Of a stretch of 64,000 bases of DNA, positions 1-64,000 are shown one piece after another. Both the position numbers and the translations under genes were made by a program. The DNA comes from a virus. Taxonomy: Duplodnaviria; Caudoviricetes. The notes beneath the pieces were generated by a model that saw only the letters and a program-made list of their open reading frames with translations, made no database searches and was not told the DNA's origin. Each line of letters opens with the position of its first letter. Positions within the stretch are counted from its first letter, which is position 1. Location of the stretch: the IMG/VR virus record IMGVR_UViG_3300009873_000001. The stretch is one strand, 5' to 3'.

Positions 1-43
1 GTTCTACGCCTTTCAGCGCGGGCTCGCCCGGCGACGCACCCGC

Positions 44-745
44 ATGCGCTCGCTGGGCGGGCTCGGTGCTAGCTCCCCATGGCTTGCCTTGGAGGCCCAA
101 GCCGACGTGCTCGAAAAGCAGGCTGCGGCGCTAGGGCCTTCGTCTCCAGCCGCCCCCTCGCTTTTGAGCCAAGCGCGCACTCTTCGTCAGCAGGCTCATA
201 TTCTGAGGGATCAAGCCGGATATAGCAAATCGAAAGAGCCTGGCTACGCTTCGGCTGGCCAGTTGAGGCCCGCTGAGCGCGAGGCGGCTCAGGAGCCGGT
301 CCCCACTCGGTCGATCGCGTCAGCGTCGACGTCCTCGGCCAAGGTTGCTGAGGACGTGTATAAGAACGCTTTGGCCAGAGGCGCGGCTCCAGAGACCGCC
401 ACGTTCAATGCGGCCTACCAAGGCGCGCTGGCTGAAGGGGCGAGTCATGAGGAGGCTGTAGCTGTCGGCAAGCGTGCGGCAGACGCGTACCGTGCGGGAG
501 CGACCGACGACAGTGCGCTCAGCTTTGGCCCGCAGAAGACGGTGATTCAGCCCTATCAATGGCAGTCCACCGCGCGAGACAGAAAGAGCCTTTTGCCGAC
601 CGAGTCGGCGGTGACGGCAGTGACGCGCACGCCGCTTCAAATGCCGGCGCTGAGCACCGGATCAAAGATCACTGCCGGCGTGGCGCTGGCGATCGGCCTT
701 GGCGGACTGATTCTCTTGGGCGCGATCTTCAGCATGAGGGACTGA
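44..745 (+). CDS. C-terminally anchored membrane protein with GLG motif; probably truncated by the left edge
   Basis: Frame is open from position 2 (FYAFQRGLARRRTRM); LGGLG motif; C-terminal TM ITAGVALAIGLGGLILLGAIF. Confidence 0.7.
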   Translation: MRSLGGLGASSPWLALEAQADVLEKQAAALGPSSPAAPSLLSQARTLRQQAHILRDQAGYSKSKEPGYASAGQLRPAEREAAQEPVPTRSIASASTSSAKVAEDVYKNALARGAAPETATFNAAYQGALAEGASHEEAVAVGKRAADAYRAGATDDSALSFGPQKTVIQPYQWQSTARDRKSLLPTESAVTAVTRTPLQMPALSTGSKITAGVALAIGLGGLILLGAIFSMRD

Positions 746-748
746 GCC

Positions 749-1129
749 ATGGGCGCGTTGACCATGCAAGAGCTGAACGGCCTGGGCCAAGCTGAGGTCA
801 TTGCCGCGCTCGTAGGCCCGCTCGTGCAGGGCGGCGCCGACATTTACCGCACGGTCGAGGAGAGCAAGGCCGCCAAGAAAGAGCTCAAGGCCCGCCAGCA
901 GGAGGCGTTGATCGCGCAGACCACCGAGCGCGAGCGGTTGGCCGCGCTCGAGCGGCAAAGCGCCTTGGCTACCGCAGCGGCGATCAGGCAGTCACAGGCT
1001 TCTCAGGCGTTCTGGGCGCAATACATGCCGTACATCTTCGGTGGAGTGGGGCTTCTGGCGTTGTCTTTCGTGGCTGTGTCGGCCGTGAAGGCGCGCAAAA
1101 AGAAGGCGACGGCGACCAGTGGCAGTTGA
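749..1129 (+). CDS. Small virion membrane protein (coiled coil plus C-terminal TM)
   Basis: N-terminus MGALTMQELNGLG; helical core; TM YIFGGVGLLALSFVAVSAV then basic tail. Confidence 0.75.
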   Translation: MGALTMQELNGLGQAEVIAALVGPLVQGGADIYRTVEESKAAKKELKARQQEALIAQTTERERLAALERQSALATAAAIRQSQASQAFWAQYMPYIFGGVGLLALSFVAVSAVKARKKKATATSGS

Positions 1130-1475
1130 TCCGGGGTGGCTGGAGCGAGTGCGGCAGGCGAACCGCGAACGGTTCGGCATGGCCGGCATGGGCGACTATG
1201 CCGGCATGAATGGCTATTCCGGAATGGGCCAATCTGGTAGCGAGCTCGTAGCCGCTCTGTCTCGCTCCAAGCAGGCCAGGGTGGCAGAGGAGATCGCCAG
1301 AAGGCCGCCTCCTCCAGGTCCGCCTCCCGGGTCGCCGGAGGCCGTTCTGCAGGCACTGCCGCCCATTCCTCCACCACAGCCCATGCAGATTCCCAAGAGC
1401 GTGATCTATCTCGGCGGTGCTCTGGCTGTGGGTCTCGTATTCGTGATCGGCCTCTCGCTCTTGAGGAGAGATTGA
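1119..1475 (+). CDS. Small Pro-rich membrane protein
   Basis: MAGMG and YSGMG motifs, poly-Pro linker, C-terminal TM. Confidence 0.7.
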   Translation: MAVDPGWLERVRQANRERFGMAGMGDYAGMNGYSGMGQSGSELVAALSRSKQARVAEEIARRPPPPGPPPGSPEAVLQALPPIPPPQPMQIPKSVIYLGGALAVGLVFVIGLSLLRRD

Positions 1476-1477
1476 GC

Positions 1478-1768
1478 ATGAAGCCTTATATCAGGCGTTG
1501 GAAGACAGGAGGGCTCGGTCAATTCGACGAGGCCTCACTGGCTGAAAAGCAAGCTCAGCTCATGCGCTTGCGTGAAGAGCGGGCGCAGCTCGAGGCCGAG
1601 ATCCAGAGCGTAAAAACAGGCGTTCCAATCAAGCCACGCGGGGCCGCTGCCGCCCCGATTCCCTCGACAGAAGAAGTCGTCTCTGCCGCACAGGGCATTC
1701 CCGGTTGGGTATGGCTCGCCGCCGGAGCTGGGCTCCTTCTCGTCCTGCGCGGAAGGAAGGCGTCATGA
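1478..1768 (+). CDS. Small coiled-coil membrane protein
   Basis: TGGLG, heptad stretch, C-terminal TM IPGWVWLAAGAGLLLVL. Confidence 0.7.
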   Translation: MKPYIRRWKTGGLGQFDEASLAEKQAQLMRLREERAQLEAEIQSVKTGVPIKPRGAAAAPIPSTEEVVSAAQGIPGWVWLAAGAGLLLVLRGRKAS

Positions 1769-2292
1769 GCTATATCACCATGGGTGACTTCGCTGGCGTG
1801 GCTCAGGACGAGTACACCGCTTGCCGAACCAAGAATCCGGCTGACATGCAGGGCCCTGCTGCGCTCACGTACGCGGATCCGTGCTGGCAGTCGCTCGTGG
1901 CGCTCAGGCGCGCAGAGGGGCGCGATCCGTTTGGGCGAGACTTGTGGGGCCCTGGCGGGGCTCCTCCGCCGAGCACTATCAACCCGACGCTCTCGGCGAG
2001 GCAGCGCGAACTGGGAGCCGAGCAAGTCAAGCCACAGGCTGTCGTGCTCATGGCGCCTGGCGTGGACGCATGGGGCTACCCGACCCAGTACACTCAAGAC
2101 CGGTTGGCCGCCACGTACGGGCCAACGTCATACGAGACCATTCCCAAGATTCGAGAGCGTCGCGAGGCGTCGCCCGCGCTGTCGATCAGAGAACCGGCCA
2201 AGTCGCCCGACAACAAGCTCACCTACATGGCCGTGGGCGGCCTGGCGGTGCTGCTGATCGGGGGCTTGTTCCTCAAGGCTGGCAAACAATGA
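1765..2292 (+). CDS. Membrane protein with CR...DPC module
   Basis: ATG 1765 overlaps upstream stop (ATGA); EYTACR...YADPCW; C-terminal TM. Confidence 0.7.
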   Translation: MSYITMGDFAGVAQDEYTACRTKNPADMQGPAALTYADPCWQSLVALRRAEGRDPFGRDLWGPGGAPPPSTINPTLSARQRELGAEQVKPQAVVLMAPGVDAWGYPTQYTQDRLAATYGPTSYETIPKIRERREASPALSIREPAKSPDNKLTYMAVGGLAVLLIGGLFLKAGKQ

Positions 2293-2699
2293 GCGGCAGT
2301 CTGTTTGGCGCAGAAATCCTGCGCCTGAATCGCGGCATGGGTTCTCTGGGTATTGGCCCAGCGGAAGACGAATACATTGCGTGCAGGCGAAGGAGCCCGG
2401 TTTCCTCCCTGCCGCGCGGAGCAGAACTCACGCCGAACGATCCGTGCTTCAACCAGCTCATGGCGAGCAGGATCGAAGAAGACGAGCGGCGGAAGCAACT
2501 GCCAGGAGATCCTTACGGCACGCTGAAGCCCATGATCGGGCCGCCGGCTTGGGTGTGGGAAGAGCGGGAAGAGCGCGCTCGCGCAAGCAGCCAGAACACG
2601 CTCATGTGGCTAGCCATCGGAGCAGTCGCAGTCGTTGTGCTGGGAGGGGTGTTTCTGCGAGGCGCCAGCAAGCCGGCTTCTGCGGGTCCAGTTGCTTAG
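2289..2699 (+). CDS. Membrane protein with CR...DPC module, paralog of 2734-3342
   Basis: ATG 2289 overlaps upstream stop; GPAEDEYIACRRR..LTPNDPCFNQLMASR; C-terminal TM. Confidence 0.75.
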   Translation: MSGSLFGAEILRLNRGMGSLGIGPAEDEYIACRRRSPVSSLPRGAELTPNDPCFNQLMASRIEEDERRKQLPGDPYGTLKPMIGPPAWVWEEREERARASSQNTLMWLAIGAVAVVVLGGVFLRGASKPASAGPVA

Positions 2700-2733
2700 G
2701 TGCGGATTTTCTTCAAAGGGTTAGGCTAGCACT

Positions 2734-3342
2734 ATGGCCTATCTAACGATGAGACGGCGCCTGCGTACCGGGCTGAGCGGTCTTGGGCTTGGCCCGGCTG
2801 AGGACGAGTATGAAGACTGCAGGCGACGGTATCCGGTCAGCGGGCTGCCGCGTGGTGACGCGCTAACGCCTAACGACCCATGCTTCAACCAGCTCATGGC
2901 CAGCAGAACTGAAGAGGCGGCGCGGCAGGAGGCGCTGCGTAAGGCGCGCTCCATGCCGCCGCCACCCGTCATGAGGCCCGCGCCTGCGCCTGCAGTATCC
3001 GGCAAGTCGCAGTACGAGATCTACGCAGAAGAGGCTGCGCAGGCCTCAAGAACTCAGGAGTCAGTTTACGATCGCGTCGCCCGCCTACGGGAAGAGCAGC
3101 GACTGAACGCGATCCGCAGCGACATGAACATTGAGCGGCCTGACAAGATCATGCCGATTCAAGTTCCGGGATCCATGAGCGACAAGCAGCAGTCCGAGTG
3201 GCTCATGTCGCTGGCTCTGCAGACCAAGCAAGAGCGCGACGCCGCCAGCGCAGCTCGAGGGCTCAAGACGGCAGCCGGGGTGGGCGCTGTGGCGCTGGTC
3301 GGGCTTGGCATGTTGTACCTGATCTTCAGGAACAAGAAGTAG
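2734..3342 (+). CDS. Membrane protein with CR...DPC module
   Basis: LSGLGLG, then GPAEDEYEDCRRR..LTPNDPCFNQLMASR; C-terminal TM. Confidence 0.75.
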   Translation: MAYLTMRRRLRTGLSGLGLGPAEDEYEDCRRRYPVSGLPRGDALTPNDPCFNQLMASRTEEAARQEALRKARSMPPPPVMRPAPAPAVSGKSQYEIYAEEAAQASRTQESVYDRVARLREEQRLNAIRSDMNIERPDKIMPIQVPGSMSDKQQSEWLMSLALQTKQERDAASAARGLKTAAGVGAVALVGLGMLYLIFRNKK

Positions 3343-3348
3343 GAGCGC

Positions 3349-4188
3349 ATGTCCTACATTCCGCTCGGAGCGCTTGCAGACTTCGTCACGCTCGGACCGC
3401 AGTACTACACGACTGATCGGCCGAACGCGGTGCAGGTCATTCAGCGCGGCCCCCACGGAATGAGGTTCGCGGCGGACCCGGTCCGTACGCGCGAAGGCAA
3501 GATCCGCGGCTCCGGATTCCGCTTCTGGAACGAGCAGCAGGTCATGCGGCCGGACGAGAAGTGGTATCCACGCGAAAAGGTCGTGGGGCTCATGGGGCTG
3601 GGGCAGGAACCTCCAGACATTGAGCGTCTAGCAAGGTGCCCTAGCTCGGCACCGGTACCTCCGTCTTTGGTCGAGCCGTCCGATCCGCGCTCTCCAGCTG
3701 CCAGCCTGCGGCGGCAGCTGGTTGAGTCTATGCAGGCCGCTTGCCATGGACGGCAGGACGCGGCCCAGGCAGCGCTCCGCGGGGCTCAGTATTTCATGGT
3801 TCAGTTGCCAGTTTCTGAGCGCGGCGTTTGGCAACAAGAGGCCATGAAAGCTCAGTCGTACATCAAGTCGCTGGCTTCTGTGGCTCCAGAGCTGAAGGCT
3901 CGGCAAGAAGAAAAAGAAATCGACTACGCGCGAGCCATGCAGGAATACAACGTCAAGTATGCCGGCTCTCGCATGGAGCAAGAGCGTCGGTATATCGAAG
4001 AAGCCAAAGAAGAAGCCAGAAAGAAGGCCGAGACCGGCTGCTATTCCTGGGACGTCGGCTGCCAAGTAGGCGAATTCGCAAAGAAACACTGGTGGAAGTT
4101 CGCGCTTGGCGCTGGTGCTCTTCTGTTCTTCTACGGCGCCGGCAAGGGCGTCGGTTCGGGTGTCATGAGACGCCTAGGTGGAGACTGA
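3349..4188 (+). CDS. Coiled-coil membrane protein
   Basis: AGGAG RBS; LMGLG; helical core; C-terminal TM WWKFALGAGALLFFYG. Confidence 0.75.
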   Translation: MSYIPLGALADFVTLGPQYYTTDRPNAVQVIQRGPHGMRFAADPVRTREGKIRGSGFRFWNEQQVMRPDEKWYPREKVVGLMGLGQEPPDIERLARCPSSAPVPPSLVEPSDPRSPAASLRRQLVESMQAACHGRQDAAQAALRGAQYFMVQLPVSERGVWQQEAMKAQSYIKSLASVAPELKARQEEKEIDYARAMQEYNVKYAGSRMEQERRYIEEAKEEARKKAETGCYSWDVGCQVGEFAKKHWWKFALGAGALLFFYGAGKGVGSGVMRRLGGD

Positions 4189-4191
4189 CGC

Positions 4192-5052
4192 ATGCCCGGC
4201 CCGATCATTTGGAACTGGACACCGCAGGGCCCAGGTTGGGATCGGCGCCCAGCCTTCATGCCTAGCGAGCAAGCGCAGTGGAGCCCAAATCCCGCCATTC
4301 CTCATGCCGGAGCGGCCGGCGTGACTGAAGTTGGCGGAGGAATGCTCAACAAGGGAGTAGGTCAGATGTACGGCATGAACGGCATGGGAGACATGTTCGT
4401 CTACCCGCAGGGCGCGGGGCCAGACGACTTCTACCGGCAGCAGATTGCGACCGGCGCCATGCCGGCGCCTGGGTCGGAGGAGTTCCAGGCGACAGGACCA
4501 AAGGAAGGGTCCATGGCCTGGGAGGCCGGCCCGGCCCCGTGGGAGCAGGGCCCCGCTGCTCCGCAGCAGCCGTTCCTGCCGCCTGACCAGGCGCCGGAAG
4601 CAATCGCGGCCATGGAGGCCTCGCGGCGTCGCGCTGCCGAGGTGAAGGCAGTCGAGGCCGCCAAGGCGGCCAAGGTCGCAGCTGACAACGCGATTCGCGC
4701 GGCCAACGCTGGCGCGCCCACCGTCGCCACGACCAACGCCGCCACGGCTCAGGCCGCTGCGAACGTGGCCGCGCGCATGGCCGTGTCGCCTGCTGGACAG
4801 CAGGCTGCTGCCATGGCCGCTGGCGAAGCGACCAAGGCTGTCGCGGCGGCCAACGTCGCCGTCGCGCGCGCGAACGGGAACGGCAACGGCCGAGCCAACG
4901 GAAACGGCAACGGCATGAGCGACTGGATGGAGCTCTCGGGCCTGGGCCAGAGCGCCGACGGGTTCGTGCAGAAGTACAAGTGGCCGCTCTTGCTCGGGGC
5001 CGGGCTGTTCGCGGCCTGGTACACGAAGGGCAAGCTCTGGGGCAAGGAGTAG
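4192..5052 (+). CDS. Ala-rich membrane protein with NG repeats and DWMELSGLG motif
   Basis: MNGMG, Ala-rich helix, NGNGNG x2, SDWMELSGLGQ, C-terminal TM. Confidence 0.75.
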   Translation: MPGPIIWNWTPQGPGWDRRPAFMPSEQAQWSPNPAIPHAGAAGVTEVGGGMLNKGVGQMYGMNGMGDMFVYPQGAGPDDFYRQQIATGAMPAPGSEEFQATGPKEGSMAWEAGPAPWEQGPAAPQQPFLPPDQAPEAIAAMEASRRRAAEVKAVEAAKAAKVAADNAIRAANAGAPTVATTNAATAQAAANVAARMAVSPAGQQAAAMAAGEATKAVAAANVAVARANGNGNGRANGNGNGMSDWMELSGLGQSADGFVQKYKWPLLLGAGLFAAWYTKGKLWGKE

Positions 5053-5056
5053 GCAC

Positions 5057-5359
5057 ATGGCCGAGACGGTCTGGGAGCCGAGCCCTGAAGAAGCAGTCGC
5101 TCGAGCTGTGGAGACACAGCGCGCTCGCGGACTCCTTCCTCGGCAGCATTCTCCGCGCGGCCAGGCATACGGCTACTACCGTCGTCCCATGACAGGGCCG
5201 GCCCTGTCGAGAGAGACGGGAGTCTACACGGATCAAGTCGCCGGCCTGGGCGGCGACGGCTCGGCCTTCGAGGGATCGAGCAAGGCGTTGATCCAGTGCG
5301 TGCTGGTCTTCGCGGCTGGATTCGGGATCGGGTACTTCTTCGCCAAGTCCAAGGCGTGA
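5057..5359 (+). CDS. Small membrane protein
   Basis: AGGAG RBS; VAGLG; C-terminal TM. Confidence 0.7.
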   Translation: MAETVWEPSPEEAVARAVETQRARGLLPRQHSPRGQAYGYYRRPMTGPALSRETGVYTDQVAGLGGDGSAFEGSSKALIQCVLVFAAGFGIGYFFAKSKA

Positions 5360-5368
5360 TCGAGAGTC

Positions 5369-5686
5369 ATGAACTATCAGCCCTGGGTCTCCGTCGAGCC
5401 TTCCGGGCTCATGCCCATGCGAAACGCGCCGACCGTTACTCCCCGGGAGGCGCGGCTTCGCTATTTGGGCGTGAGGGACGAGGCGCCTGAGCCCAGGTCT
5501 ACTCTGACTTCGGCCAGAGTGATCATTGCTCTCCTTGCTGCGGCGATAGCTGGCTATCACGGCTACAAGCGGAACAGCAGCTCAAAGCTGTGGGGCGCGC
5601 TGTGGGCTGTTGGTGGAGCCATGTGTCCGGCCGTGACGCTGCCGTTCGTCTTTTCGCAAGGCTTCGCCAAGTCGGCCAAGGAGTGA
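5369..5686 (+). CDS. Small two-TM membrane protein
   Basis: Two hydrophobic segments flanking YHGYKRN. Confidence 0.7.
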   Translation: MNYQPWVSVEPSGLMPMRNAPTVTPREARLRYLGVRDEAPEPRSTLTSARVIIALLAAAIAGYHGYKRNSSSKLWGALWAVGGAMCPAVTLPFVFSQGFAKSAKE

Positions 5687-5689
5687 TTC

Positions 5690-6718
5690 GTGTCGACTCT
5701 CACCATGGACGAGTTGAACGACTTCGCTGGCCTTGGCCAGGCGGCGAGGGCCAGGCGCGAGGATCGGTCCCGTCGTTACTACAAAACAGGTCCCAGGGTA
5801 ATTCCTCCGCCAGTTCTGGATCCTAGGGTAATTCCTGGGAAGACGGCCCCTAGAACTACGTTCGATCCGTACGCTTACCGCGCTCCACCGCCTCCGCCTC
5901 TGCCACCACCTCCGCCAGCGACTGGAGGTCAGGGCGTTGACTTCACGAATCCTGTCTGGGTAGAGCCGACCAGCCCTTTCCGGAAGGGGGCCGTTGTGTT
6001 CGCGCAACCGTCCCCCAAGGTGGCCCCCAGGGCGCCGGCCCCGCCGCCAGCGCCGCCGCCAGCGACTAGCGGTAAAGGCGTCGACTTCACGAACCCTGTC
6101 TGGGTAGAACCGACCAGCCCCTTCCGGCAGGGGAGCGTCATGTTCGCGCAGCCGGCGCCTAGGCAGCCAGCGATTGCCACTAGGGCATCTGGTCTATCTG
6201 GGGCGCCGCGCCCAAGGCTCGTGACTGAGTACGCAGAGGCCTACATTCGCTGCCGAGAGGCGAATTCTGAGTCGCGGCTACGCGCTAAAGGAATCTGGCC
6301 ATTCACGCCAGAGGATCCTTGTTGGGACGTGTGGCGGATCCACGACCCAGATCGAGCGGCGGTAGCGCTCCAAAAGTACAAGGCCGAGAAGGCATACCAA
6401 GCCAAGATCAAGGAGACCGACGAAAGGGCGCGCCTCGCCAAGATTCGCGCAGGGTTTCCAGGAAAGTCCATGACAGTCGCCCCGCCGCTTACGGTGTCGC
6501 CAAGGCGACCGGCTGAGCAAGTTCCGATTCCGTGGCCCAACAGGGACGGGCTCGAATACAGGATGACAACCGAGAGTCCGTACAGGCCGCGGTCTGGGCT
6601 AGGGCCAGTCAAATCGCCGTTCTTGCGTTCGGGGCGGCTGTACGGTGTGGAGGGGGAGGCGGGCAGCCCGGCGTGGGTGCTGGTGGCTTTGGGATTCGGG
6701 TTCTGGTTGTTGAGCTAG
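5690..6718 (+). CDS. Pro-rich membrane protein with internal duplication and DPC module
   Basis: MSTLTMDELNDFAGLG leader; two copies of GVDFTNPVWVEPTSPFR; YIRCR..EDPCW; C-terminal hydrophobic tail. Confidence 0.7.
   Translation: MSTLTMDELNDFAGLGQAARARREDRSRRYYKTGPRVIPPPVLDPRVIPGKTAPRTTFDPYAYRAPPPPPLPPPPPATGGQGVDFTNPVWVEPTSPFRKGAVVFAQPSPKVAPRAPAPPPAPPPATSGKGVDFTNPVWVEPTSPFRQGSVMFAQPAPRQPAIATRASGLSGAPRPRLVTEYAEAYIRCREANSESRLRAKGIWPFTPEDPCWDVWRIHDPDRAAVALQKYKAEKAYQAKIKETDERARLAKIRAGFPGKSMTVAPPLTVSPRRPAEQVPIPWPNRDGLEYRMTTESPYRPRSGLGPVKSPFLRSGRLYGVEGEAGSPAWVLVALGFGFWLLS
5912..6133 (+). repeat. Intragenic direct repeat, about 78 bp x2, 144 bp apart
   Basis: 5912-5989 and 6056-6133 encode PPAT.G.GVDFTNPVWVEPTSPFR.G. 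Confidence 0.9.
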
Positions 6719-6726
6719 GAGCGATC

Positions 6727-8217
6727 ATGACGCTTCGCATGGACGAGCTGTTCGGATTCGCTCAGGCCGCGTCTGGCGATTTCCGCTACGGGCTTGGAAA
6801 GCCGAGCAAGAAGAGCTGCTGTGACAACTGCAAGTCCGGGAAGCCGTGCTGTGGATCTGGCGACCACGGCCACGACCACCGCATGCTCGGAGACGTGGAC
6901 GAGCAAGAGCTGGAAGCTCCCCAGTACGGCTATCAGTACGTGCAGACCACCGTGCCTGGGAAGACCGTCTTCGGCAAGCCGGTTGGTCTCGTGCCGAAGG
7001 AGCGCAAGATCGAAATCACGCGCCTGATCGACGAGCTCGAGTGGCTCGCTGGAACGCCGGGGATTCACCCCGGGGTACTGGCTCAGAAGATCTGGGAGGC
7101 GCGGCGCCGGCTCATGGGCAGCGCGGACTGGGAGTTCGCGTCCTATGCCACGCCTGGGCAGAGCTGGGACTCGAAGGAAGCATTGCTCGATCGGCTTGAG
7201 GCCGTGGAGCGCGTGCTTGGCGTGGAGGGAATCAGCCCGAAGCTCATGAGTGCATTCGCTGGAATGGGTGGGCTGGGCACGTATCCGTACCAGGACATTC
7301 CACGCTGGACGGAGCAGTACTGGCCGATCAGAAAGCTGGCGTCCTGCATTCGTTCGCGGATCTGCCACAAGGACGAGTACTGCTGCCCGCCCCAAGCACG
7401 GTATCCAGAGCCTGACTGGTGCTATCACCCACCTCAGAGGGTGCTGTGGCCGGCTTTGCCGCCGCCTCCTCCACCGCAGCTGCCGCCTCCTTTCCTGCCG
7501 CCCAGGACGTTCGAGCCGGTGGGGATCTTCGTGCAGCCGCCGTTCGGGACCAGGCTGCCACCGCCGCCGAGGCCACCGAGGCTGCCTCCGCCCCTGCAGC
7601 CGCCGCGCCTGCCGCCTCCGCCACTCCCTCCCCGCCTTCCGCCGCCGGAGGAAACCAGGCTGCCACCACCTCCGCAGCCGCCGCGGCTGCCGCCACCTCC
7701 GCCGCCGGAAGAAACCAGGCTCCCTCCGCCCGGAGGCCCGCCGCCTGGCGTCGAGCTCAGACCGCTGAGGAGGACCGTTGTCGGTCTGCCGGTCACGGCT
7801 GGTGTCGAGATGGCGCAACTCTCCCGCGGGATCCCGACTCGTCAAATGCTGCAACGAGTCACGCCAGGAACGGCGCCTATGGTGGTGCCCATGCCCTCGG
7901 GCGCCGGGGCCAATTTCGTTCAGGCCGGCCCCGTGATCGAGGTGCGCGGCGCCCCCACGCGCATGGTCGAGGCTGGGGCCACGCCATGGCCCGCGCGCCT
8001 GGTTCAGGGCGGACGGCAGGCGCCGACAGTCATGCTTCCGCCTGCTGGGCAACAGACAGGCAACGCTCTGCAAATTGCGGCGAGAACCGTGCCTCAGGCG
8101 AGAATTGCTGTACGTCCTGGTCAGGCAAGCCTGGCCGGACTGAGTGGTTCTGTGGCTGATCTTCTGGCGCTAGTCAACGAGACGCGACGCGAGATTCGCC
8201 GGCAGAGGGGAGCCTGA
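6727..8217 (+). CDS. Cys-cluster and Pro-rich protein with RLPPP repeats
   Basis: AGGAG RBS before ATG 6727; MTLRMDELFG leader; SCCDNC..PCC; FAGMGGLG; RLPPPP tandem repeats. Confidence 0.7.
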   Translation: MTLRMDELFGFAQAASGDFRYGLGKPSKKSCCDNCKSGKPCCGSGDHGHDHRMLGDVDEQELEAPQYGYQYVQTTVPGKTVFGKPVGLVPKERKIEITRLIDELEWLAGTPGIHPGVLAQKIWEARRRLMGSADWEFASYATPGQSWDSKEALLDRLEAVERVLGVEGISPKLMSAFAGMGGLGTYPYQDIPRWTEQYWPIRKLASCIRSRICHKDEYCCPPQARYPEPDWCYHPPQRVLWPALPPPPPPQLPPPFLPPRTFEPVGIFVQPPFGTRLPPPPRPPRLPPPLQPPRLPPPPLPPRLPPPEETRLPPPPQPPRLPPPPPPEETRLPPPGGPPPGVELRPLRRTVVGLPVTAGVEMAQLSRGIPTRQMLQRVTPGTAPMVVPMPSGAGANFVQAGPVIEVRGAPTRMVEAGATPWPARLVQGGRQAPTVMLPPAGQQTGNALQIAARTVPQARIAVRPGQASLAGLSGSVADLLALVNETRREIRRQRGA

Positions 8218-8219
8218 GC

Positions 8220-10163
8220 GTGTACGAAATGGCGCGCCCGAACCCGTGGTTTTCTCCACCGGCGTTGCAGTACGTCGCGCGCTTCTCGCCGGCCTTCTTC
8301 AATCCGCCTGAAGTGGCAGAGAACCCAGGACCGTGCTTCTTCAATCCGCCGCGAAGGAAGCTGTGGATCAGAGGAGTAGAGCCGAGCTGGCACGCGCCGG
8401 CCGGGCTGTTCTCGGAAGGCAGCGCGGAGGAGATCGCTGACGAGATCCTCGAAGCGCACGACTACGACCTGGCGTCGTCCATGCAGTCGCTCCAGTTCTA
8501 TATCAACCGAGCTGGAAGGAATCTCGGGCGGCTGCGCGTCCTGAACCGGGCCAAGCAGATCATTCGGCAGGAAGGAATCTCCCGCGCTGAACAGCGCGCG
8601 CCGCGACCCATGCGCGCCGCCGCCAACCCGGCGTTCTTTCCCTACTACCCGAACCCGCCGTCGCATGAGGACGAAGAGAGCGTCTGCCCAGATTGCGGCG
8701 AAGAGTTCTGTATTTGCGAGGACGTGTCTCTCGAATGCCCGCAATGCGAAGGGCCGGGCATGCTTCTGGGGCGTCTTGGAGGCCGCACGCACTACCGCTG
8801 CAGGAACTGTGGGTGGGACTTCTCGCAGACCGGAGAGAATCCACTCCACTGCAGTGGCTACGAGTTCAGCTGCGACGAAGGCTCAGACGGCGTGCTCTCG
8901 TATCGCGCGCCTGACGTCGAGCGCCATGCGCGTGAGCCGAGCTTCCTACCTCGGCCCGTCCGTGAGTACATGGACAACCCGGTCCGGCGCAACGCGACCT
9001 GCTTCGCGTGCATGAGCACGAGCTGTCCGTGCGGCTGCCAAGGCGACGAGTCGCTGTGCGTCTGCCCGAACCCGCTCTCCTGGGACGAGGCGCAGTCCAC
9101 GCTCGAGCACGTCGACAAGTACCGCCGTCGCGCACGCGAAGAAGATCCGGACTGGGGTCTCTACTACACCGGGGCCGCGCGCGGTGCGCTCCGGCCACTG
9201 AAGTACGGACACCCAGCGCTCTACGAAATGGAGAAGCGCGCCCAGCAGAAGTTCGAACGCGAGATCTTTCGCGCGCCCGCCGGGAGCGCCGCGGCCAATC
9301 CGCTCGACGACACCGAGGTCGGTCAGATCATGAGCGGCGTGCGCTCGCACCACGCGCGGTCGCGCTCGGAGGAAGATCCTGTTCAGAGCGCCTACTACGG
9401 CGGTCGGGCCTACGAAGGGCGGCGGATCGCAGACCGCTACGGCTCTGTGCCGTGGAGCGCCTCTGGCAGGGCTGCAGCGAACCCGCGCACCTGTGGCTCG
9501 TGCGAGCGCGGCGACCATGACCGCTGTGAAGGGTGCCTGTGCTGGTGCAGCGCGACCGGGTTCTATCCTGCGCTGAGGAATCCGTGGTGGAGCGAACCGA
9601 GCGAGGACACGGTCTGGTTCTGTCGTGAGTGCCGCGCCGGCCAGCATCTTTCCTGCCTCGGCCCTGGCTGCAACTGCGGGTGCGTGTCGCAGAATCCGTT
9701 CGCGGTCGTGCCCGTCGAAGCAATCATGAATCCGCGTCGGCCGAAATACTTCACGATGAAGCCGCAGATCGAAGAAGGCGCAGCGTTCCCGTCGCGCCCG
9801 TTCTCCCATGGCCAGCTCCGCCGCACCATGGAGACAGACCGCATGCACCAGAGCCGCATGAAGGGGATCATTCGCTGGGTCGCCAAGAAAGAATTCGGAG
9901 CGAATCTCTCCGACGCCTCGATCGAGGCCATGCTCGGGCGCTCGCGCGCGCAGCTAGCCGAAGAGGGCCGCCACCGCCTCTCGAAGATCAAGGCGCGCGC
10001 CGATCAGATCTTCTACGCGCAGTCGCGGAAGTTCTACGGCCTGCCAGGAACAGAGATCTCCGAAGAGACCGTGCCAGAGCCGGCGCGCGGGCGCCGCGTG
10101 CGGATCGTGAAGGTCAAGCGGAAGAAGAAGGCCGGCGCGAAGAAGCGGAAGAAGGTCGGGTAG
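8220..10163 (+). CDS. Modular protein of Asn-Pro-delimited units: DUF3175-like unit, Cys/His Zn-binding units, basic tail
   Basis: More than 12 NP motifs; FYINRAGRNL resembles the DUF3175 signature; several CxxC clusters; Lys/Arg-rich C-terminus. Confidence 0.7.
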   Translation: MYEMARPNPWFSPPALQYVARFSPAFFNPPEVAENPGPCFFNPPRRKLWIRGVEPSWHAPAGLFSEGSAEEIADEILEAHDYDLASSMQSLQFYINRAGRNLGRLRVLNRAKQIIRQEGISRAEQRAPRPMRAAANPAFFPYYPNPPSHEDEESVCPDCGEEFCICEDVSLECPQCEGPGMLLGRLGGRTHYRCRNCGWDFSQTGENPLHCSGYEFSCDEGSDGVLSYRAPDVERHAREPSFLPRPVREYMDNPVRRNATCFACMSTSCPCGCQGDESLCVCPNPLSWDEAQSTLEHVDKYRRRAREEDPDWGLYYTGAARGALRPLKYGHPALYEMEKRAQQKFEREIFRAPAGSAAANPLDDTEVGQIMSGVRSHHARSRSEEDPVQSAYYGGRAYEGRRIADRYGSVPWSASGRAAANPRTCGSCERGDHDRCEGCLCWCSATGFYPALRNPWWSEPSEDTVWFCRECRAGQHLSCLGPGCNCGCVSQNPFAVVPVEAIMNPRRPKYFTMKPQIEEGAAFPSRPFSHGQLRRTMETDRMHQSRMKGIIRWVAKKEFGANLSDASIEAMLGRSRAQLAEEGRHRLSKIKARADQIFYAQSRKFYGLPGTEISEETVPEPARGRRVRIVKVKRKKKAGAKKRKKVG

Positions 10164-10165
10164 TC

Positions 10166-10384
10166 ATGGCTAGCCGCGAGGAGTGTGCTGCTGGCTTTCG
10201 CGCGGACGGCTCGCGGCTCGCGTACGGAGATTGCGATTTCGTGGAGAGCGCGCGGGCGGCTCCATATCCGTCTCTCTATGTTCGGGAGTCCGGCACAGAC
10301 CTCATGAGCGGCTTCGGCAAGGGGTTGGTCTACGGTGCAATTGGAACCGTGGTGCTGTTCATTCTGATCCAAAGGCTCAGGTAA
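10166..10384 (+). CDS. Small membrane protein
   Basis: ATG 10166 just after upstream stop; MSGFG then C-terminal TM. Confidence 0.65.
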   Translation: MASREECAAGFRADGSRLAYGDCDFVESARAAPYPSLYVRESGTDLMSGFGKGLVYGAIGTVVLFILIQRLR

Positions 10385-10386
10385 CA

Positions 10387-11325
10387 GTGGACGTTCGTCA
10401 AAACCCACTGCTGGCGATCGTGGGCAACCCAGCTCGCGACATTCACCCGCTTGCTTTCGAAGCGCGCGACCGCTATCGCGCCGATATGAGCGCGGGGCAC
10501 GAAGAAGCCGCCGAATACTGGCGCGGGCAAGCCGGGGCGTTCTTCACCGGCAACAATCCGCTCGGCCCGATCTACTACTATCCAGTCAAACACCGCGGTC
10601 TTTTGATCGGAGCTATGCAGGCCGACGACGGCATCGACGCCATGCGCTCTGCTGAAGAAGAATTCGGCCCAGGTGTGAATCTCGGAGTGGCGTACAGGTC
10701 GCTGCAGGCGTTGATCGCGCGCGAAGGTCACCCGCCAGTTGGTCCGATTCCAGCTAAGAGGATAGGCTACTACTCCGAAGGCGGACCACTCTACGGCAAG
10801 AACCCCAGAAGGAATCCAGCGCTCGACGAAGAAGAGCTCGACATAGCCGAAGCGCAGCTCGCGCTCGCAGAGCGGCATAGAAGTTCTGTGGCGGGTTCCA
10901 AGTCGCGCGGTAAGGTCAAATCAAAGGGCAGGAAAGTCCGGGGAAACCCACAAGAGAAGAGGAAGCAGCGGCCGAAGGTCACGCGCTACAGCTTGGAGGA
11001 AGCGCGGAAGAAGTTCAGAGGCCTCGACGCTGCGATCAAGAAGTTCAAGAGATTCCATGGCTCGAGCAGCAATCCAGATCATGTCGACGTCTACCACCTG
11101 CCGGACGGCAGGAACGAAGAGCGCGTCGAGAACGTGCATGCAGCTCTGCACCGGACTCTTGAGACTCCTTACGTCGTACCCTGGAAGAGCAACAAGAAGG
11201 GCACCCTTTGGCTGCACGAGCATCCAGAAGGAGACGGGGCGCCTCTCGAGGTCCTCGACCCTGAGACCGGCACCACGCGGAAAATCGCGGGTGACTTCGT
11301 GGTCGACGACTGGTGGGAAAGCTAG
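10387..11325 (+). CDS. NP-motif basic modular protein
   Basis: GTG 10387; RQNP, GNP, NNP, KNPRRNP, RGNP, SNP; basic central part; AIKKFKRFHG domain. Confidence 0.7.
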   Translation: MDVRQNPLLAIVGNPARDIHPLAFEARDRYRADMSAGHEEAAEYWRGQAGAFFTGNNPLGPIYYYPVKHRGLLIGAMQADDGIDAMRSAEEEFGPGVNLGVAYRSLQALIAREGHPPVGPIPAKRIGYYSEGGPLYGKNPRRNPALDEEELDIAEAQLALAERHRSSVAGSKSRGKVKSKGRKVRGNPQEKRKQRPKVTRYSLEEARKKFRGLDAAIKKFKRFHGSSSNPDHVDVYHLPDGRNEERVENVHAALHRTLETPYVVPWKSNKKGTLWLHEHPEGDGAPLEVLDPETGTTRKIAGDFVVDDWWES

Positions 11326-11466
11326 AAGCAATGAGCTCACGAATTTGTGGACAGGTTCGAGAGTTCGGCTACGGTTGTACATGGAGTCACTTCCGTGTTG
11401 AGTCACACGCTTTTGATTCCTGTGCTGAATCCGCCGCGCGGAGCGAGCGGGAGGAGTAAGAGCAAA

Positions 11467-13341
11467 ATGGCGACGAAGTCGAAGTCGTCTCGCAAGCGCG
11501 GAAGGAAGGTCGCCAAGACCAGCTCGCGCACCCGCAAGGGTGGACGGAAGCTGACTTGGGTCGAGGCCGCGCGCTCGTCAGGCGCTGTCTATCCAGCGAG
11601 CTGGCCGGACGCCAAGAAGCGCGGGAAGGTCATGTCGCCCAATGACGCCTTGATCGCCAAGGTGCCGGTGGTCGGTTTCTTGAACCGCGCCATGATCAAG
11701 GGGTGGCACGAGAAGACCTCTGGTCTCGACACCTCGAACAAGCGCTACAAGAAGTCGAAGGCCTACAAGGGCGCGGTGGCTTGGCTCAAGCAGGGCTCGG
11801 CCCTGCTCAAGAAGCAGCGCCGCGAGCGCGGGTCGATCTGGTTGCGCGAACCGGCCTTCAAGTGGTCCGGTCGCGGAAAAGCAAAGAAGCGTGTGCGTGT
11901 TCCGGACTTCAGTGTGAAGGACGGCAAGCTGCGTTTCCGTGCGGGGCGCGGTCCTTACACTTCGCTCCGTCTCTACCGTGGTTTCGGGCCCACAAAGCGC
12001 CAGGTCGGCCGGTTGGTCGGCGGCGGTTTCGGGGGTCCACTGTCTGCGCCAGGAGGCACTGTGAAGCTGAACAGGTCCCGCAGGCGGAAGGGCCGTCGTG
12101 CCGGTCGCCGTCGTCGGGGTTCTTCCGTCATGCACGTCAAGTTCAACAAGCGCCGCCGCCGCGCGCGCCGCAACAAGGGACGGAAGAGCGGTGCCGGTTT
12201 CACCTCCGCCGTCTACAACAACAAGGGTCGGAAGAAGCGTCGTCGTGGCAAGCGTGTGGTGCTCGAGTCCGGCGCCAAGAAGCGCCGCCGCTCGATCAAG
12301 GTCTCTGGCAAGGGCCTCGTGGTCCGCACCAACCGTCGCCGTCGTCGCCGCCGCAGTCACGCGGCAGCTTCCAACCCGCGGCGTCGTCGCCGCCGGAGCC
12401 ACGTCCGCATGAACCGTCGCCGTCGTCGTCGCCGTTCTGTGGCCTCGAACCCCCGTCGTCGCCGCCGTCGCGCGGCTGCGAACAGCGGGCGTCGCCGCCG
12501 TCGCCGGCACTCGGTGAGGGCGAACCGCGGGCGCCGTGGCCGTCGCCGTCGGCACTACGCGATCGTCAAGCACAACCGCGGGCGTCGGCACCGTGTGCGG
12601 AGGAACCCGTTCCAGGCCCAGCTCGCGCAGCTGCGTGACGCTTCGTTCTGGATCACTGGCGGCCACATTCTCGTGGGCGCCGGTCTGACCGGTCTCGCGA
12701 GCCGGGCGATCATGAACTTCAAGTTCGCTCGCCAGGTCGCGTCCATGCGTGGCGCGGGTGGCGCGGTCGCTCGCGCTGGCTTGAACGTGGGCAGCACGCT
12801 GCTGGTCTCGGCGGCGGTCTCCTACCTCAAGCGCTTCGTGGGCGGTGGCCGCTACCTCGAGAACGTCGAGCGGAACGTGCTGGTCGGTGGCGTGGTCTAC
12901 ACGCTGGCCAACCTGGCGTACGACCTCTGGCCGGGTGGGGCTGAGAAGCTCATTCCTGGCGTGAGCGCGCCGCGCGGCAACCTGCTGCCACGCGCCTCGT
13001 CGGCCGCGGCCAGCGGGGAAATGGGCTGGCTCCCGGGCCGCAAGGCCTACCCTGGCGAGTACCCCGGTTACGGCGGGCTCGGCATGGTCATGAGCCCTGA
13101 GGACCTGGTCGCTGGCGAGTCCATGGCTCGGCAGGTGAACGAGTTCTCGGGTCTCGGCAGCTCGGGCGGCGCTCCGGTGCCGCTCGAGGATCTGCGCGGC
13201 TACCCCGGCCAGTACGGCGGTGGCATGAACGACTGGATGGAGCTCTCGGGCATGGGCGGAGGCATGGGCGACTGGGTCGAGATCGACCCGAACGCCAACC
13301 TCGTGAAGGCCGGGTTCGACCCGGGCACCGAGACGTTCTAG
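11467..13341 (+). CDS. Arg-rich (protamine-like) membrane-associated core protein
   Basis: GAGGAG RBS before ATG 11467; Asn-initiated poly-Arg blocks; three hydrophobic helices after RRNP; C-terminal GLG/GMG motifs. Confidence 0.75.
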   Translation: MATKSKSSRKRGRKVAKTSSRTRKGGRKLTWVEAARSSGAVYPASWPDAKKRGKVMSPNDALIAKVPVVGFLNRAMIKGWHEKTSGLDTSNKRYKKSKAYKGAVAWLKQGSALLKKQRRERGSIWLREPAFKWSGRGKAKKRVRVPDFSVKDGKLRFRAGRGPYTSLRLYRGFGPTKRQVGRLVGGGFGGPLSAPGGTVKLNRSRRRKGRRAGRRRRGSSVMHVKFNKRRRRARRNKGRKSGAGFTSAVYNNKGRKKRRRGKRVVLESGAKKRRRSIKVSGKGLVVRTNRRRRRRRSHAAASNPRRRRRRSHVRMNRRRRRRRSVASNPRRRRRRAAANSGRRRRRRHSVRANRGRRGRRRRHYAIVKHNRGRRHRVRRNPFQAQLAQLRDASFWITGGHILVGAGLTGLASRAIMNFKFARQVASMRGAGGAVARAGLNVGSTLLVSAAVSYLKRFVGGGRYLENVERNVLVGGVVYTLANLAYDLWPGGAEKLIPGVSAPRGNLLPRASSAAASGEMGWLPGRKAYPGEYPGYGGLGMVMSPEDLVAGESMARQVNEFSGLGSSGGAPVPLEDLRGYPGQYGGGMNDWMELSGMGGGMGDWVEIDPNANLVKAGFDPGTETF

Positions 13342-13353
13342 TTCAGTGCGGCG

Positions 13354-13382
13354 GCTCCGGGCGTTTCGCTGACGCCCGGAGC
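13354..13382 (+). terminator. GC-rich hairpin after the Arg-rich gene
   Basis: 11-bp stem gctccgggcgt/acgcccggagc with 7-nt loop; no U tract. Confidence 0.45.
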
Positions 13383-13513
13383 TGACCTCCAGAAAGTCCT
13401 GCGCGCTCTCAGAGCCGAAATCAACCGCTTGGCTGATTCCGGCGAGGTGCCTGTTTCTGTCCAGGCAATTGAAAGGTGACCCCGAATAGGGGCCCTAAGA
13501 GAGCAGTGCAAAG

Positions 13514-14152
13514 ATGACAATGCGCGTAGTACCCATTCCGGCGGTTGGCGCTGTCGGATCGCGTCCTCGAAAGGAACCGATCTATGACACTGAAGGCTGG
13601 GCGCCTGCAGTGCCGCAGCAGGCTGAGATCGTCACGTTCGTGAACTTCTCGGCCTTCAACACGGCGGGTCTGTCGCTGGCCAAGGCGTTTGGCCGTGACA
13701 CGAACCTCCAGGGTCAGAACGGCCTCCCGGCCGCTCACCACCACTACTGGTACGGGCTCCGTCTGAAGCTCCGTACCCTGGACGCCAACCTCTCGACCGC
13801 TCCGAACGTGGTCGTGCCCGAGCAGCTGAACCGAATCCGCGAGCTGAGCTTCTGTCAGTTCCGGTTCGCCAGCTCCGAGCTGATCACGATCCAGGCGGAC
13901 GAGGCGCCCAACGGCACGGGTCCGCAGTACATCAACACCACGCACGCGGGCGCGACCGTGCTGTCGCTCCCGTCCGGTGTGCCCACCCGCGGAAACGCCA
14001 AGGACGTGACGATCTCCGGCCGTCCGGTCGAGATCGTGGCGCTCGAAGCGTTCCGCGTCGTGATCGGCACCCCGGTCGGGATCACCCCGCTCGTGTCGGT
14101 GTATGCGAGCGTGATCCTCGAAGGGCTCCTCCTCCGCGGGATCACCGGCTAG
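13514..14152 (+). CDS. Putative single jelly-roll major capsid protein
   Basis: 212-aa beta-rich protein; EPIYDT..DTNL.GQNGLP..WYGLR..VILEGLLLR pattern; own hairpin-bounded unit; strongly GC3-biased codons; fold inferred. Confidence 0.55.
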   Translation: MTMRVVPIPAVGAVGSRPRKEPIYDTEGWAPAVPQQAEIVTFVNFSAFNTAGLSLAKAFGRDTNLQGQNGLPAAHHHYWYGLRLKLRTLDANLSTAPNVVVPEQLNRIRELSFCQFRFASSELITIQADEAPNGTGPQYINTTHAGATVLSLPSGVPTRGNAKDVTISGRPVEIVALEAFRVVIGTPVGITPLVSVYASVILEGLLLRGITG

Positions 14153-14177
14153 TCCGACTCACCGGTCTTCTCCTTAC

Positions 14178-14216
14178 ACAGCGCCCCGCTCATGCGGGGC
14201 GCTGTCGTGTACAGGC
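14178..14216 (+). terminator. 12-bp hairpin plus conserved TGTACAGGC tail
   Basis: acagcgccccgc-tcat-gcggggcgctgt followed by cgtgtacaggc. Confidence 0.55.
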
Positions 14217-14389
14217 AGGGTGAATCACGCGACAAAATCACCCTCCCTGCTAGCCTGGTACGTAGAGGGGCAAATCCCTCAGACGGCTTCTCTTCTCTTG
14301 GCGGCCCGCCGGTCCTGTCCAAAAGACAGGCCGGCGTGGCCGCTGATCAAGAGTTAAGTAAGCCGTCGAGAAGAGAAGCAGGAGGGTTT

Positions 14390-15772
14390 GTGCAGCTTGC
14401 GCCGCACCCCATGAAGATCGTGTCGGGCTGGGGCTCGACCGCGACATGTGCGTATTGCCATGGATTCGCCAAGATCAAGCCATTGGTCCGCGGATCAGAC
14501 GGCTACATGCACATGAACCCGGACTTCGAAATGATCCGGCGCTTCCACATGCGCGCGGAGCCGTATGGGTTCTCGCTGCCCGCCGGTGCCACACAGGAGT
14601 TCGTGTTCACGGTCCCTGCCGAGGAAGAAAGCCTCGGCGACATGCTGATCAACGAGCTGCTGGCTGTGTTCACACCCGACACGGTGCGGAATATCAGCGT
14701 GCAGTTCCTCAGCCTTCAGACCGACCGCGTGTTCCAGAACGCCCCGGTGTTCAACACGCTCGTGTTCGGGAACAGCCACCTGAACTGTTGCCTGCCCTGC
14801 TGCACGCTCGTCCAGGCCACCAACTCGCTCAAGATGTCGGTCACGAACAACGAGGCGTTCCCGGTCGAGATTCGCGTGGTCGCGCGCGGGATCCGGTTCC
14901 TGCCCAAGAGCGACGAGCTCCGCACGCGAATGCTGATGTACTGGAACACGATCCCGAGCTATCCGTACTTCCAGACGCTGGACCAGCAGGAAGTGATCGT
15001 GCCCGGCGGCGGTGCTGCGTTCTCGGTGACGGCGCTCATGACGATCACCGGCACGGGTGACTTCGAAGTGAAGTGGCCGCGGGCCGAAATCATTGACGTG
15101 GGTCCGCCTGCCGATCCGAACCTGGTGCTCGTGAGTGTGGTCGAGCAGGTCGGCCGCGAGTGGCAGACGGATCCGATTCCGCTCACGAGCTTCGTGGCCA
15201 CGCCCACGCTGGTCGTGCCTGGCTTCCCTGGCGACCTGTTTCGCGCGGCCTCGGCCTGTCACTGCCCGCCCTACCCGCAGCTCTTCAAGCGCAACAACCG
15301 GATCCGTCACATTTTCACCAACAACAACCCGGTGGGTGTGGACGTGCGAGTGCGGCTGACCTACGCGGGCTGCTTCCATGAGGTCGACGAGTGCAAGCCG
15401 GGCCGATCCATGGACAGGATTCGCAGCCTCGAGCCGACGATCGGGCCGGTGCTTGTCACCCAGCGTGACATGTGCCCGCCTCACCCGGAGGGCTATACGC
15501 CGGAGGAGGAGTACTACAACGACCTTCCGTTCCAACCTGCAATCCCGCCGCCCATGCCGGCCGCACAGCCAATGCCCATGAGGGTGCAGGCGCCTGCGCG
15601 GCAGGGGCTGCGGTTCGTTCAGCAGGCACCGCTGCCGGGATCGCAGCGGATAGCGGCCTACCCGCAGGTTCAGCCGCAGCCGAACCCAGCCGGTCCGCCC
15701 GGACTCGGCGGAATGGTCAAGCGCGGTGAGCTCTACTGGGATCCGTTCGCCAAGGCGTGGAAGAGGGCGTAG
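14390..15772 (+). CDS. Putative double jelly-roll-like capsid protein A
   Basis: GGAGG RBS before GTG 14390; two internally similar beta-rich halves; Pro-rich tail with GLGG; paralog of next gene. Confidence 0.55.
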   Translation: MQLAPHPMKIVSGWGSTATCAYCHGFAKIKPLVRGSDGYMHMNPDFEMIRRFHMRAEPYGFSLPAGATQEFVFTVPAEEESLGDMLINELLAVFTPDTVRNISVQFLSLQTDRVFQNAPVFNTLVFGNSHLNCCLPCCTLVQATNSLKMSVTNNEAFPVEIRVVARGIRFLPKSDELRTRMLMYWNTIPSYPYFQTLDQQEVIVPGGGAAFSVTALMTITGTGDFEVKWPRAEIIDVGPPADPNLVLVSVVEQVGREWQTDPIPLTSFVATPTLVVPGFPGDLFRAASACHCPPYPQLFKRNNRIRHIFTNNNPVGVDVRVRLTYAGCFHEVDECKPGRSMDRIRSLEPTIGPVLVTQRDMCPPHPEGYTPEEEYYNDLPFQPAIPPPMPAAQPMPMRVQAPARQGLRFVQQAPLPGSQRIAAYPQVQPQPNPAGPPGLGGMVKRGELYWDPFAKAWKRA

Positions 15773-17124
15773 TGCTCGACCGCGATCCAATCTACGGCAT
15801 GGGCGACTGCCGCACGTTTGCGGACATGCCGCCCCTCGTCCACTGGGAAGACGGGTCGACCTGTATCAACCCGGACTTCGAGCACAACTGGCGCTTCCAC
15901 CGCTCGGCGCTGGCGAAGGATCCCACCGGCCCCTTGGCGCAAGGGCTCGTGCCAGTAGTCACGATCCCTGCCGGCGGGAACGTCGACTTCCAGCTCAAGG
16001 TCGATCGGGAAGAAAACGGCATGGGCCACTTCCTGATCAACGAGCTGTTCATGCTCACGGATCCGACCGACGCCAACAACATTTCGATCACGATCAAGGA
16101 CCAGCAGAGCGACCGGATGTACATGAGCAATCCGGTTTTCAGGCCGCTGCTGTTCAGCACGACGTTCCTCTCGGCGTGCCTGACGTGTCCGATCATGCTC
16201 TTCCCGGACCAGACGTTGATCATTCGCGTCAACAACCTGGAGGCCTTCCCGGTCACGATGCGGATCAACGCGCGCGGCAAGCGCTTCATGCCCTATCACG
16301 ACTGGAAGCTCGTGCAGGAAATGGAGAATTGCTGGTCGCACATGGTCAGCAACCCGTTCTGGCTGACGCTGGACGACACGCAGATCACGATCCCGGCCGG
16401 TGGTCGCGTGCGGTCTCAAATGAGCGTGCCTGGCGGGTGGTTCTTCTACAACCAGCCGCGGACCATGGTCACCGTGGCCGGGGATCTAGTCGTGGGCAGC
16501 GACATTCTCGTCGAAGTCACCGACGGCCGAATCGGCAAGCGGCTCATGGACGGGCCGATCTCGCTGGGTAGCCATTACGCCACGCCCACGCTGACCGTGC
16601 CTGGCTTCCCGGGCAACACGTATTCCGCAGCTACGGCTCTGCACTGCCCGCCGCAGTCCATGTTCTTCCGGCCCACGACGCGACTGATTCACGACTTCTT
16701 CAACACTGGCCCGGCTGATGCGGTCGTGCGACTGACCTACGAGGGCTGCCTCACCTTTGCAGACAAGTGCCCGCCGCACCTCGACGTCGAGCGTGAGCGG
16801 CGGATAGATCTCATGTTTGCTTCCAATCCGCTGTACGTGGACATGACCCAAGAAGAAGGAGGCTGCCAGGCGCCGGCCGACCTACCCAAGCCGCGCGTCA
16901 CAGCCATGTGGCGCAGGCAGCGTGGGAACGCCCTTCCGCCCCACCTGGCGTTCGTTCGCTATGAGGACCAGCGCGTGGAGGTCGTGGTGCGCGATCCGCG
17001 CACGAATGAAGTCGTCCGACCCGCGGTGGCGCATGAGATCCCGCTCTGGGCGAGACTGAGCTCGGAAGGCGGGCTCGAGGGGCTCGGGTCTCGCCCTGCG
17101 CAGGGCGAATGGGAGGCGCTGTGA
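15772..17124 (+). CDS. Putative double jelly-roll-like capsid protein B
   Basis: GTG overlaps upstream TAG; shares NPDFE, LINEL, EAFPV, ATPTL.VPGFPG, HCPP and VRLTY.GC with protein A; LEGLG near C-terminus. Confidence 0.55.
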   Translation: MLDRDPIYGMGDCRTFADMPPLVHWEDGSTCINPDFEHNWRFHRSALAKDPTGPLAQGLVPVVTIPAGGNVDFQLKVDREENGMGHFLINELFMLTDPTDANNISITIKDQQSDRMYMSNPVFRPLLFSTTFLSACLTCPIMLFPDQTLIIRVNNLEAFPVTMRINARGKRFMPYHDWKLVQEMENCWSHMVSNPFWLTLDDTQITIPAGGRVRSQMSVPGGWFFYNQPRTMVTVAGDLVVGSDILVEVTDGRIGKRLMDGPISLGSHYATPTLTVPGFPGNTYSAATALHCPPQSMFFRPTTRLIHDFFNTGPADAVVRLTYEGCLTFADKCPPHLDVERERRIDLMFASNPLYVDMTQEEGGCQAPADLPKPRVTAMWRRQRGNALPPHLAFVRYEDQRVEVVVRDPRTNEVVRPAVAHEIPLWARLSSEGGLEGLGSRPAQGEWEAL

Positions 17125-27908: not shown

Positions 27909-28285
27909 AGTACGAGGCCACGCACGTCGTAGACCCTAGAGCCTTTGAGCAGCTGGTCCGTGTGGCCGGCGGGCGCGAGGAGCAATGGCAGAAGAAGCCG
28001 TTCTCTTACCGAGGCGCTTTGTTTTACCCGGGCATGATCGGGCTCTACCAGATTACAGCCGCTGAGCTGGTGCCAGCAGAGCAGTACCGAGGCAAGGCCT
28101 TCAGTGACCCATTCGGATCGTTCTCGCGGCCTGGGTTCTTGAAGCGGATCGGGCAGCGGTCGTACGTGTTCGCCGGATTTCACCGATTCGTGCTCGAGGG
28201 CACGCACCTCTCCGCGCTAGAACCAGAAGAAGGGCGTCCGGCGCCGCCTGACGGAAGTCAGGCAACGCTGTTCGCGGAGCCATGA
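27905..28285 (+). CDS. Hypothetical protein with C-terminal QATLF
   Basis: ATGA overlap with both neighbours. Confidence 0.65.
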   Translation: MKYEATHVVDPRAFEQLVRVAGGREEQWQKKPFSYRGALFYPGMIGLYQITAAELVPAEQYRGKAFSDPFGSFSRPGFLKRIGQRSYVFAGFHRFVLEGTHLSALEPEEGRPAPPDGSQATLFAEP

Positions 28286-28848
28286 CCATGCAGCCAGATT
28301 ATGCCGCCCTGTTGGCTTTTTATGAACGAGAGGGGCCGCCTGCACGGCGAGCCAAGAAGAAGCTCAAGAAGGAGCGCGCCGTCAAGAGGCGCGTAGCCAA
28401 GAAGAGGGCCGCAGCGCTAATTCCGCCGCCAGAGCCACGCGCGGCCAAGACGAGAAGGGCAAGGAGGCGCCCGGTTGAGATCGGGCGACGCGGGTGGGTG
28501 ACAACTAGGATCGCGCTTTCCATGAAGGACTCTGGTCCGCAAGAGGTCAAGGCGCAGGTACTAGGGCCGAAGGGCGTGTTTGCCATTCACGCCAATACGG
28601 ATCAGCGCGGGCTCTATGATCTCACGCATGTGCCCAGCGGAGCTCGCCTCAATAGCGCTTCGGCCGGCGCTCGCGGCCTAGCCAAGCTCAAGAAGCTGGC
28701 GCAGAAACTCGAGCTGGCGATCGACTGGGAAGATCCCAGGATCGTGCGTGATCACCGGCGCATGCTTGAAAGCGGCCAGGATTCGCGCTTCATGCGTGAG
28801 CTAGCCGGCAAGGTAGCCGAGGTGCGTCGACGCGTGCTTGGGCGGTGA
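28282..28848 (+). CDS. Basic hypothetical protein
   Basis: Lys/Arg-rich N-terminus; LTHVPSG motif. Confidence 0.65.
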   Translation: MTMQPDYAALLAFYEREGPPARRAKKKLKKERAVKRRVAKKRAAALIPPPEPRAAKTRRARRRPVEIGRRGWVTTRIALSMKDSGPQEVKAQVLGPKGVFAIHANTDQRGLYDLTHVPSGARLNSASAGARGLAKLKKLAQKLELAIDWEDPRIVRDHRRMLESGQDSRFMRELAGKVAEVRRRVLGR

Positions 28849-28896
28849 GCAAGTCGCTGAGTTTGGACTTCCTGATAGGCTCTACTTGGAGCCCTA

Positions 28897-30544
<1,648 letters not shown>

Positions 30545-30545
30545 C

Positions 30546-31634
30546 ATGGCTATCACAGGCGCTACGGATCTTGGCGACGGCCTGCTGGCAGTCACAGTCG
30601 ATCACGACCCGACGGTCACGGCCACGGACGCGCCGCTCGGATCGTTGATCATTGACAGCGGCGGCGTCTGGTACAGGAAGCTTGACAACGGGTCGTCCAC
30701 CAACGTGGGACGCCTGAGCGTCGGCGGGTCCAGTGGGCAAGCGCAGTATAGCAGCTCCAGCGGGCTGGCCGGGGCGGCCAGACTCACGATCGACGCAGCC
30801 GGGTACCCGACCCTCGGGGAAGCCACAACTACCACTCCCGCGTCGCCAGCGGCTGGCTCCACGCTGTTCTCGCGCTACCGCGCTGGACGACGCATGTCCG
30901 CCCAGATCGGCCCGGCTGGCGTGGACTATTCGTTCCAGCCGTCCTTGTTTGGAAACAAAGTCGGTTGGTGGACGGCGCTCGGAAACAGCACCACCGTCGC
31001 GCTGACAGCGTTCGGCAACACGGCCACCGGAACCGCTACCGCGAGGACGGTGGCCACGACCAATCTTTCCACTTCGCTGCGACGTCTGGCCTACGTGAGC
31101 GCGGCAACGGCCGGCTCGTCGTGCGGGACTAGGCACGGCGCTTCGCAGTTTTATCGCGGCGACGTGGCGGGGCGGGCTGGGTTCTTTTACTGCGCCCGTT
31201 TCGTGATCGACACGGTGCAGGCGGGCATGCGGTGGTTTGTCGGCCTGCTCAGCGCCGCCGGTGTGATTGGCAACGTCAATCCGAGCACGCTCACGAACAT
31301 AGTCGGGTTTGGAATAGACTCCGGCCAGACCACTGTCCGATTCTTCAACAACGACGGAGCCGGCGCGGCTACGGCCACAGATCTCGGGGCCAGCTTCCCG
31401 GCCACGACCGCGGCTGTCGTGTACGAGATCCGCTTGTTCTCGGCGCCTAACGGCGCCGATGTCTTCTATTCGATCGAAAGGCTCGACGTTGCAGCTTTGG
31501 CGGAGGGGAGCGTATCGGCCGACATTCCGGCGAGCACAACGCTGCTCGCTCCGCAAATCTGGATGAACAACGGCACCACGGCAGCCGCTGTAGCTATAGC
31601 GGCGATCACCCAGTACATCGAGACCGACAACTAA
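30546..31634 (+). CDS. Fibre/spike protein with lectin-like C-terminal beta domain
   Basis: Thr/Ala/Gly-rich; C-terminal pattern (ARF..WFVGL..TATDLG..YEIRL) resembles the 43.9-51.5 kb family. Confidence 0.6.
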   Translation: MAITGATDLGDGLLAVTVDHDPTVTATDAPLGSLIIDSGGVWYRKLDNGSSTNVGRLSVGGSSGQAQYSSSSGLAGAARLTIDAAGYPTLGEATTTTPASPAAGSTLFSRYRAGRRMSAQIGPAGVDYSFQPSLFGNKVGWWTALGNSTTVALTAFGNTATGTATARTVATTNLSTSLRRLAYVSAATAGSSCGTRHGASQFYRGDVAGRAGFFYCARFVIDTVQAGMRWFVGLLSAAGVIGNVNPSTLTNIVGFGIDSGQTTVRFFNNDGAGAATATDLGASFPATTAAVVYEIRLFSAPNGADVFYSIERLDVAALAEGSVSADIPASTTLLAPQIWMNNGTTAAAVAIAAITQYIETDN

Positions 31635-31643
31635 GGAGGGTCC

Positions 31644-31925
31644 GTGGCTGTACCAGCGCTTGTGATCGTGCAAGAATTCAAGAACTTCGAACTCGACCCT
31701 AGCGACTCCACGCGTATTCAGTTCCTGGTCGAGTACGATATCAGCTTCGTGCCTGACGAAACCGCGCCTCCACAGTCTCAACAAGCTACGATCAACGTGG
31801 CGGTCGAGGGGTTCAGCAAAGCGGTGGTCAGGGCGGCTACGCAGAACTATATCATTGGAGCAGTGACGGCCCTGGGTGGGTCGATCACAGTCTCACAGAT
31901 CTTCACGGTGGCAGACCTCGTCTAG
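31644..31925 (+). CDS. Small structural protein, tandem copy 1
   Basis: AAGGAGG RBS; highly similar to next gene. Confidence 0.8.
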   Translation: MAVPALVIVQEFKNFELDPSDSTRIQFLVEYDISFVPDETAPPQSQQATINVAVEGFSKAVVRAATQNYIIGAVTALGGSITVSQIFTVADLV

Positions 31926-31945
31926 AAACTACAAAGGAGAACGCC

Positions 31946-32227
31946 ATGCCAGCCCCGAGCCTAGCGATCGTTCAGTGCTTCAAGAACTTCGAACTCGACC
32001 CCAGCGACTCCACGCGCATTCAGTACCTGGTCGAGTACGACCTCAGCTTCGTCCCCGACGAAACAGCGCCTCCTCAGTCTCAACAGGCCACGATCAGCCT
32101 GCCGATCGCCGGGCTGTCGAAGGCGGTGGTCAAGACAGCCACGCAAGACCGTATCATTGCGGAAGTGGCTGCCTTGGGCGGGTCGATCACGGCTGCTCGG
32201 ATCTTCACGGTGGCGGACCTCGTCTAG
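31946..32227 (+). CDS. Small structural protein, tandem copy 2
   Basis: FKNFELDPSDSTRIQ..VPDETAPPQSQQATI..IFTVADLV shared with copy 1. Confidence 0.8.
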   Translation: MPAPSLAIVQCFKNFELDPSDSTRIQYLVEYDLSFVPDETAPPQSQQATISLPIAGLSKAVVKTATQDRIIAEVAALGGSITAARIFTVADLV

Positions 32228-32242
32228 CCAAAGAAAGAGCGA

Positions 32243-33109
32243 ATGAGCGTTCACCAGTACACGATCGACGCCGACGGGACCTTCCCAAACAAGAAGGTCG
32301 ACCTGCAGCGCTTCGAACAAGAGATCCGCGCCAGCGACGACATACTCGTGGCGTTGGACTCAGTTTCGATCGCTGGCCCAAACTGTGTGATCGTGTTCAA
32401 GGCCGACTTGCCCAACGAGCAGATCCTAGCCTTGGAAGCGCTGGTGTTCGCTCACTCCGGTGAGTCGATTCCGGCGGTCGAGCCAAAACTGACCAGCGAG
32501 GGCGTGGCACTCACCACACCCCAGCCTCAGAAATTCGGCTTCGAAATGTGTGATCGGGACTTCAAGCTCGTGACGTGCAAGGTTGCGCAAGACGACGCGG
32601 TAGAGGACCTGAAGGTCAATCCCGTGACGCTCAAGGAGGAGGCCTGGGCTGGGCCTGAGCTGGCGCTCGTCGGAGTTTTCAAGGCTGGCGACCCGAGCAT
32701 GGAGCTGTGCGCCAGCCAAGCCGACGCTGACGCGAACGGCGTCCTGAGCGTATTCGAGTACAAGGCCTACAACCAAACCGACGGCACAACCCAAATTCCG
32801 TACAACATCCGCAACGGCGCGATCGTGAAGGATCCAGCGATTCCTGTTGGGGAGCGATTCGCTCACCGCGCCTACGTGATAGCGGTTCCAGCTCTGGGGC
32901 CAGCCTACTTTGTCAGGTTGTTCGACGGTTACTTGGCCGCGCACCCTGACGACCTACTCGACGTGGAATCACCGCAGGCCAAGCTCCTCGATCCAGCCCC
33001 GGCGCCGGGCGCAGCCAACGCGGTCAGGATCTACGTCTATCACCCGCAGGGGCAGAGCAACGCACACGTTCTGTGGATGCTCACCTACCGGCCGACCGGA
33101 ACGTTCTAA
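32243..33109 (+). CDS. Hypothetical virion protein
   Basis: Long ORF ending the fibre block. Confidence 0.65.
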   Translation: MSVHQYTIDADGTFPNKKVDLQRFEQEIRASDDILVALDSVSIAGPNCVIVFKADLPNEQILALEALVFAHSGESIPAVEPKLTSEGVALTTPQPQKFGFEMCDRDFKLVTCKVAQDDAVEDLKVNPVTLKEEAWAGPELALVGVFKAGDPSMELCASQADADANGVLSVFEYKAYNQTDGTTQIPYNIRNGAIVKDPAIPVGERFAHRAYVIAVPALGPAYFVRLFDGYLAAHPDDLLDVESPQAKLLDPAPAPGAANAVRIYVYHPQGQSNAHVLWMLTYRPTGTF

Positions 33110-33165
33110 TCGGGGGTGGACGTCGTTCTTCTGCGATACCGGATTGAGAAGCCTTAGTACAGCCA

Positions 33166-33192
33166 AAGACCCTCGCTCAGGGCGAGGGTCTT
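33166..33192. terminator. Hairpin ending the fibre block
   Basis: aagaccctcgc-tcagg-gcgagggtctt, 11-bp stem. Confidence 0.55.
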
Positions 33193-33305
33193 CGCTGGGG
33201 CACTGCCGGCTGTCCGGTCGGCCCTCCACCAGCTCCGCGGTCGCCGCTTGCGCCGCGACTCGCGATAGCGTTAGAATGCTAGCCGCTTGAGAGGCTCCTA
33301 GTCAA

Positions 33306-33518
33306 GTGGCTAGCAGCGCCCTTGAAGAAGAAGACGACGAGGTGCGCTGTTCTTTTTGCGGCGCCTTGGCTGACCATACTTGGTGGGGCTGGTGGTGCCA
33401 GGCAAACTGCCAAGACAAGGCACGCTGCCCCAGGTGCAAGGGGCCGGCTCGCCGTGGGCCGGAGCGGTGGAGCTGCGTGAACGAGGCCTGTGCTGGCCAC
33501 GTCAAGGACGGGAGGTAG
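33306..33518 (+). CDS. Small Cys-rich Zn-finger protein
   Basis: CSFC, CQANC, CPRC, CVNEAC. Confidence 0.55.
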   Translation: MASSALEEEDDEVRCSFCGALADHTWWGWWCQANCQDKARCPRCKGPARRGPERWSCVNEACAGHVKDGR

Positions 33519-33526
33519 CTGTGCCC

Positions 33527-34114
33527 ATGCCTCGCGCGGTTGGTGAGTCGGTGCCACCTTGTCCGCATGGCTACTGGGAACATAGCCAGCTCAACCGCTG
33601 CCCATGGTGCCACGGACGCGACGCTCACAACGCGGAGGCCGTGCCGGTGGCGAGCGGCCCTGGCAACGGCTGGCTGCTCAAGCGCGGCGATCCGATCTGC
33701 GTGGGCTGCGGCGGTCCTGGCTGTGCCGGCTGGGGCCTGCTGCCTTCAGGCGCTGAGTCGTGGACGCCCGAGCAGCACCACGAGTACCGACAGAGCCAGG
33801 TGCTCTGCTATGGCTGCTCTGTGAACGGGCTAAGAATGCCGATCCGGGAGGTCGAGCGCCACTCGCCAGCTCCCGGCATGAAGGGCGTGCGGGTCGTCGA
33901 ATCCGGCGGCGAGACCTATTGGCAGTGTGAGACGTGTTGGCGGTGGGGCCGCCCGCGCTGGGCGCACGCCTGCGGGTCGGGTGGCAACTGGCACAAGACC
34001 GTGCGTGAGCTCGAAGAGGGCGCCAGCCGTGGTGTGGCGCCCGCGCGGGTCTTCGCTACCGCTCCCGTGATCACGCAGCCGTTGCCGTTCGAGCCTGGCA
34101 ACGAGCAGTTCTAA
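33527..34114 (+). CDS. Multi Zn-finger protein
   Basis: GGAGG RBS; CPHG..CPWC, CVGC..C, CYGC, CETC. Confidence 0.6.
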   Translation: MPRAVGESVPPCPHGYWEHSQLNRCPWCHGRDAHNAEAVPVASGPGNGWLLKRGDPICVGCGGPGCAGWGLLPSGAESWTPEQHHEYRQSQVLCYGCSVNGLRMPIREVERHSPAPGMKGVRVVESGGETYWQCETCWRWGRPRWAHACGSGGNWHKTVRELEEGASRGVAPARVFATAPVITQPLPFEPGNEQF

Positions 34115-34929
34115 TGGCCGATCAGCACCTACGCCGCCTCGAGCGCGATCAGGCCGGCTGGCGCGAGCAGATCGCCGCGGGAAGGCGGGCCGGGAAGTGG
34201 GCGCTCGCACAGTGTGCGGCCGGCCGGTTCGCACTTGAAGGACAGCGCGTCAAGTCAGACTGCCGGGTCGACTACGATCTCGTTCAGGCCTGGGCTCTTG
34301 ATCTGCCTGGAGCAGCGACTGCAATACGGGAGTTCCGCCCGCACATTGCCGCCGACAGATCAGACCCCAACGAGTCGCGGTGGTTGGTGGTGTGGGCTGC
34401 CGGAACGCCGCACGCGAACGCCGGCCCAGCGCACCTCCACGAATCGTCGCTCATGATCCTCAACCCTGAAGGCGCGGCGACGGCGGTAAGTATTGAGTCA
34501 TGTCTGGGGCCGACACGGGCCTGGGATTCCACCGAAGGCGGGCACAGGTTCTGCAGGTTTGTTGGCTATGCGATCGACGGGCGCCGAGACGACAGGGCTC
34601 CAAGGCTCTGGGGTGGCGCGTGCGGCGGACACCACCCGACCATGCCAGCCATGCAAGGCCACCATTACGACAGGCACCCGGAGGGCTGCAATGCCCCGTT
34701 CGGTTCGTTGTGCTGGACAGAGCTCAAACGCCTGCACGGGTTGGTTATGACGCTGGGGCGCCTGCCGAGTCGTGAAGAGTACATGACCGCCGCAGAGAAA
34801 GAGCCAAAAGGTGCGCAGGTCAGGACAGTCCTGGCGTCTGGTCGGCTGGCGGCCCCTCGTCAGAGGCGATCCCTTCCGCGCATTCCACCCACGTCGCTCA
34901 CGAGCGCTAGCTTCAGGTCCGGGCGGTGA
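34114..34929 (+). CDS. Hypothetical protein
   Basis: TAATG coupling; N-terminus MADQHLRRLER. Confidence 0.6.
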   Translation: MADQHLRRLERDQAGWREQIAAGRRAGKWALAQCAAGRFALEGQRVKSDCRVDYDLVQAWALDLPGAATAIREFRPHIAADRSDPNESRWLVVWAAGTPHANAGPAHLHESSLMILNPEGAATAVSIESCLGPTRAWDSTEGGHRFCRFVGYAIDGRRDDRAPRLWGGACGGHHPTMPAMQGHHYDRHPEGCNAPFGSLCWTELKRLHGLVMTLGRLPSREEYMTAAEKEPKGAQVRTVLASGRLAAPRQRRSLPRIPPTSLTSASFRSGR

Positions 34930-34965
34930 CCTAGCTGTCAGTTCGTTTTGATAGATTGTCGCTCG

Positions 34966-35823
34966 GTGAGCGACGCCCAACTCAGAGAAGTAGAGCGAGA
35001 AGTCGAAGCGCTGCCCGAGGCGCTTCAGCGCTATCGCGCGCAGTTGCTCAGGAGCTGCTCGTTCCTGGAGTGCTGGCTGTGCGGCACGCTCGTGCCCGAG
35101 CCGCTCATGTCGGACCACGACAAGGTCTGCAGAGTTCAGTCGTTGCCGAACAGGAATCTTCAAGGACAGCCCTTTGGAACCTTCACCTCGTTTCAACCTG
35201 TTCAGCATGCCCAGCCAGTGTCAGGCGGCCATGTAGTTCCGCAGCCGCGTCAATTTGGCGCCCGGCCGCGACGCGAGCCGCTCTATGACACGGTGTCCTT
35301 TACTGGCAGCATTTGCTGTAGGCCGCGCAAGACGATCTTCTACATTCGCGGCGCGCTCGACAGCACTAGGACAGTTTGTCAGTTTCTTGGGCCAGCCAGA
35401 GACGCAAAGGACTCTTGGCTGACGAACATTCCAGGCAGCGGAACCTGGCTCCCTCCAAGCCATGCGTTCTTCTGGTATCGAACGACATTGGCCCCAGACG
35501 TTGGCCAAGACGTCGGGTCCGTCCTGAGCGTGTGGCGCAACGGGCGGCTTCGATTTCAACACCAACAGACTGAACTGCTCGAATGGCCGTGCATGGCGAT
35601 CATGACCGATCCCAAGTCCCTGCCCAAGCTCGAGACCGGCGAGTTGGTCGGCTTGGCTAGCGTCAGGCCGCGGGCTGACGTCACAATCGCCGGCCAGCCA
35701 GTTCAGATCCACGGGCAGGAGAGGATCGAGTTCGCACTCGACGTGCCGGTGCCGCCGGCCAATCCGGTCAAGTTCACGGTTCTCATGTACGGCATGCACT
35801 TGAGACCGATCGCTGGAGACTAG
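34966..35823 (+). CDS. Paralog of the putative single jelly-roll capsid protein with N-terminal helix and Zn finger
   Basis: RPRREPLYDT, LTN..LP..H..WY, DVTIAGQPVQI, LMYGMHLRPIAG align with 13514-14152. Confidence 0.7.
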   Translation: MSDAQLREVEREVEALPEALQRYRAQLLRSCSFLECWLCGTLVPEPLMSDHDKVCRVQSLPNRNLQGQPFGTFTSFQPVQHAQPVSGGHVVPQPRQFGARPRREPLYDTVSFTGSICCRPRKTIFYIRGALDSTRTVCQFLGPARDAKDSWLTNIPGSGTWLPPSHAFFWYRTTLAPDVGQDVGSVLSVWRNGRLRFQHQQTELLEWPCMAIMTDPKSLPKLETGELVGLASVRPRADVTIAGQPVQIHGQERIEFALDVPVPPANPVKFTVLMYGMHLRPIAGD

Positions 35824-35825
35824 AC

Positions 35826-36323
35826 ATGCGCGCTCTTAGTTTGCACCAACCCTGGGCAAGCGGACTCGCGGCGGGCGTCAAGCCTGAAGAGACGCGCTCC
35901 TGGTCGACCACCTACAGAGGCCTGGTGGCAATTCATGCTGCTAAGCAATGGAACCGCGACCAGCGAGAAGCTGCGCTGCGGCTCTTGCCCGACTTCGAAG
36001 GCTTCACCGCTTTGGGCGGCACGGGCATGGTTGCCGCGGCGACCTGGGTTCAGGATCCGCAGGCTTGGCCGCGAGGGGTCGTCGTGGGTGTAGGCAGGCT
36101 GGTCGACGTGGTCCCGATCGAGCAGCGCACGGCGAATCCGTGGGGTGACTTCACGCCTGGGCGTTTTGCTTGGTTGTTCGAAGATCTTCGCCCGCTCACG
36201 AAGCCTTGGCGTCTCTGCGGACGTCAAGGCCTTTGGACGGTCGGAGCCGGCGACGAGGCCGCGATCTTATCGCTGCGCGCGCCCAAGAAGGCGAGTTCTG
36301 CGAGAGGGGTGCCCAGTGACTGA
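35826..36323 (+). CDS. ASCH domain protein
   Basis: ALSLHQPWA..G.K..ETRSW..YRG..AIHA; G.QGLW. Confidence 0.9.
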   Translation: MRALSLHQPWASGLAAGVKPEETRSWSTTYRGLVAIHAAKQWNRDQREAALRLLPDFEGFTALGGTGMVAAATWVQDPQAWPRGVVVGVGRLVDVVPIEQRTANPWGDFTPGRFAWLFEDLRPLTKPWRLCGRQGLWTVGAGDEAAILSLRAPKKASSARGVPSD

Positions 36324-36576
36324 GATCATTCACGCGCCAGTGCTCATTGTCGCTTTGCAGCGGGGCAAGACCGTTGAGATCCTGTACAAGAATCACCGCG
36401 GCGAAACGGGAAAAAGGCAGATCATTCCTGAGTGCTTGTGGCTCGGAACGACGGAATGGCACCCGCGGCGCCAGTGGCTGCTCGACGCCTGGGACGTCGG
36501 CAAGCAAGATCGCAGATCGTTCGCTCTCTCCGAGATTCACGAAGTCAACGGAGTGGCGGTGGCTCAGCCTTCATGA
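36316..36576 (+). CDS. Stand-alone WYL domain protein
   Basis: ILYKNHRGETGKRQIIP..WLLDAWD..KQDRRSFALSEI. Confidence 0.85.
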   Translation: MTEIIHAPVLIVALQRGKTVEILYKNHRGETGKRQIIPECLWLGTTEWHPRRQWLLDAWDVGKQDRRSFALSEIHEVNGVAVAQPS

Positions 36577-37535
36577 TCCAGGTGCTGGTGGTCGGCGGCA
36601 CGGGCATGCTGGGAAGCATGCTCGTGGACGTGCTCTCGAAGAACCCCAACCTGCGGGTGCGCTCGACGTTCAATCGCAGGGTGCTCGAGACGTTCCCGGC
36701 CAACGTGCAACAGATCAGATACACAGCCTGCCGCGGCCTGCCACAGGGGATCAGAGCCGCGTTGCGACCGAAGGACTGGATCGTCAACGCTGTGGGCGCA
36801 GCAGAGCGCGGATTCAGGAGCGAGGCTTGGGTCTCCAGGAATGGCGGTAGTGACCCAGCCTTCACGCGCGCCGCAATAGAGGCGAACGCGCTCTTGCCGC
36901 TCGAGCTGCTCGACGTCAGTCAGGAGACTGGTTGCAGCGTGCTGCAGGTCGCTACAGATTGCGTGTACTCAGGCCTGGGCGGAGAAGCTGGCAGCTATGT
37001 GGAGCGCTGTCCGCATGACGCGACCAGCGTCTACGGCAAGACCAAGAGCCTAGGAGAAGTGCGTGGCGACCGGTTCTTCAACCTCCGCTGTTCCCTTGTG
37101 GGCCCTGAGCCTTGTTCAGGCGGCAAGTTTCTGTTGGAACAATTCCTAGCCCACCCGCACGGGGCTCGCGTCGACGGGTACATCAACCACCGCTGGAACG
37201 GCGTGACGACGCTGGCCTTTGCCAAGATCGCAGAAGCGATCGTGCTAGGCGAGGTGCCGGAGCTCGTGCGCGATCAGCACCTCCTGCCATTCGACCAGGT
37301 GAGCAACTACGTCTTGCTGCTCGAGCTGTCGCGCCTCTTCCGCCGCTTCGATCTGGAAATCTCTCCTGGCGATTCCGGTGATCCGTTTGACCGTACGCTC
37401 GGCACTATGGAGCCGCATATCAACGACAGCCTTTGGCGCGCCGCCGGCTACTACGGACCGCCCAAGATCTGCGAGCTGCTCGAACAGCTGGCCAAGCACA
37501 GCTACTTCTTCAAGCGGCCTAGCGGAGACGCCTGA
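36573..37535 (+). CDS. rmlD: dTDP-4-dehydrorhamnose reductase-like SDR
   Basis: GGTGMLG, VNAVG, ATDCVYSG, YGKTKSLGE. Confidence 0.85.
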   Translation: MIQVLVVGGTGMLGSMLVDVLSKNPNLRVRSTFNRRVLETFPANVQQIRYTACRGLPQGIRAALRPKDWIVNAVGAAERGFRSEAWVSRNGGSDPAFTRAAIEANALLPLELLDVSQETGCSVLQVATDCVYSGLGGEAGSYVERCPHDATSVYGKTKSLGEVRGDRFFNLRCSLVGPEPCSGGKFLLEQFLAHPHGARVDGYINHRWNGVTTLAFAKIAEAIVLGEVPELVRDQHLLPFDQVSNYVLLLELSRLFRRFDLEISPGDSGDPFDRTLGTMEPHINDSLWRAAGYYGPPKICELLEQLAKHSYFFKRPSGDA

Positions 37536-37538
37536 CGC

Positions 37539-37736
37539 ATGACCGACGCAGAGAAGATTCAGAAGGCCATAGAGAAGATCGAGCGCTTCGGCGGCTTTGA
37601 GGGCGGTCACCACAAGCAGTGGGTCATTGACCAGGTCGTTAGAATCCTGCTCGCCGAGCAGTACGAGTCGTGGCTCGCGGACATGAATTCAGATCCAGAG
37701 AGCTACGACCCCTGGGACCACGGCATTGCTCCGTGA
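37539..37736 (+). CDS. Small phage hypothetical protein
   Basis: GGHHKQWVIDQVVRIL..WDHGIAP. Confidence 0.7.
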   Translation: MTDAEKIQKAIEKIERFGGFEGGHHKQWVIDQVVRILLAEQYESWLADMNSDPESYDPWDHGIAP

Positions 37737-37743
37737 GGCACGC

Positions 37744-39774
37744 ATGAAGCTCTGTTTGAACGGAATCGTCAAGAACGAATCGCACCGGATCGAGCGCATG
37801 CTCAAGAGCGTGGCTCCGTACATCGACAGCGCGGCAATCCTCGACACGGGGTCGACCGACGGCACGCCGGACAAGATCGCTGACTTCTTCACGGCCCGCA
37901 AGATTCCGTACTTCGTGGGGAGCGGGACGTTCAAGAACTGGAGCCAGGCCAGGAACGACGCGCTCGAGCTGGGCCGCACCAAGAGCGACGCGGACTATCT
38001 GTTTCTGGTCGACGCGGACATGGAGCTGGTCGTCAAAGACAGCGCGTGGAAGGAGAAGCTCTCTGCGCACGCCTACGATATCGTGCAGCACTCAGGGTCT
38101 CTCAACTATCCGAACGTGCGGCTCGTCAGGCGGGTCGGTAGAGCGAAGTACATCGGAGTGACCCACGAGTTCATGGACACCGGAGAGCTGGCGGTGCGGC
38201 TCGAGGGCGTGCATTTCATAGACCACGCGGACGGGGCGAACCGCCCCGGGAAGTTCGACCGAGACATAGCCTTGCTGCTCGAAGGGCTGAAAGACGAGCC
38301 GGGTAACGGTCGCTACATGTACTACCTGGCGCAGTCGTACAGAGACAGCGGGAGACACCAGGAGGCCGCCGATTGGTACAAGCGGCGCGCAGGCCTCGAG
38401 CACGGCTGGGAGGAAGAGGGCTGGGACGCCCAGCTCAACTACGCGCTGCAGCTGAAGAAGCTAGGTGACGAGCGCGGGTTCGTGTACGAAATGCTCCGCG
38501 CTTTCGATCGCCGTCAGCACCGCGCTGAGCCGCTCTACGAGCTGGCCAAGCACTACCGTGAGAAGCCGCGCAGCCAGGCCATAGCCAACCTCTTCGCCCA
38601 GGCCGGCCTGAAGCTCTCCTATCCGAAGGGCGACCGTCTGTTCGTGAACCAGCACGTCTACACCGCTGGCCTGCGCGAGGAGTTCTCGATCACCGGCTTC
38701 TACAGCAAGGACGGCGAGGAGCGACAGCAGGCGTTCAAGGTGACCGACGCGCTGTCGCTCGACATGAGCGTCTCCGACTGGAGCCGGCGCCAAGCCAGGC
38801 AGAACATGTTCCACTACCTGCCGAAGCTCAGTGAAGTCTGCCCTTCCTTCAAGGCGACCAAGCTGGACTTCGCGCCTCCTGAGGGCTATGCGGCCATGAA
38901 CCCGTCGCTCGTGACGGTGGCCGGAGAGCAGTTCATAAACGTGCGGTGCGTGAACTACCGCATGGACGACCAAGGCCGCTACCTGATCAGGGGCGAGGAC
39001 GGATCGGTCACGAACAGCAACCCGATCCGCACCCGGAACTTCATAGGGCGTGTTCAGCGCGACGGGCAGGGCGCGTCCGTGGTGAAGGCCAAGGAGTTGC
39101 TCGAACCCAACGCGGTCGCATTCCCGGTCGAGTATCCGCTCGTGGTGGGGCTAGAGGACGTGCGGCTCTTTACTCGCGACGGCGCTCTGCGCGGGATCGC
39201 GAACATACGCCAGCTCTTCAAAGACGGCCTGTGCCGGCAGTACGCGTTCAAAATTTCGGATCTCTCTGACGAGAGTGGCGCATGCCGTGTCATGGGTCTG
39301 CGCCACATTCCTGGGGTCACCCCTGGCGCGCACGAAAAGAACTGGATGCCGATCACGAACGGCTACGGCGACAAGCCGTCCTTCGTCTACATGGTCGGCC
39401 AGGTCATAGACGAGGACGGCGGCTTCAAGAAGCACGAGACCGGCTCTCTCGACATTCACCGCCTGCGGGGCGGCGGGCAGGTCGTGCCGCTCGCGGGCGG
39501 ATACCTGGCGATCGTGCATGAGGCCGACGCGCGGCCCGGCGGTGGCCCGCGTTACTACTGGCACCGCTGGGTTCAGTTCGACAGCGACATGAAGCCGATC
39601 GCGGTCAGTTTGCCGTTCTGCTTCCTCGACAAGGTGATCGAGTTCGCTGCCGGCCTGTGCTGGTCCGGAGGTAACGAGCTCATGGTCTCATTCGGGTTCA
39701 AGGACTGCGAGCCGTGGATCGGAACCGTGAGCGCCATTGAGGTCCAAAGGTCGTTGTGCCGATCCTTGCTGTAA
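37744..39774 (+). CDS. GT2 glycosyltransferase-TPR-glycosidase-like propeller fusion
   Basis: IVKNE, DTGSTDGT, ARN, DAD, THE; TPR YYLAQSYRD; C-terminal NPS, GLEDVRL, EKNWMP, IEFAAGL. Confidence 0.85.
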   Translation: MKLCLNGIVKNESHRIERMLKSVAPYIDSAAILDTGSTDGTPDKIADFFTARKIPYFVGSGTFKNWSQARNDALELGRTKSDADYLFLVDADMELVVKDSAWKEKLSAHAYDIVQHSGSLNYPNVRLVRRVGRAKYIGVTHEFMDTGELAVRLEGVHFIDHADGANRPGKFDRDIALLLEGLKDEPGNGRYMYYLAQSYRDSGRHQEAADWYKRRAGLEHGWEEEGWDAQLNYALQLKKLGDERGFVYEMLRAFDRRQHRAEPLYELAKHYREKPRSQAIANLFAQAGLKLSYPKGDRLFVNQHVYTAGLREEFSITGFYSKDGEERQQAFKVTDALSLDMSVSDWSRRQARQNMFHYLPKLSEVCPSFKATKLDFAPPEGYAAMNPSLVTVAGEQFINVRCVNYRMDDQGRYLIRGEDGSVTNSNPIRTRNFIGRVQRDGQGASVVKAKELLEPNAVAFPVEYPLVVGLEDVRLFTRDGALRGIANIRQLFKDGLCRQYAFKISDLSDESGACRVMGLRHIPGVTPGAHEKNWMPITNGYGDKPSFVYMVGQVIDEDGGFKKHETGSLDIHRLRGGGQVVPLAGGYLAIVHEADARPGGGPRYYWHRWVQFDSDMKPIAVSLPFCFLDKVIEFAAGLCWSGGNELMVSFGFKDCEPWIGTVSAIEVQRSLCRSLL

Positions 39775-40430
39775 CCGGGTTCGTGCCGATCCCGGGGCAC
39801 CCTCGCTCCAGAGAGGACTACGAACGGCTCGGGGAGGGGTTCTCGCAGGTCCGCCCCAGGCCGGTGAAAATGTTCACCGACCTGGAGGAGTGTTGGCTCT
39901 ACAAGGCGGCGCACGGGCGCGGTACGCAACACCGGGGGGGCGACAACCCCAAGAAGAATACGCTCGCTTATCACGCCGTGCAGCACGAGAAGCTCGCGTG
40001 GCTGGCGAAGGCGGCGGAGCTGCACCCGGAAGCCGACGTGTTGGCGTGGATCGATTATGGAGTCTTTCACCTGCCCAGCGTGACGCCTCTCATGATCAGC
40101 GACTACCTGAAGGTGGCGGCTTGTGAGCACGAGATCGCCATACCAGGGTGCTGGGACGAGGCCTTTGCGGCGCAATGGAGCCCGGACGAGAACTATCCGT
40201 TCTGGCGCTTTTGCGGCGGCGCGTTCGTGTGCCACCGCAGTCATGTAGCGGCCTTTCATACAGCGGTGAGAGAGGCTGCGCTGGCACGGTTGGACAAGAC
40301 CGGTTTCGTGACCTGGGAGGTCAACGACTGGCGAAAGGTCGAAGAGTCGAGGACTCTGCCGATACGCTGGTATCACGCAGACCACGACCACACCATGTTC
40401 ACCAACTACAAGAGCGGCAGGGAAGGCTAG
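39756..40430 (+). CDS. HtrL/YibB-like putative glycosyltransferase
   Basis: AWIDYG, WRFCGG, TWEVN, WYHADHD. Confidence 0.7.
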   Translation: MPILAVTGFVPIPGHPRSREDYERLGEGFSQVRPRPVKMFTDLEECWLYKAAHGRGTQHRGGDNPKKNTLAYHAVQHEKLAWLAKAAELHPEADVLAWIDYGVFHLPSVTPLMISDYLKVAACEHEIAIPGCWDEAFAAQWSPDENYPFWRFCGGAFVCHRSHVAAFHTAVREAALARLDKTGFVTWEVNDWRKVEESRTLPIRWYHADHDHTMFTNYKSGREG

Positions 40431-40438
40431 GGAGAAGC

Positions 40439-41746
40439 GTGAAAGTAATGGCGGTGACCGGGTATATCCGCAACGCGTTCCCGGCGAAGCACCTGTCAGT
40501 AGAGCAGTTCGTCAAGCTGGGAGATCGGTTGAAGGCGGCCATTCCCGGCAAGATCCACGCCTTTGAGGACTCGGCGCTCAAAGACTGCTGGGCGTGGCCG
40601 CTCATGGAGGAGAATCCGTCGCTCCTGCCTTCCGACAGCAACCCACCCGCCGATCGCTACCTCGAGCCCAGGCACGCAGCCATATCGAACATAGTCCTGC
40701 TGCAGCGGTACGAGTGGATGCGCCGGGCGGGGGAGATCTACCCGGACGTCGACGTGTTCGCCTGGATCGAGTACTCGGTCCTCAAGCAGCGGAATGTCAC
40801 TGAGCAGGTGATCCAGCAGTTCATGCAACAGCTCGAGGCGACGTCGTTCGACGCCGTGTCTCTCCCTGGTGTATGGCAGAAGGGACCGATCGACGACTCT
40901 CAGGCCCACTGGCGCTTCTGTGGGTCTTGCTGGGTCTGTCCACGGAAGTACCTCGACGGCGTCTTCAATGCGGTTCGTACAGTGGCGACGCTCCGCACCA
41001 GAATGACCGGGAAGATCTCCTGGGACATGAACACCATGGCTTACGTGGAGCTGCTCGACGTGCTCCCGATCCGGTGGTACTTGGCCGGCCATGACCAGAC
41101 TCAGTTCACGAACTACTCACTCACGCCGCTGTGCGAACTGGCCAGGAAGTACCAGACCGACAAGGGTGGGTGGCACTTGATGTACGGCGGGGCGTCCGGG
41201 GACACCTGCCATAACTACACGCCGACCTACTACGAAATGCTCAAAAGCAGGAGGGAGGGCGTCCGGCGCGTGCTCGAGATCGGCGTGCATACCGGCAGCT
41301 CGCTGCGCATGTGGAGAGAGTTCTTCCCGAACGCCAGGATCTTCGGGATCGATATCAACCCGAACTCCATGTTCAAGGAGGACAGGATCTCCTGCGCCCT
41401 CGCGGACCAATCGAGCCGAGAGTCGCTGCTCAGAGCTGTGGAAGCGTTCGGGCCAGAGCCGTTCGACTTGATCATAGAGGACGGCTCCCACGAACTACAG
41501 CACCAGGTCGTCACCGCGAACACGCTGCTGCCGTTCGTGGCCAAGGGGGGCTTCTACGTGGTCGAGGACATAGACTACGACTGCAAGCCCGAGCTCGTCT
41601 CTAAGGGCATTACGCCGCCGTCGGGCGAGTTTGAGCTGCAGTACGTGAAGACCGGCAAGGGGATCGGGAAGGCCAAGTGCAACCCAGCGTGTCCGTACTG
41701 CAAGGGATCCGAGGGCGAGTGCCTCATTGTCTACCATCGTCGATAA
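40439..41746 (+). CDS. HtrL-like domain fused to class I SAM methyltransferase
   Basis: AWIEYS, WRFCGS, WYLAGHD; then TDKGG..HNYTPTY, VLEIGV, GIDI, DLIIEDGSH. Confidence 0.8.
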   Translation: MKVMAVTGYIRNAFPAKHLSVEQFVKLGDRLKAAIPGKIHAFEDSALKDCWAWPLMEENPSLLPSDSNPPADRYLEPRHAAISNIVLLQRYEWMRRAGEIYPDVDVFAWIEYSVLKQRNVTEQVIQQFMQQLEATSFDAVSLPGVWQKGPIDDSQAHWRFCGSCWVCPRKYLDGVFNAVRTVATLRTRMTGKISWDMNTMAYVELLDVLPIRWYLAGHDQTQFTNYSLTPLCELARKYQTDKGGWHLMYGGASGDTCHNYTPTYYEMLKSRREGVRRVLEIGVHTGSSLRMWREFFPNARIFGIDINPNSMFKEDRISCALADQSSRESLLRAVEAFGPEPFDLIIEDGSHELQHQVVTANTLLPFVAKGGFYVVEDIDYDCKPELVSKGITPPSGEFELQYVKTGKGIGKAKCNPACPYCKGSEGECLIVYHRR

Positions 41747-41767
41747 GAGTCACCGCAGGTGAGAAGC

Positions 41768-42424
41768 ATGCCTGAGCGCGAAATGACTGCCCTGTGCGAG
41801 TTGGCGCTGAAGCACAAGACCGACAAAGGCGGTTGGCACACCTTCGCTGGAGACACCTGCCACAACTACACGCCGATCTATCACGCTGTCTTCGGCCAGC
41901 GCCGGCACGAGGTTCGTCGGGTGCTCGAGGTCGGCGTCAATCACGGTAGCTCTCTCCGCATGTGGCAAGAGTATTTTCCGTTCGCCGAGATCTTTGGCCT
42001 CGACCTCAGGCCAGAGTGCTTGTTTCGGGAGGAGAGGATCTGCTGCTTCCAAGCCGACCAAGGAAACCCAGACAGCCTCCGCGTAGCTGTGGCCCAGACC
42101 GGCGGCAGGCCGTTCGATCTCATAGTCGACGACGGGTCTCACATTCGGCAGCACCAGGTAGTCACCGCCAACACGCTCATTCACTACCTGGCCCAGGGCG
42201 GTTCGTTCTTCACCGAGGACCTGGCCGGTCCTTACGCCGCTGAGATTACCTGTAGGCCCGACCTGCTGGCCGCGGAAATGATCATTCCGGACTGGTTCGC
42301 TTGGCGTGGCTGGTCTGCCGGGGACGGAATCGGGCGCGCTCGGTGCAAGCCGCACTGCCAAAGCTGTAAGGGCCAAGGCGGCGAGTATCTGCTCGAGATA
42401 CGCCGTGCGGAGGCTGATCGATAG
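41768..42424 (+). CDS. Class I SAM-dependent (sugar O-) methyltransferase
   Basis: TDKGG..HNYTPIY, VLEVGV, DLIVDDGSH; paralog of upstream domain. Confidence 0.85.
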   Translation: MPEREMTALCELALKHKTDKGGWHTFAGDTCHNYTPIYHAVFGQRRHEVRRVLEVGVNHGSSLRMWQEYFPFAEIFGLDLRPECLFREERICCFQADQGNPDSLRVAVAQTGGRPFDLIVDDGSHIRQHQVVTANTLIHYLAQGGSFFTEDLAGPYAAEITCRPDLLAAEMIIPDWFAWRGWSAGDGIGRARCKPHCQSCKGQGGEYLLEIRRAEADR

Positions 42425-42531
42425 CCAGTTGATCTCTCGGAATGTGGCAAGAACCTGCCCTCGGGTTAGGGTCGGTAGAGAGTGAAGCGCCCGCCTGTCT
42501 GCGGCGCTCGCCCGCTTCGAGGGAGGACCCA

Positions 42532-43887
<1,356 letters not shown>

Positions 43888-43924
43888 GCGCCGTAGACCG
43901 GCATAGAACTCAGGAGGGTGGACG

Positions 43925-44875
43925 ATGGTCGCTGAGAACTATTTCGTTTCCAACCTCCTGGGCACTACCAGGTCGAGGTTCGTTTACAACGCCGCCAGTC
44001 CGGCCGACGCGGCTCAGTTGGCGGCGATTGGCAACGAACTCTACTCCCAAACGCCAGCCGGCGTGCCTACTCAGACTGAAACAGCTGATATCGCGTTCGG
44101 GTTCGGGAGCGCGTTTTACTATGTGAACCAGTTCTCCATGCGGTCCAGGCCATGGCTTGGACAGCAGGGCCAACTGGCCGCCCCGTTCTACAGCGAGACG
44201 GTGGTCGGGAATGGCCTCCTGAAAGCCACTCAGCCTGGCTTTGAAGGTGGCGCCGGCCCTGTGTTCGGCAATGTGGACGTCTCAACCGGGGCCGGAGTCG
44301 CTGCCAGACTCTCTCTGACTGGTACAGCTCTGCGCTGGTACGGCGTCAGGAGCCTAGTCGCAGTTCCGGGGCTCGGTGAGGTCACTCAGGGGGTCGGGCG
44401 CTCCTCAATCTTGTTCGCCAGAATCGCCGTCCCGTTCACGCTTGATCAATCCTTCTTCGTCGGTGGCCTAGCAGACGTGAGCGGCGCGCTGGCCAGCGGC
44501 CCCGACCCGTCAGCCGCGGCCATGAGCGGAGCCATGGCGATCGTGAAGCTAGCCGGGGATCCGACCTGGAACGCCTTCGCTCGAGCTCCGGGTTCGGCGG
44601 CAACGACCAAGGTGGCGATCGGACCGGTGGTGGCTACGGGGACTGTGTATCAACTGCTGATCGAGACCGCTGACACGTCCGGCGCTGTGCGCTTCACCGT
44701 CATGGACGACGCCACCAACACGATACTAGGCCAGACAGTGTTCGCCGCAGCGGCCTTTGGCGCGGGGCTGCACCACTATCACTTCGACGTGGGGGCGTTC
44801 ACCGGAGTGGCGGCGGCTCGAGAGTTCGATCTGTTCAGCGCGGGCGCTGTCCGGAACGATACGTTCAAGATCTAG
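43925..44875 (+). CDS. Spike/lectin-like protein A1
   Basis: MVAEN start; paralog of 48644. Confidence 0.7.
   Translation: MVAENYFVSNLLGTTRSRFVYNAASPADAAQLAAIGNELYSQTPAGVPTQTETADIAFGFGSAFYYVNQFSMRSRPWLGQQGQLAAPFYSETVVGNGLLKATQPGFEGGAGPVFGNVDVSTGAGVAARLSLTGTALRWYGVRSLVAVPGLGEVTQGVGRSSILFARIAVPFTLDQSFFVGGLADVSGALASGPDPSAAAMSGAMAIVKLAGDPTWNAFARAPGSAATTKVAIGPVVATGTVYQLLIETADTSGAVRFTVMDDATNTILGQTVFAAAAFGAGLHHYHFDVGAFTGVAAAREFDLFSAGAVRNDTFKI
44473..44598 (+). repeat. 126-bp near-identical repeat, copy 1
   Basis: One mismatch versus 49174-49299. Confidence 0.9.
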
Positions 44876-44897
44876 CTGAGTAAGGCAAGGAGAGATC

Positions 44898-45809
44898 ATG
44901 CCACCACCTCGCCTGATTACGGCCTCAGAGGGCACAACTGACCTAGGGCTCATTGCGAAGCTTTTGGTCGACGGTCTGGATCCGCAAGTTGCCGCGGTGC
45001 AGATCAGGGCCTCGATCCTAGAGGTCAGCAGCGCTAGTCGGGACAACGCACTCGGGATCAGCGGCTTCGATCCGCTTGTGGCTCTGGGCGACGAGACAAT
45101 AGACGGGACCACTTCGCGTTCGATCGTTCCTGCGTACACTCAGTACCTGTACGGAGCAGGTCCGTTCAATGGAGTTCGCATTGGTCGCCAGTGGGTGGCC
45201 GTTGGTTCAGGCGCGATCCTGACGTTTGACGGAGATCACGGCACTGCTGACACGGTCGCCTCCGGACCTGCTCCGATTGCGATTGGGGTCTATCCATTCT
45301 CGACTGCTGTGCCACAGCTTGACTGGGTCAGCACGCAGTCGGTGGAGGCCCAAGCGACGCTCACGGTGACCCTAGGCCCGAACCCAGGGAACATAGCCCA
45401 AGTCGGGCTCACGCCTGCCGGAGTCACTGTAGGCGCAGCGCTTGGTGCAGGGGCCGGCGGCGCATTCACCGTTGCCGGAGGGATCGGATTCGAGTGGATC
45501 CCCAGCTCGAGCGCGTTCTGGGAGTTCGTCATCTACAACGCGATCGGGGCAAAGCTCCTTGGGATCTCCACCGGAATCCCAGGCGGGTCGAGAGTCAGGT
45601 ACAGGTTGAGGCGACGTGGTGCGAGCGGGCTTATTTCAGCCAAGATGAGCGACGCCTCCAGCACATTCACATTTGGCCCGGCGGTGGCTCTCTTCGGCTT
45701 CGTGGCGGCGCAGTCCATTTCGAGCCTCTTCCAGGCTCCAGGACCGCCTGGGCCTCCCAGTATCTTGTCTTTGCTCGACAAGTCGGTGGCCAGAATCGTC
45801 GTGGCCTGA
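44898..45809 (+). CDS. Spike/lectin-like protein B1
   Basis: Gly/Ala/Thr-rich beta protein between A1 and C1. Confidence 0.65.
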   Translation: MPPPRLITASEGTTDLGLIAKLLVDGLDPQVAAVQIRASILEVSSASRDNALGISGFDPLVALGDETIDGTTSRSIVPAYTQYLYGAGPFNGVRIGRQWVAVGSGAILTFDGDHGTADTVASGPAPIAIGVYPFSTAVPQLDWVSTQSVEAQATLTVTLGPNPGNIAQVGLTPAGVTVGAALGAGAGGAFTVAGGIGFEWIPSSSAFWEFVIYNAIGAKLLGISTGIPGGSRVRYRLRRRGASGLISAKMSDASSTFTFGPAVALFGFVAAQSISSLFQAPGPPGPPSILSLLDKSVARIVVA

Positions 45810-45821
45810 AAGGCGCAGAGT

Positions 45822-46793
45822 ATGGCTGGCGAGAACTACTACAAGAACATTCGCGGCCTCGTCGGAACCGATTTTCGCATTGCTGCAGCCGCGCCCGCCG
45901 CTACGGCCAAGACATTCGGCGACGACGAAGGCACGGCAATCGAGCTCACGAGCGGGGCCTTCACGATCTTACGAGTTGAAGAGCCGCGCTTCCAGAACGG
46001 AGCGAACTTCGACCTGGTCAACAAGTTGGCCGCGCCTGGCGTGGCGTTGCTCGGGGATATCGGCTATCTCAGTGCTCCGTTCGCCGATCCGTCGATTACG
46101 AATCCGTGCGACGGGATCCTGTTCGGAGCCGTGCCTGGACTAGAAGTCGGGGCTGGCGTGCCGGTGTTTGCTGTGGCCGACATGATGGACGCGGTCAGCG
46201 GACCGTTCACGAGACTGACCTGCAGTGCGGCTGCCAGCAACTGGTTCGGCATTCGAGACACGCTCGGTCTCACGAATAACTTCGTGCGTGGGTTCACGCC
46301 GCGCCAGGCGATCATGAACATGCGCCTGGCTGTGCCGGACTATTCGAGCCTTTCGTTCTTCGTAGGTGGATTCGAGGGGGCAAGCGCTGCTCTATCCTCC
46401 GGCGCTGACCCCACGGCAGCCGGGCTTACCGGGGCTGCGGCCTTTGTCAAACTCGACACCGACGCCAACTGGAACGCGTTCGTCAGACTGCCTGGGTCGG
46501 CAGTGCCAACCAAAATTGACCTGGGCGTCGCGGCCGGAGCAGGGACGGTGTACATCTTCTTGCTTGAGTGCCTTCTGGCAACCGGAGGGGCTGGCAGCAG
46601 CGGAGACGTGCGATTCTCGATCTACAACCTCACAGGATTCACGCTTCTCGGTCAGACCACGATCAGCGGCTTCCCAGCCTTTTCGATTTCCAACTATCTG
46701 TTCACCGCGGGCGCCTTCACGGCCACAGCCGCCTCGCGCTCCATGGACGTCTACAACGCCATGGTCGTGCAGCAGAACAGCTTCGACGCCTAG
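45822..46793 (+). CDS. Spike/lectin-like protein C1
   Basis: MAGEN start; paralog of 50517 and of the A proteins. Confidence 0.7.
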   Translation: MAGENYYKNIRGLVGTDFRIAAAAPAATAKTFGDDEGTAIELTSGAFTILRVEEPRFQNGANFDLVNKLAAPGVALLGDIGYLSAPFADPSITNPCDGILFGAVPGLEVGAGVPVFAVADMMDAVSGPFTRLTCSAAASNWFGIRDTLGLTNNFVRGFTPRQAIMNMRLAVPDYSSLSFFVGGFEGASAALSSGADPTAAGLTGAAAFVKLDTDANWNAFVRLPGSAVPTKIDLGVAAGAGTVYIFLLECLLATGGAGSSGDVRFSIYNLTGFTLLGQTTISGFPAFSISNYLFTAGAFTATAASRSMDVYNAMVVQQNSFDA

Positions 46794-48484
46794 TTCCCGG
46801 TCAGGCCAGCCGCCGTCAGGCCGTCGGCCTGCGCCAGCTCGCGCAGCCAGGCTGGAAACGGCTGAAGCGCCTGCATGAAGCCCTCGGGCGTGGAGTTCAG
46901 CGCGCGCTGCCGGTAGTCGGCCAACTCGAAGGCAGATACACCCGCGTCACCAGGCCTGGCGGCAAGAATCAACTGCCTGAGTTCATACATGGTCTTGTAG
47001 GCCTTGTGGATTCTGCCTGGCGATCCGCCGTGAACGTCGCTCAACAACTTGTCTGCTGGCTTGAGGTCTAGATATTGACGGTGATTGATCCTGGCCTCAA
47101 GTAAGTCAGCAAGGCTGGCAAGTGACCCTGGAGCCTCCGGGGCCGGCCATGAATTCTCGCCCCAGCGAACGTGCATGTACGAATTGATCACGACAGGGGG
47201 AGCCTCGCCGGCCTTGACGAGCCACTCCAAGTCAGCGCGGGCAGCTGGATCTTCGAGTTTGGCTGGAACGTACAGCCTGATCAGGCGCGCGACCTTGTTC
47301 TGCGGGTCTAGTTCCACAGCGCGGTCCAGCGGGGGCAAGGACTCCTCCATCTTGCCGAGATCCTGCAGCGCCCCGGCCTTGACAATCAAGGCGCTGACGT
47401 AGTCCGGCTCGAGTTTCAACGCGTCCTCAGCCCTTTCGAGCAGCACACGCGCGAGATCCGGCGAAGCGGTCCAACCGTAAACCCGTTCCTCCATGCGTTC
47501 AGGGATCAGAATCCTGGCTTGCTCGGCTGGGCTCCCGGAGAGCGGCTCCTCGAGCGAACGCTCGGGCTTGAACGCCAGTAGCGCGGCGGCAGCCGCCACG
47601 GTCACTGCGAGCGCGACGAGGAACGCTGGGCGGGCCGGGCGGCGGACATCCGGATCGCGACGCGGCGCCGAGGCAGGTGCAGCCAACGCCTCCGCCAGCT
47701 CTTCGGCGCTCTGCCACCGCCTCGCCGGCTCCTTCTCCAGGCACTTCAGGATCACCGCCTCCAGCCACTCCGGGATCTCCGGCCTGATCGAGCGCGGCGG
47801 CACCGGCGTGCGGTCTAGCACGCCATCGAGCACCTCGATTCCGCTGTTGCCGCGGAAGGGTAGCTCGCCCGTGACGAGCTGGTAGAGCGTGGCGCCGAGG
47901 CCCCACACGTCGGTCCACGGTCCGATCGCGCGCTTGTCGCCGCGGGCCTGCTCGGGCGCCATGAAGGCCGGGGTGCCCATGATCTCGCCCGTCTGCGAGA
48001 GCGAGCGCGAGGCCTTGAGATCGGTGTTCAGGATCTTCACCAGCCCCAGATCGATCACGACCGGCTGGCCGTCGGGCCGGAGGATCACGTTCGCCGGCTT
48101 CAGGTCGCGGTGAATGATCCCGTGCTCGTGGGCGTGGGTGAGAGCGCTGGCGATCTCGCGCCCGATCTGCGCCACCTGATCGGGCGGGAGCGGCCCGTCG
48201 CGGTCGAGCTTCTGCTTCAGCGACTCACCCGGCACCAGCTCCATGGCCAGCCAGGGCTGACCGCGCGCGTTCACGCCGGCTTCCAGAATCTTGGCGATCC
48301 CGGGGTGATCGAGGGTCTGCCCAGCCCTCAGCTCCTGCTGCCAGCGGCGGACCTCCTCGGGGTCGGCGTTGAAGAGGGTCTTCAGCGCGACCTGCTGGCC
48401 GGCCTGGTCGACGGCCAGGTGGACGACGCCCATGCCGCCGCGGGCGAGCTCACGGAGAGGGCGGTGGGGAAGAGTTTTGATCAC
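46790..48484 (-). CDS. Hanks-type Ser/Thr protein kinase with TM and TPR
   Basis: ARGGMGVV, VALK, HRDLKPAN, DLG, GTPAFMAPEQ, DVWGLG; TM then TPR-like repeats; start GTG 48484 inferred. Confidence 0.92.
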   Translation of the reverse strand: MIKTLPHRPLRELARGGMGVVHLAVDQAGQQVALKTLFNADPEEVRRWQQELRAGQTLDHPGIAKILEAGVNARGQPWLAMELVPGESLKQKLDRDGPLPPDQVAQIGREIASALTHAHEHGIIHRDLKPANVILRPDGQPVVIDLGLVKILNTDLKASRSLSQTGEIMGTPAFMAPEQARGDKRAIGPWTDVWGLGATLYQLVTGELPFRGNSGIEVLDGVLDRTPVPPRSIRPEIPEWLEAVILKCLEKEPARRWQSAEELAEALAAPASAPRRDPDVRRPARPAFLVALAVTVAAAAALLAFKPERSLEEPLSGSPAEQARILIPERMEERVYGWTASPDLARVLLERAEDALKLEPDYVSALIVKAGALQDLGKMEESLPPLDRAVELDPQNKVARLIRLYVPAKLEDPAARADLEWLVKAGEAPPVVINSYMHVRWGENSWPAPEAPGSLASLADLLEARINHRQYLDLKPADKLLSDVHGGSPGRIHKAYKTMYELRQLILAARPGDAGVSAFELADYRQRALNSTPEGFMQALQPFPAWLRELAQADGLTAAGLTGN

Positions 48485-48643
48485 ACCCGAAGCATAACCA
48501 CTTTTTGCTGTATCCGCAACCTGTTGCGGCAGATAACTTTGTGATCCAATTGGCTTTGTGGTCAGGGCTGGCCCGCCGTGGAGAATAGGTACTGAAGGCC
48601 GGCAGCCGGCGCGCGCCACGGGCGCAGATGAGGGGAGGCCAGC

Positions 48644-49573
48644 ATGGTCGCTGAGAACTTTTTCAGGGACTGGCGAGGGACGTCTAGGCCAAGCTTCTCC
48701 CTCATTTTGCCCACAGCCTCTTCGCGTCTCACCGCCTCGGCTGGCGAGCTGTTGGTGGAAACCACAGCCGGAGCCCCGGCCTTCCTTGGATCGGCTGACC
48801 TGGATCTGGGCGCCGGGTTCAACGCAGAGGTTGTGAACAAGTTCTCCAACCGCTTCTATCACTTGCTCGGGCAGTACGGCACGGCCACAGCTCCGTTCTT
48901 CGGAGCGACTGTCGTAGGCGACTCGCTCCTCAAGGCCACGCAGCCTGGGTTCGAGGGCGGCGCAGGACCGGTGCTCACCGCCACTGACCTGCCAGGCCCG
49001 GCTACGAACCTGTCGCTGGCCGGCATGGCCGGTCGCTGGTACGGAATGCGCAGCATAGTAGCCGTCCCCGGCGTGGGTGAATTCAGCCGAGGAGTCGGCC
49101 TCGCTGGTTTTCTGTACGCCTCAATCAACATACCCACCACTCTCGACCAGTCTTTCTTCATTGGCGGCTTGGAAGACGTGAGCGGCGCGCTGGCCAGCGG
49201 CCCTGACCCGTCAGCCGCGGCCATGAGCGGAGCCATGGCGATCGTGAAGCTAGCCGGGGATCCGACCTGGAACGCCTTCGCTCGAGCTCCGGGTTCGGCC
49301 GTGCCGTCAAAGATTGCGATCGGTCCGGCAGTGGCCACCGGCACGACCTACCAGCTCTTTATTGAGGCCTCTTCTACTTCCGGCGCCGTGCGCTTCACGG
49401 TTCTAGACGCGGCCTCTACAGTCTTGGGGCAAATCGTGTTTCCCGGCGCTGCGTTCGGAGGCGCCGCCAATCACTATCACTTCAACGTCGGCGCGTACAC
49501 AGCGGTAGCTGCAGCGCGCGATTTCGACTTCTTTAGCATGTCGGCCGTGAGGTTCGACAGCTACGACATTTGA
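48644..49573 (+). CDS. Spike/lectin-like protein A2
   Basis: MVAEN start; LLKATQPGFEGGAGPV shared with A1. Confidence 0.7.
   Translation: MVAENFFRDWRGTSRPSFSLILPTASSRLTASAGELLVETTAGAPAFLGSADLDLGAGFNAEVVNKFSNRFYHLLGQYGTATAPFFGATVVGDSLLKATQPGFEGGAGPVLTATDLPGPATNLSLAGMAGRWYGMRSIVAVPGVGEFSRGVGLAGFLYASINIPTTLDQSFFIGGLEDVSGALASGPDPSAAAMSGAMAIVKLAGDPTWNAFARAPGSAVPSKIAIGPAVATGTTYQLFIEASSTSGAVRFTVLDAASTVLGQIVFPGAAFGGAANHYHFNVGAYTAVAAARDFDFFSMSAVRFDSYDI
49174..49299 (+). repeat. 126-bp near-identical repeat, copy 2
   Basis: Matches 44473-44598. Confidence 0.9.
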
Positions 49574-49580
49574 GGTCAAC

Positions 49581-50513
49581 ATGACGGGAATCTACGTCAC
49601 CGCCAACGACGGCATGCTGCATTCGCTTGGCTTCCAAGTTGGAGTCGGCCAGGAAGAGATCACAGTCAGCGGAGCCGAGCCGTTGGTTGACAAGACGAGC
49701 GTCCGCAGCGCAACGACTCTAGTAGGCAGGAATATCGACGCCATTTCGGAGGTCGGCGTCTTGGTGCGGCCGTTCGGCGCCCAGAACTCGGCGGGAGAAA
49801 AGGTCGCCAACACGTTCGAGTCCACGGGCCGTGGAAAGATCGGCGGGCTTACCGGACCGCCAGACGCATTCGGAGTCTCGTTCGGAACCGGCCTCAAGAA
49901 GAGTCTCAGTTTTTATGGGTCCGTAGGCGCGTTCACTTCTGCTAGCAATGGCGGGCAGTTCTTCGCGCTTACGCCGTTCGCGCCAGGCGGTGGGGTAGCC
50001 ATAGGCACCGACGCTCCCACCGTGCAGTACTCGTTCACCGGGACCAACAGATGGGACCTGCGCTGGAGCCTGCGGCTAGAGCCTCCGTTGGCCGGCACCA
50101 AGGGTTCCTTCGTGGGGGTCGTTAGCCCTGGGCTGACGTTTGCCGGAGCCAATGGCGGAATCGGAACGACCTTCGGAATCGGCCTCAACTATTCGATCGG
50201 GTGGGTCAACGACCCCACCACGACCGGCAGCACTCTCTGGCACAGGTACACGTCCGACGCAGGGCTGACAACGTTCACGCCTACAGTCCTGCCTCAGTTC
50301 GCGAGCCTGACGTACATCCTGCAGATTGAGCTCGCCACTTACAGGCAGGCGATCGTGGACAACACAAGCGACGCAGTCGTCGACGACACCGGCTTCATTC
50401 CGTTTCCGTCGCCTGGATTCCTGTCTGACTACAAGGACTACACCTGGGGCAAGGAAACAACCGGAGCCGGGCTCACTTTGAATGTGGGCTTTTCGTCGGC
50501 CTGGGGAGAGTGA
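49581..50513 (+). CDS. Spike/lectin-like protein B2
   Basis: Same position and size as B1, strongly diverged. Confidence 0.65.
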   Translation: MTGIYVTANDGMLHSLGFQVGVGQEEITVSGAEPLVDKTSVRSATTLVGRNIDAISEVGVLVRPFGAQNSAGEKVANTFESTGRGKIGGLTGPPDAFGVSFGTGLKKSLSFYGSVGAFTSASNGGQFFALTPFAPGGGVAIGTDAPTVQYSFTGTNRWDLRWSLRLEPPLAGTKGSFVGVVSPGLTFAGANGGIGTTFGIGLNYSIGWVNDPTTTGSTLWHRYTSDAGLTTFTPTVLPQFASLTYILQIELATYRQAIVDNTSDAVVDDTGFIPFPSPGFLSDYKDYTWGKETTGAGLTLNVGFSSAWGE

Positions 50514-50516
50514 CGC

Positions 50517-51461
50517 ATGGCCGGAGAAAACAGGCTCACAAACTGCAAAGGGGTCGTCTCCACTGAATTCGGGATTGGGGTCGCTGCCCCGACGACCGGA
50601 ATTGACGTGTCTGACTCAGCACAGGGCGTCACGATCCAGAACTTTGCCAGCGGCGCGCGGGCCGTCGTCAGGATCAAGGACCCGCGCCTGGGCGGGACGG
50701 CGGCTATTTCTACCGACGTCGTCACCAGCAGAACGACAGCGATCAACGCGATCAGCGGCAGGTGGGGTCATTTCAGTGCGCCGTTCGCGCTGTTCGCCAC
50801 GCCATGCCAAGGGAACCTGCGCCTTGACGCGCCAGGTGTGATCGTCGGTGCCGGCGTTCCGGTGTTTTCCATGGCCGACGCCATGGACGCGGCGAACGGT
50901 CCATACACCAGAATGTCGCTCGTGGGAGCCGCTGGCAACTGGTTTGGCTTTACGGGCAGCCCTGGTGGCATTTTCGACTACGAGCAGAACACAGTTCCGG
51001 CCAAGGCGTTCTTCCGCATGGCTGCGCCGAGTTACGCTGATCTGTCGTTTTTCATTGGTGGCTTCAGCGGGGCCAATGCGCTGCTCTCGAGCGGTCCTGA
51101 CCCCTCGGCCTTCGGACTGACCGGCTGTGCTGCATTTGTGAAGCTGGCCGCTGACCCCAACTGGAATGCCTTCGTGCGACTGACCGGATCAGCCGTTCCC
51201 ACCAAGATCGACATGGGCGTGCCGGCGGTGGCCGGCACCACGTACCTCTTCCTGTACGAAGAGCTGACCGGGCCAGCCACGGCTGTGTTCTCGATCTACT
51301 CCACGGCGGGCGCGCTCCTGGCCACTACGTCAATCCCGCACGCGGACCCGGCCGCGTTGGCCTATAAGCTCTGCGCTGGAGCTTACACGGCAGTGGCTGC
51401 CGCGCGAGATATCGACTACTACAATGGCATGGTGGCCCAGCTCAATAGCTGGGACAGTTAG
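50517..51461 (+). CDS. Spike/lectin-like protein C2
   Basis: VGAGVPVF, NWNAFVRL.GSAVPTKID shared with C1. Confidence 0.7.
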   Translation: MAGENRLTNCKGVVSTEFGIGVAAPTTGIDVSDSAQGVTIQNFASGARAVVRIKDPRLGGTAAISTDVVTSRTTAINAISGRWGHFSAPFALFATPCQGNLRLDAPGVIVGAGVPVFSMADAMDAANGPYTRMSLVGAAGNWFGFTGSPGGIFDYEQNTVPAKAFFRMAAPSYADLSFFIGGFSGANALLSSGPDPSAFGLTGCAAFVKLAADPNWNAFVRLTGSAVPTKIDMGVPAVAGTTYLFLYEELTGPATAVFSIYSTAGALLATTSIPHADPAALAYKLCAGAYTAVAAARDIDYYNGMVAQLNSWDS

Positions 51462-51514
51462 CCTGTTGTGGCTGCCTCGGCCGGGTTTGAGAAAATGACC
51501 CTAGGAGGCCGCGC

Positions 51515-52633
51515 GTGTCCTATATCACCTTCCCCCTGCCTCCGGTCCTGGCCGAGCAGTACCAGGAGCCGCTGGCCAGGAACATTGAGGCCGCGCGCGC
51601 TCGCGCGTACTTCAATTCGCTCAAGGCCAGGGCGCAGGCGCAGAAGATCTACGGCTACTCGGACGCGGGCGCGATCTCGAGCCCGAGGGCTCCAGCCGGC
51701 ATGTCCGGGCTGGGCTACGCCGCCGCTGAGGGCGGGCGTTGCGGCAGCAACCTCGCAGACCAGCTCAACAAGCTCGACGTAGCGATCGACATTTCTGACC
51801 CGCGCGAGCTCGTGCGGATCTACACCAAGGTCAACGCCATGGGCTTGCGGTGCGGGAAGGTGCTAGCGCAGCGCCTGCGCGCCCTGCAGGGGCGCGCTGA
51901 CCCGGATCGCAAGGCCGAGCTGTGGACGAGCCTGCTCTACCGGCTCGACGGTATCCGCAAGAAGGTCGAGTTCCGTCTGCAGGGGAGCGGTCTGTCTGGT
52001 ATGGGCTGCTGTGGCGACGGCATGTCCGGGCTCGGCGATTCGGTGCCGATCGACGAGCTGACAGCCTTTCAGCGCGACAGGCAGAACGAGGAGGCGGTGA
52101 ACTACTGGGGCCCCGCCAGCCGCGGCCTCCAGTCCTGGAAGAAGAACCTCCGCCAGGAGGGCGTGCTCGAGGACGCCCGCATGGCAGCCAGGCAGCGCGA
52201 CATGAGAGCCAACGTCGAGCGCGCCATGAGCGAGGAGGAGCGCGCCGAGCTGCAGCGCCTCAAGAGCCAGTGGAAGGCCGTGGGCAAGCAGCTCAGCGCC
52301 GAGGACGCGCAGCGCGCCGACCTGCTCAGACAGCTCACCGATATCGAGCTCCAGAAGCTGGCTCAGAACTCGCCGGACCCGCGCGAGCGCGACATGGCGG
52401 CCATGTTCCTGGCCAAGCGCCGCTACCACGGGCTCTACAAGAAGCTGCGCCGCCAGGCCAACGTCGACTACGCCGCGCCGCGGCCGACTGTGGACGCCGA
52501 GGGGAAGACCTACGTCCTGCGCCCCGGGGTGGAGCAGCGGGCGACCACGCTGCCGGCGATTCAGTTCCCAATCCACCCAGGCAAGGGCGCGGTCATGGAA
52601 ATGCAGGCTGACGGCCTGTTCGGCATTGGCTGA
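51515..52633 (+). CDS. Helical GLG-motif protein
   Basis: AGGAGG RBS; MSGLG x2, LSGMG, terminal LFGIG. Confidence 0.7.
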   Translation: MSYITFPLPPVLAEQYQEPLARNIEAARARAYFNSLKARAQAQKIYGYSDAGAISSPRAPAGMSGLGYAAAEGGRCGSNLADQLNKLDVAIDISDPRELVRIYTKVNAMGLRCGKVLAQRLRALQGRADPDRKAELWTSLLYRLDGIRKKVEFRLQGSGLSGMGCCGDGMSGLGDSVPIDELTAFQRDRQNEEAVNYWGPASRGLQSWKKNLRQEGVLEDARMAARQRDMRANVERAMSEEERAELQRLKSQWKAVGKQLSAEDAQRADLLRQLTDIELQKLAQNSPDPRERDMAAMFLAKRRYHGLYKKLRRQANVDYAAPRPTVDAEGKTYVLRPGVEQRATTLPAIQFPIHPGKGAVMEMQADGLFGIG

Positions 52634-52679
52634 GGCGGTGGCTGGTAGCGTCTCGGTCCGAGGCGCATAGCGAGCGCAA

Positions 52680-53597
52680 ATGAGCCAGCTCACCATGCAG
52701 AGCCTCTTCGAGTTCCAGCGCCTGGCTGGCCTCGGGGACGCCCCGCCGCGGCGCCTCTACGCCGGACAGACCGAGTTCGAGACAGACGAGGAGTTCTTCT
52801 GCCGGCAGCGAGCCAAACAGAGAGCCACGCAGCAAGCGACACGGGACTGCAGTCCGGGAGGCAAGGCTTTCTACAAGGGCGCGCCGGTAGGTTCCAAGAT
52901 GTGGAATCAGTGCCTGGCGCAGCGCTCCCAGCTGTACGAGCGCAGGTTCATTGCGGAGTGCGAGCGCGCGGAGGAGCTCGCTGTCACGCAATACTACGAG
53001 ACGCAACAGCGAGTCATGACCGCTGGCGGCAAGGTGCCTTGGAGCGGCCCACGACGGAGAAGGCGAAAGGCAGACGACGAGGAGGGTATGAAGCCGTTCA
53101 CGGGAGGTAAGCTGCCGCCGTCCGGGGTGTGGCCGCTTCCGCCCGTTGAGGGGCCGCCTCCTACGCTCCAGGCCGGATTCACGGTTCAGAAGCAGCCGAC
53201 CGTCATCTTGCCGCTAGCACCTAAGCCAGCGGGCAGCGCGCCGCCCAGGGCCGTGGCGCCGGTCCTGAACATACCTGCAGCGCGGGCTTTCATGCCTGCG
53301 CCGCCTTTGAGTATGCCTGGGCGGGTCATGAGTATGCCTGCGCCCGCCGCGGGCATGCCTACGCGCCAGGCGGTTACCCTCGGCCCGAGGGTCGGCATGG
53401 CCGCGCCAGCCGTCGCCGCGCGCACGGCTGGCGCGCCCGCAGCTCGAACCGCCGGGGCGCGAGCCGGAGTTGCCTTGGGTGCGCTCATGAACCAGTCGCC
53501 GCCCGAGCCGTTCCTGACCGTGCTCAAGTTCACGGTCGGGTTATTTGCGGGATACTGGCTCATGACAGACTTTCTCAAGAAGGGACGTGGCCAGTGA
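52680..53597 (+). CDS. GLG-leader, Pro-rich membrane protein
   Basis: MSQLTMQSLFEFQRLAGLG; four Cys; C-terminal TM. Confidence 0.7.
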   Translation: MSQLTMQSLFEFQRLAGLGDAPPRRLYAGQTEFETDEEFFCRQRAKQRATQQATRDCSPGGKAFYKGAPVGSKMWNQCLAQRSQLYERRFIAECERAEELAVTQYYETQQRVMTAGGKVPWSGPRRRRRKADDEEGMKPFTGGKLPPSGVWPLPPVEGPPPTLQAGFTVQKQPTVILPLAPKPAGSAPPRAVAPVLNIPAARAFMPAPPLSMPGRVMSMPAPAAGMPTRQAVTLGPRVGMAAPAVAARTAGAPAARTAGARAGVALGALMNQSPPEPFLTVLKFTVGLFAGYWLMTDFLKKGRGQ

Positions 53598-54043
53598 GCC
53601 AGCTCACCATGGACGAGCTGTACAGATTCGCCGGACTAGGGATCTTGCCTCCGCGGCCGATCTTACTGCGCGGGCCGGTCATGCCTGGCCGGACGGTGCC
53701 AGCGTCGTCCCCACGCCCGTTGAAGCCGCCACCCACGACACAACCGCCCCCGCCACCTCCGCCCAAGCCGCCTGACAGGGAGCCATACATGGGCCCAGGG
53801 CCAGGTTCCACCAAGCCGATCCGAGGCGGGTACCGCTACTCCGGCCAGCGCGAGGACGAGACCGAAGGGCAGTTCTTCACCAGAATGCGGGCAGGGCAAC
53901 GAGTCACCCAGCCCACCAGCCGCGACGTGCAGCACTTCACCTGCCCGATCTGCGGCTACAAGCAGATTCCTGCCGGCCTGCAGTACTGCCCGGTCTGCAA
54001 GTCGAGAATGATCTGGCGCACCACCAGAAGAGTCATGCAGTGA
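53594..54043 (+). CDS. GLG-leader, Pro-rich Zn-ribbon protein
   Basis: MSQLTMDELYRFAGLG; CPIC..CPVC. Confidence 0.7.
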   Translation: MSQLTMDELYRFAGLGILPPRPILLRGPVMPGRTVPASSPRPLKPPPTTQPPPPPPPKPPDREPYMGPGPGSTKPIRGGYRYSGQREDETEGQFFTRMRAGQRVTQPTSRDVQHFTCPICGYKQIPAGLQYCPVCKSRMIWRTTRRVMQ

Positions 54044-54774
54044 ACCTCGACGTCGCCAAGATAGCTCCCAAGCTCTGGATCGGCGCAGCTCCACCCCAGG
54101 GCGCCGCTGTGGGCGAAAGCGGGTTTGAGTCGCTCGTCCTGTGCGCCGTGGACTGGCAGCCGCCAGAGGCGCAGTATCCCGGCGTCGAGCTCAAGCGCGC
54201 GCCCTTTCGGGACAAGCCCGACGTGACCAGCGAAGAGATCAAGATCGCCTTCGACGCTGCGCGCTGGACGGCCGAGCGGATCAAGCGCGGTCAGCGCACG
54301 CTCGTGACCTGCATGGCCGGCAAGAACCGGAGCGGGCTCGTATGCGCGCTGGCGCTCTCCATGGCCTCTGGTCTCGACCCGGCCAAGTGCGGCGAGATCG
54401 TGCGTCGGCAGCGCGGGCTCGACGCGCTCAGCAACGCCAGGTTCGTGGACATTCTGAACCAGGCCAGGAACGACGACTGCGAGCTGTGCGCAGCCAAGAA
54501 GCTCACGCCTTGGATCTATGAGGACTCGCTGTGCTGGATAAGTGTCTGTGTGAGTTGCTATCTTCCTCTTGTTGTGCTTAGGCGGCACAGTACCTCTCCA
54601 ACCACAGAGGAGCGCGAGCACATGTTGGGCGGCCTCAAGTTCGTTGCTACGCAGCTTGCGCCTGGCGTCAGGTGGAGAATAGATACTGAGCGGCGGAAGA
54701 TCCCTGATCACTGGCACGCGCACGCGAGAATGGCAGAGAGGCCCGCCCAGCGCTGGGCAGGAGGTAGATCGTGA
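54040..54774 (+). CDS. Dual-specificity protein phosphatase fused to HIT-like domain
   Basis: Catalytic CX5R: VTCMAGKNRSG; then CELC..YED..HWHAH. Confidence 0.8.
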   Translation: MNLDVAKIAPKLWIGAAPPQGAAVGESGFESLVLCAVDWQPPEAQYPGVELKRAPFRDKPDVTSEEIKIAFDAARWTAERIKRGQRTLVTCMAGKNRSGLVCALALSMASGLDPAKCGEIVRRQRGLDALSNARFVDILNQARNDDCELCAAKKLTPWIYEDSLCWISVCVSCYLPLVVLRRHSTSPTTEEREHMLGGLKFVATQLAPGVRWRIDTERRKIPDHWHAHARMAERPAQRWAGGRS

Positions 54775-55001
54775 ATCAGGCTGACTTTCTCTATGGCGCC
54801 GGCCTCATGGGTATTCTGGCGGGGATCGGGATTGGCTCGGACAAGGCCAACAAGCTCGCGCTCCTGCTGGGCGGCGCGGCGCTGTTCTTCGCGCACCAGG
54901 AGAAGCCGCTCCTCGACATAGGCGCCAGGCCCGAGCTCGACGAGGCCACTCGAGGGCTGCGACCCAAGATCCCGAGCATTCCGAATCCATTCGCGCAATA
55001 G
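54771..55001 (+). CDS. Small membrane protein
   Basis: GTGA overlap; two hydrophobic segments. Confidence 0.6.
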   Translation: MNQADFLYGAGLMGILAGIGIGSDKANKLALLLGGAALFFAHQEKPLLDIGARPELDEATRGLRPKIPSIPNPFAQ

Positions 55002-55013
55002 CGCACGGTAGCC

Positions 55014-55292
55014 GTGGCGGCCAAGAAAAAGCCAGAACAGCAGCCACAAGCAGAACAGGCAGGGCAGAACGCCGTGCCTGTGCTGCGGAAGTGCCAAGCC
55101 TTGAACTGCAAGGTCGAGATCGAGGTGCCGAAGCTGTTCTGCGACACGCACTGGACCATGGTCCCAGTCGACATACAGACTGCGCTCTTCGACGCGGTCG
55201 GAGTGGGCGTCCTAGACCTCGTTCGACAAGTCCTAAAGAAAGCGATCAATCTGATTGCGGAATGCGAACGCCAGCAGAGCGGGGCGTCGTAG
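55014..55292 (+). CDS. Small Zn-binding phage protein
   Basis: C....C...LFC..HW..VP..IQ pattern. Confidence 0.65.
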   Translation: MAAKKKPEQQPQAEQAGQNAVPVLRKCQALNCKVEIEVPKLFCDTHWTMVPVDIQTALFDAVGVGVLDLVRQVLKKAINLIAECERQQSGAS

Positions 55293-55709
55293 GTGAGCCC
55301 GCACCACACCTACTCGCTAAATTCCGGGGACAGCTCCTGCACGAACTGTCACTCGAACTTCGTGCAATCCACGGCGGCCAGCACGGACGTGGTGGTGTTC
55401 CAGAGCCACACCTGCGTGGCCACCGAGAACGTCCGCGTGAACAGGACGCGGGCAGCGAATGACCGTTTTGCGCGCGAGCACGCGGCTCAGTTTGCGAGCG
55501 CCAAGCTGCGCCGCGAGGCCATGCTCGAAGAGGCCAGGAACGCGTTCAGGGACTTCGAGCGGCGGCCGAAGCGCCCGCCGCAGGGCCGGGCTGTTCGTCA
55601 CTCGGCGTTCAAGCTGCCGCGGAATTGCCTGCCGGCGGTGGCGCGGGGGCACCACCACCCTGAGCCGCGCCGCCCTGAGCCAGCCCGCCGATCCGGCCGT
55701 CGCGGTTGA
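55293..55709 (+). CDS. Possible hypothetical protein
   Basis: Follows upstream stop; CTNC; 3' end overlaps a convergent gene. Confidence 0.35.
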   Translation: MSPHHTYSLNSGDSSCTNCHSNFVQSTAASTDVVVFQSHTCVATENVRVNRTRAANDRFAREHAAQFASAKLRREAMLEEARNAFRDFERRPKRPPQGRAVRHSAFKLPRNCLPAVARGHHHPEPRRPEPARRSGRRG

Positions 55710-56217
55710 GATCGATTCCGGTCAGTTTTTCGAAGGCGTCGATCCTGGCGTTGGTCGCGGCCAGATCACCCTCGGTCTTGGCGTGGCGGTTCGCCGAGCG
55801 CACGCGCTGGTAGGCGATCGTGAGGATCAGGGCCAGCAGCGAGCCGGCCGTGCCCCAGCCCTGGCTCTTGGCCACGTCCTTGAGCTCGTCGAGGTCCTTG
55901 ACGTTCGCGAGCGCCTTGATCTTCTCCTCCAGATCGGCCTTGGCCTTATCGGATTCGACCTGAACCCGCAGGTCGACCGTGTCGAGGAGCGACTGCTTGG
56001 CCAGGCGCACGATCTCGCCCTGGTCGACCTGGCCGTTCCTGTCGTCGTCGGCGAGCGCCTTGAGTTCCGCAAGCGAGAGGCCGCGCTTGTCGAGCTGGTG
56101 ATCGACGGCCTCGCTGATCTTCTGGATCGCCAGCTCCTTGGCGTACTCAGCCGCCGAGTCGCGCAAGGAGGCGCAGCCAACGAGGAGCGGGAGCATCAGG
56201 CAGGCGAGGCGGTTCAT
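55609..56217 (-). CDS. Lipoprotein with coiled coil, EF-hand-like loops and TM
   Basis: Lipobox LLVGC; DDDRNGQVD and DLNRDGRI; TM SLLALILTIAY. Confidence 0.7.
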   Translation of the reverse strand: MNRLACLMLPLLVGCASLRDSAAEYAKELAIQKISEAVDHQLDKRGLSLAELKALADDDRNGQVDQGEIVRLAKQSLLDTVDLRVQVESDKAKADLEEKIKALANVKDLDELKDVAKSQGWGTAGSLLALILTIAYQRVRSANRHAKTEGDLAATNARIDAFEKLTGIDLNRDGRIGGLAQGGAAQGGGAPAPPPAGNSAAA

Positions 56218-56789
56218 ACCACGATTCCGTAGACGTCTACGGTGGCGAGCAGAGCGGTGCCCGAGCTCCCCACCCGGTTGAGGACAAGGGCCTGTGCCGA
56301 CCCGACCTGCACGCTCTTGCCGCTGGGCACGAGCGCGAACACGTCCCCAGCCAGGCGGAAGTTCGTGAGAGTCGTGTTGGGGATCACGTTGAACACGAGC
56401 GGGGTGAGCCCGGCCCCGGCGCTACCGTCCACGGTCACAGCTGTTCCGGTCGTGCATTCGAGCACGATTTCGGTGATCAGGGTGGTTTTGCCGGTGGGTG
56501 ACGTGTACAGGTCGACCGGGCCGCTGTTGAGGAAGCTCACGTTCTCGAGTCGGGTGAGCCGGCTCACGATCGTGCGGTCTTGCTGTGGGTAGGACCGCCC
56601 GCTCACGCTGCGCAGCGGCTGGCTTTCGAGCGAGTTCAGCTGTTCTGACAGGACCTCGCAGGCCGAGAGAATGTTCGTCGGCGCCGCGGTGTCGAACTGC
56701 TCCGAGAGCACCTCGCAGGCCGAGAGGAGGTTCGTGGGAGCCGGCCCGTCGAACTTCTCCGAGAGAACCTCGCAGGCGGAGAGGGGCAT
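56214..56789 (-). CDS. Repeat-containing adaptor: 19-aa repeats plus GRSY domain
   Basis: Three LSACEVLSE repeats; VSGRSY domain like 22225. Confidence 0.7.
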   Translation of the reverse strand: MPLSACEVLSEKFDGPAPTNLLSACEVLSEQFDTAAPTNILSACEVLSEQLNSLESQPLRSVSGRSYPQQDRTIVSRLTRLENVSFLNSGPVDLYTSPTGKTTLITEIVLECTTGTAVTVDGSAGAGLTPLVFNVIPNTTLTNFRLAGDVFALVPSGKSVQVGSAQALVLNRVGSSGTALLATVDVYGIVV

Positions 56790-56792
56790 GGT

Positions 56793-58208
56793 TTAGAAGA
56801 CCTCCATGACCATGACGAAGCGGTCGCCGAAGCCCTCACCAGGCAGGGCGGCTGTGACCTCTTGCTCCGTTCCGTCGGCCGGCACGTTGATATTGTCGGT
56901 GCCACCCGAAATCGAGCCCGACGTAGGCGAGGAGAGCGTGGCCAGCGTGACTGGGTACTCGACGTTGGCCATGCCCCAGTAGATCCTGACCGTCACCAGG
57001 CCGCCGCCATAGCAGCGGAACTTCTTCCTGATCGACGCGGCCAGCGGGGTGCCGTTCGTGCCGGTCATTTCGATCTTCTTCTGGCCGGTCGTCCAGAAGC
57101 GCGAACCCTCAGACGTCTTGTCGCTGAGGAGCATGGCGAACGACACGTCACCGCCAGTGTCGTTGGGTGAGCCGGCGGCGCCGATCAGGGTGGCGTTGCC
57201 GTTCCAGATGTACTGGTTCACGGCGGTGCCGGCGGTCGTGCTCGAGGCCCAGTAGAGGTAGATATCCGGCGCTCCGCCAATGTTGGCCTCGGCGTCGATC
57301 AGGAGCGCCTTCCAGTTGCCGTTGACCGTGGCCGGCAGGGTTCCGGCCAGAACCGTGGCCGTAATGTCCGTGCCGGCGAAGGCTGACGTGATTTGGAGGA
57401 TCCTCGAGCCGGTGCCGCTCGACTTGAACGCGAAGTAGAGGTTGTTGTCGCTCGGGTCGATCCAGGCCAGGCCGAAGTTGGTCGTGGCGCCGGCCAGCAC
57501 ACCGCTCGTGAAGACGTTCGTCTCGGTTCCGCCCACGATTCGCGACAGGCGCACCGTGCCGCCGGCAATGTGGGCAATGGAGTAGAGGAACCCGTCCCAC
57601 ACGACCAGGTTCATGGAGCGGTTCGAAGGCCCGTAACCGGGGAGCGTGAAGAACGTAGTCGTGCCCGTGGCAGGGGCGAGGGTGATCACGTTCATGGTGC
57701 CGCCGCTGGTGCTGTACGCTATGTAGAGCGTGTCGCGGTAGGCCGCGGCCGAGTGCCACTCACTGAATCCAGCACCGGCGATCGTGCCCGTTTCGGTCCA
57801 GGTCACGCCGTCCGAGCTGTACGAGAACCGAGGAAGGCCGGTAGTGGAAGAGTAGGCGCAAGCCACCCACGGCACACCCGAGGCGTCATACACAATGAAC
57901 AGCCCGGAGCGCGTCGCCGATCCGGCCACGGAGGCCGTGATCGTGTGGACCAGCGTCCAGGTGGCTCCCGCGTCGTCCGAGCGGTAGATCTGCGAGTTTA
58001 TGAAGAACAGGAAGGTCTCTTCACCGCCGGCTGAGCCGGCAGGTGCGAACATGATCACCCGTTCGCTTGGGTTCGAGGTGCCGGCCGTGTAGGTCTCGAG
58101 CGAGCCGGTCGTGACGCCCTGGTTCGACGGCACGGCGTCGATATAGCGCTGAACCTGCGGCGAGCCGCCGCTCGTGATCCTGGCTCCCAGGAAGGGTGTG
58201 GCTACCAT
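56793..58208 (-). CDS. Asp-box beta-propeller spike protein 3
   Basis: RSDDAGATW, YSSDGVTW, FWTTGQK.IE; ends MEVF. Confidence 0.7.
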   Translation of the reverse strand: MVATPFLGARITSGGSPQVQRYIDAVPSNQGVTTGSLETYTAGTSNPSERVIMFAPAGSAGGEETFLFFINSQIYRSDDAGATWTLVHTITASVAGSATRSGLFIVYDASGVPWVACAYSSTTGLPRFSYSSDGVTWTETGTIAGAGFSEWHSAAAYRDTLYIAYSTSGGTMNVITLAPATGTTTFFTLPGYGPSNRSMNLVVWDGFLYSIAHIAGGTVRLSRIVGGTETNVFTSGVLAGATTNFGLAWIDPSDNNLYFAFKSSGTGSRILQITSAFAGTDITATVLAGTLPATVNGNWKALLIDAEANIGGAPDIYLYWASSTTAGTAVNQYIWNGNATLIGAAGSPNDTGGDVSFAMLLSDKTSEGSRFWTTGQKKIEMTGTNGTPLAASIRKKFRCYGGGLVTVRIYWGMANVEYPVTLATLSSPTSGSISGGTDNINVPADGTEQEVTAALPGEGFGDRFVMVMEVF

Positions 58209-58220
58209 GTTCGACGCTCC

Positions 58221-58637
58221 TTAGAAGAGGAATGCGATCACGCGGGCCGTCACGACCTGCGAGGTGCCGGTCGCCGCGACGTCGATCCCGAGCTTGACCG
58301 CGCTGCCGGCCGGGGCGGTTCTGGCCTTGCCGGTGAGGAAGAAGCTCCACACGTCGCCGGCTGCCAGGAAGCCGGTCAGGGAGACCGGCGAGAAAATGTC
58401 GCTCTCCCCGGCCGCAATGCCGACTCCCGCCGTGGCTGGTGTGATCACGCCAGTAGCAGCCGTGCATTGAAGGATCACGCCCGTGATCACGGCGGTATAG
58501 CCCGTGGGTACGGTGTAGATCGTGGGCGTGGAGATCGCGAACATGCTGATCCCGGGCGTCGCCTCGACCTGGTGCAGAATGTACGGCGCCTGGACTGGAT
58601 ACGACTTGGCCGGAACCGACGCGACGGGGAACGTCAT
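58221..58637 (-). CDS. Small beta-sandwich spike adaptor (GRSY family)
   Basis: Clear paralog of 20344-20763. Confidence 0.7.
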   Translation of the reverse strand: MTFPVASVPAKSYPVQAPYILHQVEATPGISMFAISTPTIYTVPTGYTAVITGVILQCTAATGVITPATAGVGIAAGESDIFSPVSLTGFLAAGDVWSFFLTGKARTAPAGSAVKLGIDVAATGTSQVVTARVIAFLF

Positions 58638-59017
58638 GCCCTGCTCCTCTTCGGCCCGAAGAAGTAGACAGCGAGGCCGCCTACGAAGATCCCGACGGCC
58701 ACGGACTTGAAGTCCAGACCAAACGGCAACTGCGGTCCGGCCTGCCCTAGCCCGAGCAGGCCTTGCTGATTGGCCTGACGGATCCTGTCGAGCTCAGCTT
58801 GGTTGCAAGCCAGCTTCTCGCGCACCATGGCCATGTTGGGCACCGGCCGCTGCTCGGCCTTGACGCGTCGCTTGCGCCGCTTTCGAGGCTGCTGAGCGAG
58901 CATTTGCTCTTCGGACGCGGCTTGGTTCTCTGGCGCCATGGGCACCGGCTCTTGGGCGGCACCGTTCTGGGCGTAGGCTTCCCAGAGTTCTTCAGGTGAC
59001 ATGGTTGGATCGGCCAT
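58634..59017 (-). CDS. Small GLG membrane protein
   Basis: Basic patch PRKRRKRR, LLGLG, C-terminal TM. Confidence 0.7.
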   Translation of the reverse strand: MADPTMSPEELWEAYAQNGAAQEPVPMAPENQAASEEQMLAQQPRKRRKRRVKAEQRPVPNMAMVREKLACNQAELDRIRQANQQGLLGLGQAGPQLPFGLDFKSVAVGIFVGGLAVYFFGPKRSRA

Positions 59018-59066
59018 ACACCGATCCTAGCGCGAACGAGGAAACCTGCCGCTTCTCAGGCCTGAC

Positions 59067-60014
59067 TCAACCGCGGCGCATGATCTCGCGCACGAGCGCC
59101 GCGGCCACCGGTGGACAGACAGCGTTTCCGAGCAGCTTCACCGAATCGCAGATCGAGTCCGGCAGCCAGTAGCGGTCTGGGAAGCCCATGCCGCAGCGGT
59201 ACTCGTCGGCCGTCAACATGCGCATTTCGTCGCCGGACTTGCCGCTGCGCACGAGCGCCATTTGGTGCTTGGTGGTCACGGTCGGGAGCGGCCTGTCGAG
59301 AGAACGCCCCGGGTGTCCGGTGACGTGCTGGGTCATGAACATGCCGCGCGGGAATGTCTTTCTGCCCTTGGCAACGCGCGCGCGGACGGCTGGCGGCTTC
59401 GAAGCCACGGGCTCCCAGTTGCCGGCGTTCGAATCGACACAGCTCTTGAAGGCGACGTGCTCGCGGTGGCGCGGGTTCAGGACCAGCGGCTTTCGGCCGC
59501 GGGTCGCCAGTATGAACAGACGCTTTCGGTCCTGCGGCACGCCGAAGTCGGCGGCGTTGAGAACGTGCTCGGAGAGCGAGTAGCCGAGGTCGTTCCAGTA
59601 GCCGCACCAGGCCTTGAAGCCGATCCAGTTCTTGAAGTCGACCACGTTCTCGACCAGCACGAACGGAGGATCGTGGACTTCGGCACAGCTCGGCACGGCC
59701 CAGGCCGTGGCGCGGTATTCGTCGTGGCGCGGAGCCGTGCCGCGGCGCCTGCGCGCGAGCTGCCTGGTCGCGGCCTGGGAGTGGCCCTGGCAAGCGGGAG
59801 ACGCGAGCACTAGGTCCATGCTCGGGACCTCGAACCAGTTGGCCTGGTGCAGATCCTGAACGACGTGCTTGGTCTTGGGGTGGTTTCTCTGGTGAACGTT
59901 GACGGCCAGCGCCCAGTGGTTGGCGGCCCATAGGACTTGAGCACCGGCCTGCTCGGCGCCCTCAGAAAACCCGCCCAGGCCAGCGAACATGTCGATCGCG
60001 GTGAGTTTGCTCAC
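59067..60014 (-). CDS. DNA (cytosine-5) methyltransferase 2
   Basis: DMFAGLGG, ASPACQ, VENV, PQDRKRL, GNAV; GTG 60014 overlaps upstream TGA. Confidence 0.92.
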   Translation of the reverse strand: MSKLTAIDMFAGLGGFSEGAEQAGAQVLWAANHWALAVNVHQRNHPKTKHVVQDLHQANWFEVPSMDLVLASPACQGHSQAATRQLARRRRGTAPRHDEYRATAWAVPSCAEVHDPPFVLVENVVDFKNWIGFKAWCGYWNDLGYSLSEHVLNAADFGVPQDRKRLFILATRGRKPLVLNPRHREHVAFKSCVDSNAGNWEPVASKPPAVRARVAKGRKTFPRGMFMTQHVTGHPGRSLDRPLPTVTTKHQMALVRSGKSGDEMRMLTADEYRCGMGFPDRYWLPDSICDSVKLLGNAVCPPVAAALVREIMRRG

Positions 60015-60628
60015 GCGCTGATCCCGCTGGCCCAGGGCTGAATGCAGCCGCGCTGCGCGAGCGTCGCCCACACGAGATCCGCGCGCGGCTCGACCAGCGC
60101 TTCCCCATCCAGGTTCAGAGCGCCGTCTCCGTGCAGCTCGAGCGCGCGCATGATCGCCAGGAGCGATTGCCCCACGAGCCAGCCTGAGACCTCTTTGCGT
60201 AGCTGGTCGTAGGCCGCGTCGAGGCTGCCCACACAGCCGGCCATGAGCACGTCATAGAGATCGCTGCTCTTGCCCAGCAACTCCTCTACGTCGACCGTGC
60301 CCTGCCTGAGCCGGCAGTCTCCGTCGAGCACGGGATCGATCAGGATCGTATCCGTGGACGTCGGGTCGAAGAACACGGCGCCGCTGGCTATGTCGAGTGG
60401 ATCGCGGCTGCCGGCCGCCAAGAGGAACCGCCAGTCTTCGCTCCTGATTCCGTCTTCGGTGACTAGGGCTCGCGGCCCTGGTAGCTCCAGCGCGCGCGTG
60501 TCGAGTTCGGTGGCTACCACCACGGGGTCCCGGCCGCGGCGCAGCTGCTCGACACCAAGGTCTGTCAGCTGTACGAGACCGACCCTGGCCCTGTTGTGCG
60601 CGACGCGTTCGAAAAAAGGATGGTTCAT
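60011..60628 (-). CDS. Hypothetical protein
   Basis: Likely start ATG 60628; coupled to the methyltransferase. Confidence 0.6.
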   Translation of the reverse strand: MNHPFFERVAHNRARVGLVQLTDLGVEQLRRGRDPVVVATELDTRALELPGPRALVTEDGIRSEDWRFLLAAGSRDPLDIASGAVFFDPTSTDTILIDPVLDGDCRLRQGTVDVEELLGKSSDLYDVLMAGCVGSLDAAYDQLRKEVSGWLVGQSLLAIMRALELHGDGALNLDGEALVEPRADLVWATLAQRGCIQPWASGISA

Positions 60629-60782
60629 TCGCTCTAGAGGAGACGAGCCCGAAGGGCTCCGCACTCTTGGGGTGTTGATTGGGGTGAGCGCGACAGCCCT
60701 TCGGGCTCCCATGGCGAAAGAAGGCCAAGGAACGCCCCTGGCACCTCTGATTCTAGACCCTGCTACTGACAGGCGCAGCAAG

Positions 60783-60823
60783 GCCAGTACAGACCGCAAC
60801 CCCGCCTGGAAGCGGGGTTGCGG
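60783..60823 (-). terminator. 12-bp hairpin plus TGTACTGGC tail downstream of groES
   Basis: Minus strand: ccgcaaccccgc-ttccag-gcggggttgcgg-tctgtactggc. Confidence 0.55.
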
Positions 60824-60900
60824 CCCGGAGTGTGAATGATCAACCCGACGCCCCACGAGGGCGTCCATGGCAGTCTATCAAGAAGCCCGCGCCTGTCGGC

Positions 60901-61197
60901 CTACTCCTCGCGGACGACGCACACGAGGTCGCCCTCGCGGAGGAGAATCAGGTTCTCGTCGTTGACCTTGATATCGGTCCCGGCGTACTTGCTGTAGACC
61001 ACCACGTCGTCCTTCTTCACCGAAACCGGGACTCGCTCGCCGTTCTCTCTCTTGCCTGGCCCGACGGCCAGGATCTGGCCTCTGACCGGCTTTTCCTTGG
61101 CGTTTTCTGGCAGGTGAATGCCGCCCCTGGTCACGCCCGAGTCTTCGATCGGCCTCACCAGCACGCGGTCGTCCAGGGGCTCGACGACGATTCCCAT
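60901..61197 (-). CDS. groES: Co-chaperonin GroES
   Basis: PLDDRVLV, TRGGIHLP..AKEKP..G.ILAVGPG, YSKYAGT, LILLREGD. Confidence 0.95.
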   Translation of the reverse strand: MGIVVEPLDDRVLVRPIEDSGVTRGGIHLPENAKEKPVRGQILAVGPGKRENGERVPVSVKKDDVVVYSKYAGTDIKVNDENLILLREGDLVCVVREE

Positions 61198-61293
61198 TTT
61201 CTTCTCCTCTCTTTTGATCCGGTAGCAAGCGTTGCAGTGCGGATTCTACCCTGCCTTGGCGACAGCCTGCCAGAGCCTTGGTACGCTTAAAGC

Positions 61294-62031
61294 ATGTCTA
61301 CAGAACTGCCTGAGTCAGACGGTGTGTATCTGAAGTCGATCGCAGAGACGGCCGGATTCGATCCGGTCAGAACCTGGGGCGAAGGCCCGCTGCTGTTGAT
61401 CAAGGCCAGTGAGCCGTGCGGCGAAGCGCCGTTCATGTTCACTACGCCCAAGGACCCCGACCAGGACTTGGATCACGCTTGTCTGATCTCGACGACCAAA
61501 CTGCTCGAGCAGGGCGGCCCGCTGTCCGCGTACCTTTCTCGCCGGGCGGCGGTGCTGCCGATCAGGAAGTCGAAGCGAAACGCCTGGACGGAGATCACGG
61601 TCGGCAGGGCGCGGAACAACGACATTCGCATTTCAGACACAGGCGTGAGCAAGGTTCACGCGTACATCATGCCGCCTCCTGGCTGGCCCATGGTCGACGG
61701 AGAGTGGAAGATTCGCGACTGCTGGAGCACGAACGGCACGTTCATACTCACCGGCTCGGGTCCGGTTACCGTGCCCATGAAAGAGGGCCTCCTGCTCAAG
61801 GCCGGTGTGGAGATCAGGTTCGGCACCGTGGACGCGATCTTCCTCGACCCCGACACGCTCCGGTCGGCACTGGACTACGCCAAACGGCAATGGGATCTGC
61901 TCGACAAAGAAGCGAGCAAGAAACGTTCTTCAGATACAGACTTGCGAAAGCGGATCGCGGATCCCGACGAAACCAAGGCAGACAACAGGCGTCTCGACGA
62001 AAGCGCAGAAGAACTAGATCCATTCGACTAG
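61294..62031 (+). CDS. FHA domain protein
   Basis: ITVGR..NDI..VSKVHA..IRD..STNGTF. Confidence 0.9.
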   Translation: MSTELPESDGVYLKSIAETAGFDPVRTWGEGPLLLIKASEPCGEAPFMFTTPKDPDQDLDHACLISTTKLLEQGGPLSAYLSRRAAVLPIRKSKRNAWTEITVGRARNNDIRISDTGVSKVHAYIMPPPGWPMVDGEWKIRDCWSTNGTFILTGSGPVTVPMKEGLLLKAGVEIRFGTVDAIFLDPDTLRSALDYAKRQWDLLDKEASKKRSSDTDLRKRIADPDETKADNRRLDESAEELDPFD

Positions 62032-62077
62032 TGGCGCCATTAGTCGAGCGTGGGAAGATAATGAGGACGGAGGCTCT

Positions 62078-63100
62078 ATGTCCTTCCTGACTGCTCCGAC
62101 TTCCAGAGACGTGGCTGTGGCCCGCGGCTTCGGGGGCATGGGCGGCGTGCTTCAAATGGCCGAGCTCGTCCCCTCCTCCGGCGCCTACCCGGCCCCTCCG
62201 AACTGGCCGCCGCCTGTGGGCGTGGCCTATCACGAGCCCGTAGGCAAGAGCACCGGGCTCAGCGACTGGATGGAGCTGTCCGGCATGGGGCAGGGCGGGC
62301 GCGCGGTTCCAGCGCGGCGAATCCGCAACTTCGAGACGGCCAGCGAGCTGGAGGCCTCGCCTGAGGTCTTCGGCCTGGGAGCCGGAGAGGGTCGCGCGGT
62401 GCCGGTGCGCATGCTTCGCCGCGGTGAATTCGAAACGCCGCAGCAGCTCATGAACACGCCCGAGTTCTTCGGCATGGGCGCGCGGCACGGCGTCGTGCGG
62501 CGCCGGCCGGCGGTGTCGAACGGGAACTACCTGGGCGTCGCGCCGCCGTCCGGTCGCCCGGTGCCCGTCAGCTCGCTCGAGCGCGGGGAGTTCGAGACCG
62601 GCGGCCAGCTGGTCTCGACGAGCCGCGTGTTCCCCACGGCACAGCGCCGCCGTCAGAGCCGCTACCGGACCGGCCTGAGCGGACTCGGGCAAGGCTACGC
62701 CGACCCGAACATTCCGCTGCCGAGCTTCTACGCCGATCCCAGCAACGTGCCTCTGCCGGAATACAAGGTCGGCGGCAAGGTCGTGGCCCGCTACGCGGCT
62801 CCGTCCGAGGCCACGGTCAGGACCGCGTACCTCGACCGCCAGGTCGAGCTGCCGGCGTTCTACGAGCACCCGCAGCTCGGCCCGTGGGGCGTCGATCCGC
62901 GGGTGGCGTACCAGTACTGGTGGGCTCAGCAAATGGCCCTGCAGTCGGCGCCGTACGCGACGCCCATGGCGGTGTGGGGTTCGCCCGGCTTCGTGCCCAC
63001 CACGCCAGCGCTGCCAGCGACTCAAGTCGCGCGTCCGGCAGCGTTCGACCCGTACACGAACGCCTTCCCGGTGGCCGGCACGGCAGTCGAGAACTTCTAA
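62078..63100 (+). CDS. GLG-punctuated repeat protein with DWMELSGMG
   Basis: GGAGG RBS; three GR.VP...FET repeats separated by GLG/GMG; ends VENF. Confidence 0.7.
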   Translation: MSFLTAPTSRDVAVARGFGGMGGVLQMAELVPSSGAYPAPPNWPPPVGVAYHEPVGKSTGLSDWMELSGMGQGGRAVPARRIRNFETASELEASPEVFGLGAGEGRAVPVRMLRRGEFETPQQLMNTPEFFGMGARHGVVRRRPAVSNGNYLGVAPPSGRPVPVSSLERGEFETGGQLVSTSRVFPTAQRRRQSRYRTGLSGLGQGYADPNIPLPSFYADPSNVPLPEYKVGGKVVARYAAPSEATVRTAYLDRQVELPAFYEHPQLGPWGVDPRVAYQYWWAQQMALQSAPYATPMAVWGSPGFVPTTPALPATQVARPAAFDPYTNAFPVAGTAVENF

Positions 63101-63119
63101 ACTCTCGATCACTCCACTT

Positions 63120-63162
63120 ACGACGCGCCGCCGACCCGTGCGGCGCGTCGTCGTGTACAGGC
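63120..63162 (+). terminator. 12-bp hairpin plus TGTACAGGC tail
   Basis: acgacgcgccgc-cgacccgt-gcggcgcgtcgt followed by cgtgtacaggc. Confidence 0.55.
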
Positions 63163-63302
63163 GGCTCGGTTGGCCGCCTCCGCGCTTCTTTAGAACTGTT
63201 TAGTGACGAGGGTTTTAACGAGATAGGCAACGCACTGCCCTTCACTTTCGCTCTCCTGCACGACTACTTTGAATTCAAAGAAGAGTGGGAGGAGGGGCGC
63301 GT

Positions 63303-63722
63303 GTGCGACCAATATCAGACCGCGATCTCGTGCGGCTCGAGCAGCTGTGCGCCGAAAACCTTTGCTTCCCCGTGCGCGCGAGCCTCGAGATCGCGGTCGC
63401 CTACAAGCTCGTCAGCGAGCTCAGGCTTCTCCGGACCAAAGCCGCAGACCTCGAAGACCGGCTCTTCAGGATCAGCGTCGCAGCAGAAGAGGAGGCCTTT
63501 AGAGTCGAAGTCTGCGAAACGGTCGATCGATTGGTGGAAAGCGACGTTGATCTTCCTGCTGGTCCTCTGGTGCGCGGTCGCCTGTCTCGGCTGCGGGCCG
63601 AAACGCCGCGGCGTCCACTACGTTCCCCCGCCAGACGTGACGGTAGTGGAGGGGCCGTTCAAGATCTCGTTCTTCAAGCCGGACATGACGCCGGACCGGA
63701 ATTGCAGTCCAGAACGGCGTGA
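63303..63722 (+). CDS. Hypothetical helical protein
   Basis: GGAGG RBS before GTG 63303; ISDRDLVRLEQ; 3' part overlaps the next frame. Confidence 0.5.
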   Translation: MRPISDRDLVRLEQLCAENLCFPVRASLEIAVAYKLVSELRLLRTKAADLEDRLFRISVAAEEEAFRVEVCETVDRLVESDVDLPAGPLVRGRLSRLRAETPRRPLRSPARRDGSGGAVQDLVLQAGHDAGPELQSRTA

Positions 63723-64000
63723 TCTGCTGGTCAAGGCCTGTATGGCCAAGAAGCAGGCCTACGAGCGCGCCTTCGTATGGACGATCCCGGACAGCTGGGT
63801 CGAGGTCTTCACGGAAGGGAATTGGGCGGCCAGCGGCGGATTCCCGAACGGCGGCGGTTGCTACATAGCACCTTCCAGAATCGGCGTGAGGGCAGGGGCC
63901 AACGACGACGTCCCCGACTTCTGTCATGAGCTGCACCACCAACAACTGTGGTACAGGACCGGCGTCACCGACTCCGGCCACCACCACCCGACCTGGAAGA
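63547..64000 (+). CDS. Partial lipoprotein-like HExxH metallopeptidase; start uncertain, runs off the window
   Basis: Open frame absent from the ORF track: LIFLLVLWCAVACLGC, then HELHH at 63925-63939. Confidence 0.55.
   Translation, partial: MIFLLVLWCAVACLGCGPKRRGVHYVPPPDVTVVEGPFKISFFKPDMTPDRNCSPERRDLLVKACMAKKQAYERAFVWTIPDSWVEVFTEGNWAASGGFPNGGGCYIAPSRIGVRAGANDDVPDFCHELHHQQLWYRTGVTDSGHHHPTWK

Follow-up and report, generated by a model that had tools for sequence, protein, structure and literature searches.

The Virion Gene Block and Its Capsid Proteins

The window, the whole 64,000-nucleotide stretch of viral DNA analysed here, opens with a 23-gene virion block (44–19194) in which small tail-anchored membrane proteins, a Pro-rich protein and a very basic protein precede the adjacent genes of two paralogous double jelly-roll capsid proteins that are 38% identical (Table 1). 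Many of these proteins carry the motif searched for, [LMFIYV]xG[LM]G. Gene calls were curated by adding 1478–1768, 2289–2699 and 5690–6718 and by shifting starts to 44, 1765, 6727 and 14411; the gene at 1478 has a strong Shine-Dalgarno site 5′ of its ATG.

Table 1. Positions of motif-bearing proteins and of two enzymes with motif matches in the window
Feature	Position	Strand	Motif sites and setting
Tail-anchored membrane protein, 233 aa	44–745	+	Start MRS-LGGLG (53–67); C-terminal transmembrane segment
Small tail-anchored protein	749–1129	+	Leader MGALTMQE-LNGLG (773–787), then conserved mature N-terminus
Small tail-anchored protein	1119–1475	+	Conserved 37-aa leader with MAGMG (1179–1193) and YSGMG (1215–1229)
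Tail-anchored protein, 96 aa, overlooked by longest-ORF calling	1478–1768	+	Variant TGGLG (1505–1519) after 13-aa leader
Tail-anchored protein, paralogue of 2289 and 2734	1765–2292	+	Start MSYITMGD-FAGVA (variant, 1789–1803)
Paralogue of 2734, 136 aa	2289–2699	+	Leader variants NRGMG, SLGIG
Tail-anchored protein	2734–3342	+	Leader MAYLTMRRRLRTG-LSGLG (2773–2787)
279-aa protein	3349–4188	+	Internal site VVG-LMGLG (3589–3603)
286-aa protein	4192–5052	+	MNGMG (4375–4389); DWME-LSGLG (4933–4947), 12 aa before hydrophobic C-terminal tail
100-aa protein	5057–5359	+	VAGLG (5237–5251), 13 aa before C-terminal transmembrane segment
342-aa protein, absent from first gene call	5690–6718	+	Leader VSTLTMDELND-FAGLG (5723–5737)
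Pro-rich protein, 496 aa	6727–8217	+	True start MTLRMDEL-FGFA (variant site); internal double site FAGMGGLG (7255–7278)
Very basic (Arg-rich) protein, 664 aa	11347–13341	+	C-terminal region: YGGLG (13069–13083), FSGLG (13144–13158), DWME-LSGMG (13243–13257)
Double jelly-roll capsid protein 1	14411–15772	+	Disordered C-terminal tail with variant PGLGGMV (about 15701–15718), then conserved 18-aa C-terminal hairpin
Double jelly-roll capsid protein 2	15757–17124	+	IYGMG (15790–15804) near N-terminus; LEGLG (17074–17088), 11 aa from C-terminus
Ser/Thr protein kinase (PF00069, E 2e-42)	46790–48862	-	VWGLG (47894–47908)
372-aa protein	51515–52633	+	MSGLG (51701–51715), LSGMG (51992–52006), MSGLG (52022–52036)
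305-aa protein	52680–53597	+	Leader MSQLTMQSLFEFQR-LAGLG (52722–52736)
Zinc-ribbon protein, 149 aa	53594–54043	+	Leader VSQLTMDELYR-FAGLG (53627–53641)
127-aa protein	58634–59017	-	LLGLG (58745–58759), 15 aa before C-terminal transmembrane segment
C5 DNA methyltransferase (PF00145, E 1e-40)	59067–60071	-	FAGLG (59973–59987)
340-aa protein, polyprotein-like layout	62078–63100	+	Five sites (62129, 62276, 62366, 62465, 62675) closing short repeat units

This is a very large, previously undescribed virus of bacterial type with a double jelly-roll capsid. Its prokaryotic translation signals agree with the initial annotation, which had taken it for a prokaryotic virus, and we infer a large virus of the internal-membrane type infecting a prokaryote. 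The viruses in which the motif occurs are uncultured, and most of their genes lack annotation.

In the AF2 model of capsid protein 1, the core has a pLDDT of about 90 and compares in structure with STIV MCP (Z 12.1), PRD1 P3 (11.3) and PBCV-1 (10.2). The segment with the tail site has a pLDDT below 50 and lies between the core and the C-terminal hairpin.

Enrichment and Placement of the Motif

Enrichment of the motif in the virion block is about 15-fold, with 18 matches compared to 1.32 ± 1.15 after shuffling. In the rough gene call, 32 matches were found in 19,186 amino acids against 5.2 ± 2.2 in 2000 within-protein shuffles (maximum 15) and 6.3 ± 2.5 when shuffling was restricted to 20-amino-acid blocks; the whole window contains about 33. 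Between 44 and 13341, where the initial annotation had placed the motif, the 16 curated genes (4,385 amino acids) confirm it, with 16 matches compared to 0.99 ± 1.02 expected (maximum 7 in 3000 shuffles). Ten of these genes carry the strict motif and three more a relaxed variant (TGGLG, FAGVA or NRGMG/SLGIG). The annotation's estimate of about 20 putative virion proteins was a fair one (16 non-enzymes with the strict motif and four with variants), and the second cluster that it named (51515, 52680, 53594, 58634 on the minus strand, and 62078) is real, with 11 matches against 0.3 expected for this set of genes picked post hoc.

It was also correct in calling the motif rare in enzymes. Eight Pfam-recognised enzymes stay at chance level with three matches (0.9 expected), two of which coincide with canonical enzyme motifs and were discarded as processing sites: the FAGLG of the methyltransferase, which is SAM-binding motif I of C5 methyltransferases, and the VWGLG of the kinase, which is kinase subdomain IX. 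The remaining 32 proteins have one match against 2.5 expected, and beyond the virion-type block the motif is limited to a few genes. A few of the listed matches are probably incidental, one example being LVGLG at 3295–3309, within the transmembrane segment of the protein at 2734.

Half of all matches lie no more than 40 amino acids from a protein end (binomial p = 0.005), and the positions are disordered or linker segments. They follow N-terminal leaders of 0–60 amino acids, stand 12–15 amino acids before C-terminal membrane anchors, separate repeats and occur in the C-terminal tails of the capsid proteins, in keeping with the leader-ending and module-separating placement first described; processing sites are commonly found in such places. 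A hydrophobic anchor, mostly C-terminal, is present in 10 of the 19 motif proteins. Glu or Gly often precedes the motif and a small or polar residue follows it (G, A, D, S or Q at +1). The sites use all four Gly codons and four Leu codons in genome-wide proportions, and because synonymous codons vary in this way there is no DNA-level signal and selection is at the protein level.

Conservation in Related Viruses

In four related metagenomic viruses, orthologues with 35–60% identity retain the motif sites at equivalent positions while neighbouring residues change. One of these viruses is a complete genome of 245,276 bp, and the distant relatives compared include ones of 102 kb and 94 kb. The homologous block has 16 matches compared to 1.95 expected in the complete relative, and 11 compared to 1.4 in the 94-kb relative, whose candidate protease (see below) is only 49% identical. 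The earlier description of the motif as genome-wide is an overstatement, because outside the block the 245-kb genome shows no more than about 2-fold enrichment (20 matches compared to 10.5 expected).

Individual sites illustrate this pattern. The leader site at 749 is kept as LDGMG and LHGLG in the orthologues of the 102-kb and 245-kb relatives, and the second site at 1119 as LAGLG and MSGLG. Orthologues of the protein at 1478 start MIGLG and MIRGLG, each with its own Shine-Dalgarno site, and the leader in this family therefore spans 0 to 13 amino acids. The internal site at 3349 is kept in four of four genomes compared (LMGLG, LMGLG, LMGLS with LSGLG, and FMGLG). The relatives have motif copies aligned with both sites at 4192, the first of them degenerate (QAGMA) in the 102-kb relative. 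The double site at 6727 reads GMSGLG and YGMGGLG in orthologues, and the N-terminal site of this protein is ELMGLG in the 102-kb relative. In the basic protein, five relatives keep the first two sites in position, and the intervening peptides are conserved as well. The repeat protein at 62078 has an orthologue in the 245-kb relative with three repeats, each ending in [ML]FGMG.

With a cut proposed before the last Gly, P4 is the conserved hydrophobic residue and P2 the conserved Gly. Among 31 homologues of the capsid protein 1 tail site, P4 is hydrophobic in 31, P2 is Gly in 30, P1 is Leu or Met in 25 and P1′ is Gly in 22. The C-terminal site of capsid protein 2 is kept in all eight homologues and is followed by a conserved GEWExL end. 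P1′ Gly is only partial and some sites are degenerate in one genome or another, a pattern that fits a cleavage site and also a looser binding motif.

A Candidate Maturation Enzyme

The initial annotation rightly saw no suitable protease in the window, and the relatives place a candidate just beyond its 5′ end. Every long relative has one transglutaminase-fold gene of about 250 codons, a single-copy core gene directly upstream of the motif-rich block and on the same contig as the capsid gene in all three long contigs. By synteny, the gene should lie about 2–3.5 kb upstream of window position 1. Its products score 27, 34.6 and 23.5 bits with Pfam PF01841 (cutoff 23), and 40 homologues with 46–72% identity are more conserved than the capsid protein. 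A Cys-His-Asp triad (C161, H196, D215) is invariant in 27 sequences, of which about 10 themselves have G[LMF]G within a disordered N-terminal leader.

Its nearest structural matches carry protease annotations, namely 3kd4 (putative protease, Z 13.6) and 3isr (putative cysteine protease, Z 10.2), and LapG also matches (Z 9.1). Other classes match as well (factor XIII, Z 10.0; TG3, 9.9; TG2, 9.5; PeiW/PeiP, 7.8), and searches gave no NCBIfam match and no PDB sequence match. Since the transglutaminase fold also covers cross-linking enzymes, amidases and cell-wall isopeptidases, it does not by itself establish a protease role. Pfam searches found no Peptidase_C5 or C48 in the complete 245-kb or the 94-kb relative, and no C39, S78, ClpP or CPBP/Rce1 in the former. 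An adenain-like enzyme was therefore rejected, and the best candidate appears to be a transglutaminase-fold Cys-His-Asp cysteine protease not of the adenovirus type. Other proteases, too divergent for Pfam, could be among the many unannotated genes.

Maturation Model and Alternatives

With confidence that is evenly balanced, we favour a model in which hydrophobic-x-Gly-[Leu/Met]-Gly marks virion-module proteins for one virus-encoded protease in particle maturation, the transglutaminase-fold enzyme being the best candidate. The sites would be cut by a cysteine protease, the likeliest bond being the one between [L/M] and the last Gly. Such cutting may strip N-terminal leaders, free ectodomains from membrane anchors, break repeat proteins down into peptides and shorten the tails of capsid proteins. 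The enzyme would resemble adenain in substrate logic only, by convergence and without homology. The idea of a single protease in the initial annotation is thus partly supported; that the motif is cut, at which bond and by which enzyme, is what we infer.

Alternatively, the motif may be an uncut docking or assembly signal that sorts proteins into the particle by binding to the capsid protein, to a scaffold or to a membrane-insertion factor. This seems unlikely to us. It would account for longer shared modules that resemble targeting peptides (the M-S-x-L-T-M N-terminus of at least nine proteins and DWMELSG[LM]G in three otherwise unrelated ones) and for orthologues that open directly with M-x-G-L-G, leaving almost nothing for removal. 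However, a single function of this kind hardly explains sites between repeats, before membrane anchors and near both capsid C-termini; disordered linkers with a Gly-x-Gly core are seen more typically at protease sites, and a conserved protease-fold gene stands at the head of the block.

The candidate enzyme could also ligate, cutting at the motif and passing the acyl end on to an amine (on a capsid lysine or lipid head group, for example), or cross-linking nearby, and so stabilise or anchor proteins covalently. We consider this improbable, as neither an acceptor nor a Gln at a set distance is conserved, and the nearest structural neighbours are annotated proteases; yet the fold matches include true cross-linking transglutaminases, the acyl-enzyme mechanism of a Cys-His-Asp triad permits transfer, and Gln is frequent after the motif.

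About equally doubtful is the reading of the motif by a host enzyme, for example a C39 double-glycine-leader peptidase, or by a viral protease that the models did not detect, with the transglutaminase-fold gene having a different task, for instance digesting the cell wall at entry. C39 domains of ABC transporters are papain-like cysteine peptidases, and the double-glycine leaders of class II bacteriocins have L at -12, S/T at -11, E at -8, L at -7, a hydrophobic residue at -4 and G at -2. The LTMDELxxFAGL↓G leaders share this spacing at -12, -11, -8, -7, -4 and -2 if the cut precedes the last Gly, and the largely unannotated gene content leaves room for a further viral protease. In contrast to C39 systems, P1 here is Leu or Met instead of Gly, many sites lie within the protein or towards its C-terminus and so are not secretion leaders, and no C39 domain or transporter was found in the viral genomes. 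A conserved viral enzyme beside its putative substrates is the more economical reading. Chance, composition or an inherited, duplicated leader module without present function is very improbable: some leaders are clearly paralogous (5690/53594/52680, the first two nearly identical, and 1765/2289/2734), Gly makes up 10.8% of residues and the genome is 64% GC, but observed counts exceeded every one of 2000–3000 shuffles, local-composition shuffles included, and the motif turns up in 10 or more sequence contexts unrelated to each other, with homologous sites kept as neighbours vary.

Comparison with Known Systems

The consensus sites of the adenovirus protease include IVGL↓G of pVI (PMC4246237), a literal instance of the present motif. 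Adenain (MEROPS C5, clan CE) recognises (M/L/I)XGX↓G and (M/L/I)XGG↓X, and the motif fits the first type. Both systems combine a double jelly-roll capsid with one motif (hydrophobic P4, Gly P2, Gly P1′) that recurs across many virion proteins, where leaders end and close to C-termini. The adenain-like maturation code that had been proposed is matched by the motif, which is also enriched and conserved, but finds no support in the enzyme, whose candidate has a transglutaminase fold with Cys-His-Asp order. Further differences from adenovirus are a P1 restricted to Leu/Met, a prokaryotic host and many putative substrates among tail-anchored membrane proteins.

In African swine fever virus and poxviruses, the clan CE proteases pS273R and I7 cut core polyproteins and membrane proteins at GG↓X and AG↓X. 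These too are large internal-membrane viruses that have a double jelly-roll capsid or scaffold protein and use a Gly-containing site on core and membrane-associated proteins; they differ in enzyme clan, motif and host domain, and a search for C48 detected no homologue here. The prohead proteases of tailed phages are serine proteases of HK97-fold capsids, in which short shared leaders target proteins and are then removed. T4 gp21 cuts after L/I-x-E, with internal proteins sharing an N-terminal targeting sequence, and phiKZ gp175 cuts after S/A/G-x-E. One protease and one short motif likewise serve many head proteins there, and the M-S-x-L-T-M leaders are similar; unlike in tailed phages, searches of the relatives turned up neither an HK97 capsid nor Terminase_6N nor an S78 protease.

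LapG is a site-specific protease whose cut at a small-residue motif frees a protein from its anchor; it is periplasmic and calcium-dependent and has one substrate, with a di-alanine (TAAG) site. The candidate shares the fold and Cys-His-Asp triad of LapG and other bacterial transglutaminase-like cysteine proteinases (Foldseek E 2e-4) but not sequence-level family membership. Genomes of the PRD1, PM2 and STIV type are about 10–20 kb, and we know of none that matures by proteolysis. The viruses described here share the capsid-protein fold with this group (Z 9.8–12.1) and probably have an internal membrane with many small membrane proteins, whereas their genomes reach 245 kb, with a tmRNA, tRNAs and two paralogous capsid genes.

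Enrichment of the motif in virion-type genes

The [LMFIYV]xG[LM]G motif occurred 32 times in the 19,186 amino acids of the rough gene calls, compared to 5.2 +/- 2.2 in within-protein shuffles (at most 15 in any of 2000) and 6.3 +/- 2.5 expected from shuffles of local composition. It topped all 60 orderings of its residue classes, and the middle residues most over-represented in G-x-G were Met (4.0-fold) and Leu (2.2-fold). Gene calls were made in this analysis and are approximate beyond the curated block; during curation, three genes hidden by longest-ORF calling were added (1478-1768, 2289-2699, and 5690-6718) and four starts were corrected. An FKGLG at 2712-2726 was dropped from the count as an artefact of stop-codon read-through.

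After curation, the 16 genes of 44-13341 carried 16 motifs (0.99 +/- 1.02 expected), and the conserved virion block as a whole, 44-19194, carried 18 (1.32 expected). An adenain-like consensus enriched in virion-type proteins, as proposed in the initial annotation, is therefore present. The same annotation had described the motif as rare in enzymes, and this held as well: the Pfam-recognised enzymes of the window gave three matches (0.9 expected), two of which are classical enzyme motifs (methyltransferase motif I and kinase subdomain IX). The other 32 window proteins gave one match (2.5 expected). A second cluster, at 51.5-63 kb, was delimited post hoc, after the matches had been seen.

Location of the sites

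Nearly every site lies in polar sequence, and four classes can be distinguished (see the table). Classes a and c agree with the earlier description of the sites as ending leaders or separating modules. Pooling the window with its relatives gave 113 G[LM]G sites; among these, position -2 was hydrophobic in 65%, position -1 was Ser, Gly, or Ala, position -3 was often Gly or Glu, and position +1 was Gly, Ala, Asp, Ser, or Gln.

An N-terminus of the form M-[SA]-x-[LI]-[TS]-[MF] (for example, MSYITM, MAYLTM, MSQLTM, and VSTLTM) is found in at least nine otherwise unrelated proteins of the window, and its counterparts in relatives include MSYMPF, MALSYNEL, and MSLSMS. This element resembles a leader or targeting module common to these N-termini and lying ahead of the Gly motif. 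DWMELSG[LM]G recurs in three proteins with no other relationship. The small proteins encoded at 44-5686 mostly have one C-terminal transmembrane segment each, which suggests a virion membrane. The region 8220-13341 encodes three large, very basic proteins with Asn-Pro dipeptides and Cys-rich clusters, possibly DNA-condensing core proteins; the product of gene 11347 has long Arg runs.

Motif site classes and recurrent gene sets of the window. Genes are named by start coordinate; (-), minus strand
Feature	Genes or coordinates	Remark
Class a: end of short N-terminal leader	44, 749, 1119, 1478, 2734, 5690, 52680, 53594, 62078	
Class a: variant leader sites	1765, 2289, 6727	
Class b: ahead of C-terminal hydrophobic anchor	4192, 5057, 58634(-)	12-15 residues ahead
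Class c: between repeat units or conserved peptides	11347, 51515, 62078	
Class d: C-terminal tails	14411-15772, 15757-17124	both capsid proteins
M-[SA]-x-[LI]-[TS]-[MF] starts	749, 1765, 2734, 3349, 5690, 51515, 52680, 53594, 62078	
Collagen-like Gly-X-Y repeat proteins	19207-20343, 28922-30544, 42922-43887	27-28% Gly
Paralogue set	20773, 23114, 56793(-)	~480 aa; both strands
Paralogue set	20344, 58221(-), 56214(-), 22225	domains of ~140 aa
Paralogue set	43925, 45822, 50517	

Conservation in related genomes

Capsid protein 1, taken here as 14192-15772, has 37 metagenomic homologues. Related genomes were gathered from the loci around capsid homologues and a second marker; alignment-based scans of viral contigs were also productive, and a scan with the single capsid protein sequence returned nothing. 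The relatives comprise a 102-kb contig (L001/L011), a 245-kb genome (G001), a more distant 94-kb record (G002), and several shorter contigs. The 245,276-bp G001 (loci L015-L027) is listed in IMG/VR with direct terminal repeats and 100% completeness, and four or more independent assemblies of this genome exist (245,035-245,297 bp). It encodes a tmRNA (128149-128557) with the tag ADQKAHLPTATSRA, as well as five tRNAs.

The gene order of the block is kept among the window and its relatives. The motif occurs 16 times in the homologous block of G001 (1.95 expected) and 11 times in that of G002 (1.4 expected); beyond the block, G001 has 20 (10.5 expected). Individual sites are also kept. The internal site of 3349 is present in four of four genomes, and of the four distinct relatives aligned for the 11347 family, three to four keep its two main sites. 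The motif also recurs in the leaders of the 749, 1119, and 1478 families, at the internal site of the 6727 family, and at the repeat ends of the G001 orthologue of 62078. At the tail site of capsid protein 1, 31 homologues were compared: a hydrophobic residue occupies P4 in all 31, Gly occupies P2 in 30, Leu or Met P1 in 25, and Gly P1' in 22, with a linker around the site that is variable in both length and sequence. In capsid protein 2, all eight homologues carry the motif a few residues ahead of a conserved GEWExL end. The enrichment in the block and this positional conservation therefore remove two objections to the motif, that it is not enriched and that it is not conserved in homologues.

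Several gene calls in the relatives start exactly at M-x-G-[LM]-G. The starts MIGLG and MIRGLG stand, as a Shine-Dalgarno sequence is present and an alternative start is absent or lacks one. The MNGMG start at L012:7204 was mis-called, since in three genomes the 58 codons upstream show conservation at the protein level.

Within the block, conservation is highest for gene 13514-14152, whose 212-aa product is 85-86% identical in relatives with capsid proteins 50-63% identical. A paralogous domain lies at the end of gene 34948-35823, and no family or fold assignment was obtained for the 212-aa protein. Its homologue falls into two ORFs, separated by about 300 nt, at two relatives' loci (L007 and L010), and in the 245-kb relative a LAGLIDADG/Mom ORF lies between this homologue and the capsid gene.

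The capsid and the kind of virus

For 14192-15772, AlphaFold2 modelling from 31 sequences gave a confident core (residues 90-410, pLDDT ~90), a long disordered tail with the motif, and a C-terminal hairpin. The core matched the capsid proteins of STIV (VIA Z 12.1), PRD1 (P3, 11.3), PBCV-1 (10.2), and PM2 (P2, 9.8). Equally high scores came from two cellular double-barrel proteins, DUF2961 and PNGase F, so the assignment also depends on gene context, namely, the pair of paralogues within a conserved block. On modelled fold and gene context together, the core is a double jelly roll and the protein a major capsid protein. The product of 15757-17124 is a 38%-identical paralogue. The two capsid genes (14411-17124) form an adjacent pair conserved in all relatives, and this pairing suggests a heteromeric capsomer.

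GGAGG-type sites precede 35 of 66 crude starts, compared to a 19% background, and genes overlap at stop and start codons in the style of prokaryotic viruses. Neither tailed-phage genes nor PHROG matches were found in the 6.5-17 kb block, and G001 had no match to the HK97 capsid family, Terminase_6N, or the S78 prohead protease. The sole match in G001 to PF01580 (FtsK/HerA-type packaging ATPase) scored 11.7 bits, below cutoff, and no packaging ATPase was recognised in the window. Thus, the idea of a large tailless prokaryotic virus gained support from capsid fold and translation signals, and its packaging ATPase was not identified. The window groups with uncultured viruses that have double jelly-roll capsid genes, genomes of up to 245 kb, Shine-Dalgarno signals, and a tmRNA; no description of a family of this kind was found in the literature searched.

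Search for the protease

The initial annotation had seen no protease in the window, and scans of its ~60 proteins with Pfam, PHROGs, and NCBIfam likewise found none that was recognisable. An adenain-type enzyme, to which the motif had pointed, was not borne out in the relatives: PF00770 and PF02902 (Peptidase_C5 and C48) had no match at E <= 1 in G001 or G002, nor were there C5/C48 matches among the window proteins in Pfam scans. In the same two genomes the C39 (PF03412), S78, ClpP, and CPBP/Rce1 families were also absent. A CPBP intramembrane protease was rejected as a conserved partner of the motif, as PF02517 had no match in the complete relative, and conserved proteins of 248 (17109), 173, and 117 aa were rejected for the absence of a conserved Cys/His pattern.

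A candidate gene of 253-258 aa opens the block in the 102-kb and 245-kb relatives, directly preceding that of a ~640-aa protein and a run of small motif-bearing proteins. G001 and G002 each have exactly one such gene, in this leading position, and it shares a contig with the capsid gene in three of three long contigs. Against PF01841 (cutoff 23), the copies score 27.0 bits (L011:1652-2413), 34.6 (G002), and 23.5 (G001); the L012:353-1129 copy scored 21.6 when scanned alone. The protein has 40 homologues at 46-72% identity, a higher conservation than that of the capsid protein, and an alignment of 27 of them shows no variation at the Cys-His-Asp triad, C161 (in GDCD), H196 (in WSHVY), and D215. 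Its AlphaFold2 model (mean pLDDT 78, core ~90) reached an Atlas TM of 0.85 to a PF01841 cluster, and comparable folds are found among phage protein clusters. Transglutaminase-fold structures that it matched include 3kd4 (VIA Z 13.6; a putative protease), 3isr (10.2; a putative cysteine protease), factor XIII (10.0), LapG (9.1; an adhesin-releasing protease), and pseudomurein isopeptidases (7.8). Similarity to LapG and BTLCP was seen at the level of fold only, with no NCBIfam match at E <= 0.05 and no sequence match in the PDB. Pfam score, triad, and predicted fold place the candidate in the transglutaminase-like superfamily. Among viral proteins, the best fold match was BFVD I1ZBG7 (304 aa, 25% identity, E 8e-10).

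Searches by tblastn and profile showed that the gene is absent from the 64-kb window, which, by synteny, should start about 2-3.5 kb downstream of its expected position. In about ten homologues, G[LMF]G is present in the disordered N-terminal leader of the enzyme itself, which would fit self-processing.

Proposed processing and alternative explanations

We consider it somewhat more probable than not that the motif is a proteolytic site. In the model proposed, it would serve as a processing signal, cut between Leu/Met and the last Gly; we infer this register, in which the two best-conserved positions fall at P4 (hydrophobic) and P2 (Gly). The shared leaders would be removed; beforehand they may target proteins to the assembling particle, as the leaders of T4 internal proteins do. 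Ectodomains would be freed from tail anchors in the viral membrane. Peptides would be cut from the 11347 protein, which is rich in Arg, and from the repeat protein 62078, and the C-terminal hairpins of both capsid proteins would be detached or loosened. With the transglutaminase-fold enzyme as best candidate, the model as stated seems to us evenly balanced between right and wrong. The joint claim, that the motif is a proteolytic site and that this enzyme cuts it, is more tentative and leans slightly towards doubt. A complex predicted between the core of the candidate protease and the capsid C-terminal tail scored 0.04, under the threshold, and is evidence neither way.

Several alternatives were considered. 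The motif may instead be a docking signal that is not cleaved, which we regard as unlikely. A second alternative is that the enzyme ligates or cross-links, and this we judge improbable. A third, that a host protease or a viral one escaping detection acts on the motif, seems to us just as improbable. Finally, a DNA-level signal is ruled out, since every Gly and Leu codon is used at the sites in genome-wide proportions and the constraint is therefore on the peptide, as is a transmembrane glycine zipper, all sites but one being in polar context outside hydrophobic segments.

Comparison with known systems

The adenovirus protease consensus, exemplified by IVGL|G, has a hydrophobic P4 and Gly at P2 (PMC4246237). 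The motif described here is a subset of the type-1 consensus (M/L/I)-X-G-X|G, the other adenain consensus being (M/L/I)-X-G-G|X. The system is adenovirus-like in substrate logic and lies outside the adenain family, because the protease homology that defines the family was tested in the relatives and not found. Proteolytic cleavage as the function of the motif would also invite comparison with double-glycine leaders, whose conserved positions likewise include a hydrophobic P4 and Gly at P2; at the register adopted, the leaders of 5690 and 53594 match their spacing at -12, -11, -8, -7, -4, and -2.

Adenoviruses, tailed phages, and large DNA viruses of eukaryotes are known to mature their virions through a protease dedicated to this task, which recognises a short consensus site. 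We know of no such case in prokaryotic double jelly-roll viruses (PRD1, PM2, STIV), nor, to our knowledge, had the transglutaminase fold been linked to virion maturation. It is possible, if somewhat doubtful, that a hitherto undescribed lineage of 94-245 kb bacterial double jelly-roll viruses with internal membranes matures by a transglutaminase-fold cysteine protease convergent on an adenovirus-type code, with a hydrophobic P4 and Gly at both P2 and P1'. If so, proteolytic maturation would be seen for the first time in prokaryotic jelly-roll viruses, and the enzyme would represent a new class of viral maturation protease. The motif provides a testable map of about 20 putative substrates, at least 30 sites, and one candidate enzyme. 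Confirmation would point to convergent evolution of an adenain-like substrate code, make mature virion proteins predictable from sequence alone, and bear on whether proteolytic maturation predates the eukaryotic branch of this virus realm.

Other features of the window

The window has 64% GC and dense coding, predominantly on the + strand. Recognisable domains occur in few proteins and include two C5 DNA methyltransferases, a Ser/Thr kinase, a dual-specificity phosphatase, glycosyl- and methyltransferases, an epimerase, and collagen-like repeat proteins. Gene 26211-27908 encodes a conserved 565-aa protein, 41% identical to a gene product of the 245-kb relative. It carries FASGS, VFVDSGAF, VAPD, and VPVQ, which are reminiscent of tRNA-guanine transglycosylase and DpdA-type DNA-modification enzymes; an NlpC/P60 reading (14.8 bits) was dismissed, as no conserved Cys is aligned there.

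Two of the paralogue sets recur on opposite strands, at 20773-24574 and 56214-58637(-). The three collagen-like proteins are possible fibres, and large proteins of the 245-kb relative resemble them in C-terminal or repeat sequence.

Follow-up and report, generated by a model that had tools for sequence, protein, structure and literature searches.

Within the window, the 64,000-nucleotide stretch of DNA that was analysed, three genes encode proteins punctuated by Asn-Pro (NP) dipeptides; these genes and all features described below lie on the plus strand. Protein A (8229..10163; 644 aa; GC3 0.80) is an NP-punctuated mosaic with 14 NP seams, and protein B (10387..11325; 312 aa) has seven. The punctuation, noted in A and B in a preliminary description of the locus, extends into the next gene, which encodes the Arg-rich protein C (11398..13341; start codon uncertain, 11347–11413; four NP in the window copy). 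Downstream lies a conserved 212-aa gene (13514..14152; no NP) with 58–99% identity across 15 fetched loci, which serves as the lineage marker fixing the position of the NP genes; in 10 loci these hold a constant position directly ahead of the block's most conserved genes. The source is an uncultured giant virus of bacteria, complete relatives of which reach 245 kb.

The start codon of A had been placed at GTG 8220, and is here replaced by ATG 8229 (MARPNP...) as the most likely start. Numbered from this ATG, the Asn residues of the 14 NP pairs are 5, 25, 32, 39, 133, 142, 204, 250, 281, 357, 418, 451, 489, and 501. A 273,580-bp contig carries a called protein of 644 aa that is identical to A; no relative of A was found in IMG/VR, no GenBank phage matched A, the 212-aa protein, or a 526-aa protein, and nothing usable came from the ESM Atlas for A or the 526-aa neighbour. 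A 2A-like NPGP stop-go signal at residues 32–35 was considered and rejected, as this position reads NPP in the orthologue and the genome is prokaryotic in type, and an internal translation start at Met500, before NP501, was rejected for want of an upstream Shine-Dalgarno sequence.

Protein A is a mosaic composed of a tag peptide, a DUF3175-like domain, Zn ribbons, helical repeats, and a basic C-terminal domain. The leader MARPN is followed by the conserved tag peptide PWFSPPALQYVARF...N (8241..8306), which has NP at both ends. The tag is kept in relatives, at 65–85% identity between unrelated flanks in P0003, P0005, P0007, P0008, P0148, L005, and L011, and is present twice in P0007, P0008, and P0148. 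The DUF3175-like helical domain (residues ~41–125; 8349..8603), delineated by Pfam, library matches, and the model, begins directly after NP39. The Pfam DUF3175 profile (PF11373) matches A with an E value of 1.2e-5 and 25.9 bits, just below the 27-bit cut-off; three strong DUF3175 proteins (P0011, P0022, and P0023, with 97, 50, and 93 bits, respectively) match A residues 41–122 (best stretches 43–119, 41–122, and 41–114) with E values of 1e-16 to 1e-10. The DUF3175-like unit suggested in the preliminary description is thus real, its sub-cut-off score being backed by these proteins. In all, 51 library proteins align from residues 41–50 on, and the domain is modelled by AlphaFold with a pLDDT of 94–98.

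The Zn-ribbon module (residues ~150–204; 8676..8840), placed by the ends of library matches and by the model, ends at NP204: matches of 50 library proteins stop at residues 201–210, and Asn204 is the final residue of a predicted three-stranded fold with a pLDDT of 95–97. A Foldseek search of the A model against the PDB returned only weak Zn-ribbon matches. Seven more NP-bounded units, taken from the segment list, occupy residues 205–501 (8841..9731) and comprise Cys clusters, two helical NPL...EEDP repeats, two Cys-rich units, and a 12-aa spacer; the AlphaFold model of this region is of low confidence, with helices that fall between the NP sites. P0002 lacks the entire 452–501 block, and the break falls at the NP451 seam. 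The C-terminal helical domain and Lys/Arg tail (residues 502–644; 9732..10160), placed by library matches and the model, begin at NP501. Here P0005–P0009, P0013, P0015, P0017, and P0021 match from residues 500–508 on, the predicted pLDDT is 97–98 at residues 535–605, and the stand-alone P0013 has a Met-Pro start at the same point. The five Cys clusters, two NPL...EEDP...YY.G.A repeats, and basic tail listed earlier for A are all present.

Protein B consists of a leader, M..RQN, a tag, PLLAIVGN, and a conserved C-terminal domain of ~100 aa with invariant His, Asp, and Trp residues; its AlphaFold model, built from seven sequences, has a mean pLDDT of 43 and is unusable. Protein C opens with a short hydrophobic leader (LLIPVLN|PP), kept in nine loci with synonymous codon changes, and continues with an Arg-rich region of N(P)RRRRRR units and a hydrophobic C-terminal half that carries GLG/GMG motifs. 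The basic region of C relatives comprises consecutive 12–26-aa Lys/Arg units, each starting with Pro and ending with Asn. DUF3175 in A was the sole Pfam match among the three proteins, and Pfam together with PHROGs revealed no enzyme domain in any of them. PDB sequence searches with the neighbouring genes and a PHROGs search with the conserved block of L003 gave no match. The G[LMI]G motif occurs in C and in upstream membrane-anchored proteins; as had been noted for GLG, it is absent from A and B, neither of which has a membrane-like segment. The NP mark is distinct from the GLG motif of the membrane-anchored neighbours.

Enrichment and conservation of Asn-Pro

The NP count is elevated in both A and B, as the preliminary description had anticipated with its more than 12 motifs in A, where 14 were counted and every listed motif is present, and its seven in B, a count confirmed here. 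ORF A has 14 NP versus 1.75 expected from its 21 Asn and 54 Pro (Poisson p ~5e-9), and none of 20,000 shuffles reached this number (maximum 8). ORF B has seven versus 0.88 expected (12 Asn; p ~4e-5), again with 0/20,000 shuffles reaching the count (maximum 5), and in the B family of 32 proteins Pro follows 158 of 362 Asn, compared with 23.7 expected. The other 49 ORFs of the window, pooled, show only a mild NP excess. In the pooled lineage proteins NP is enriched 5.8-fold, whereas DP (1.15-fold), SP (0.95-fold), and TP (0.86-fold) stay near unity, so a generic Asx-Pro turn or helix cap is not the explanation. The codons vary (AAC or AAT followed by CCG, CCA, CCC, or CCT), which indicates that the signal resides in the protein.

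Conservation of the pairs is evident between the window and L001, where 18 of 20 alignable NP are kept, nine of them with synonymous changes. The L001 orthologue of A is 83% identical over the aligned residues and keeps 11 of 11 NP outside large indels, and each of those indels has one end at an NP seam. Across 10 independent loci, the two to three genes directly upstream of the 212-aa gene are NP-enriched (p 1e-3 to 1e-9), whereas the putative capsid-like genes downstream of it are not. The enrichment is specific to one virus lineage, is seen in every fetched relative, and survives in relatives diverged beyond alignment; stand-alone cellular homologues of these proteins' domains have no NP enrichment, and SSIP-1 has neither NP enrichment nor similarity to the window.

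The sequence around the pair is loosely constrained. Position −3 is hydrophobic or Pro at 68% of NP sites versus 39% of other Asn (p 1e-7), and position −2 is Arg or Lys at 27% versus 12% (p 8e-4), giving the consensus hydrophobic/Pro, Arg/Lys, x, Asn, Pro; with flanks this weak, little more than the dipeptide itself defines the motif. The leader ahead of the first NP has no fixed length, ranging from MN to >20 residues.

Asn-Pro at module borders

In the AlphaFold model of A, none of the 14 NP lies inside the three confident domains (pLDDT 94–98), and 12 of the 14 Asn fall in segments with pLDDT <50; burial of NP in folded domains, raised earlier as an objection, is thus not what is predicted for A. 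Library matches to A begin directly after NP39, stop at NP204, and begin again at NP501. Among 1,115 internal BLAST breakpoints in 56 lineage proteins, 33% lie within three residues of an NP versus 11% at random, so that homology breakpoints are about three times commoner at NP than by chance, in line with the proposal that domain boundaries fall on NP. Modules that are fused in one genome are split in another, and they are shuffled between relatives.

Modules whose internal copies are preceded by Asn carry a Met-Pro start where they come first in an ORF. Three such starts were checked on the DNA: P0006, with the Shine-Dalgarno sequence GGAGG, P0013, with a stop six codons upstream, and L006 7023, which overlaps the preceding stop; P0154 supplies a fourth, as called. 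These starts place the unit border between Asn and Pro, and they are also compatible with Pro merely being the first residue of the module.

Of the "second code" postulated in the preliminary description, what stands is a selected, Asn-specific, lineage-conserved mark of module borders, restricted to these genes; its role in cutting, as a packaging or docking tag, or as a hinge is only proposed.

Possible maturation of the NP proteins and its precedents

The NP proteins are soluble and basic, and gene order suggests that they probably lie in the particle interior. One short motif recurs after leaders and between units of several of these putative particle proteins, which counts in favour of cleavage. 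We infer, as a tentative reading held at somewhat less than even confidence, that the NP seams of virion-core cargo are maturation sites where the chain is cut between Asn and Pro; where the cut falls and what makes it are part of the same inference. The core or cargo proteins would be chains of small, independently evolving modules (short conserved tags, a DUF3175-like domain, Zn ribbons, helical hairpins, Lys/Arg peptides, and a basic DNA-binding-like domain), and cutting during or after assembly would trim off the short leaders and tags and release modules and small basic peptides beside the DNA. The cutter could be a virus-encoded protease or the Asn side chain itself. A candidate protease is a transglutaminase-like Cys-His-Asp enzyme of the same gene block in relatives: in three of three relatives examined, a transglutaminase-core gene with an intact Cys-His-Asp triad lies 10–17 kb upstream of the 212-aa gene. 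No such candidate was found within the window, and the enzyme cannot be tied to NP, since its target could equally be the GLG motif of the neighbours. To our knowledge, Pro at P1′ is accepted by few proteases.

Proteolytic maturation at short motifs offers one set of precedents. Adenovirus adenain cuts pVII, pX/Mu, and pVI at (M/I/L)XGX-G, and the African swine fever virus (ASFV) protease pS273R cuts pp220/pp62 at Gly-Gly-X. Giant phages have prohead proteases, for example gp245 of SPN3US (PMC10052503). Like the precursors of these three systems, A–C are several putative interior proteins, Arg-rich DNA-associated ones included, encoded beside putative shell genes, with one short motif recurring after leaders and between units, and the motif-bounded small basic peptides of C-type relatives are similar to adenovirus Mu. 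Unlike the sites of adenain, pS273R, and prohead proteases, the motif of A–C is Asn-Pro, a pair not known for these proteases. The window yielded no homologue of adenain, pS273R, or a prohead protease, and the adenain-type Gly consensus, searched as G[LMI]G, does not occur in A or B.

Asparagine peptide lyases share with A–C the putative scissile dipeptide. In MEROPS, FlhB/YscU is N6 and reovirus mu1 is N7, and every Asn|Pro self-cleavage of which we know needs a folded active-site turn. Such self-cleavage is established for FlhB/YscU, reovirus mu1, aquareovirus VP5, and RsgI, the cited sites being NPTH in FlhB/YscU/EscU, Asn42|Pro43 in mu1 and VP5, and those of the RsgI anti-sigma factors (PMC3207474, PMC10328401). 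In two of these precedents, a protein of a virus particle sheds an N-terminal peptide, and the lyase chemistry would explain both the need for a following Pro and the failure of Asp, Ser, or Thr to stand in for Asn. The known lyases have one site each, in a folded Asn-activating turn, whereas each of A–C has between 4 and 14 sites, in linkers predicted to be flexible, and in A none of the 14 falls within a confidently modelled domain. No sequence or fold homology to a known self-cleaving domain was detected by Pfam for A–C or by Foldseek of A against the PDB.

Two further systems bear on the architecture. Polyvalent proteins of phages and conjugative elements, reportedly described by Iyer, Burroughs, Anand, de Souza, and Aravind in 2017, are defined by multiple enzymatic domains and are thought to travel with the DNA. 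Like them, A–C are long mosaics of shuffled modules that are fused or split between genomes; unlike them, A–C have no detected enzyme domain, and a dipeptide seam code lies outside that definition. Internal proteins of phage T4 bear an N-terminal capsid-targeting tag, removed by gp21 after Leu/Ile-x-Glu. The short N-terminal tag followed by a recurring motif, on proteins that would be packed with DNA, is alike in A–C, whereas the motif and the type of virus differ, and targeting and removal are here only proposed.

Alternative readings and implications

The NP sites of A lie in predicted flexible linkers and not in a folded active-site turn, which counts against cleavage, and NP at module edges could be an inherited structural cap. 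Foremost among the rivals, and possible though doubtful, is a seam that is never cut, in which Asn-Pro is a rigid or kinked hinge or cap that separates folds and travels with its module, the proteins acting at full length. This would account for NP lying in linkers and directly before predicted helices, and for shuffled modules taking their NP along. Asp-Pro, Ser-Pro, and Thr-Pro, however, are equally good caps or turns and are not enriched, and a hinge leaves unexplained an NP only five residues into the protein, a leader of just Met-Asn, the −3/−2 context, and the presence of Met in place of Asn exactly when a module opens an ORF. The NP-bounded peptides (PWFSPPALQYVARF..N, PLLAIVGN, and LLIPVLN) might instead serve as docking peptides for the shell, membrane, or packaging machinery, with NP in the recognised surface and the peptides later removed or not. 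We consider this unlikely: these peptides are far more conserved than the remaining protein, lie at or near N-termini, are duplicated in some relatives, and would work as the T4 targeting sequence does, but most NP sites do not adjoin a conserved peptide, and a two-residue motif is too short for specific binding.

Cutting at the seams without any protease is improbable in our estimation. In this variant, the Asn side chain would attack its own carbonyl in flexible linkers, a multi-site, unstructured asparagine-lyase chemistry that would mature core proteins and DNA-condensing peptides without an enzyme and form a widespread code of an undescribed large-virus group; the following Pro would block the competing deamidation route, and the reaction might be accelerated by dehydration, or by confinement with DNA, inside the particle. 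A DNA-level signal (AAYCCN) with no bearing on the protein is effectively refuted, as is an origin in chance or composition. In this 65% G+C genome Asn is infrequent and Pro frequent, yet the shuffles never match the counts, the NP codons vary, and the enrichment is confined to two to three genes per genome and kept in relatives beyond alignment.

Literature searches did not turn up any account of an Asn-Pro code in proteins of phages or virions. Should the seams prove to be cut, Asn|Pro would be a new maturation code for virus core proteins, employed by a lineage of very large uncultured viruses of bacteria, and sequence alone would suffice to predict the mature products of hundreds of dark-matter proteins. 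Cleavage would also imply either a protease with unusual Asn/Pro specificity or a new form of self-cleavage, and either cutter could serve as a small cleavage tool that can be programmed. Whether or not they are cut, the seams mark domain borders in proteins that carry no database annotation.

Asn-Pro enrichment in A and B

The preliminary description had noted recurrent Asn-Pro (NP) dipeptides in two neighboring genes, A (8229..10163, + strand, 644 aa) and B (10387..11325, + strand, 312 aa), and the counts bear out an excess: Pro follows 14 of the 21 Asn residues in A (1.75 expected) and 7 of the 12 in B (0.88 expected), with no shuffle of 20,000 coming near in either case. The sub-features described earlier (a DUF3175-like unit, five Cys clusters, two helical repeats, and a basic tail) were all found, and the reported lack of GLG and of a membrane segment in A and B also held; the start of A, however, is most likely ATG 8229 and not 8220. 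The membrane-anchored proteins encoded upstream of A (746-1129, 2734-3342, 5690-6718, and 6532-8217) have a different common leader, M..LTM.EL..F.GLG, the GLG motif of which is wholly absent from A and B.

The dipeptide spectrum shows an enrichment restricted to Asn (NP 5.8×, DP 1.15×, SP 0.95×, TP 0.86×), and since NP is encoded by varying codons, the constraint is at the protein level. The upstream context is weak: position −3 is hydrophobic or Pro at 68% of NP sites versus 39% at other Asn residues (p 1e-7), and position −2 is Arg or Lys at 27% versus 12% (p 8e-4).

A full HMMER scan of A against 1.8 billion proteins reveals a mosaic, the parts of which are found separately elsewhere: an N-terminal peptide (residues 1–39), a DUF3175-like domain (residues ~41–120), a Zn ribbon (residues ~161–205), and a C-terminal basic domain (residues 501–644). 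Among the matching library proteins, only lineage members (P0001-3, P0005-8, P0012, P0085, and P0148) are NP-rich, with Pro after 35–70% of Asn, whereas ordinary stand-alone DUF3175 and Zn-ribbon proteins show no NP richness. NP richness belongs to these genes within the lineage rather than to the domains themselves. At every one of ten loci, NP enrichment is seen in the two or three genes immediately 5′ of a conserved 212-aa gene (13514-14152 in the window) and not in the downstream genes, and in the B family (32 proteins) Pro follows 158 of 362 Asn against 23.7 expected. The closest relative of the window (85% identity) retains 18 of the 20 NP sites that can be aligned, nine of them with synonymous changes; of the two “lost” sites, one is displaced by a single residue only.

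Module borders, leaders, and Met-Pro starts

NP marks module borders. The AlphaFold model of A contains three confident domains (residues 45–125, 165–203, and 535–605; pLDDT 94–98), the remainder being of low confidence. As the proposed division of A at NP predicts, none of the 14 NP sites lies within these domains; 12 of the 14 Asn residues are in segments with pLDDT <50, and Asn204 is the final residue of the modeled Zn ribbon. Library matches to A start just past NP39, stop at NP204, and start at NP501. Across 56 lineage proteins, 33% of 1,115 internal BLAST breakpoints fall ≤3 residues from NP versus 11% at random (highest value in 500 randomizations, 14%). Both large indels between A and an orthologue are Cys-rich blocks, each with one end at an NP seam, and modules joined in one genome are separate in another. 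The C-terminal domain of B, for example, ends proteins of 1,097 aa (locus L011) and 960 aa (locus L003), the former also containing an A-type tag. In this domain (10990-11325, residues ~200–312), His224, His251, His277, Asp240, Asp308, Lys270, and Trp275/309 are invariant in seven distant relatives and could form a metal site or active site.

In A, B, and the following gene C (ending at 13341, + strand), the protein opens with a short leader whose last residue is Asn, and a conserved peptide with Pro as its first residue comes next: MARPN|PWFSPPALQYVARF..N|P in A, M..RQN|PLLAIVGN|P in B, and M.LLIPVLN|PP in C, with the bar at the proposed cut point. Leaders range from Met-Asn to >20 unrelated residues. 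That of C, M.LLIPVLN-PP, is kept in nine loci with codons varying synonymously, which places the true start of C 5′ of the gene-caller ATG at 11467; in the window it is probably a TTG, 11398 or 11413 (region 11347-11436).

Four times the same module stands first in its ORF and then begins with Met-Pro; three of these starts were verified on DNA: P0006 (MPFFSPPSLQY..., preceded by the ribosome-binding site GGAGG), P0013 (MPKKPKYF..., six codons downstream of a stop; the A counterpart is MN|PRRPKYF), and L006 at 7023 (MPLLAFVSN|P, the start overlapping the previous stop). The fourth, P0154 (MPWLAIVGN|P), is taken as called. Met preceding Pro is normally removed; therefore, both routes would yield the same Pro-first unit, which puts the unit boundary at the Asn-Pro bond. 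The basic region of C relatives consists of consecutive 12–26-residue Lys/Arg peptides, each Pro-first and Asn-last, recalling the small basic peptides freed from adenovirus core precursors.

Proposed role of the Asn-Pro seams

The preliminary description offered either cleavage at NP or a packaging tag for internal cargo. The best-supported reading is that NP would be a maturation site, cut between Asn and Pro, in cargo proteins of the particle interior, a proposal we hold tentatively. Seams that join modules and stay uncut are a plausible if doubtful alternative, and it is unlikely that the conserved NP-bounded peptides serve as docking or packaging tags. The Asn specificity, the −3/−2 context, the leaders, the Met-Pro starts, and the basic peptides argue for a chemical or enzymatic role over a cap; with the counts in A and B, chance is a vanishingly improbable explanation.

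As to how cleavage would occur, self-cleavage at Asn-Pro is known from FlhB/YscU, reovirus μ1, aquareovirus VP5, and RsgI, all of which hold the dipeptide in a folded turn (PMC3207474, PMC10328401), whereas NP in A is mostly in low-pLDDT segments outside the confident domains. Self-cleavage takes a minor share of the cleavage reading and is improbable; the alternative would be an enzyme acting in trans. In three of three relatives (L003 564-1331, L026 1141-1917, and L025 1309-1923), the same gene block encodes, 10–17 kb 5′ of the 212-aa gene, a transglutaminase-core protein in which the Cys-His-Asp triad is intact and the motifs GDCDDHS, WSHVY, and ADSTQ are conserved. This protein could serve as a maturation protease, for NP or for GLG of the neighboring membrane proteins; synteny predicts its counterpart ~2 kb ahead of the window.

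The proposed arrangement would work like the one-motif maturation of core proteins in adenovirus, ASFV, and giant phages, and polyvalent proteins are alike in mosaic build. Membership in these families fails, because the NP motif differs and a homologous protease was not found in the window, and because Pfam and PHROGs detect no enzyme domain in A, B, or C. Our literature search found no paper on a code of this kind, based on Asn-Pro, for proteins of phages or virions; new here are the Asn specificity seen in the dipeptide spectrum, the equivalence of Met-Pro starts, the conserved tags bounded by NP, the breakpoint statistics, and the occurrence in a 245–274-kb lineage.

Genomic setting

The window (64 kb, 65% G+C) is coding nearly entirely on the + strand, and its proteins have almost no database matches. 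Protein A is identical to a called protein on a 273,580-bp contig. Conservation in the region and lineage is highest for the 212-aa ORF, which has relatives of 58–99% identity at 15 loci drawn from metagenomes, IMG/VR, and one MAG; a paralogue, 27% identical, lies within a 291-aa ORF (34948-35823). Relatives (entries L005 / L022) include IMGVR_UViG_3300017971_000001, an IMG/VR record of 245,276 bp that carries direct terminal repeats and is rated 100% complete, and JAJDAN010000066.1, a contig of 190.5 kb whose binning in a “Deltaproteobacteria bacterium” MAG gives a faint indication of the host.

The gene order in the window recurs in distant relatives. Membrane-anchored proteins and a Pro-rich protein are followed by A, B, C, and the 212-aa gene; next come one or two paralogues of ~450–530 aa and then genes of ~250 and ~120 aa. 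This conservation suggests a late or structural block, with putative shell-protein neighbors, in an undescribed lineage of very large prokaryote viruses. The adjacent, mutually paralogous genes 14192-15772 and 15757-17124 have a single 441-aa counterpart in L003, to which they are 48% and 35% identical, respectively; a putative structural gene therefore appears duplicated in the window genome.

In the Pro-rich protein (5690-6718), a unit of ~50 aa is duplicated with GVDFTN-PVWVEPTSPFR in each copy, and both NP sites fall in this unit. A 72-aa ORF between A and B (10166-10384), with a C-terminal membrane anchor, is a called gene on a near-identical contig and is missing in L001, where B begins 8 bases after A. 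In two more distant relatives (the P0003 and P0005 contigs), a GP88 protein (PF17338, Pfam) is encoded between the A-type and B-type genes, and the P0003 contig further carries a Mom-like gene that gives a LAGLIDADG match.

What the first reader, a model, noticed from the sequence alone, without database searches (positions are those of the whole stretch)
11467..13341. Protamine-like DNA-condensing protein fused to a membrane domain, directly upstream of the capsid gene
Seen: more than 10 Arg blocks each started by Asn (LNRSRRR, FNKRRRR, TNRRRRRR, SNPRRRRR, MNRRRRRR, ANSGRRRRR, HNRGRR), then RRNP, three hydrophobic helices, and a tail with GGLG, FSGLG, LSGMG. It carries both motif codes. Known: adenovirus pVII and mu are Arg-rich core proteins matured by proteolysis. 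Inference: it tethers the genome to the internal membrane and may be cut into protamine-like peptides.
Basis: partly seen in the sequence, partly recalled or inferred. Interest (0 to 1): 0.75.

Follow-up and report, generated by a model that had tools for sequence, protein, structure and literature searches.

The report
Polycationic core protein of giant virus
A real, conserved 648-residue gene of an uncultured ~250-kb bacterial-type virus joins a huge arginine/lysine-rich stretch (net charge about +134) to a three-helix hydrophobic bundle and an acidic tail. It always sits just before the putative shell genes, so it is most likely a genome-neutralising particle protein of a kind not described for bacterial viruses, though nothing about it has been tested experimentally.

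Summary
The Arg frame is the coding frame, 11 of 13 basic blocks begin with Asn, and RRNP, three hydrophobic helices and the GLG-type tail motifs are present. One correction: the gene starts at GTG 11395, not ATG 11467, which adds a conserved leader (LIPVLNPP).

The protein founds an uncatalogued family: 38 representatives, no Pfam, PHROG, NCBIfam or PDB match, and none in GenBank phages. In 12 independent loci it lies between a 'cargo' gene and a very conserved 212-aa beta-rich gene followed by tandem-domain paralogs.

Net charge (+82 to +160) is kept across the family while sequence, length and K:R ratio drift, as expected for DNA charge neutralisation. Asn residues punctuate the basic region at regular 9-17-residue steps, and the Asn at the basic/hydrophobic boundary is nearly invariant.

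The helices fold confidently and resemble membrane-protein bundles. Their hydropathy is sub-threshold, however, and a +134 domain raises a topology problem for a lumenal DNA tether.

Cleavage into protamine-like peptides is compatible with the data but unshown, and no protease was found. The capsid fold of the neighbours was not verified here.

Earlier notes of this scan had flagged the Asn-Pro and GLG motifs on this genome, and an RxNP seam on another genome.

Verdict: new variant of a known kind (viral polycationic core proteins); interest 0.6.

The parts
11383..11386 (+). Shine-Dalgarno-like GGAG, 8 nt before the proposed GTG start
   Evidence: GAGG/GGAG sits at the same distance in L002, L003, L007 and L008
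11395..13341 (+). Full coding sequence, 648 aa plus stop. The finding's start at 11467 is 24 codons too late.
11395..11436 (+). N-terminal leader, residues 1-14, ending in LIPVLNPP. Conserved across the family.
   Evidence: synonymous codon changes in 7 loci
11536..12090 (+). Family-specific basic N-domain, residues 48-232. Residues 50-145 are helical with pLDDT 82-94, followed by a short beta part. No known fold or family was found.
12067..12606 (+). Disordered poly-basic region, residues 225-404. It holds 13 blocks, 11 started by Asn. The last seven Asn-delimited units are 10-17 aa long with +6 to +8 charge each.
12598..12609 (+). Boundary motif RRNP, residues 402-405. Asn404 is invariant in 15 family members and at least 90% conserved in 33.
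12607..12954 (+). Hydrophobic three-helix bundle, residues 405-520 (helices 416-440, 454-482, 491-519), pLDDT about 90. The helix cores are nearly free of charge and the loops are charged. A possible membrane domain.
12955..13338 (+). Acidic, Gly-rich tail, residues 521-648 (net -8). Its SPEDLVAGES to C-terminal ExF part is the most conserved sequence of the family. It contains SPEDLVAGES, FSGLG, GYPGQYGGG, the DWMELSGMG motif and an invariant C-terminal E-x-F.
13231..13257 (+). DWMELSG[LM]G short linear motif. It also occurs in two otherwise unrelated proteins of the window, at 4921 and 62264.
13350..13388 (+). Strong GC hairpin just after the stop codon, with no U tract. The 186-nt intergenic stretch 13335-13520 folds with z = -4.96.
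13514..14152 (+). Conserved downstream neighbour, 212 aa and beta-rich, 63-99% identical in relatives. Putative shell protein; fold not verified.
10183..11325 (+). Conserved upstream neighbour (Asn-Pro-rich 'cargo' protein)

Best explanation
The gene encodes an abundant structural (particle-interior) polycation of a large uncultured, probably bacterial, virus. Its first 404 residues are a small basic folded domain plus about 180 disordered residues. The disordered part is built from Asn-punctuated units of 10-17 residues, each carrying +6 to +8. Together they bind the 250-270-kb dsDNA non-specifically and neutralise part of its charge so that it can be compacted (inferred). The three-helix hydrophobic bundle holds the protein at a lipid or protein surface inside the particle, most likely an internal membrane (inferred, about even odds). 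The conserved acidic tail carries short docking or processing motifs shared with other putative virion proteins (inferred). The nearly invariant Asn between the basic and hydrophobic parts is the best candidate for a maturation cut that would free the DNA-bound part from its anchor (speculative).
Confidence: 0.5

Rival explanations
1. Genome-delivery (pilot or penetration) protein. The Gly/Ala-rich helices are a membrane-active or channel-forming module. It would be released at the invariant Asn on entry, as with the Asn-dependent release of reovirus mu1N and nodavirus gamma. The poly-Arg part would escort the DNA through the host envelope rather than mainly condensing it.
For: Asn404 sits directly before the hydrophobic module and is nearly invariant. 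Known Asn-Pro autocleavages in virions release membrane-penetration peptides (PMC9148132, PMC10328401). Small-residue-rich helices resemble channel helices such as MscS and MotA/PomA. The position among virion genes is conserved.
Against: A charge of about +130 kept across the family is far more than a pilot protein needs. No cleavage has been shown. The known Asn-Pro autocleavages occur in folded contexts, whereas the model shows the boundary at the edge of a disordered stretch.
Confidence: 0.15
2. The protein is a packaged DNA condenser but stays intact. The Asn(-Pro) residues are not cutting sites. They act as turn-forming caps of repeated DNA-binding units (N-P-basic-basic), the non-phosphorylatable counterpart of the S/T-P-K/R-K/R minor-groove motif of histone H1, sperm histones and the HBV core tail. 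This rivals only the 'cut into peptides' part of the reading.
For: 99 of 137 Asn-Pro sites in the family lie inside basic runs, with a consensus of two basic residues, Asn-Pro, then four to five basic residues. Asn spacing is more regular than shuffled controls in 17 of 18 members, median 9-17 residues. This suggests repeated binding units. No protease was recognised. Asx-Pro turns and the SPKK motif are established knowledge, recalled from memory and not tested here.
Against: Pro is often lost while Asn is kept: 9 of the 11 Asn-started blocks in the window lack Pro.
Confidence: 0.35
3. A non-structural, membrane-associated nucleic-acid-binding protein made during infection. For example it could compact or silence the host nucleoid, organise a replication or assembly site on a membrane, or bind RNA or polyphosphate. 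In this reading it is not packaged.
For: The composition alone would also fit general polyanion binding. The basic N-side and the hydrophobic bundle match a cytoplasm-facing membrane protein without any topology problem.
Against: Its place inside the same structural-looking gene block is strictly conserved in 12 loci. The tail motif is shared with other putative virion proteins. Codon bias suggests very high expression.
Confidence: 0.1

Closest known systems
Adenovirus core proteins pVII, pX/Mu and V, with pVI (recalled knowledge; Components of Adenovirus Genome Packaging, PMC5033970, listed but not read)
   Same: Arg-rich polypeptides packed with dsDNA in a tailless icosahedral virion. The precursors are trimmed at short Gly-containing motifs. 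Units of 10-17 residues with +6 to +8 charge resemble Mu. The ARG protein combines, in one chain, DNA binding (VII/Mu/V), a hydrophobic membrane-active part (VI) and a C-terminal peptide ending in Phe (pVIc).
   Different: No sequence homology (no Pfam match). It is one 70-kDa chain instead of several small proteins. No adenain homologue occurs in a complete relative. The host is apparently bacterial. The candidate cutting residue is Asn, which adenain does not use.
Ascovirus P64 family of large virion DNA-condensing proteins (PMC6163548)
   Same: An unusually large (about 64-70 kDa, pI about 12) virion polycation. It pairs a family-specific folded N-part with a C-terminal array of short tandem Arg-rich units, in a large dsDNA virus with an inner membrane. 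DNA condensation has been shown experimentally for P64.
   Different: P64 units are Ser/Arg-rich (phosphorylatable) and its N-part has vs2C-ad motifs. P64 has neither a hydrophobic bundle nor an acidic tail. There is no homology.
Protamines and baculovirus P6.9, WSSV VP15, HBV core C-terminal domain
   Same: Runs of 4-7 Arg separated by short neutral spacers, and non-specific DNA charge neutralisation.
   Different: Those are small proteins or short tails (under 15 kDa), with 50-80% Arg and often Ser-phospho-regulated. Here a 198-residue window over the basic blocks has 37% Arg within a 648-aa multi-domain protein, and the spacers are marked by Asn.
Microvirus (phiX174) J protein (recalled knowledge)
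   Same: A basic DNA-binding part plus a hydrophobic or aromatic C-terminus that docks on the coat protein and tethers the genome. Both end in Phe.
   Different: J is 38 aa, from a 5-kb ssDNA phage without a membrane. There is no homology.
Asn-Pro autocleaving proteins: orthoreovirus mu1 / aquareovirus VP5 (Asn42-Pro43; PMC9148132) and bacterial RsgI (PMC10328401)
   Same: A conserved Asn-Pro in a virion or membrane protein, lying next to a membrane-active or membrane-spanning part.
   Different: Those sites lie in folded domains that supply the catalytic environment. Here most Asn(-Pro) sites are in a disordered polycation. No cleavage has been shown.
Phage T4 internal proteins IPI-III with their capsid-targeting leader (recalled knowledge)
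   Same: Basic proteins packed with DNA in a bacterial virus. A short conserved N-terminal leader directs them into the prohead and is then removed. The conserved 8-residue leader before Asn-Pro could play that part.
   Different: T4 is a tailed phage with an HK97-fold capsid and a known prohead protease cutting after Glu. Its internal proteins are small and only mildly basic.

Membership tests
Adenovirus pVII / pX(Mu) core proteins | Sequence homology to the Pfam adenovirus core protein families | tested here: not met
   Pfam-A scan of the protein found 0 families at E <= 0.01. Exhaustive phmmer returned only uncharacterised metagenomic relatives.
Adenovirus pVII / pX(Mu) core proteins | Processing by an adenain (C5) protease at (M/I/L)XGX-G or (M/I/L)XGG-X | tested here: inconclusive
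   LSGMG fits the first consensus. PF00770 finds nothing in the complete 245-kb relative. Cleavage is not testable with these tools.
Protamines / protamine-like proteins | Small size (under about 15 kDa) with Arg as the majority residue, in clustered runs | tested here: not met
   Runs of 4-7 Arg are present. However, Arg is 37% of a 198-residue window over the basic blocks within a 648-aa protein, and relatives use K and R about equally.
Ascovirus P64 family | vs2C-ad motifs (PF08793) plus SPSQRRSTS-type repeats | tested here: not met
   No Pfam hit. The units here are Asn-marked, not Ser-Pro-marked.
Integral (multi-span) membrane protein | At least one segment of about 19-21 residues above standard hydropathy thresholds, with charge-free helix cores and charged loops | tested here: inconclusive
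Asn-Pro autocleaving modules (mu1/VP5, RsgI) | Conserved Asn-Pro at the scissile bond | tested here: met
   Asn404 is at least 90% conserved in 33 sequences, and Pro405 is invariant among 7 close members. Asn-Pro is 3-8 times over expectation in most family members.
Asn-Pro autocleaving modules (mu1/VP5, RsgI) | Folded context that activates the Asn side chain, and demonstrated cleavage | not testable with these tools
   The AF2 model places most sites in disordered sequence. No homology to mu1 or RsgI domains.
Virion structural module of internal-membrane jelly-roll viruses (PRD1/PM2/STIV type) | Neighbouring major capsid protein with a single or double jelly-roll fold | tested here: inconclusive
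   The 212-aa neighbour is all-beta in a poor model (pLDDT 38). The next genes have two homologous beta halves. There are no Pfam, PDB or NCBIfam matches. The Atlas link to PM2 P2 scores only 0.77.
Virion structural module of internal-membrane jelly-roll viruses (PRD1/PM2/STIV type) | FtsK/HerA- or A32-type packaging ATPase | tested here: inconclusive
   PF04665 gave no hit. PF01580 gave one weak hit (E 0.014) that Pfam did not confirm.

The most novel reading that the evidence does not exclude
This would be the first protamine-type genome-condensing system of a bacterial virus, made as a single membrane-docked precursor. An Asn-specific cut (autocatalytic, or by an unrecognised protease) would chop it into Mu-like peptides of 10-17 residues. 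A cut at the invariant Asn404 would release a hydrophobic module that acts in genome delivery. That amounts to a maturation code using Asn(-Pro), shared with the two upstream 'cargo' proteins.
Probability: 0.15. Interest if true: 0.85.

Novelty: new variant of a known kind. Interest (0 to 1): 0.6.

Why it matters
Bacterial viruses are generally thought to pack naked DNA, neutralised by small cations. Dedicated protein polycations are known from eukaryotic viruses such as adenovirus, baculovirus, ascovirus and chloroviruses. A conserved 70-kDa polycation in a 250-kb virus with bacterial gene signals would show that protein-assisted genome condensation also evolved in bacterial viruses, perhaps as a requirement for very large tailless particles. 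The same virus shows none of the tailed-phage marker families searched for here. The regular Asn punctuation and the invariant boundary Asn make a concrete, testable prediction of a new processing code. The family also gives a handle for recognising this virus group in metagenomes: a basic region, then RRNP, then a helical bundle, then a SPEDLVAGES-type tail ending in E-x-F.

Tried and rejected
- Single-protein scan of IMG/VR found nothing. The alignment-based scan found one 245-kb genome.
- Foldseek against PDB had no match with E below 1. The ESM Atlas shape search gave TM <= 0.27.
- The N-domain alignment (residues 48-232) found nothing against PDB sequences or Pfam.
- Profile searches of the 212-aa family and the tandem-domain family against PDB, Pfam and NCBIfam, and the Atlas feature searches with the window's own two proteins, gave nothing usable.
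- hhalign of the 212-aa family against either half of the tandem-domain family showed no relation.
- tblastn of the 212-aa protein and of the C-terminal part of this protein against 50,697 GenBank phage records gave no match.
- Complex prediction of the 212-aa protein with the tail (residues 521-648) gave no verdict (score 0.02, below the mark). This is neither support nor evidence against binding.
- The weak FtsK_SpoIIIE hit in the relative's genome was not confirmed by Pfam and was dropped.
- Short family members (P0013, P0018) are not natural 'split' genes. They begin at the ends of short contigs.
- The idea that the basic region is a recent DNA-level tandem array was dropped. Only a weak 33-nt repeat of 2.7 copies at 78% identity is present.
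- No tRNA genes occur in the window.

Full report
**1. What is in the sequence**

The + strand carries one long ORF ending at 13341.

The Arg-rich reading is the coding one. Third-position GC is 0.78-0.90 along its four parts, like the other genes of the window (0.67-0.86). The two alternative frames that stay open over the CGN-rich stretch have GC3 of 0.61-0.65 and inflated GC1.

An exhaustive phmmer search of 1.84 billion representatives found 38 relatives with E below 1e-3, 15 of them below 1e-30.

The full-length relatives all begin with M-(x)-LIPVLNPP. It is conserved at the protein level with synonymous codon changes in seven loci. GTG 11395 is preceded by GGAG at 8 nt, as are the starts in the relatives.

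The gene is therefore 11395-13341, 648 residues. All residue numbers below use this numbering.

**2. Anatomy**

- **Leader:** residues 1-14, ending in Asn-Pro-Pro.
- **Basic linker and N-domain:** the family-specific domain spans residues 48-232. AF2 with 33 sequences gives pLDDT 82-94 for residues 50-145. It matches nothing in Pfam or among PDB sequences.
- **Disordered polycation:** residues 225-404.
- **Boundary motif:** RRNP at residues 402-405.
- **Helical bundle:** three long helices (416-440, 454-482, 491-519) with pLDDT about 90.
- **Tail:** 128 residues, Gly-rich and acidic (net -8). Its SPEDLVAGES to C-terminal E-x-F part is the best conserved sequence of the family. It includes SPEDLVAGES, FSGLG-type motifs and GYPGQYGGG, and ends in an invariant E-x-F.
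- **Hairpin:** a strong GC hairpin without a U tract follows the stop codon.

**3. Is the Asn pattern more than chance?**

Eleven of the 13 basic blocks start with Asn. With runs of three or more K/R as the unit, 8 of 14 have Asn within three residues upstream. Shuffling the non-basic residues gives an expectation of 2.0, and none of 20,000 shuffles reached 8.

Across the family, Asn-Pro is 3-8 times more frequent than composition predicts in most members. Of 137 Asn-Pro sites, 99 lie inside basic runs, with a consensus of two basic residues, Asn-Pro, then four to five basic residues.

Asn spacing is more regular than in shuffles in 17 of 18 members, with medians of 9-17 residues. In the window the last seven Asn-delimited units are 10-17 residues long and carry +6 to +8 each.

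Asn404 at the basic/hydrophobic boundary is invariant in the 15-member alignment and at least 90% conserved among 33 sequences. The following residue is Pro in most members but Gln or Gly in a few. In the window's own blocks Pro is usually missing. Asn, not Asn-Pro, is therefore the constrained residue.

**4. What is conserved is charge**

Before the boundary Asn, full-length members vary from 200 to 590 residues and from 0.45 to 1.5 in K:R ratio. Distant members replace the Arg blocks with Lys/Ala-rich stretches. Even so, the net charge stays at +82 to +160, mostly +110 to +140. The tail is acidic (-3 to -12) in nearly every member with a complete tail, and pI is 11.3-12.0.

This protein is by far the most basic product of the window, at +131 against +27 for the next.

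Arg codons are 82% CGT+CGC, against 53% in eleven reference genes, and CGA and AGA are absent. This is the pattern expected for a heavily translated gene (inference).

**5. Genomic context**

tblastn of the window's genes against the fetched loci shows a fixed gene order: g10183, this gene, the 212-aa gene (13514-14152), then one or two tandem-domain genes (14192-15772 and 15757-17124), then g17109.

- Part or all of this order is seen in 12 independent loci, and wherever both genes are on the contig this gene lies directly before the 212-aa gene (L001-L004, L006-L010, L012-L014).
- It persists down to relatives in which this protein is only 28-30% identical.
- One locus belongs to a complete 245,276-bp genome with direct terminal repeats.

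The 212-aa protein is 63-99% identical where this protein is 28-51% identical. It has 73 database clusters, all unnamed.

The two larger neighbours are paralogs. Each consists of two homologous beta-rich halves (hhalign probability 96.4%, E 1e-9). That is compatible with a double-barrel shell protein.

I could not verify any jelly-roll fold. AF2 on the 212-aa protein failed (pLDDT 38). Sequence and profile searches against PDB, Pfam and NCBIfam were empty, and the Atlas gave only a 0.77 lead to PM2 P2 domains. I treat that as an untested lead.

In the complete relative, none of the following Pfam models gave a match: HK97-type capsid, TerL (two models), portal, A32 ATPase, adenain, legumain and S78 protease. 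No homologue of this protein or of the 212-aa protein exists in 50,697 GenBank phage records.

Just upstream, at 44-5686, lie six small proteins with unambiguous C-terminal membrane anchors (KD 2.0-2.35 for the five single-anchor ones). A lipid-containing particle is therefore plausible.

**6. Is the helical bundle a membrane domain?**

For:
- The helices are 25-29 residues long.
- Their cores carry 0-1 charges, while the loops carry 2-6.
- Hydrophobic moments are low.

Against:
- Hydropathy is marginal. KD maxima are 1.1-1.4 here, and only 11 of 32 relatives reach 1.6.
- It is clearly below the virus's own anchors.

I put membrane integration at roughly even odds. The alternative is a small-residue-packed bundle buried in a homo-oligomer or against the shell.

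**7. Mechanism**

The most economical reading is a packaged polycation that neutralises and compacts the 250-270-kb genome. Functionally it resembles ascovirus P64, a 64-kDa, pI 12 virion protein whose Arg-rich repeat domain condenses DNA (PMC6163548). It also resembles the abundant core DNA-binding proteins of the membrane-containing PBCV-1 (PMC5593192).

At +131 per chain, about 2,000 copies would neutralise half of the roughly 546,000 phosphates of a 273-kb genome.

By the positive-inside rule, a +134 domain should stay on the cytoplasmic face of the host membrane. In the PRD1-type assembly model (recalled knowledge) that face ends up towards the capsid, not towards the DNA lumen. So one of three things must hold:
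- the particle assembles differently;
- the bundle is not a classical three-span anchor;
- the protein enters together with the DNA.

A cut at the invariant Asn404 would resolve the conflict between anchoring and DNA ejection, but it is unshown.

Precedents for Asn-Pro self-cleavage exist in virions (mu1/VP5 Asn42-Pro43; PMC9148132) and in bacteria (RsgI; PMC10328401). Both occur in folded contexts, unlike most sites here.

The main alternative for the Asn marks is a structural one. Asn-Pro-basic-basic could be the non-phosphorylatable analogue of the SPKK-type DNA-binding turn (recalled knowledge).

The tail motif DWMELSG[LM]G recurs in two unrelated proteins of the window, at 4921 and 62264. 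Within the family's tail it moves position. This is typical of a short docking or processing motif.

**8. Verdict**

A virion-associated DNA-neutralising role is the best explanation (about 0.5). The membrane anchor is plausible but unproven. Cleavage is speculative.
- The protein has no homology to any catalogued family, so it is not a member of the adenoviral, protamine or P64 families.
- It is a new variant of the known kind 'viral polycationic core protein'. It is unusual for its size, its fusion to a hydrophobic bundle and an acidic tail, its Asn punctuation, and its occurrence in a virus with bacterial gene signals: Shine-Dalgarno sites, GTG starts and coupled genes.

Noticed in passing
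L003:6827-7123, L007:3862-4153, L008:7756-8052: Group I introns (Rfam RF00028, 62-67 bits) interrupt the homologue of the 212-aa gene at the same codon (about residue 77) in three relatives. L008 has a further insert of about 290 nt after residue 23. The window's copy is uninterrupted.
   Followed up: partly
L002:12778-14412, L003:7719-9329, L008:8648-10258: A free-standing ORF of about 540 aa that fuses a LAGLIDADG homing-endonuclease domain to a Mom-family domain. It is inserted between the 212-aa gene and the tandem-domain gene in L002 and L003 (Pfam hits); the matching L008 ORF was not itself scanned. It is absent from the window.
   Followed up: partly
window 44-745, 749-1129, 1705-2292, 2734-3342, 5057-5359, 5369-5686: Six consecutive small proteins, five with a single strong C-terminal hydrophobic anchor (KD 2.0-2.35) and one with two weaker segments (KD 1.7). 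None of the four scanned has a Pfam match. They are a candidate set of particle membrane proteins just upstream of the cargo, polycation and shell block.
   Followed up: partly
window 14192-15772 and 15757-17124: Two paralogous genes, each made of two homologous beta-rich halves (hhalign probability 96.4%). The distant relatives L013 and L014 carry only one such gene, so the pair in the window is a lineage-specific duplication.
   Followed up: partly
window 4921-4944, 13231-13254, 62264-62287: The same nine-residue motif DWMELSG[LM]G occurs in three otherwise unrelated proteins. Within the polycation family it occupies different positions in the tail.
   Followed up: partly
window 28282-28848: The second most basic protein of the window (188 aa, net +27, 24% K/R), with no Pfam match.
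   Followed up: no
window 46790-48862 (-): A Ser/Thr protein kinase (Pkinase, E 1.7e-42) with a strong membrane helix. The polycation has several basic-basic-x-Ser sites after its Arg runs, so phospho-control of DNA binding, as for baculovirus P6.9, is conceivable but untested.
   Followed up: no
window 13350-13388: A strong GC hairpin directly after the polycation's stop codon, without a U tract. The intergenic region folds with z = -4.96.
   Followed up: partly
L002:9995-11848 versus database protein P0006: Public gene calls truncate this family at an internal ATG. P0006 starts 13 codons after the conserved leader that the DNA of L002 encodes. Several short 'members' are contig-end fragments, probably because the basic repeats break assemblies.
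   Followed up: yes
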